A DNA stretch of 28,047 nt from Planctomycetota bacterium (lineage in GTDB: Bacteria > Planctomycetota > UBA8108 > UBA1146): assembly GCA_036338595.1 (NCBI GenBank), contig JAYZBV010000062.1, positions 1 to 28,047 of the forward strand, in the 5' to 3' direction. Position numbers and translations under genes: made by a program. Of this stretch, positions 1-28,047 are shown in pieces. Position 1 is the first letter of the stretch. Each line of letters opens with the position of its first letter. Under the pieces are notes generated by a model. The model ran no database searches, had not been told where the DNA came from, and saw nothing but the letters and a program-made list of their open reading frames with translations.

Positions 1-656
1 GCGAGGTCAGAATTGGTCCAGATCTCCCCCTTGCGGGGTGCCTTGCCATCACGGGTGAAGGTTTCGAGGAATCCGGGTTGATCGGCAAGAACCCGGGCAC
101 TGATTTTCCAGTAGTGAGAGATCAACTCGGTGACAGGAAATCCTTCTCTGGCGTGGCGTATTGCCGGCGCAAGAACCCGATCCAGTGGCAGCACTCCGAA
201 GCGTCCGTGCAGTGCTGTCCAGCCATCCACACATCCGGGCACCGAGATGGGCAAGGTACCGTGGGCGGGAATTTCCTTCTTCTCGAGTGCCTCGACTTCT
301 TTCCTCATCTTCTCGAGGGTCAGGGAACGGGGAGATCGGCCAGAGCCATTGTAGCCGTGGAGTTTCTTCTCCTTGGCATCCCAGACGATGGCAAACAGGT
401 CCCCGCCGATACCATTTCCGGTCGGCTCCATCAGGCCCAGGCACGCATTGGCGGCGATCGCTGCATCTACAGCACTTCCACCAGCCCGAAGAATCTCCAG
501 CGCTGCTTCGGTCGCGAGCGGGTGACTGGTCGCAGCCATCCCATGCACAGCGAACACCTCGGACCGGGTGGCAAAGGACTGGCCCGTGATACGATCCCCT
601 CCACAGACCCGCAGCGAGATGGTCACCAGTAGCAATAACAAGAAAATCAGTTTCAT
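1..656 (-). CDS. ggt: Gamma-glutamyltransferase family protein, N-terminal part (runs off the left edge)
   Basis: Manual minus-strand translation from ATG 656: MKLIFLLLLLVTISLRVCGGDRITGQSFATRSEVFAVHGMAATSHPLATEAALEILRAGGSAVDAAIAANACLGLMEPTGNGIGGDLFAIVWD...YNGSGRSP...ISVPGCVDGW...LAPAIRHAREGFPV, the classic GGT N-terminal motifs behind a signal peptide. Open to the window edge, so missing from the ORF track. Confidence 0.93.
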   Translation of the reverse strand, partial: MKLIFLLLLLVTISLRVCGGDRITGQSFATRSEVFAVHGMAATSHPLATEAALEILRAGGSAVDAAIAANACLGLMEPTGNGIGGDLFAIVWDAKEKKLHGYNGSGRSPRSLTLEKMRKEVEALEKKEIPAHGTLPISVPGCVDGWTALHGRFGVLPLDRVLAPAIRHAREGFPVTELISHYWKISARVLADQPGFLETFTRDGKAPRKGEIWTNSDL

Positions 657-808
657 CGGATCGCCCCACCTTTCGAGGAGAAGGAGTCACATCCTAACTT
701 CGTTCCCCGGAGGGAGGAAGTGTGGGACCAAAGAGTGCCAGATGGTGGCCCCTGAGGTGACATTGGATTACTCTCCTCACCTCGATGAAGAGACAGACAG
801 GAGTAGGG

Positions 809-2092
809 TTGAGCGACATCCGCAATGAAGATCTGTTCGAAGTTGCTCGCCAGTTCTTTCCTGGAGGCGTCAACAGCCCGGTTCGCGCCTTCGGATCGGT
901 CGGGGGAACCCCTCGATTCATTCAAAGCGCCTCTGGATGCCGGGTCACCGACGCTGAAGGCAGCGAGTACATCGATTTTGTTGGATCCTGGGGACCGATG
1001 ATCCTCGGCCATGCTCATCCTGGAATACTCGAGGCGATCGCTCAGACACTTCAAGATGGCACCTCATTCGGAGCTCCGACGCAGCGAGAAAACCAGCTCG
1101 CTTCGCTGATCGTTCAGATGATGCCCGGCGTGGAGATGGTGCGTCTTACTTCCAGCGGCACGGAGGCAACGATGTCGGCCTTGAGGTTGGCTCGTGGCAT
1201 CACCGAAAGAGATCTCTGCATCAAATTTGAGGGCTGCTACCACGGTCATTCCGACTCCTTCCTGGTCGCTGCGGGATCAGGAGCCGCCACTCACGGACAC
1301 CCCTCCAGTCCAGGTGTGCCTACAGCCACGGCGGATCTGACTCATGTTGTCCCCTACAACGATCTGGAGTCAGTCACTGACTGGATGCGTGAGAAGGGTG
1401 ATCAGGTCGCTGCCATCATCGTCGAGCCGATCGCAGGAAACATGGGTTGCGTTCTTCCCGCTGCCGGATTCCTTGAAGGACTGAGAGAACTTTGCACGCA
1501 ACACGGGGCGATGCTGATCTTCGACGAGGTGATGACTGGTTTTCGTGTCCACCCGGGTGGTGCACAAGGCTTGCTTGGAATCGATCCAGATCTGACGACC
1601 CTCGGCAAGATCGTCGGCGGAGGAATGCCGATGGGGGTCGTCTGTGGCCCCCGTTCTGCGATGGAGCAGTTCTCCCCCATCGGTCCCATCTACCAGGCGG
1701 GAACGCTGAGCGGTAATCCGCTCTCGGTCGCTGCGGGAATCGCGTTGCTGACCCAACTGAACAACTCTTCAAAGGAGATCTATCGCGATCTGGAGGCGAA
1801 GGGGCAGCGGCTCGAAGCAGGATGGAAGCAAGCACTCGAAGGTCATGGGATCGCACACTGCTGGAACCGAGTCGGCTCGATGTTCGGGCTCTTCTTCACC
1901 GAGGGGCCAGTCACCAACTTTTCCCAGGCTGCCACATCCGATCAGGAACTATTCAGACGCTTCTTTCATGGATTGCTGAAAGAGGGGGTGGCCATCGCTC
2001 CCTCACCCTTTGAGGCTGGCTTCCTGTCGCTGGCACACAGTGATGCAGATATCGATCAATCCACCGCTGCGGTCGAGGCCCTCTCCCTCTGA
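809..2092 (+). CDS. hemL: Glutamate-1-semialdehyde 2,1-aminomutase
   Basis: PGGVNSPVRAF, YIDFVGSWGPMILGH, SSGTEATMSALRLARG, KFEGCYHGH, FDEVMTGFR, TTLGKIVGGG (PLP lysine), YQAGTLSGNP. ORF track starts at ATG 785; in-frame TTG 809 follows AGGAG (799-803) and is the preferred start. Confidence 0.97.
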   Translation: MSDIRNEDLFEVARQFFPGGVNSPVRAFGSVGGTPRFIQSASGCRVTDAEGSEYIDFVGSWGPMILGHAHPGILEAIAQTLQDGTSFGAPTQRENQLASLIVQMMPGVEMVRLTSSGTEATMSALRLARGITERDLCIKFEGCYHGHSDSFLVAAGSGAATHGHPSSPGVPTATADLTHVVPYNDLESVTDWMREKGDQVAAIIVEPIAGNMGCVLPAAGFLEGLRELCTQHGAMLIFDEVMTGFRVHPGGAQGLLGIDPDLTTLGKIVGGGMPMGVVCGPRSAMEQFSPIGPIYQAGTLSGNPLSVAAGIALLTQLNNSSKEIYRDLEAKGQRLEAGWKQALEGHGIAHCWNRVGSMFGLFFTEGPVTNFSQAATSDQELFRRFFHGLLKEGVAIAPSPFEAGFLSLAHSDADIDQSTAAVEALSL

Positions 2093-2115
2093 ACAGCCTT
2101 GCCAGGCGGTAAGAC

Positions 2116-2153
2116 AAAAGAAAAGGCTCCCCGATCTGCTTGATCGGGGAGCC
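2116..2153 (-). terminator. Rho-independent terminator of the cohesin/dockerin gene (may also serve hemL)
   Basis: Perfect 12-bp stem GGCTCCCCGATC (2125-2136) / GATCGGGGAGCC (2142-2153), 5-nt loop, followed on the minus strand by TTTTCTTTT. Confidence 0.9.
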
Positions 2154-2181
2154 CAGTATCGTCAGGAGTGACTGGCGATTT

Positions 2182-3438
2182 CTACAGGTCGTCTGCATCT
2201 CCGTCACAGCCGATGCCATCTCCGGTGGTCGGGTCAAGACCCGCTGTCGGGAAGGGAGCACTCGGCTCAGGTCCGTCGAGGAACCTGTAGTTGAAGATGA
2301 AGATGCAGTCAGCAGCATCGATGGTGCCATCGTCGTTGGAATCGCAAGCATCCTCACATGTCGGGACATTTGAAGAACCTGGATCAAACAACCAGTTGAT
2401 ACCAAAGATACCGTCAGCAATGTTCACCTGGTCATCACCGTTGCAGTCACTGCGGAGGAACTCGTTGAAGTTGACCACCGTCAGAGTACCGCCAACCAGT
2501 GTCGGCTGGCTGAGGAAGCCCTGTCCCGCCCAGACTGCGCAGTCCTGCGGAGGATTTCCGGCTCCGTCAACGAATCCGGTGTCCATCGACCCTTCGGCAG
2601 TGGTCATCCAGTCGACGCCGAAGAGAGCGGTTGTTGCTCCAGCAGGAATCTGGTTATCCAGAGTTCCGTCGCTTCCGAGGTCAGCGATCCCGCCGAATAC
2701 GATCGCACCAGGCGTGGTGGTGGGATCCTGAACAGCGAAGAACTCGAAGGCAAACATGGGCGTCACACCGGTCAGCATGGCGACAGACCCGTCGTAGCTC
2801 ACATTGACCTGCACCGCATCGATGGCGGGCATGGTGACATTGACGAGGCTCACCGTGGTTCCTGCCGCATTACCCAGCACCGCAGTCGAACTCGAGGCGG
2901 TGAACTGGTTGGGGTTGATCACATCCACCGTTCCGCAGTTCTGTGCCGGAGGAATACTGGCTCCACCGCTAACCACCACGGTGGCCACTGGAGGAGCTCC
3001 CTCGGAGTCACAGAAGCAGACACTGGCATCGTCGGCACCCGTGATGGTGTAGTCCATCGTCATCATTTCGAAACCGCTGACGATTCCAACCACTGCGCAT
3101 CCTGTGAAACAGAGCACGACTCCCTGAGTCGCTCCTGTCGAATACACACTGATCTGATCGAAGTCCGGCGTGCCACCGTCATTAGAGGTTGCTGTATCCG
3201 CACCCGACGTTGCGCCGTTGATAGTCAAGAGATCTGTTGGATGACAAACACCCATCGACCATCCTTGCACATCGGCGCCAATGTTATCCATGAGCGCTGA
3301 GAGGGTGACGTCATCTCCTGTGGAGCCTGCACCATCGGTCACCGTAAACGTGTAGTCGCCTCCACCAGCATTGGCAGTGGCAGTCACCGTGAAAGCGATG
3401 GCGAGTACCATCAAGCTAGTTATGAATTTGCGAAGCAT
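2182..3438 (-). CDS. Secreted protein with two cohesin-like beta-sandwich domains and a C-terminal dockerin-like domain
   Basis: ATG 3438 after GAAAGGA; Sec signal MLRKFITSLMVLAIAFTVTATANA; two ~145-aa modules with cohesin-like patterns (GDDVTLSALMDN..DVQGWSMGV...GTVDV; TTVSLVN...AIDAVQVNVSYDGSV...GGTLTV); tail with duplicated Ca-binding loops DCNGDDQVNIAD and DSNDDGTIDAAD. Gene certain; cohesin assignment by eye. Confidence 0.8.
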   Translation of the reverse strand: MLRKFITSLMVLAIAFTVTATANAGGGDYTFTVTDGAGSTGDDVTLSALMDNIGADVQGWSMGVCHPTDLLTINGATSGADTATSNDGGTPDFDQISVYSTGATQGVVLCFTGCAVVGIVSGFEMMTMDYTITGADDASVCFCDSEGAPPVATVVVSGGASIPPAQNCGTVDVINPNQFTASSSTAVLGNAAGTTVSLVNVTMPAIDAVQVNVSYDGSVAMLTGVTPMFAFEFFAVQDPTTTPGAIVFGGIADLGSDGTLDNQIPAGATTALFGVDWMTTAEGSMDTGFVDGAGNPPQDCAVWAGQGFLSQPTLVGGTLTVVNFNEFLRSDCNGDDQVNIADGIFGINWLFDPGSSNVPTCEDACDSNDDGTIDAADCIFIFNYRFLDGPEPSAPFPTAGLDPTTGDGIGCDGDADDL

Positions 3439-3856
3439 TTGCAAAGTTCCTTTCGCTGTCACTCCTGAGTGCCGAAACACCCGTATCACACCCCATGAAT
3501 TTCTATCGATGGAACAACACCTGTGTTCCTCTTCCGGAGAACTCCATCCAGCAAACTGCCTAGCAGGAGCATTCCGTTTTGCGACCCACAGAGCCGTGGG
3601 CCATCAAATCTCAACATTTCAGTCTCAGCAGACCTACCGGCCCACTATTTCAGGTGGGGAAAATGGCATGCACGCCTGGCCACGAATGACCCGCATCGCA
3701 CACCAACCCACCTCCTCGGAGTTCCCACTCGAACCCGATAATCCAGGTCAAGGAACTCCAGCCAGGACAGTGAACCCAATCGAGCAAGTGTCTCCCGGGT
3801 CGATCACCCGAAAATTGGCCAGATTGATTCGATCTGTCAGAACCCAAGCATCCTTG

Positions 3857-3884
3857 AGTATATCGACTTATCGGTCGTTGCCAA
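3857..3884 (-). promoter_or_regulatory. Putative sigma70-type promoter for the cohesin/dockerin gene
   Basis: Minus strand TTGGCA (3884-3879) - 16 nt - TATACT (3862-3857); the -35 box lies inside the inverted repeat TATCGGT-N11-ACCGATA (3869-3893). Confidence 0.5.
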
Positions 3885-4129
3885 GTACCGATAGCAAGCC
3901 AGGGAATGGAGGTAGGACACGGAAGAACCCCTGTTTGTGAGGACGGCCGCGCCCCCGATTCACCAGGACCTATCCGGAAAGGAGTGAGGAGTGAGGAGCA
4001 AACCAGACCCCAGCTCGCCGAACACACGACCGTTCTCGCAAACAGTTCTCGTGGACCACCTTATGAAACATATACTCTTCATCTCGCGGATCTCCGACTC
4101 CCCCATCAAACCGTGAAATTATTGCCTTG

Positions 4130-7100
4130 TCAATCCGCTTCACTACATACAAACTCCAGTAAATCGCGTATTTCATCCGCGGTCAGAGTCCAGTGGATCT
4201 CCGGCATCGCTGAAATCCCCGTGTCGGTCTCAAATCCCTCTACAAGGGCCGCTGAGGGGTCCACCAGGCTGCTCAAGATCTGCTCCCGGGATTGCCTGGC
4301 TCCGATTCCATCCAGTGCTGGACCGGCGACACCGCCGTTTCCCCGTAACGAATGGCACCTCAGACACTGAGCGACCGGATGGTCCAGAAAAATGTTCCGC
4401 CCGCGATCGATATTTCCACCAGCGAGAGCCCACTGATGGTCTGCGACCCGGTCTATCCCTTCCCCCTCCTGGATCCTGGCAGCGCGATTTTTGAGTTGCT
4501 CCGAGTCACTCATGCTTGCGGCGATCAGTACATCGAGATGCAACTCAGCCTCGAGATCATCCTTCTCGAGCGCATCGAGCCATGCTGTGAGAAGCGCTAT
4601 CGCCGAGGTCTCCTTCTCGGCTCCGATCGCCCGAATCGCTAACTGTCGAATCTCCATCTCGTTGGCATCAGTGGTCAATTGTTTCAGTTTTTGCACCCGA
4701 ACGCTCTGGTCCTCCTCGAATCGCTCCGCCTCGACACGAAGTGCCGCGATTCCTGCAGATCGAGCTCGACCCAGAGCGATTCCTGCATGTTCAGGATGAT
4801 GCTCGACGATCTGGCGCAGAGCCTGGATTCTGAATGAGGTTTGTTGTGAAGCGTCGGCAAGGATTGTCTCGTTGACCGACAGGGGAAGATCAATGCCGTG
4901 AACGCTGGCAACCTGTTGAGCAACGCCCGCCAGGTGATTTCCCTTTTGAATCAAATCCAGTAATGGGGCAGATATCTCGGATCGAATCGCCTCCGAACTT
5001 CTTGACGGTCCACCGTAGGGACGAATCGTACCCCTGACGAGGTCTCTCGGTCCTGGTTCTACCCAGTTGAGCACTGCCTCGATCGCCAGCCTCCCGGCCT
5101 TGCTCGGAATGTCATCGCGACCAGCAAGACTTACCAACGCAGCGGCATGCCTCGTATCTCCATGGCGCAAGGCCGCGTCGATCACTCTTCTCAGGTAGGG
5201 AAGTCGATGATCTCCCCTCCCCTTGATGGCATTCTTCTCTTGCAACAGCTGGTCGTATACCTGCTGCTGCGGTTTCAGTACTCGTCTTCCTACGGGGGAG
5301 AGTTGCTTCTTCCACCAGATTTCTAGATCCACTACGTCGCTGTTTTTCTCCGTGTTATCGCTACGTGTGGCGACGAGGGCTGCTCTGATCGGCGCCTCGA
5401 ACAGATCGGATGGGTTTTCACTCCAACGATCGACAAAGGCACGATAAGACCACAGGTCTGCGCGTTCTGTTGGGCGGCTACTTTTCCTGCGGACTCCTCC
5501 CCATTCGATTTTTCCACCTGTCTGGGTCATGGCGATTCCGAGCACCGTTTTCCCGGCCTCGATACCGATCTTCGAGGCATCGACCTGTAGCTGGACCCAT
5601 TCTCCGGTTGCAGGAAGATCTCCTTGGCGAAGGAGTGAAGGCTCGCCATCGGTGCCCTGGGGAAATGTAGTCACACCCCAGTAGGCACGGTGTTCCCAGA
5701 CGGTCTCGTCGTCGACGCGCACCTGGAAACACATCGATTTGGGCACCTCCAGGATCCTCACATCGATGTGGTAGGTATCTCCCTCGGCGACGACATGGGG
5801 GTGAAGCGACTGTTCGAAATAGACCTGGCGTATCTGACCCGCCGGAGCTTCTTGTCGGATCACCTGGTCGATCCCCTCGGGAGCAACCTCGGGAGCCTCG
5901 ACCCACGGCCAATCTCGCTGGCCTCCATCGGCCACCTCGACACAAAAAGGCGGCATCTGGCCGCTGAAGGCGATGACATCGAGCGTCGAGGATCCCGGAG
6001 AGACCTGTTCTGGTTCCCCAACCACCAGTTCTCGCGCGGTTGCATCGAGGATCGTAAGTGCTTCCTCGATCTTTTTCTTTGCCGCGACGTGTTGTTTCTT
6101 GTCGGCGATGCCCAGCATCGTTTTCAGCGCTCCGTCGGGAGCTCCGGAATGGAACAAAACACGATCTGCAAGAGTTGGCATTGCATCGAGCACGTATAGA
6201 TCATGAATAGCACGTGCCGCCTCCGTGGCGATCTGAGCATCCTCGTCGGCCAGGAACATCGAGATCACCGGATGAACACCGGGAGACTTACGCCCACCGT
6301 CTCCAACCGGATGAGCAAAGAGAAAACCAGGGTGATGTTTCTTGCGTAATGCCAGTAAAACAGCGAGACGTACCTCTCGATTGTCAGACGTCGCATAGTT
6401 CATCAGATCCTGTGGCTTCGCCGATCCGGCGAGCCCCATCACTGCGGCATGACGCAACAGCGGATCCAAAGGGCCATCGATGGCCGCCATCTCCATCAAG
6501 CGCTCGACCGCTTCCGGTACTCCGATGCGTCCGATCGCCAATGCAGCATGAAACTTGACCCGAGGAGCGGGGTCATCGAGCAAGCGAATCAGCGGGCTGA
6601 TCGGCCCACCTCGCAGGTCTCCCAGCACTCGAGCGACCTGCTCTCGAACCGCTGCATCCTCATCATCACAGAGCCTGGAGAGGGATTTCACCTCCTCAGA
6701 TGAGCCCATCCCCTCGACTCTCGCCCACTGCCCCACCCCCCAGATTCCGTGCCTACGTTCCCTCAGCCCCTCACCGTTGAGGGCTACATCCAGCAGCATG
6801 GCAACCGAGTTTCGATCACCCCCTGCCAGATGAAACTGAACTCTTTGACGCACTCTTCGATCCGGATGGGCCAGCAACTGACCGAGCTGCGAGGAAGGCA
6901 ACTGCTGGAGATCGGTGGTGAGCCAGTGACCCACACGATGTTGCTGGCTCTGCGCCTGACTTTCGGGATGCCACACCTCCATCAAACGGCCTCGGTCGGT
7001 AGAACCCCAACCTCCACCCCAGGCAGAGATCCACATCTTTCCATCCGGAGTGAAATCCACATCGGTGCAAAGCACCTTGTTGACGAATACTTGCGAATCT

Positions 7101-8386
7101 GCGAGTTGAAATCCGGCTCCATCCTGCTCGAGCCTGAATCTCCACACCGATGAATTGCCCGGACTGCCACGGAAGTCGCAGAGAAAGAAACTGTCTCGAT
7201 TCTCTTCTGGCAAGCCAGTTCCTGGATAGTGAACGAATCCAGAGGGACCACTGGTGAGGTGAGCGATCGGGGCCAGTGCCCACACCGGCCGCACGGGATG
7301 ATCGAGTTTCCAGATCCCCTCCTGATCCCAGGGACCCCGTCTGTTGGCACCTTCCAGCGACTGGTACTCCATTCGCCAGCCGGTTTCCCCGCCCCACACG
7401 ATCTGTACCAGTCGTGCTTTGTCTCCTGCATCGGAGTTGTTATCTCCTGTGAACAGGTCTCCTCGATCGTCGATTGCCAGCTCCTGAGGGTTTCTCAGCC
7501 CAACATGAACCACCTCCAGGTCGCTTCCATCCGGTTCACATCGAAACACCGCTCCCGATCCAGGATCGGCCAGCAATCTGCCGTCTGCAGTGGTGAGGTG
7601 ATAACCCCGGTCTCCAATTGACCAGTAGATCCTGCCATCCGGCCCACGAACCAGTCCATGCATGTCGTGACCACGAAATGCAACTCGAATACCGAATCCA
7701 CGTTGCAACGAGACGTGCTGCTCCGCCACACCATCATCATCAGCGTCTGTCGCCAACCACAGGTGCGGAATATTGGTGATCCAGGCCTTGCCATCTTCGA
7801 CCAGAACACCTGCCAGAGTTCCATCGAGTGGAGCCTCGTATTTTGGTGTGAAGAGATTTCTGGCATCCAGGATGCCATCTCCGTCGGTGTCGACGAGACG
7901 TGTTAGCCGATCATCGTTGGCGCTGTAGTAGTCCATCCCTCCCTGGCGACGATCCTTGTATTTCTCATACATCGCCATCCGATCGTCAACCGTCTGGAGT
8001 GCCAGATCATCGAGTAACCAGTAATGACTGGATCGATTGTCTTCCACTCCATTTTCTTGCCTCGCAGATTCGCACACATATGCGCGACCCCTTGCGTCGA
8101 TACCAAAGGCGACCGGATCTCGGACCAACGGCTCTGCAGCAACCAGGCGCTTCTCGAAACCAGCGGGGACCTCGAGAAGTTCCAGAGCAGACTGCGCTTC
8201 TCGTGGCCAACCGGGCTCCGGTTCATCGGAAGGACCTGGTGCTGGATCTGCTTCGGGCACCGGATCTGCTGGAGGAGCTGAGAACCCATCTCCTGCCTCG
8301 AGTTGAAGGGCCATCAGGGCCAGGAGCAGCAGCAGAAAGACAGCAGTAGCGCCATTATTGGTATGATTCGCGACAGACAAGGGCAC
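4130..8386 (-). CDS. PVC-type heme-binding CxxCH protein (glucose/sorbosone-dehydrogenase-like beta-propeller, HEAT repeats, cytochrome c) with a large internal insertion
   Basis: GTG start after GGAGG; signal peptide; LVAAEPLVRDPVAFGIDARGRAYV, GHDMHGLVRGPDGRIYWSIGD, GLRNPQELAIDDRGDLFTGDN; HEAT-like repeats (DEDAAVREQVARVLG, DPAPRVKFHAALAIG); C-terminal GRNIF...CLRCH...GPALDGIG...SLVDPSA...SAMP. Confidence 0.9.
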   Translation of the reverse strand: MPLSVANHTNNGATAVFLLLLLALMALQLEAGDGFSAPPADPVPEADPAPGPSDEPEPGWPREAQSALELLEVPAGFEKRLVAAEPLVRDPVAFGIDARGRAYVCESARQENGVEDNRSSHYWLLDDLALQTVDDRMAMYEKYKDRRQGGMDYYSANDDRLTRLVDTDGDGILDARNLFTPKYEAPLDGTLAGVLVEDGKAWITNIPHLWLATDADDDGVAEQHVSLQRGFGIRVAFRGHDMHGLVRGPDGRIYWSIGDRGYHLTTADGRLLADPGSGAVFRCEPDGSDLEVVHVGLRNPQELAIDDRGDLFTGDNNSDAGDKARLVQIVWGGETGWRMEYQSLEGANRRGPWDQEGIWKLDHPVRPVWALAPIAHLTSGPSGFVHYPGTGLPEENRDSFFLCDFRGSPGNSSVWRFRLEQDGAGFQLADSQVFVNKVLCTDVDFTPDGKMWISAWGGGWGSTDRGRLMEVWHPESQAQSQQHRVGHWLTTDLQQLPSSQLGQLLAHPDRRVRQRVQFHLAGGDRNSVAMLLDVALNGEGLRERRHGIWGVGQWARVEGMGSSEEVKSLSRLCDDEDAAVREQVARVLGDLRGGPISPLIRLLDDPAPRVKFHAALAIGRIGVPEAVERLMEMAAIDGPLDPLLRHAAVMGLAGSAKPQDLMNYATSDNREVRLAVLLALRKKHHPGFLFAHPVGDGGRKSPGVHPVISMFLADEDAQIATEAARAIHDLYVLDAMPTLADRVLFHSGAPDGALKTMLGIADKKQHVAAKKKIEEALTILDATARELVVGEPEQVSPGSSTLDVIAFSGQMPPFCVEVADGGQRDWPWVEAPEVAPEGIDQVIRQEAPAGQIRQVYFEQSLHPHVVAEGDTYHIDVRILEVPKSMCFQVRVDDETVWEHRAYWGVTTFPQGTDGEPSLLRQGDLPATGEWVQLQVDASKIGIEAGKTVLGIAMTQTGGKIEWGGVRRKSSRPTERADLWSYRAFVDRWSENPSDLFEAPIRAALVATRSDNTEKNSDVVDLEIWWKKQLSPVGRRVLKPQQQVYDQLLQEKNAIKGRGDHRLPYLRRVIDAALRHGDTRHAAALVSLAGRDDIPSKAGRLAIEAVLNWVEPGPRDLVRGTIRPYGGPSRSSEAIRSEISAPLLDLIQKGNHLAGVAQQVASVHGIDLPLSVNETILADASQQTSFRIQALRQIVEHHPEHAGIALGRARSAGIAALRVEAERFEEDQSVRVQKLKQLTTDANEMEIRQLAIRAIGAEKETSAIALLTAWLDALEKDDLEAELHLDVLIAASMSDSEQLKNRAARIQEGEGIDRVADHQWALAGGNIDRGRNIFLDHPVAQCLRCHSLRGNGGVAGPALDGIGARQSREQILSSLVDPSAALVEGFETDTGISAMPEIHWTLTADEIRDLLEFVCSEAD

Positions 8387-8474
8387 CTCCTGATCCTCCC
8401 GAATGGGGAGGCGATGCTGCTGTCATAGAAACAGCATCCGCTCCGGTCAAGGGGAGGCCTGTCGCCAATGGCAA

Positions 8475-8509
8475 GGAAAAAGCCCCGACCGAATGAACTG
8501 CCGAGGCTT
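8475..8509 (-). terminator. Rho-independent terminator after the giant HYR gene
   Basis: Minus strand AAGCCTCGGC-N10-GTCGGGGCTT (10 bp, two G-U pairs) running into a T tract, ~30 nt after the stop at 8538. Confidence 0.75.
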
Positions 8510-8537
8510 CTTATCAGGAACTGCAAATATACAACCC

Positions 8538-11500
8538 TCAGGGGCAGTGCTGGTAGAGTTCACACACCAGTGAATCCTCTGTCGGATCCAGCCCACAGGT
8601 ATCAAAGGGAGGCGGAGGAGGCGGTCCACCCTGGAACAAGGTATTGAAGTGGTGAATCGCATCCGAGATGTCTATGTTTCCACTGTCATTGCAATCGAGT
8701 GCATCATGGCAGTCTGATGTAGTCCCGAGGAAGATGTACCCGATGATCACGATGGCGTCAGAGATATCCACTGCGCCGTCATCATTGGCATCCCCTCGAA
8801 CGAAATCGGAGAAACACTCCTCCACGATGACGGTAAAGCTACCAGAGGAACTGTTTCCAGATGCATCGGTGGCGGTCACCAATACCTCGGTCACTCCGAC
8901 CGGGAACTCACCTCCCGATGGTACGGAAGAAGTGATCGTTCCTCCCGAACAGTTATCGATGAACTCCAGCGGAGCCCAGGTCACGGAAGCAGTACATGTA
9001 CTCGGTGCCGGCGTGGCGATGATGGTGCCTGGGAGGTTCACGATCTGTGGGAACTCTTCATCATTGATAACGAGCAGCATTTCTGATGTCGCAGAGTTTC
9101 CATGGACATCTGTGGCGGTGAAGGTGATCTGGGTCTCCCCGATACCGAAAAATGTGCCGGATACAGCACTCACGTCTGTCGATGCCACGCCACAGTTATC
9201 CTCGACAAGAGGAGCTACCCAGAACACTGTCGCTCCGCATTGACCGGAGTCTGTTGAAACGGTCATCAAGGGAGCCACACCCGAGATGGTGGGATCCTCT
9301 TGATCGTTGACCGTGATGTTGAAGGACGCTTGAGACTGGTTGCCGTGAATATCAACCGCAGTGAGAGTCACCACGGTATCCCCAGGTGCCAGGAACGATC
9401 CGCTCAGTAATGAACTGACCACGGAGTCGAGGTCGCTACAATCCGTAACCAGTGGTTCTTCCCACGAGACCAGTGCCCCACAGGCTCCCGGATCATTGCT
9501 GAAGACGAGATCGCTCGGAACCAATGAGATGGTCGGCGACTCAACATCTTGAACCGTGATCGTGAAGGACTGTGTGCCAGTATTCCCCTGATCGTCTGTC
9601 GCCGTGTAACTCACGGTATGCAAGCCGATGGGAAACTGGCTATCCGGTGTGGCAGAACTCTCCAGTGTTACCGTCGAGCAATCCGTGGCCGTCGGAGGCA
9701 CCCAGTTGACCAGCGCAGTGCAACTTCCAATGGGAGCATCGACGACGATGTCCGATGGCATCCCATCGAGAGTCGGCGCCTGGGCATCGATTATGGTGAT
9801 CTGCGTGACCATGCTGGCACTGTTACCGGATTCATCCGTCGCGGTGTGGGTCACTTCCGTGAGGCCGATCGGAAGCTGTGAACCCGGGGAATGGCTGCTG
9901 GTGGCAGTTGCGCTTCCGCACAGATCTCCTGCCAGTGCTGGATCCCATGTAGCCGTTCCGACGCACAGTCCCGGTGTCGTATCAAAGGTCAGTTGCGAGG
10001 CAACATTGGTGAAGAATGGCGCTTCAGTATCGAGGATCGTGACATCGAAGCTCGCTTGACTGGTGTTTCCTGCTGCATCGACTGCGGTGTAGGTCACCAG
10101 GGTGGTCCCGACCTGGAAGATGCTTCCACTGGTCGAATCTCCGGTCATCGCCACGCTTGAACAGTCAGTGGCGATCGGAACCGTCCAGATTGCAACCGCT
10201 GAACACTGCCCAGGGCTGTTGTCCAGGACAAGCGATGCAGGCACCTGGCTGATCGTTGGCGGACCCGCATCGAGCACGGTCACCTCGAAAGTGGCAGTGG
10301 AAGAGTTGCCCGCACCATCGGTCGCGAGGACCGTCACCGTCGTGGTACCGATGGGGAACTCCGATCCACTTGCGTGATCCGTTCCCAGCGAAGAAATCCC
10401 GGTGCAATCACTCGCTGTGGAGCTACCCCATGTTGCGATTCCTGTACAAGCTCCTGGTGACGAATCCAGGGTGATGTCGGCGGGAATGGTGTCGATCTGC
10501 GGCGATTCCACATCCAGAACTGTGACCGTGAAGCTGGCCGATGAGCTGTTACCCGCTGGATCGATGGCACTGTAGATGACTACCGTATCGCCGATCGGGA
10601 ACGATGCTCCGCTGGAAATATTGCTGCTCATCAGATGGGATACGCAGTCGAACCCTGTCGGTTCTTCCCAGCTGGCAGTCGCCTCACAGGCACCTGCTGG
10701 AGCTTCCAGGACGATGTCCGCTGGCATGTTCTCGATCAATGGGGCATCGATATCGAGAACCGTGATATCGAAGCTGGTCAGGGTCTGGTTCCCATTGGTG
10801 TCGGTCGCCGTGTACACCACTGTGGTGACCCCGACGAGGAACTGGGAGCCGCTGGGGAAGTTGGTTTCAAGAGCGCTGAAGGTGCAATCCGTCGTCGTCG
10901 GTTCCGTCCATACAACCATCACACCGCAACTTCCTGCACCGTTATTGACCGTGATGTCCGCGGGAGTTCCGGATACCTGAGGAAGTTCTCCATCGAGGAT
11001 GGTCACCAGGATGCTATCTGAAGATGAGTTTCCGTGATCATCCGTGAAGGTGAAGTTGACGATGTGATTGCCGATCGGGAGTGTGCCTCCATTGGTCAAG
11101 TCGGATGTCATCGTGAAAGCAGAGCAATCGCTCGCCGCTGGCAGTGTCCATGTCGCCGCTGCTTCGCACGAATCGCTCGCCGTCGTGACAAACACGTCCT
11201 GGGGCATCAGTTCAATCGTGGGTGGCGTCGAATCGACCACCACCACCGTGAACGTGCTGACGATCTGGTTGAGCGCATCATCCTGACAGGTGTAAGAGAC
11301 CAGCGTTTCACCGATGGGAAACAAATCACCCTGTTGATGCGAGGAAGTTACGGATGGAATTGCCGTACAGTTGTCAGCGAACACCGGGCTATCCCATACA
11401 CCAGGAAGTTCGCAGGCACCTGTAGGATTTTCTATCACCACCTGGGTCGGCGGTCCCGACAATTGAATCGGATTCTCGGAATCAGTGACCACCACCGAGA

Positions 11501-14500
11501 AAGTGGCATTGGTGCTGTTGTTGGCCTGGTCGGTAGCCGTTGCAGTGATAACAGTCGTACCGAGCGGGAAGGAGGATCCAGGGATATGGCTGTAGGAGAT
11601 CGTCACCGCTGAGCAATGATCATCGGCAGTCGCCTCTGCCCAGGTCATCGTTGCAGCACAAGTGCCTGGTGCAGTGTCTGCTGTGAGCCCGGATGGAGTC
11701 GATGTGATCTGAGGCGCAATCTCGTCCACAACAGTGACAGTGAAAGATCCCGTCGATTGGTTTCCTGTCGGATCAGTGGCAGTGTAGGTCACCACCGTGT
11801 CACCGAGAGAAAATTCTGACCCGCTGGCATGAGTAGAACTCAGTGTCGCTGAGTCGCAATCCTGAGTCGTGGGCTCGGACCATGTGGAGATAGCAGAGCA
11901 GGCACTTGCATCCGTCCCAACCGACCTATCCAGGGGTAAAGAGAGGATCTGAGGGAGTTCGATGTCAGTTACGTTGACATTGAATGAGAGGATCGCTGTA
12001 TTTCCTGCATCATCGGTACAGGTGTAGGTCACCGTGCTCGTACCCATGTTGAAAGTAGTGCCTGAGACATGGCTCGATGTGAGAGAGACCGCACCGCAAA
12101 GATCTACTGCTGTGGGTTCTGTCCATGTGGCAATCGCTGTACACAAGCCTGCTTCCGACGAGAGTTGGATGTCGGCGTGGGTGGAAGTGAATGTGGGTGA
12201 TTCCTGATCGAACACGGTGATGGTGAAACTCTGTGAGCTTTCATTGAGCGCCGAATCGGTGCTTGTGTATGTCACGACGGTATCACCGATGGGGAACACA
12301 TCCCCGGGATTGTGGCTGACCTGAAAAGTCGCCGGCTCACAGTGATCGAGGACGGTCGGATGATCCCAGAAGATCGAGGCGTCACAATTCCCCGGCAAAC
12401 AGGGAGCGGACTGGTCGAGCGGCATATTGAAGAAACCCGGAGCTTCGGTATCGCTGACATTGATGTCGAAGGTCTGCGTCGCCACATTCCCGCTATCATC
12501 TGTTGCGGTGTAGGTCACCGTCGTCGTCCCCAGAGCGAAGAACTCTCCTGGAGCATGGCTCTGGATTGTCGTGGGTGGCGTGCAATCATCCGTGGCCACC
12601 GGCTCGGTCCAGAACACCTGAGCGGAGCAGAGCCCCAACGATGTTCCAACATCGAGATTTGCTGGAGCAGTATCAAATACTGGCGGGCTGGCATCGCTGA
12701 CCGTGACAAGAAATGTATGGAGCGTCGTGTTCAGGGAGTCATCGACGGCAGTGTATGTCACTGCAATGACTCCAATTGGAAGCACTGCACCTGGGTCCAC
12801 GGTTGACGATAGGGCTGAAGCCCCACAGTCATCGATCACCGTAGGGGGAGCCCAGTTTGCGATCGCAGTACATTCTCCTGGATCAGTCACCAGGGTGAGA
12901 TCAGCCGGTGGATTGACGAGAGTGGGTGGAATTCCATCGGTCACCGATACCGAGAAAGTCATCGTGGTCGATTTTCCATGGATATCGGTAGCGACGTAGG
13001 AGACTTGCTGAACACCAATCGGGAAGACCGAGCCAGACACATGGGAAGATGTCAGTGTCACGGAAGTGCAATCAATGGCAACGGGCTCTTCCCAGGTCAC
13101 CACTGCTTCGCAGGCTAGCGAAGATGTGACCACTTCGACCAATCCCGGAGAACTGACGAACTGGGGGAAGTCGTTGTCCAGCACGGTGACCGAGAAACTC
13201 TCTATCGTCTCATTTCCAGAAGGGTCCGATGCGGTGTAAGTGACCGTTGTGGTACCCACACCGAAGGTTGACGGGGGGTCAAAACTGCTATTCACCGCCG
13301 TCACTCCACAACTATCCGTCACGATCGGCGCTGGCCAGTCCACCGTCACTCCACACTGTCCCGCCAGTGGCGTTAGCGTCAAGTCAGTGGGCAGACCGCT
13401 GATGACAGGCGGGACTTCATCGATCAGAGAGATTTGAAAGCTCATCTGAGATGAGTTCCCGGCACTGTCGACTGCGGAGTAGGTCACTGTTCTACCCGCG
13501 GGGGTAATCAGCGCAGGCGAGGGGGGATTCGAGATCATGGTCACGCTCGAGCAATCAGTGACCAGGGGGTCACTCCAGGACGCTCCCGCTGAGCATCCCG
13601 CTCCAACTGGATTGACCGTTATATCTGGAAGTTGTTCCATCACAGGAGCAGTTCCATCGACCACGGTCACCACGAAACTCTGAGAAATCGAGTTGCCCGA
13701 ACCATCCGTCGCCGTAGCCGTCACCGTGGTGGCTCCCAGCGGGAATATATGGCCCTGGGGGAAATCAGTGGTGACAGCGGGGAATGAGCAGTTATTCGCA
13801 TCGAGCGCAAACGGTGCCGGCCATGAGACACTTCGTTCGCAGGTATTCGCATCAGCACTAGATGTGATGTTTCCTGGAACCGAGATGAAAAATGGGGGAT
13901 CTGGTTCCAGAATAGTCACCAGAAAGCTCAACTCACTTACATTCCCTACATCATCGGTAGCCGTGTAGGTGACTGTGGTCGAGCCAGAGAGAAACAGGTC
14001 ACCAGAAGCATGGCTTCCAACCAGAGAGACTGCAGAACATTCATCTGTAGCACTCGGTGGAGTCCAGGTTACTGCAGACTCGCACTCCCCACTGGGAATG
14101 TTGATGGTGATGTCCGTTGGCATTCCAGTGATCACAGGAGCCAGCGTGTCGTAGGCGATGCCAGCCAGAGCATCACAACTATCAGGGATCAAGTTTCCGT
14201 TACAGTCAGATTCGGTTCCTGCGACGATCTCGCAACTATCCACCAGATTGTTGCCGTTGCAATCGAGACCACCTGAACTGATATCGCAACTGTCTGGTAC
14301 TCCATTGGCATTGCAGTCGACCGCTGCGCCCTGAGCAATCTCACAAGGGTCAAGGATGCTATTTCCGTTACAGTCCATCGTTCCGGTTGCAAAATCACAA
14401 CTATCCGGAATGCCATTGCCGTTGCAGTCCGGCAACCCCCCCGCCATGTCGCAACTATCCAGAACCCCGTTTGAGTTGCAATCGGTGAAAAGGAGAGTGC

Positions 14501-15581
14501 CAAGAAAACGTGCTCCTGATGTTGTAGCGACGAGCGCTGTGCCTCCTGACAGTGACAAGATGCTAGATCCCGTCCCTGCTGGAATCGGCACACACGGTTC
14601 GAGTGCACTGAAACTCTCGATCAGGAAACCAGAATCCCAGCCAGAAGCCGACCTTGAGAATAACTTCAGCCCACAAGTGGTCGTGACCAGCGCCCTGGCT
14701 CCAGAAATCTCCATCGGTCCATCGACAGCTTCAGAAAAAATCAGCGCCGTCTCGGGAGCCCAGCCTCCTGGACCACGGAGGAACACATTGGCTCCCAGTG
14801 GCGAAGGCAACAACAAGCGCAATTCTCCAGCAGATTGATCGAGACTGAGATGGGTACCGGAGGCGACGGCAAGAGGATGCGTTGCATCCAGGCTCCACTG
14901 GTTCAGCGCCAGTCCCTGGTACTCGAAGGTCAACACCTGTCCGGCTGTCGGAGCAGAGATGCTCACATAACCGCCGCTCATCGAAATCTCGGTACCAAAT
15001 GCGTCTCCGGGTACTCCCAGCACGGTTCCAGCGGGAATCCATGTCGGCGCACCACCGCCATCGAAAACTCGAGTGTAGAAGTATGTCTCATCTGTGCCCG
15101 GAGAGCCTACAGCAAGTAAATCTCCTGAGTGTCCCACTGCAGAACCCCAACCAGGGTCAGCAGAGCCAGAGATGGCCCCATCGATGACCGTGTCCAGGGT
15201 CCAGGAGATCCCGTCATGGAGATGGAGCTGGACTTCTCCAGAGAGACCTAACACCAGATCTGAGCCCTCGAGTCCAATCGAGAGCAAGGTTGCTCCTGCC
15301 AGATCGATGCTTTGTTCCAGCAACCAGCTTCCGGTGGTGCGATCAAACAGTTCGACGCTGGATCCATCGCTGGAAACCGCGCGTTGACCATCGATCACTG
15401 CAAAGCTAGTAGATGATGCGACCCCGAGGAGTTCGGAGTCGATGACGCACTGAGCCCAAACATGGCCAGGAAGGCCAGCGGCGAAGGCAGTGAGCAGCAA
15501 GAGAGTTCGCAACACCGTTGTGAAACTCGCAGCGAAACGAGCACACCTAACACCCCTACGGGTTGTAGATTCATGAGACAT
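8538..15581 (-). CDS. Giant secreted adhesin-like protein: FG-GAP-like propeller, 6 DCNxNG repeats, 22 HYR domains, C-terminal dockerin-like domain
   Basis: ATG 15581 is 7 nt after GGGGAG (ORF track extends to TTG 15596); signal peptide ending VWA-QC; WGSAVGHSGDLLAVGSPG and FGTEISMSGGYVSISAP blades; HYR consensus DxxxPxxxxxPxD...W..P.A.D.C...G..FP.G.T.VTYTATD..GN....F.VTV; tail FVRGDANDDGAVDISD...DCNDSGNIDISD. Confidence 0.92.
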   Translation of the reverse strand: MSHESTTRRGVRCARFAASFTTVLRTLLLLTAFAAGLPGHVWAQCVIDSELLGVASSTSFAVIDGQRAVSSDGSSVELFDRTTGSWLLEQSIDLAGATLLSIGLEGSDLVLGLSGEVQLHLHDGISWTLDTVIDGAISGSADPGWGSAVGHSGDLLAVGSPGTDETYFYTRVFDGGGAPTWIPAGTVLGVPGDAFGTEISMSGGYVSISAPTAGQVLTFEYQGLALNQWSLDATHPLAVASGTHLSLDQSAGELRLLLPSPLGANVFLRGPGGWAPETALIFSEAVDGPMEISGARALVTTTCGLKLFSRSASGWDSGFLIESFSALEPCVPIPAGTGSSILSLSGGTALVATTSGARFLGTLLFTDCNSNGVLDSCDMAGGLPDCNGNGIPDSCDFATGTMDCNGNSILDPCEIAQGAAVDCNANGVPDSCDISSGGLDCNGNNLVDSCEIVAGTESDCNGNLIPDSCDALAGIAYDTLAPVITGMPTDITINIPSGECESAVTWTPPSATDECSAVSLVGSHASGDLFLSGSTTVTYTATDDVGNVSELSFLVTILEPDPPFFISVPGNITSSADANTCERSVSWPAPFALDANNCSFPAVTTDFPQGHIFPLGATTVTATATDGSGNSISQSFVVTVVDGTAPVMEQLPDITVNPVGAGCSAGASWSDPLVTDCSSVTMISNPPSPALITPAGRTVTYSAVDSAGNSSQMSFQISLIDEVPPVISGLPTDLTLTPLAGQCGVTVDWPAPIVTDSCGVTAVNSSFDPPSTFGVGTTTVTYTASDPSGNETIESFSVTVLDNDFPQFVSSPGLVEVVTSSLACEAVVTWEEPVAIDCTSVTLTSSHVSGSVFPIGVQQVSYVATDIHGKSTTMTFSVSVTDGIPPTLVNPPADLTLVTDPGECTAIANWAPPTVIDDCGASALSSTVDPGAVLPIGVIAVTYTAVDDSLNTTLHTFLVTVSDASPPVFDTAPANLDVGTSLGLCSAQVFWTEPVATDDCTPPTTIQSHAPGEFFALGTTTVTYTATDDSGNVATQTFDINVSDTEAPGFFNMPLDQSAPCLPGNCDASIFWDHPTVLDHCEPATFQVSHNPGDVFPIGDTVVTYTSTDSALNESSQSFTITVFDQESPTFTSTHADIQLSSEAGLCTAIATWTEPTAVDLCGAVSLTSSHVSGTTFNMGTSTVTYTCTDDAGNTAILSFNVNVTDIELPQILSLPLDRSVGTDASACSAISTWSEPTTQDCDSATLSSTHASGSEFSLGDTVVTYTATDPTGNQSTGSFTVTVVDEIAPQITSTPSGLTADTAPGTCAATMTWAEATADDHCSAVTISYSHIPGSSFPLGTTVITATATDQANNSTNATFSVVVTDSENPIQLSGPPTQVVIENPTGACELPGVWDSPVFADNCTAIPSVTSSHQQGDLFPIGETLVSYTCQDDALNQIVSTFTVVVVDSTPPTIELMPQDVFVTTASDSCEAAATWTLPAASDCSAFTMTSDLTNGGTLPIGNHIVNFTFTDDHGNSSSDSILVTILDGELPQVSGTPADITVNNGAGSCGVMVVWTEPTTTDCTFSALETNFPSGSQFLVGVTTVVYTATDTNGNQTLTSFDITVLDIDAPLIENMPADIVLEAPAGACEATASWEEPTGFDCVSHLMSSNISSGASFPIGDTVVIYSAIDPAGNSSSASFTVTVLDVESPQIDTIPADITLDSSPGACTGIATWGSSTASDCTGISSLGTDHASGSEFPIGTTTVTVLATDGAGNSSTATFEVTVLDAGPPTISQVPASLVLDNSPGQCSAVAIWTVPIATDCSSVAMTGDSTSGSIFQVGTTLVTYTAVDAAGNTSQASFDVTILDTEAPFFTNVASQLTFDTTPGLCVGTATWDPALAGDLCGSATATSSHSPGSQLPIGLTEVTHTATDESGNSASMVTQITIIDAQAPTLDGMPSDIVVDAPIGSCTALVNWVPPTATDCSTVTLESSATPDSQFPIGLHTVSYTATDDQGNTGTQSFTITVQDVESPTISLVPSDLVFSNDPGACGALVSWEEPLVTDCSDLDSVVSSLLSGSFLAPGDTVVTLTAVDIHGNQSQASFNITVNDQEDPTISGVAPLMTVSTDSGQCGATVFWVAPLVEDNCGVASTDVSAVSGTFFGIGETQITFTATDVHGNSATSEMLLVINDEEFPQIVNLPGTIIATPAPSTCTASVTWAPLEFIDNCSGGTITSSVPSGGEFPVGVTEVLVTATDASGNSSSGSFTVIVEECFSDFVRGDANDDGAVDISDAIVIIGYIFLGTTSDCHDALDCNDSGNIDISDAIHHFNTLFQGGPPPPPPFDTCGLDPTEDSLVCELYQHCP
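8823..14150 (-). repeat. Protein-level tandem array of 22 HYR domains (~81 aa each)
   Basis: Counted manually from DTLAPVITG to SFTVIV; each unit keeps a C-x5/6-W and a D-(x)-C cysteine; units are strongly diverged at DNA level. Confidence 0.88.
14151..14483 (-). repeat. Six 18-19-aa DCNxNGxxDxC repeats (Asp/Cys-rich, probably Ca-binding)
   Basis: DCNSNGVLDSCD, DCNGNGIPDSCD, DCNGNSILDPCE, DCNANGVPDSCD, DCNGNNLVDSCE, DCNGNLIPDSCD. Confidence 0.88.
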
Positions 15582-15834
15582 CGATTTTCTCCCCAAACAC
15601 TGTTCCTTGTCGGTATAAAGTCACCAGCGGCATCCAATGTATTGATTTGTATTGAATCAGCAACTCTCGGGGGCGATTGTCAGAAAGTAGAGTGTTGTCA
15701 TTGAAGAGTCCTTATTGGTCGATTAGTTCCAAAATTTGGCGGCTCTTCAATGCTGCTCTCGACCGGGAAGTGAGAAGCGGCTAGGCTGCGCCGCTTCCCT
15801 CGATCGTGACCAGGGAGTGATCATTGAGAGGACT

Positions 15835-15908
15835 GTCCCCGTAGCTCAGCTGGATAGAGCATCGGATTCCTAATCCGGAGGTCGCAGGTTCGAATCCTGC
15901 CGGGGACG
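15835..15908 (+). tRNA. tRNA-Arg(CCT)
   Basis: Acceptor GTCCCCG/CGGGGAC, D arm GCTC-AGCTGGATA-GAGC, anticodon arm TCGGA-TTCCTAA-TCCGG (CCT at 15869-15871), T arm GCAGG-TTCGAAT-CCTGC; discriminator G, CCA not encoded. Confidence 0.97.
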
Positions 15909-16155
15909 CTTTCACGGATTGAGTTCGATGAGTGACCCGATCCCCGGTTCACCACGCGCCTCAGGCAACTGCTCCGAGTCTCCAATTATTGCCGGGTTTG
16001 TGCTGCTGGAACTGACTTTCTAGTACCAATATCGATATCCGAGTGAGACCGATCTGTGAATTGGCGTTAGAATTCTGGTGTGCTTGAAACAGCTCCTCCA
16101 GCCGCCTCGGCCCACTGTGACGCGCCCGTAGCGATGGCGACCCACTCCCTGCACT

Positions 16156-16184
16156 TTGTCATTTGCCCTGCATCCTGGTAGGAT
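16156..16184 (+). promoter_or_regulatory. Putative sigma70 promoter with extended -10, predicting a leaderless mRNA starting at ATG 16192
   Basis: TTGTCA (16156-16161) - 17 nt - TAGGAT (16179-16184) with TG at 16176-16177; seven nt separate the -10 box from the A of ATG 16192. Confidence 0.65.
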
Positions 16185-16191
16185 TTTCATC

Positions 16192-16701
16192 ATGTTCAGA
16201 AATGCACTGCTGACGATCGGCCTCCTGTGGTTCTCCCTTGCACCCACCTTGTGTGCTGCAGGAGTCTTGCCGCATGCCTGCGCGTCTTTCCTCTTCCTGG
16301 GCAGTGAACATAGTTGCGCGGAAGGGGAGAGTGACCATTTTGAGGATCACTGTTCTCAAGAATGTGAAGACGACCGTTTCTCCCACGACGAATTCTCCCA
16401 CGACAGTTCCTCACACATTTCCTGTTCGCATGATGACCTGGTCTGTATTCATGATGGCTGCTCACATGACGCTTGCTCACATGACGCCTGCGTCAACGAC
16501 CCTTATCTGGTGAGAGACCTGGCCCAGAAGGACAGGACCTGGGACTTTCAATCCAGCGGCCAGGACTCTCTCGTCGGTCCTGGTGCCTCGAAAGTTCATT
16601 CGTATTTCATCAACAGTCCCCGACCCTGTGTCCATCTCAGAGGGCCGGTCGCTGGCAAGAACATCCCCTACCACGTCACCGATATCCCGCTGCTCGCCTG
16701 A
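16192..16701 (+). CDS. Small exported His/Cys/Asp-rich putative metal-binding protein (CzcI- or DUF2946-like position upstream of the efflux operon)
   Basis: 169 aa from ATG 16192: hydrophobic signal-like N-terminus, centre HSC...HFEDHCSQEC...FSHDEFSHDSSSHISCSHDDLVCIHDGCSHDACSHDAC, Pro-rich tail; co-oriented and 108 nt upstream of the TolC-family gene. Confidence 0.75.
   Translation: MFRNALLTIGLLWFSLAPTLCAAGVLPHACASFLFLGSEHSCAEGESDHFEDHCSQECEDDRFSHDEFSHDSSSHISCSHDDLVCIHDGCSHDACSHDACVNDPYLVRDLAQKDRTWDFQSSGQDSLVGPGASKVHSYFINSPRPCVHLRGPVAGKNIPYHVTDIPLLA
16378..16491 (+). repeat. Degenerate 15-nt in-frame tandem repeat encoding (F/C/S)SHDx pentapeptides
   Basis: TTCTCCCACGACGAA TTCTCCCACGACAGT TCCTCACACATTTCC TGTTCGCATGATGAC ... 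TGTATTCATGATGGC TGCTCACATGACGCT TGCTCACATGACGCC. Confidence 0.85.
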
Positions 16702-16809
16702 TTTCTCACTCGATCCCCAACGCAATCCCCGCTGGCGCCATCCGTTGACTACTGGTCACGGACAAGCGCGAGCCGTGTTTCGGAATAGAGCCAGAAATCA
16801 GAGGACCGA

Positions 16810-18201
16810 ATGGAACAGATCCAAATACCAGCGCAACATCCAGGGACTGAAAAACTGCTGCCTACCATGGCGCTAATTCTCGTCTTCCTGTCGAGTTGTA
16901 TTTCGTCGCCTGGTGTCTATCAGCCACCGATGGAAACTCTTCTCCCCCGAGACTTCGGCGCATTTGAAAGTTCGAGGGTGATCGAGCCCGGGCAGCGTGA
17001 ACCCGCAGACACGCTGACACTCCAGGATGCCCTGTCGCTTGCCATGAGCCACAACCCGGAGCTCTCCGCCTCGTCCTGGAGAGTCGATGCCAGCAAGGCA
17101 CGCACCCTGCAAGCAGGATTACGTCCGAATCCACAGATCGAAGGTGAAGTGGAGAACTTTGCAGGAAGTTCCACTCTTGGCGGTTTCGATGAGGCAGAGA
17201 CCACCATTGCACTGAGTCAGTTGTTCGAACTCGGGGATAAGAGAAGAAAACGACTCCGAGTCGCGGAACTGGGTCAAGGACTTGCCGAATGGGACCTCCA
17301 GGCGAAGCGGCTGCAGCTCATCTCGCAGACATCGTTAGCCTTCATCGAGGTGCTCGCCGCACAGCAAAGGGTAGAACTTCAGTCAGCAAGTCTCGATCTT
17401 GCCCGTGAAGTACTGAACTCCGTTTCCGAGCGAGAAAATGCAGGAAAGAGTTCTCCCATCGAAACCATCCGCGCCCAGATCGTGGTTTCTCAGGGCGAAA
17501 TTTCTCTCGGCCGAGCGCGCCGTTCCCTCGATGCATCCCGAGCGTTGCTGGCAGCGAACTGGGGAAGTGATTCTGCACGGTTCACATCAGCCATTGGATC
17601 TCTGGATGAAACCCCGGACCTTCCATCGCTTGACAGTCTCAAGGCAAGGATCAGCAATAATCCAGATGTCTCCCGCTGGAATGTCGAGATCGCCCAACGA
17701 AGCGCTCGAATTGAACTGGCATCTGCCGAGGCCACTCCAGACGCAACCATCACCGGCGGTGCCCGGCTTCTTCAGGGTACCCAGGAAACCGCATTCGTCG
17801 TCGGCCTGTCGATTCCACTCCCCATCCATGACCGCAACCAGGGGCGCATCAGGGAAGCAGAAATTGATCTTTCGAGGGCGACCGATGAGCGCCGAGCTGC
17901 AGAGATTCGAGTCCACTCTGCCCTGATCGATGGATACCAGTCGCTACTCTCCTCGTTCCAGGAAGTCACCGCTCTTCGCGAGAAGGTTCTTCCCGCCGCC
18001 GCAGCCGCCTATGAAGGAATTCGCGAATCGTACCGTCAGGGGAAACTGACCCAACTCGATGTCCTGGACTCACAGAAGACGCTATTCGAGGTCAGGGATC
18101 AGTACGCGAGATCCCTCACTGATTACCACCGAGCCCGCGCTCTGGTCGAAGGCCTGGTGGGAACACCCATTTCCGAACTGAAGAATGGAGGCCTCCGATG
18201 A
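16810..18201 (+). CDS. czcC: Outer membrane factor (TolC/CzcC family) of a heavy-metal RND efflux system
   Basis: Lipobox-like LSSC; LTLQDALSLAMSHNPEL, QAGLRPNP, LSQLFELGDKRRKR, VGLSIPLPIHDRNQGRI, YRQGKLTQLDVLDSQKTL; GAGGA RBS; first gene of a C-B-A operon. Symbol denotes family only. Confidence 0.9.
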   Translation: MEQIQIPAQHPGTEKLLPTMALILVFLSSCISSPGVYQPPMETLLPRDFGAFESSRVIEPGQREPADTLTLQDALSLAMSHNPELSASSWRVDASKARTLQAGLRPNPQIEGEVENFAGSSTLGGFDEAETTIALSQLFELGDKRRKRLRVAELGQGLAEWDLQAKRLQLISQTSLAFIEVLAAQQRVELQSASLDLAREVLNSVSERENAGKSSPIETIRAQIVVSQGEISLGRARRSLDASRALLAANWGSDSARFTSAIGSLDETPDLPSLDSLKARISNNPDVSRWNVEIAQRSARIELASAEATPDATITGGARLLQGTQETAFVVGLSIPLPIHDRNQGRIREAEIDLSRATDERRAAEIRVHSALIDGYQSLLSSFQEVTALREKVLPAAAAAYEGIRESYRQGKLTQLDVLDSQKTLFEVRDQYARSLTDYHRARALVEGLVGTPISELKNGGLR

Positions 18202-19424
18202 AAATCAATCTGGCACTGACAGGCCTGTTGTTTCTGCTCATGGGAGTTCCAGGTTGCTTCCCAAAGGAACAGCCCAAGGAAGTACCACCGCAGAAGCCCA
18301 TCTCTTTCATGGATGCACTGTCGGCGCCACCGACTGATCAGGTGGATGAGATCCATCCTGACGATGTGCACATCACAGAAGCTCAGATGAAAGAATTTGG
18401 GATCGAGGTAATGGTAGCTGCTGCGGCCACGCTCTCTCTGGAGATTCAACTCCCGGGTGAAATAGTGGCCAATGCAGATCAGTTGGTGCACATCGTACCG
18501 AGCGTTCCCGGTATCGTCAGTGAGGTCAAGAAGCGCATCGGTGATCAGGTAACCGCTGGAGAAGTGCTGGCGACCCTCGACAGCCGAGAACTTGCCGCCG
18601 CCAAATCGAAATTTCTCGCCTCGACCGCCCGAGTGGGACTCGCTCAAACAACGCTGGTGCGAGAACAGAACCTCTGGGACAAGTTGATCGGGTCCGAGCA
18701 AGAGTATCTCGAGGCCAAAACTGCCTTCGAGGAGGCGAGTATTGCGCTTCGAGATTCAAAGCAGGCGCTTCATGCCCTCGGTCTGTCCGAGACAGATGTC
18801 CAGACACTGCCGGATGAGCCGGACACCGAGTTGACCCGTTTCGAGATGCGCGCACCGCTTGCAGGAGAAATCATCGAACGCCATCTGGTTCGGGGTGAGA
18901 TGCTCAAGGATGACTCTCAGGCGTTCGTCGTCGCAAACCTGGATACCGTCTGGGTCAACCTGGCGGTCTATCAGAAGTATCTGCCATCTGTCCGGATCGG
19001 GCAGACGGTTCGAGTCTTCCCGGGTAATGGTGTGAAAGAGCAAGAGGGGAACATCTCCTACCTCAGTCCTTTCCTCGAGGAGCAGACGCGTACCGCAACT
19101 GCTCGGGTCGTGCTCGAAAACGATGGCGGGCAACTTCGCCCAGGGCTATTCGTCACCGCAGTGATCCTCACGGGAGAACTCGCTGTTTCAGTCGCCATCC
19201 CGAAGAGCGCCATCACTGAAATCGAGGGGAAAAAGCACATCTTCATCAAGTCGGACCACGGATTCGCACCCAGGGCAATTCGCACGGGACGCTCTGATGG
19301 TGTGCTCGTTGAAATCACGGAGGGACTTTCTGCGGATGAGGCGTACGCATCCGAGGGCGTATTCTCACTCAAATCAGAACTTCAAAAAGAAGACTTTGGC
19401 AGTGGTCACGGCCACGCGCATTAG
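18198..19424 (+). CDS. czcB: RND periplasmic adaptor subunit (CzcB/CusB family)
   Basis: ATGA overlap with the upstream stop; lipobox-like VPGC; GDQVTAGEVLATLDS, RAPLAGEIIER, VANLDTVWV, TRTATARVVLEN...LRPGLFV; His-rich end GHGHAH. Confidence 0.92.
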   Translation: MKINLALTGLLFLLMGVPGCFPKEQPKEVPPQKPISFMDALSAPPTDQVDEIHPDDVHITEAQMKEFGIEVMVAAAATLSLEIQLPGEIVANADQLVHIVPSVPGIVSEVKKRIGDQVTAGEVLATLDSRELAAAKSKFLASTARVGLAQTTLVREQNLWDKLIGSEQEYLEAKTAFEEASIALRDSKQALHALGLSETDVQTLPDEPDTELTRFEMRAPLAGEIIERHLVRGEMLKDDSQAFVVANLDTVWVNLAVYQKYLPSVRIGQTVRVFPGNGVKEQEGNISYLSPFLEEQTRTATARVVLENDGGQLRPGLFVTAVILTGELAVSVAIPKSAITEIEGKKHIFIKSDHGFAPRAIRTGRSDGVLVEITEGLSADEAYASEGVFSLKSELQKEDFGSGHGHAH

Positions 19425-19436
19425 AGGAGAAAGAAG

Positions 19437-22400
19437 ATGTTGGAATCACTGATCCGCTCCTGTCTTCGTTCACCACTGATGGTGGTGGTGCTCGGAATCA
19501 TCGTCATGGGAGCCGGATACTTCAGCTACCAGAGAATGCCTGTAGATGCCTTCCCCGATGTTTCTCCAAACTTGGTCCAGGTATTCACCGTCACCGAAGG
19601 TCTCGCTCCCGAAGAGATCGAAAAGTATGTCACCTATCCCATCGAAGCCTCGCTCAGTGGCCTCCCTGGAACCGAGAAGATCCGTTCCGTCTCGAACTTT
19701 GGACTCTCCGTCGTCAATGTCTACTTCGAGGACGGGATGGACACCTACTTCGCCAGGAGACTGGTTGGAGAGAGACTGCAGGAAGCTCGCGAGGAAATCC
19801 CCGCTGGCTTCGGAGTGCCCCAGATGGGTCCGATCTCGACAGGTATGGGGCTGATTCTCTTCTACTACCTGGAAGACACCAGCGGCAGCCACTCCCTTGA
19901 AGAGCTTCGATCGATCCAGGACTGGATCGTCAAACGACATCTTCAGACGGTGCCAGGTGTGACCGAGGTGCTCGGAATCGGCGGTGACGAGAAACAGTAT
20001 CAAGTTCGAGTCCATCCCGATGCGCTACTTCGGTACGAAATTACTCTCCAGCAACTCATCGAGCATGTCGAGTCCAACAACCTCAATGTCGGGGCTCAGT
20101 TCATCGAGAAGAACGGCGAAGAATTCGTCGTCCGTTCAGTGGGCCTCGCCGCATCGATAGAGGACCTGCAGCGAATCGTCGTGAAGTCCATCGATGGCCG
20201 GCCCATATACCTCGCAGATCTTGCCGATGTCGAGATCGGATCCACGGTCCGGCGCGGTCTCCAGACACACAACGGCGCGGGAGAAGTTGTCTCCGGCATG
20301 GTCGTCAAGTTGTACGGGACAAACTCCTCGACGGTGATCAACCGTGTAGAGGAAAAACTGGCAGAAATCGAGGATATCCTCCCGGATGGAATTCGCATCG
20401 TTCCTTACTACGAACAGAAGAGCCTCGTCGAGGCGTGTGTATCCACGGTCCAAACCGCTCTCTTCCAGGGGATCGGCCTCGTGGTTCTGGTACTCCTTGT
20501 CTTCATGGGAGGATTGAGGCCCAGTTTCGTCGTCGCCCTCTCGATCCCCTTCTCGGTGCTATTTGCATTCGTACTGATGAGCTATTTCGGAATTACGGCG
20601 AACTTGATGTCACTGGGTGGGCTCGCCATCGCCATCGGCATGCTGGTCGATGGGGCCATCGTCATGGTCGAAAATGTGGATCGGCGCTTCAGAGACCCTA
20701 CGCAATCGAAACAGTCGGCAGTGCTCTCTGCCTGTTGCGAAGTGGGTCGGCCCATCGCCTTTGCGATCGCCATCATCATCCTCGTATTCCTGCCACTGTT
20801 CACGCTGCAAGGCGTCGAGGGAAAGATGTTCAGGCCACTGGCCTACACCGTCGCATTGGCGATGGCTGGCTCGCTGATCTATGCGCTGACCTTGGCTCCG
20901 GTGCTGTGCGCCTTTGTCATGAAAAAGTCCGATCAAGACTCAACAACACGGGAAAATCCCGTCGTCCGATTTTTTCTCGGCTTGTACCTTCCGTTGTTGC
21001 GATTTCTCGTGAAAAAGCGATCCCTTGCTGCCCTTCTTGCCGTAACGCTGCTGGCCATCGGGGCCAGCACTTTTCCGCAACTGGGATCCGAGTTCACACC
21101 CAAACTCAACGAGGGAACCATCGTGGTGAGGCTGACGATGGCCCCATCTATCTCGCTGGAAGAGAGCAAGCGAGTCACCTTGCTTGCAGAGAAACGAATG
21201 ATCGCACTGGCAGAAGTCAGAGAGGTTGTGAGTCGAATCGGGCGAGGTGAGGTGGGAGCTCATGCCGATCCGATCAACAGTGCCGAGATGTTCGTACTAC
21301 TGGAGCCGGAGACAGACAAGGCGCTTGAAGAGCTCGAACAATCGCTGCGGAATGCTCTGGCGGGAGTTCCCGGTGTGGGCGTGAACTTCACGCAGCCAAT
21401 TGAAATGAATGTCGATGAATTACTCGAGGGAGTTCGTGCCGAACTGGCCATCAAGCTCTTCGGTGAGAACCTCGATGTTCTGAAGCGGGAAGCGGATCGG
21501 ATCGCATCCGTGGTGAGTACGGTCGAGGGCGCCGTCGACATCCAGGTCGACCAGGTCAGCGGCACGCCACAATTGCTCATCCGTGTCAACCGCGAAGCGA
21601 TCGCCCGCTACGGGATCAATGTCTCCCAGGTGCAGGAAGTGATCCGTGCCGCAGTCGGCGGCCATGTGGCGGGGCAGATCTTCGAAGGGATTCGCCGCTT
21701 CGACATCCTCGTGCGCTATCAGCACCAGTATCGCGATACCAGAGAATCCATCTCGGCCATCCTGGTCGAGGCCCCCGACGGCGTGAAGGTGCCTCTCTCT
21801 GAGCTGGTGGAATTCAAGGAGATTGTCGGGCCCCGTCAGATCACCAGGGAACAGAACCAGCGCTTCATCTCGATCCAGTGCAATGTTCAAGGCAGGGACA
21901 TCGGTTCCTTTGTCGAGGAAGCGCAAGCCCAGATCGATGAACGCGTCGATCTTCCTCCGGGATATCTCGTCACCTGGGGAGGACAGTTCCGTCTTCAGCA
22001 GGAAGCGAACAAGCGCCTATTGCTCGTCATACCGATGACACTATTCGGGGTCTTTCTGCTCCTCTTCGGAAGTTTCAACCGGATGGGCAACACGCTGCTG
22101 ATCCTGCTCAACATTCCGCTCGCTCTCGTTGGAGGAGTGGTGGCCCTCTGGCTCTCGGGGCAAAATCTCTCGGTTCCTGCGTCCGTCGGGTTCATCGCAC
22201 TGTTCGGAATCGCACTGGAAAACGGCATGGTGCTGATCACCTGTCTCGATCAACTCGTTCGCGAAGGGCTCGGTATCGATGAAGCTTCAATAAAAGGCGC
22301 ATCGATGCGGCTGCGGCCCGTGCTCATGACAGCGCTGACTACAGGTCTTGGATTGATTCCACTGCTGTTTGCTCAGGGAAGCGGAAGCGAAGTGCAAAGG

Positions 22401-22520
22401 CCGCTGGCAACGGTGGTGGTCGGAGGACTCGCTACATCCACGGTGTTGACGTTGCTGGTGCTACCGGTGCTGTACCGATGGTTTTGCGGCAGACCATCCG
22501 AAGATGGATCATCCGCCTGA
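19437..22520 (+). CDS. czcA: Heavy-metal efflux RND permease (CusA/CzcA family)
   Basis: DAFPDVS, PEEIEKYVTYPIE, RSVSNFGLS, NLMSLGGLAIAIGMLVDGAIVMVEN, GVEGKMFRPLA, VGFIALFGIALENG, RLRPVLMTA, GSEVQRPLATVVVGGL; AGGAG RBS. Metal specificity not determinable. Confidence 0.93.
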   Translation: MLESLIRSCLRSPLMVVVLGIIVMGAGYFSYQRMPVDAFPDVSPNLVQVFTVTEGLAPEEIEKYVTYPIEASLSGLPGTEKIRSVSNFGLSVVNVYFEDGMDTYFARRLVGERLQEAREEIPAGFGVPQMGPISTGMGLILFYYLEDTSGSHSLEELRSIQDWIVKRHLQTVPGVTEVLGIGGDEKQYQVRVHPDALLRYEITLQQLIEHVESNNLNVGAQFIEKNGEEFVVRSVGLAASIEDLQRIVVKSIDGRPIYLADLADVEIGSTVRRGLQTHNGAGEVVSGMVVKLYGTNSSTVINRVEEKLAEIEDILPDGIRIVPYYEQKSLVEACVSTVQTALFQGIGLVVLVLLVFMGGLRPSFVVALSIPFSVLFAFVLMSYFGITANLMSLGGLAIAIGMLVDGAIVMVENVDRRFRDPTQSKQSAVLSACCEVGRPIAFAIAIIILVFLPLFTLQGVEGKMFRPLAYTVALAMAGSLIYALTLAPVLCAFVMKKSDQDSTTRENPVVRFFLGLYLPLLRFLVKKRSLAALLAVTLLAIGASTFPQLGSEFTPKLNEGTIVVRLTMAPSISLEESKRVTLLAEKRMIALAEVREVVSRIGRGEVGAHADPINSAEMFVLLEPETDKALEELEQSLRNALAGVPGVGVNFTQPIEMNVDELLEGVRAELAIKLFGENLDVLKREADRIASVVSTVEGAVDIQVDQVSGTPQLLIRVNREAIARYGINVSQVQEVIRAAVGGHVAGQIFEGIRRFDILVRYQHQYRDTRESISAILVEAPDGVKVPLSELVEFKEIVGPRQITREQNQRFISIQCNVQGRDIGSFVEEAQAQIDERVDLPPGYLVTWGGQFRLQQEANKRLLLVIPMTLFGVFLLLFGSFNRMGNTLLILLNIPLALVGGVVALWLSGQNLSVPASVGFIALFGIALENGMVLITCLDQLVREGLGIDEASIKGASMRLRPVLMTALTTGLGLIPLLFAQGSGSEVQRPLATVVVGGLATSTVLTLLVLPVLYRWFCGRPSEDGSSA

Positions 22521-22532
22521 TGTAACCACTCC

Positions 22533-23762
22533 CTAGGCCAGTAACTCCTGGGCGAGTTTCAACCGGCCAGCGATGTCGACTCCCTCAGGGCAAGCGCGAG
22601 TGGCCGCAGCGAAATCGACGCCATCGATCTGGCGCTCCGTAGGCAACAACTCGCGATAGAGGCGCTTTGCATTCTCCGGCTCGTCATAGCACTCGTAATA
22701 CATCAGGTAACGCAGCGAGTCGGCGATGCGGGTGTCGGCAAGAACGTGCGGTTGGCAATGCTGGGTACAGCCCATGCAGGCGAAACCGCTCGTGCAGGCG
22801 GCCAGACGATTGAGCTGGTGGAAATCACTCATGCCGAGTTTGATCGGTGACTTGGCCGCTGCGACGTTCTCCTTGAGAAGGTCGAGGCTGTCCATGTGAG
22901 AGACGGCGGAGTCGATGCGCTCGTCAGCCCACACCGCTTTCAGTTTTGCCTGACCGAGGGTGAAATTCTTCGACTTGAACTTGATCACCTCCTCTTGTGC
23001 CGCCGGAACCGACCTCTGGGTCTTCATCGCGATCAGCCCGATCTTGGCCTTCTTGCACGCATCGATGGCCTTGTTGAGTTCCTTGTCGCCGTACTGGCCG
23101 AAGCTGTAGCGGAACATGATGGCATCGATACCGCCAACCCTGGCCGCCTTGTTCATCAACTCGACAACATTTCCATCGTGGCAGGAAAACCCGAAGAACT
23201 TCGTCTTGTTCTGCTTCTTCAGCCTTTCCCCCATCTCGATGTATTCCTTCTCGAGGTACTTCGCATCGGAGACATAATGCATGAAGAAAAGATCGAGGTG
23301 ATCGACCTCGAGTTGAGCGAGACAGGTATCCAGATCTCGGGTGTAGGTTTTCACGGTGGCGCGGTTGCTCGGGGCTTTCGACGTGATCCAGATGTTGTCG
23401 CGTCCCACCTGTTTGATGAAAGGGGCCAGCGTCTTGTGACTTTCTCCTCTGGCGTATACCAGAGCCGTGTCGAGATAATCGACACCTTCCTTGAAGCCTC
23501 GGTGAAGCATCTTGTCGTACTTGGGATCGAATACCTGAGAACAACCAAAGAGAATGATGGGGATCTTCTCGCCTGTTGCCCCCAGTTCCCTGCGCGGAAC
23601 CTTCGGCAGCAACTTCTGTCCTTCGGGATCCTGGTCGGTCTTCTTTTCCTGGTCCTTGGTAGGATCCTGAGCCGCCGCCATGCCACTCATCGCTGACAGA
23701 CTCGCCCCTGCAACCAGGCTCTTCTTCAGGAAATCCCTGCGGTCCACATCTTTACTGTCCAT
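22533..23762 (-). CDS. Aldo/keto reductase family oxidoreductase with Tat signal and C-terminal Cys (Fe-S-like) module
   Basis: DRRDFLK Tat motif; PRRELGATG, YLDTALVY, ITSK, LDLFFMH (D/Y/K/H tetrad), IGLIAMKT; tail CMGCTQHC...ACPEGVDI; GGAGG RBS. Confidence 0.9.
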   Translation of the reverse strand: MDSKDVDRRDFLKKSLVAGASLSAMSGMAAAQDPTKDQEKKTDQDPEGQKLLPKVPRRELGATGEKIPIILFGCSQVFDPKYDKMLHRGFKEGVDYLDTALVYARGESHKTLAPFIKQVGRDNIWITSKAPSNRATVKTYTRDLDTCLAQLEVDHLDLFFMHYVSDAKYLEKEYIEMGERLKKQNKTKFFGFSCHDGNVVELMNKAARVGGIDAIMFRYSFGQYGDKELNKAIDACKKAKIGLIAMKTQRSVPAAQEEVIKFKSKNFTLGQAKLKAVWADERIDSAVSHMDSLDLLKENVAAAKSPIKLGMSDFHQLNRLAACTSGFACMGCTQHCQPHVLADTRIADSLRYLMYYECYDEPENAKRLYRELLPTERQIDGVDFAAATRACPEGVDIAGRLKLAQELLA

Positions 23763-23796
23763 GTTTCCTCCCGGGCCAGTGGCCCCGCAGCTTATC

Positions 23797-25464
23797 CTAA
23801 CCTGAACCGGAACGATTTTTCAGCAGCAAGCTGCGTTCCGCCGAACGACTTTCTCCAACAGCAGTGACATAAACCGCACGATCATCGCGAACGGGGCACT
23901 CTGCCTGGCAAATTCCGCAGCCGATGCACAGATCCGGAACGATGAAGGGCTTATTGAGTACGACCATCTCGTCAAACACGGTTTTCACTTCTTCATCGTG
24001 AGTCTGGATCGCCTTGGGCGAGACAGGGCACACCTCTTCGCAAACAACACATGGAATATCCATGGCATGTGGCAAGCAACGACCCTTGTCAAAAAAGGCA
24101 GTACCCAGAACGATGGGGCCCTGTTCGACGAACTCTCCCTTACCCAGTTTCTCATCGACGGTGATCTTCCTGATCGCCCCGGTGGGACACACCTCCGAAC
24201 ACAGCGTGCACTTCAACTGACAGTGCGCGATGTTGAAGTTCATGACCGGTGTCCACAGTCCTTCGAGGCCACCCTCAGCCCAAGTCGCCGGCTGCAACAC
24301 ATTGGTCGGGCACGAGTTGATGCACTGGTCGCACTTGATGCACTTCTCGAGGAACTCAGATTCTTCAACAGATCCAGGTGGTCGGATCAGATCAGCTGAG
24401 AAATTCGCATCGGTATTGGTGCCGTGGATCTTGAGGAAGGGATAGCCCAGCGCACCCACTACTCCGGCGAAAAGCATACGGCGCTGTGAGATATCGGGTA
24501 CTAGTTTTACCTGCTTCGTATCGAGTCCAACCATGCTGAAGGAAAGTGCGTCCTCCGGGCAGTCGTCGATGCAATTCATGCAGGAGAAACATTCGCTGAC
24601 ACGAACAGCAGCGTGCGGGTCCGCAGCTCCTTCACAGCGGGCGAGACACATGTTGCAGTCGGTGCACTTGTGAACATCTCGATTGATACGGACCAGCGAA
24701 AACCGAGAAAAAACGCCCAGCAAGGCGCCCAACGGGCAAATTAATCGACAGAAAAAGCGCGGCACGAAGACATTGGCTCCCACCAGCACCAGCATGAACA
24801 GACCGATCCAGAACGATCCGACGAAGACCCGACTCGACACGCCCGGGGCGAACTTGAGATTGTCGATCCACAGGGAGTCCATTCCCGGAAGCGAATCAAT
24901 CGTCATGTCGAAGATGGGCGCGACGACGGTGGCTGTGGTGCGATACATCAGGCAGATCGGATCAAGCAGTCCGATCTGAAGTGCGCCCATGGAGGCCATG
25001 ATGAGTAGTACCGCGAGGACGGCGTACTTGAAGTAGTACATGTCACGGTAGCGATTACGACCGAAGTTCTCCTTGGTCTTGTGAACGTTGAACAGCCACC
25101 CGATGAACTGATGGAGCGTACCGTAGGGGCAGATCCAGTTGCAGAAGACACGCCCGGCCAACAGCGTCAGGCCCAGCACCAGCAGACCCCAGCCGAGGAA
25201 GCGGTAGACGTATCCCGTCGAGAGCATGGTGGAGATCATCACCAGCGGATCCATCTCCAGGATTCGTGATACCGGGTAACCTTCGAGACGCGACGTCCAG
25301 GTCAACCAGCACAGCATGATGAATGCACTGAAGAAGAAGATCTGTGAAGTAATCCGCACGTTGGTCAATCGCAGTTTCTTGCGCACCGGCGGCGGGAAGT
25401 ACTTCACGGCGGGAGAGTCCGGCTTGGAACTGCCCGGATCAGGAACCACGGGTGGCAGGCTCAA
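23797..25464 (-). CDS. Membrane polyferredoxin, NapH/MauN-like domain fused to a NapG/MauM-like 4Fe-4S domain
   Basis: Several TM segments; [12 protein letters not shown] and [22 protein letters not shown] and [12 protein letters not shown]; then SQRRMLF plus hydrophobic helix; IRPPGS...[42 protein letters not shown]. Confidence 0.92.
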
Positions 25465-26624
25465 AGGATTTCCTTGATGCGACCGCTGTAGTCGATCTTG
25501 CCACTGCCCTTGGCTTCGGACTTGTGCAGATATTCTGGTAACTGGTCGGGATCACGCTTCAGCAGGTGCTCGAAGGCCCAGGCATCCTGGGCGACCGGGT
25601 CCAGCGACGCCATCACCACATCCCCGTCGACCACATTCGAGGGGTCTCCGCCGGTCGGTCCGTTCTCCATCAGGATCTTGGTGCCATCCAGAATCGTCAG
25701 TGTAGGACGGATCATGATCGAGAGATCGGAAACGATCTCGTGGATGTCCTGGTGGAACTGGCTGCGGCGTCCGCCGAGCAGCCCGTACCAGTTCTTGATC
25801 CCCATCGATGCGTAGCACAGATTGTGGTCCTTGACCGGGGCTACTCCGATCACCTTGTCGACATTCGTGAACGGACGGTGGAAGAACCACCACTCCTGGA
25901 TCAAAGTTGCCCCCGGAGTGGCGAGAAGTTTGAAGGCGTTGGTGTCTGGCAGATAAACTCGTCCTCCCGCTTTCTCTGCCGCCTTACGTAACCCTGTTTT
26001 CATGAAACAATCCGCAGGAGACTCGATGGGGTTGTCGCAAACTCGCACCTCCTGCGCGCGGCAGTCGACCAGCAGCATGTTGATCAACGCCTCGAGCAGT
26101 GCCGGTTGACTGGTCGCTCCCAGTGCAGGGGAACGATCGAAGGCGACATTCGGCTTCACCACCACGATGTCGCCCGGCTGGATGTAGTGTTTCAGGCCAC
26201 CGACCGCATCGAGTGCCTTGCGTAGCATCTGATCCGGCGTGCCTCCCCGTCCAATCCCCACATCGGCGGTCTGCTGGATCGGCTTCGGAACCCTGAAATC
26301 GTTGAGGCTGACCGGAGTGAAATGGGGTTTGCTTCGCAGCCCGGTCGTATCCCTGAGAGACAGGGGCCAGTCCTTGGGAGCGAGCGCCAGATAACCGGCA
26401 GCTCCCAGGATCCCCGCCGCAGCGCCGATGCGGCCCAGGAACTTGCGGCGTTCCATCGGGCCTTTTTCATAGTCGGGATGCTGGATCGGCTTGGCCCGGG
26501 GTGGCTCGCCCGACTCTGTTCCTGGAGGATCGGGCACAGCGGGATCAGGTACTGCGGGATCAGGTACTGCGGGATCAGGTTTGTCGGCACCCTGGGAACC
26601 AGCGGGTTTTTCTGACTCGTTCAT
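25461..26624 (-). CDS. DUF362 domain-containing protein with twin-arginine motif
   Basis: [57 protein letters not shown]...[16 protein letters not shown] match the DUF362 pattern as I know it; ERRKFLG at residues 58-64; ATGA overlaps at both ends. Alternative start ATG 26456. Confidence 0.88.
26527..26580 (-). repeat. 15-nt in-frame tandem repeat (~3.6 copies) encoding PDPAV
   Basis: Plus strand GGATCGGGC ACAGCGGGATCAGGT ACTGCGGGATCAGGT ACTGCGGGATCAGGT. Confidence 0.92.
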
Positions 26625-27787
26625 CGGTTCCCCTCCTCACCCTCACCATGGTAGCCGCCTTCGCCATCGAGATCTTCCTTGCCCTTCGGACCATCGCCAT
26701 CGTCGGCGAGTGTCGTTTGTAATCGCTTCAAGGCCACCGCAACGCCCTCAGCGTGGGGGTGCTTCTCGACTCCGAACACGGATGCACCCTCGCGCCTCAG
26801 GCCGAAGTAGGTCTTGAGGAAGCGGTGCTGAAGGGTCGTGTGGGTCGGAGCCGATTCGATGACATCGTAATCTTCGAGCAATTCTGCCAGGAGTTTGTCG
26901 TAGAGTTGCCGTGCATCGCTCGAGGATTTTGCGGTGTGAACAAAGATGCGCGCACCCTCTGTTCCTTGAAGGTCCCCAAACCAGAAGTGTTGCGCGAAGC
27001 GATACTGAAAAACATTGCTCGGCTGGTAGCCAATCTGTTCGAAGGGAACACCAAGACCACTGTTCAGTATCTCGAATCCGGTCGGGGGCGCACCTTGTTG
27101 CCCCAACCTGGCCAGCGCCATCACCACGCGGCGGGTCATCACCTCGACCGACTTATCGGGTGCATCTGCGATGATATGGAAAAAGATCCGTCCGCTCATT
27201 CCGATGGCACCGATGGTATTCGGTGTGTAATGCACACCTTCGAACTGTTCTGTAGCTCTGCCGCCGCGTTGTTCCTGGTAGACACCCAGGCTGCCCTCGA
27301 AGGTGCCCTGGTCGTAGAGAAACACGTCGAGAAACCTACCCGTACCTCGATGTTCCAGTTCGATCACGGTCAGTTTCTGGAATCCGAACTTCACGTACTG
27401 GTCGGCCTGCCCGTTGATCTTCTCGTAAAGGGTGTCGACTTCGAAGGTCTGCGGGGTGGAAACCGATCGCCAGCCGCCTTCCAGCAAGGATGAATCGAAG
27501 GGACCGAGAGCGACCGGCACGGCTCCAACATCGCCCAGGCTCGGATCGCGCCAGCGTTTGAGCGGCGTCTTGTAGAGGTTGTCCTCGACCGATTGCGCAA
27601 CCAGTAAGGCGATGTCGATATCGCGTTCGCCCGGGTCATAGTTATCGCGCTGCTCGACCAGCCAGTAGATCATGCCCAGGATGACCAGCAGCAGCAGCAC
27701 CCCTACTGCCGTCTCGGTGGTGGAGATCTCCTTGCGAAGAAGCCTGGGTCGCCCCAGTCGATTGAAGACCTTGCCCTTCTTCGCCAT
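26621..27787 (-). CDS. Membrane-anchored uncharacterised protein, DUF6599-like
   Basis: GGAGG RBS; one N-terminal TM helix; GW...TFEVDTLYEKINGQADQYVKFGFQKL...DVFLYDQG...SLGVY resembles DUF6599 as I recall it; first gene of a coupled operon. Gene certain, family moderately so. Confidence 0.75.
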   Translation of the reverse strand: MAKKGKVFNRLGRPRLLRKEISTTETAVGVLLLLVILGMIYWLVEQRDNYDPGERDIDIALLVAQSVEDNLYKTPLKRWRDPSLGDVGAVPVALGPFDSSLLEGGWRSVSTPQTFEVDTLYEKINGQADQYVKFGFQKLTVIELEHRGTGRFLDVFLYDQGTFEGSLGVYQEQRGGRATEQFEGVHYTPNTIGAIGMSGRIFFHIIADAPDKSVEVMTRRVVMALARLGQQGAPPTGFEILNSGLGVPFEQIGYQPSNVFQYRFAQHFWFGDLQGTEGARIFVHTAKSSSDARQLYDKLLAELLEDYDVIESAPTHTTLQHRFLKTYFGLRREGASVFGVEKHPHAEGVAVALKRLQTTLADDGDGPKGKEDLDGEGGYHGEGEEGNR

Positions 27788-27841
27788 CTGTCCTCCAGGA
27801 CTATCATCGCACGCTCAACACCAGGTTCGATATCCGCTAAC

Positions 27842-27870
27842 AGTCTACGGTTTAGGTCTCTCCGGGTAAA
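27842..27870 (-). promoter_or_regulatory. Putative sigma70 promoter of the redox operon
   Basis: Minus strand TTTACC (27870-27865) - 17 nt - TAGACT (27847-27842), ~55 nt upstream of ATG 27787. Confidence 0.4.
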
Positions 27871-28047
27871 ACTCCGGATTCAACGGCTGGGAAATGGCAG
27901 GGCCTCATGTGACCGTTGCCAACGCCCAACTTGCCGTCAGTGGAGAGAAGGGTAAATATCCTGAGTTTGCCGGCAACGTGCTAACAGTGGAAACGCGCGA
28001 TTTTTGGAAAGACCCATCCGTCTCCCCCAGGAATCAGGGCTTCCACT

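Follow-up and report, generated by a model that had tools for sequence, protein, structure and literature searches.

A cohesin-dockerin gene pair of a planctomycete as part of a candidate cell-surface network encoded genome-wide

The window, i.e. the whole 28,047-nucleotide stretch of DNA that was analysed, includes a small gene coding for two cohesins and a dockerin and, on the same strand, a giant adhesin-like gene whose product ends in a related dockerin (Table 1). A planctomycete host had been proposed from the sequence, and the homologues are named Planctomycetota. The ORF of the small protein, hereafter the adaptor, spans 2182-3489 on the minus strand; judging from the sequence the likely start is the ATG at 3438, and 418 aa is also the length of its closest homologue. 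The first 20 structure matches of the adaptor model (pLDDT 93.5) were cohesin entries only. Both modules have the nine-stranded jelly-roll cohesin fold with an rmsd of about 2, and pilin and adhesin folds scored Z values of 11 or less; in the predicted model, the two cohesin-like modules of the sequence-only reading fold as cohesins. The cohesin 1 family profile matches solved cohesins (best E 2e-9). Cohesin 2 is divergent, with 17% identity to cohesin 1 and no linker before the dockerin, and scored 99.8% against the cohesin 1 family in a profile-profile comparison.

Table 1. Features of the adaptor gene, the giant gene and their surroundings (window positions).
Feature	Coordinates	Strand	Remarks
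Terminator-like 13-bp hairpin with T tail	2124..2154	-	directly 3' of the adaptor gene
Adaptor scaffoldin gene	2182..3438	-	418 aa: signal peptide, cohesin, cohesin, dockerin
Adaptor dockerin	2185..2469	-	two calcium loops and helices, then Pro/Cys-rich extension
Cohesin 2	2476..2919	-	Z 17.4, rmsd 1.9 over 135 residues to 6kgc_A
Cohesin 1	2920..3360	-	Z 17.5, rmsd 2.0 over 135 residues to 4uyp_A
Predicted Sec signal peptide of the adaptor	3367..3438	-	24 aa, A-x-A end, without lipobox; from sequence and a hydrophobicity heuristic
Intervening DUF7133/HEAT/cytochrome c gene	4130..8386	-	without dockerin or cohesin; unrelated to its neighbours
Giant dockerin-tagged adhesin-like gene	8538..15581	-	2347 aa, counted from the probable start ATG (15581)
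Dockerin of the giant	8541..8816	-	47% identity to the adaptor tail
Stalk of the giant, 22 HYR repeats	8817..14150	-	conserved Cys pair in each; Pfam, script and eye
Cys/Asp-rich repeats of the giant, about six	14151..14489	-	five by pattern and one by eye
Beta-propeller head of the giant	14490..15455	-	28 strands, FG-GAP-like; predicted model

The adaptor tail has the dockerin fold (Z 10.9, rmsd 1.4 over 71 residues to 5m2o_B, with 4fl4_A and 2ccl_B also matched), including the helices after the calcium loops, and the dockerin family profile matches solved dockerins (best E 5e-7). The two window tails are alike over 81 aa (E 5e-17), and each has two 12-residue loops with D, N or S at positions 1, 3, 5, 9 and 12, as expected from the earlier claim of a shared dockerin-type tail. 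The Pfam check gave a mixed outcome: Dockerin_1 (PF00404) scored above the cut-off of 22.9 in the adaptor (23.4 bits) and below it in the giant (19.5 bits), and Cohesin (PF00963) had no match in the adaptor at E 0.01. Precomputed PF00963 matches exist for 11 of 88 homologues. Contigs from four marine RNA libraries, to which DNA may contribute, cover the adaptor gene, and in three RNA runs contigs end at 2156-2161, a weak hint for the terminator-like hairpin, one of these ends carrying adapter.

The ORF of the giant spans 8538-15596 on the minus strand. Its head (model pLDDT 88.8) gave WD40-type propellers as top Foldseek matches (TM of 0.71 or less), and its atlas neighbours were FG-GAP_2 proteins with a score of 0.93, a recognition below the reliable mark. 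The Cys/Asp-rich repeats between head and stalk probably bind calcium. Pfam and script each count 21 HYR repeats, and the first repeat (residues 483-563), seen by eye, completes the 22-repeat stalk with a propeller tip that had been described. Neither the adaptor nor the giant was flagged for a lipobox or an inner transmembrane helix, and none of the 16 window ORFs gave a Pfam match to an SLH, sortase or glycoside hydrolase family, in line with the earlier description.

A genome-wide count of the tail, as had been suggested, found the tail 145 times, in 143 ORFs that lie on 62 of the 114 contigs of this 2.9-Mb assembly (88% complete, 7% contaminated), the tagged ORFs amounting to about 10% of its bases. 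The motif is uniform, with conserved calcium-loop columns (D/N at 1, 3, 5, 9 and 12), four conserved Cys and the Pro-rich extension. The tail is C-terminal in 137 cases and N-terminal or internal in the other eight, a behaviour possible for a binding module. Cohesin modules number 73 in 46 ORFs, 43 of which also carry a dockerin; 22 ORFs have two or three cohesins, 21 proteins consist of nothing but two or three cohesins and the tail, and 14 cargo proteins are enzyme-cohesin fusions. Standard annotation sees little of this: PF00404 was listed at E 1e-4 for nine of 142 scanned ORFs, and Pfam Cohesin matched two of the 45 cohesin-bearing ORFs other than the window protein. An N-terminal hydrophobic stretch was found in 121 of 146 ORFs examined (16 cut by contig ends), inner transmembrane helices in few. 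Some ORFs occur in second copies at 55-80% identity, and one contig, C93, is 87% like another genus. Contigs of the four marine RNA libraries covered 15-29 of 30 bins of a nine-adaptor cluster on contig C15, which played no part in choosing the runs; here too DNA may contribute. The system extends across the class: the tail is present in all 31 relatives and the cohesin family in all 59 class genomes searched, and in a phylum sample both were found in 14 of 14 class members versus 6 (tail) and 2 (cohesin) of 237 others.

These numbers place the claim of a scaffold with a giant client in a different setting. The folds stood, but the two proteins are members of a genome- and class-wide set and not a local pair, and as read from its sequence the small protein is an adaptor and not a root scaffold, because it has a dockerin of its own. 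The likely anchor, a predicted lipoprotein with an Ig stalk and a terminal cohesin, is encoded elsewhere. Two of the three dockerin-free cohesin ORFs of the genome hit contig ends and resemble a dockerin-ended paralogue, and the third, on contig C84, combines a lipobox with three He_PIG repeats and ends in a cohesin. All 16 anchor-type ORFs from nine relatives are cohesin-ended and dockerin-free, 15 of them with a lipobox (125 residues inspected), and the stalks have 3-30 Ig repeats. Complete cohesin proteins of this kind, lacking a dockerin and predicted to be lipoproteins, are likely the anchors. The Ig-stalk form occurs in 22 of 31 genomes, and the same query found none in six genomes of four other families. 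In the closed genome of another family a dockerin is present in 32 of 33 cohesin ORFs, and the remaining ORF has an inner transmembrane hairpin and a lipobox-like Cys. Subunits are probably exported by type II secretion, as suggested by a GspD-E-F-pseudopilin-type operon whose GspE exceeds the NCBIfam cut-off. Exosortase PF09721 had no match in this 88% complete genome, with a control detected in one of 14 only.

The cargo includes adhesin-like proteins, peptidases, phosphatases, and haem and copper oxidoreductases. Pfam listed one M12 and two M4 peptidases and no catalytic M14. The three HYR proteins of the genome have a dockerin and no cohesin of this genome's family, HYR stalks of 22-23 repeats occur, and a lamin-tail domain is located on a nuclease.

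We consider it probable that the window pair are two members of a genome-wide set whose calcium-dependent cohesin-dockerin binding builds a branched surface network that lipoproteins root in the envelope; we infer both the binding and the location of these proteins. Subunits would pass through the inner membrane by Sec, acquire their fold, disulfides, haems and calcium in the periplasm, and then exit through type II secretion. If assembly began in the periplasm, ahead of export, it would clog the secretion channel unless delayed, and no brake was identified. The anchors, with a lipobox, 3-30 Ig repeats, one terminal cohesin and no dockerin, would set the distance of the socket from the membrane; adaptors with one plug and one to three sockets would plug into them and offer more sockets, and the branches would end in about 100 plug-only cargo proteins. 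A HYR repeat is about 4 nm long, and the propeller of the giant would be presented roughly 80 nm out. The few two-plug proteins could cross-link branches. The cohesins group into clades by position in the protein and the scaffold dockerins have variant helices, so branching may be restricted by specificity groups; resolution in the tree of the dockerins is poor. The likeliest role of the system is the one already proposed, to display tagged adhesins and enzymes, and its purpose is likely attachment to particles or cells together with the processing, at the surface, of proteins, phosphoesters, nucleic acids and metals, and not cellulose breakdown.

The same network could instead lie inside an enlarged periplasm, on inward-facing lipoproteins, organising redox enzymes and hydrolases. 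An anti-sigma factor with one transmembrane helix, adjoining an ECF sigma gene, ends in the same dockerin, so some dockerins would face the periplasm; it has a match in 14 of 31 genomes, full-length in at most 12 besides its own. The cargo also includes five CCP_MauG, two DHOR, two ASST and one GSDH protein and a penicillin amidase, and the usual site of di-haem peroxidases, arylsulfotransferase, penicillin amidase and PQQ dehydrogenase is the periplasm. The periplasm is the default side for lipoproteins, and in planctomycetes it can be wide. However, the HYR stalks, the Ig stalks of up to 30 repeats, the 16 FG-GAP propellers, the lectin and cadherin/PKD domains, the M4 (thermolysin-type, with propeptides) and M12 peptidases and the MnxG-like oxidase fit the outside better, and a type II secretion operon is present, so that we regard a periplasmic location as unlikely. 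Somewhat less probable still is that the tail serves mainly as an export or retention tag for one or few receptors, most cohesin-fold modules being spacers like X modules and nothing branching. The uniform, mostly C-terminal tail, and the many cohesins that directly abut it and form position-specific clades, agree with this, but the eight tails at other positions, the 21 proteins made only of cohesins and tail and the lack of a cohesin in the five secretins of the genome do not. Cohesin and dockerin counts per Mb, moreover, correlate among 31 related genomes (rho 0.49; loose first-look counts from kin, hence non-independent).

A dedicated pair, with the adaptor as the specific scaffold of the giant, would account for the conservation of contig, strand and about 11-kb spacing in 17 of the 22 relatives that have both; in the other five they lie on different contigs of fragmented assemblies. 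But the pair lies in a larger conserved block, with an aminotransferase neighbour kept in six of six loci and efflux operon genes in the two whose locus extends there, so linkage is no proof of a dedicated partnership. In addition, the two are set apart by an unrelated gene and a gap of 640 bases, the dockerin of the giant is of the generic cargo type, and adaptor orthologues occur in four genera where the head of the giant was not found, the giant itself having orthologues in 23 of 59 class genomes from three genera. This makes a dedicated pair very improbable. We give hardly any credence to a true cellulosome with unrecognised glycoside hydrolases, in spite of the multi-cohesin scaffoldins, the type I-like folds and the 69 of 142 scanned ORFs without a Pfam family, which together with beta-helices in a few leave room for hidden polysaccharide activity. 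Glycoside hydrolase and CBM families were found in none of the 142 ORFs (Pfam, and NCBIfam for 38), a result that fits the non-cellulosomal setting already proposed, and GH5 and GH9 had no match in the genome (controls detected in 6 of 14 and 1 of 14, respectively).

The preferred reading, a lipoprotein-rooted network, shares with complex cellulosomes (Acetivibrio cellulolyticus ScaB/ScaC, Ruminococcus flavefaciens ScaC and Pseudobacteroides cellulosolvens) the folds and the logic of anchor, adaptor and cargo. The host differs in being a diderm; multi-cohesin scaffoldins are present (22 ORFs), whereas dockerin-fused glycoside hydrolases, CBM3, SLH and sortase tags were not found among the window or the 142 scanned ORFs. 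The scaffolds, with 1-3 cohesins, are short and nearly always dockerin-bearing, the anchors are predicted lipoproteins, and four conserved Cys and a Pro-rich extension mark the dockerin. Fold matches (Z 14.6-16.1) include the non-cellulosomal cohesins of Clostridium perfringens (2vo8, 2w1n) and Archaeoglobus fulgidus (2xdh), whose enzyme-cohesin fusions are comparable to the 14 found here; those systems are small, of few genes, without the class-wide expansion seen here. The Nemodlikiaceae probably belong to another class, and the profiles of this genome seldom match outside its own class. For these freshwater planctomycetes a non-cellulosomal complex holding peptidases, the 'planctosome', has been hypothesised (Andrei et al. 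2019, PMC6461901). In that model four kinds of part come together: an anchor with a lamin tail, a single adaptor of the Doc-HYR-Coh type and two peptidases, M12B and M14. HYR, P-domain, M12B and lamin-tail domains are also among the cargo here, but the parts number about 140 and the anchor is a predicted lipoprotein. LTD and P_proprotein, which with TSP3 and cohesin mark the planctosome anchor, occur on no cohesin ORF of this 88% complete genome, and no protein combining dockerin, HYR and cohesin was found.

As in complex cellulosomes, the adaptors are monovalent and polyvalent in the sense defined for adaptor scaffoldins (PMC11557425). Regarding scale, P. cellulosolvens is credited with 31 scaffoldins that carry 78 cohesins and with more than 200 dockerin ORFs (PMC5590126), compared with 73 on 46 and 143 here. 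The cellulosome-like complex described for Ca. Stygibacter (Cloacimonadota; PMC8542988) is likewise non-canonical, genome-inferred, peptidase-bearing and from an uncultured non-Firmicutes bacterium; for its single multi-cohesin scaffoldin of 3,755 aa, which bears CBMs and, C-terminally, an attachment domain, and for its GH18/GH57 cargo no counterpart was found here.

More tentatively, the outer coat of this class of uncultured planctomycetes might be a self-assembling, calcium-switched, hyperbranched protein mesh, seeded by lipid anchors of graded length (3-30 Ig repeats), branched by adaptors, cross-linked by two-plug proteins and capped by about 100 adhesins and enzymes, in which the dockerin-tipped anti-sigma factor may act as a sensor. 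If so, cohesins and dockerins would have their largest use outside cellulosomes here, with a structural role besides the enzymatic one.

To our knowledge, cellulosomes, in Gram-positive anaerobes, are the only known case of cohesin-dockerin assembly on a large scale. In the diderm described here, with its small genome, about one tenth of the DNA goes into tagged proteins, whose numbers come close to the published record for cellulosomes, with less than one tenth of them visible to standard Pfam annotation. The predicted lipoprotein anchor would fill the main gap in the model, namely what keeps such a complex on a diderm cell, and offers a defined hierarchy that can be tested. The modules, divergent and stabilised by Cys, may serve as orthogonal building blocks of designer enzyme complexes, and the cargo hints at how these marine bacteria attach and feed.

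The source genome (2.91 Mb in 114 contigs, completeness 88%, contamination 7%), of which the window is contig C62, encodes here a small protein, named the adaptor, and an adhesin-like protein, named the giant, which end in related tails with 47% identity over 81 residues (E 5e-17). Each tail includes two calcium loops of 12 residues, identified by reading the sequence, and its Pfam dockerin score lies marginally above the cut-off in the adaptor and marginally below it in the giant. No cohesin was detected by Pfam in the adaptor, and a PDB search with this protein as a single sequence rendered weak dockerin matches only. A structure model of the adaptor was generated from a 67-row alignment (pLDDT 93.5) and compared with 48,161 solved chains. 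In this predicted model the two N-terminal modules matched cohesins with Z values of 17.5 and 17.4 and rmsd of about 2 over 135 residues, the top 20 rows of the comparison being cohesin entries, and the tail matched dockerins (Z 10.9, rmsd 1.4 over 71 residues). Foldseek was concordant: the ScaA-type cohesin dyad 3l8q ranked first, with integrin and antigen I/II two-domain proteins interspersed. The sequence-only reading had proposed a dockerin-like domain shared by both proteins and cohesin modules in the adaptor, and both proposals stand, the modules modelling as cohesins and not as the CBM or Ig domains named beforehand as the alternative. Its description of the giant as a propeller tip on a stalk of 22 HYR repeats was also recovered, the domains running from a 28-strand propeller head through about six Cys/Asp repeats and the HYR stalk to the tail. 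Cohesin 2 alone matched no paralogue, and paralogues appeared once a profile was built. Prediction of a complex between cohesin 1 (70-row alignment) and the giant dockerin (110 rows) scored 0.13 against a mark of 0.32, a single pairing with no folded controls that counts neither for nor against binding.

Features of the window and of one further contig (C47) of the same genome
Feature	Location	Strand	Remarks
Adaptor gene	2182-3438	-	418 aa from likely ATG
Intergenic stretch 5' of adaptor	3439-4130		RNA-library contigs extend from adaptor gene to 4047
Middle-gene insert	~5250-6115	-	residues 758-1045, 290 aa
Giant gene	8538-15581	-	2,347 aa
tRNA-Arg(CCT)	15835-15909	+	immediately upstream of giant gene
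RND efflux operon (OEP, HlyD/CusB-like, AcrB-like)	16810-22520	+	no connection to cohesin-dockerin system
DUF6599/DUF362/polyferredoxin/aldo-keto reductase cluster	22533-27787	-	no connection to cohesin-dockerin system
L031	C47:1692-7874		dockerin-tagged MnxG-like multicopper oxidase, 2,061 aa; 885 bits, below equivalog cut-off

An iterated profile search, which supplied the genome-wide count suggested by the sequence-only reading, identified 145 tails, 137 of them C-terminal, distributed over 143 ORFs and 62 contigs, and the tail-bearing ORFs take up about 10% of the bases of the genome. The cohesin family includes 46 ORFs with 73 modules. Contamination supplies some of the tail and cohesin copies, but in cleaner congeners the matches number from 120 to at least 150. 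When 142 ORFs were scanned with Pfam at E 1e-4, Dockerin_1 was assigned to 9 and Cohesin to 2, which accounts for the system being overlooked by annotation. The tail is present in 31/31 relatives, with 59 to at least 150 matches each (first-look candidates reached 526), and the cohesin in 59/59 genomes of the class, with 12 to at least 66. When the phylum was sampled (n=251) both profiles saturated in all 14 class members, and of the 237 other genomes six and two, for the two profiles, had one to six matches. Since the profiles were built from this genome and 15-20 candidates were scored per genome, this distribution shows a class-specific subtype, and is not proof that other dockerins are absent elsewhere.

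The domain make-up of 146 ORFs was then compiled, taking the dockerin as a plug and the cohesin as a socket. There were 100 ORFs with a dockerin only, which we name cargo. A single dockerin accompanies one cohesin in 19 ORFs and two or three cohesins in 22 (21 of these devoid of other domains); two ORFs have one cohesin and two dockerins, and three have a cohesin and no dockerin. Two of these last three are cut by contig ends and are similar to a paralogue ending in a dockerin. The third, on C84, combines a lipobox and three He_PIG repeats with a cohesin at the end, and we refer to this type, by its predicted role, as an anchor. Matches to it were found in 22/31 genomes (17/18 others in the family, 4/6 in the order, 0/6 beyond). 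From nine relatives 16 anchor-type ORFs were retrieved, and every one of them terminates in a cohesin, lacks a dockerin and carries 3 to 30 repeats, a lipobox being visible in 15 within the portion inspected; an additional retrieved match, L102, had no cohesin. In G042, a closed genome from another family, 32 of 33 cohesin ORFs have a dockerin (called with the profile in 20, from adjacent coordinates or sequence in 11, and by eye in one), and the remaining one includes an inner TM hairpin and a lipobox-like Cys. From the composition of these ORFs in this genome, its relatives and G042, subunits carry a single plug together with up to four sockets or none, the plug-free ones being those with a predicted lipid anchor. 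An anchor-adaptor-cargo tree may be inferred chiefly from the plug and socket polarity, as deduced from domain order.

Other arrangements were also observed. The only anchor-type genes found in this genome were that of C84 and, on C26, a truncated fragment. A candidate second anchor, L011 (C15:37328-42559), closes a run of nine adaptor genes; it is predicted to be a lipoprotein of 1,744 aa and has Ig, FG-GAP, weak cohesin, TIG and dockerin domains. Five relatives (L096-L099, L101) harbor a repeated trio composed of a short Ig-stalk anchor, a long anchor (12-30 repeats) and a cohesin protein, the latter with a dockerin in all four units where it is complete. Dockerins and cohesins alternate in L122 (three and two), and the cohesin encoded at L116:1939-3459 has a lipobox-like tail with a TM hairpin. 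About 25 among the 150 dockerin frames listed for G042:C1 measure 1,800-1,880 aa, an expanded family.

The adaptor and giant genes keep their order and spacing in 17 of the 22 relatives that have both, and in the remainder they are on separate contigs. A dedicated pair is not supported because the adjoining aminotransferase gene is retained as well (6/6 loci), an unrelated gene coding for a DUF7133/HEAT/cytochrome c protein separates them, a terminator-like hairpin belongs to the adaptor gene, and adaptor orthologues occur in four genera where the head of the giant was not found. The system is genome-wide and not the local scaffold-plus-client pair first envisaged for this locus. With its generic dockerin, the giant resembles an ordinary cargo protein. 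The intervening gene has an insert that is missing in 6/6 orthologues fetched and shows 68% identity to part of a C104 gene; it is either a domain captured recently or an artefact of chimeric assembly.

The 142 ORFs in the Pfam cargo scan leave aside two short fragments and the two window proteins, which were scanned separately. The scan found 16 FG-GAP propellers, seven P-domain proteins, and further proteins with lectin, cadherin, HYR or PKD domains. It also recovered peptidases (two M4, one M12), two purple acid phosphatases, two arylsulfotransferases, an endonuclease I, a PQQ dehydrogenase and seven haem proteins (five CCP_MauG, two DHOR). NCBIfam, run on 38 ORFs, added the MnxG-like oxidase, and a dockerin-tagged frame on C49 has five haem motifs. 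Sixty-nine ORFs had no Pfam family, adaptors making up many of them. Activity on polysaccharides is conceivable for a few proteins with beta-helices. The setting is non-cellulosomal, as anticipated from the window: no glycoside hydrolase was found among the 142 ORFs and no GH5 or GH9 match in the genome; GH48 gave no match in this genome and none in the controls either.

Contigs 90-99% alike were found in four RNA libraries, marine or vent. They cover the adaptor gene in 4/4 runs and also the nine-adaptor cluster of C15, which was not used in choosing the runs; such contigs give no ranking of genes, may be of DNA origin, and their gaps over the gene between adaptor and giant are uninformative. 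The stretch 5' of the adaptor is possibly a long leader; it had no Rfam match. Promoter-like sites were not above chance (4 observed, 5.9 expected). The proposed planctomycete host agrees with homologues named 'Planctomycetota bacterium' and with a 16S gene carrying what we take to be a planctomycete probe signature. The class may be UBA8108 of GTDB. One adaptor, 92% identical (L001), is in a record that its submitter titled Bacillota, in conflict with the planctomycete names of the other homologues.

A hydrophobic N-terminal stretch was recognized heuristically in 121/146 ORFs, while 16 lack the 5' end by truncation. The genome has five secretins and a GspD-E-F-pseudopilin-type operon, and type II secretion, which exports folded proteins and lipoproteins such as PulA and MtrC, would be the probable exit route for the subunits. 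A secretin-cohesin fusion acting as tag receptor was rejected, as the cohesin profile matched none of the five secretins, whose tails measure 16-69 aa with one exception of 319 aa, helical-looking by eye. As to exosortase anchoring, no match to the gene was found in this 88% complete genome. At L021:1-858 (C33) and L069 (C93) an ECF sigma gene is followed by one for a zinc-finger anti-sigma factor that carries a degenerate dockerin in addition to a TM helix; the copy on C93, 87% similar to another genus, probably stems from contamination. Since cohesins group by position in the protein and some scaffold dockerins have differing helices, specificity groups may exist and possibly restrict branching. 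The dockerin tree included two scaffold clades and no further clean groups, with 90 of 140 inner branches poorly resolved.

Several points count against a surface network: the dockerin-tipped anti-sigma factor, whose predicted topology shows some plugs facing the periplasm; the many cargo enzymes of kinds usually periplasmic; early assembly, which would impede export; and the possible specificity groups, which could limit branching. They leave some probability to two rivals, a scaffold located in the periplasm, which appears unlikely to us, and a tail that serves only as a tag, which is distinctly improbable. A cellulosome, to which we assign a negligible chance, was rejected, dockerin-fused glycoside hydrolases not having been found among the 142 ORFs scanned. 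A mesh substituting for peptidoglycan was also discarded, Mur ligases being present in 31/31 genomes.

The system would work in a way similar to a complex cellulosome but without dockerin-fused glycoside hydrolases, CBM3, SLH or sortase anchors. By comparison, P. cellulosolvens has 31 scaffoldins with 78 cohesins and more than 200 dockerin ORFs (PMC5590126). The nearest published idea is the hypothetical planctosome, whose anchor and adaptor layouts were not found in this genome (PMC6461901). Other accounts describe a separate complex inferred from the genome of Ca. Stygibacter (PMC8542988), different dockerin-rich proteins in a preprint on giant Omnitrophota genes, and a RefSeq-wide cellulosome survey in which inclusion required a dockerin-fused hydrolase (PMC11557425); the main text of both versions of a Planctomycetota CAZyme survey does not mention dockerins or cohesins. 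No published account of this system was found in the literature, supplements and subscription papers being outside the scope. The reading we favor, and regard as probable, is a lipid-rooted surface network of cohesin-dockerin proteins; far more tentatively, such proteins might form a hyperbranched structural coat throughout a whole bacterial class.
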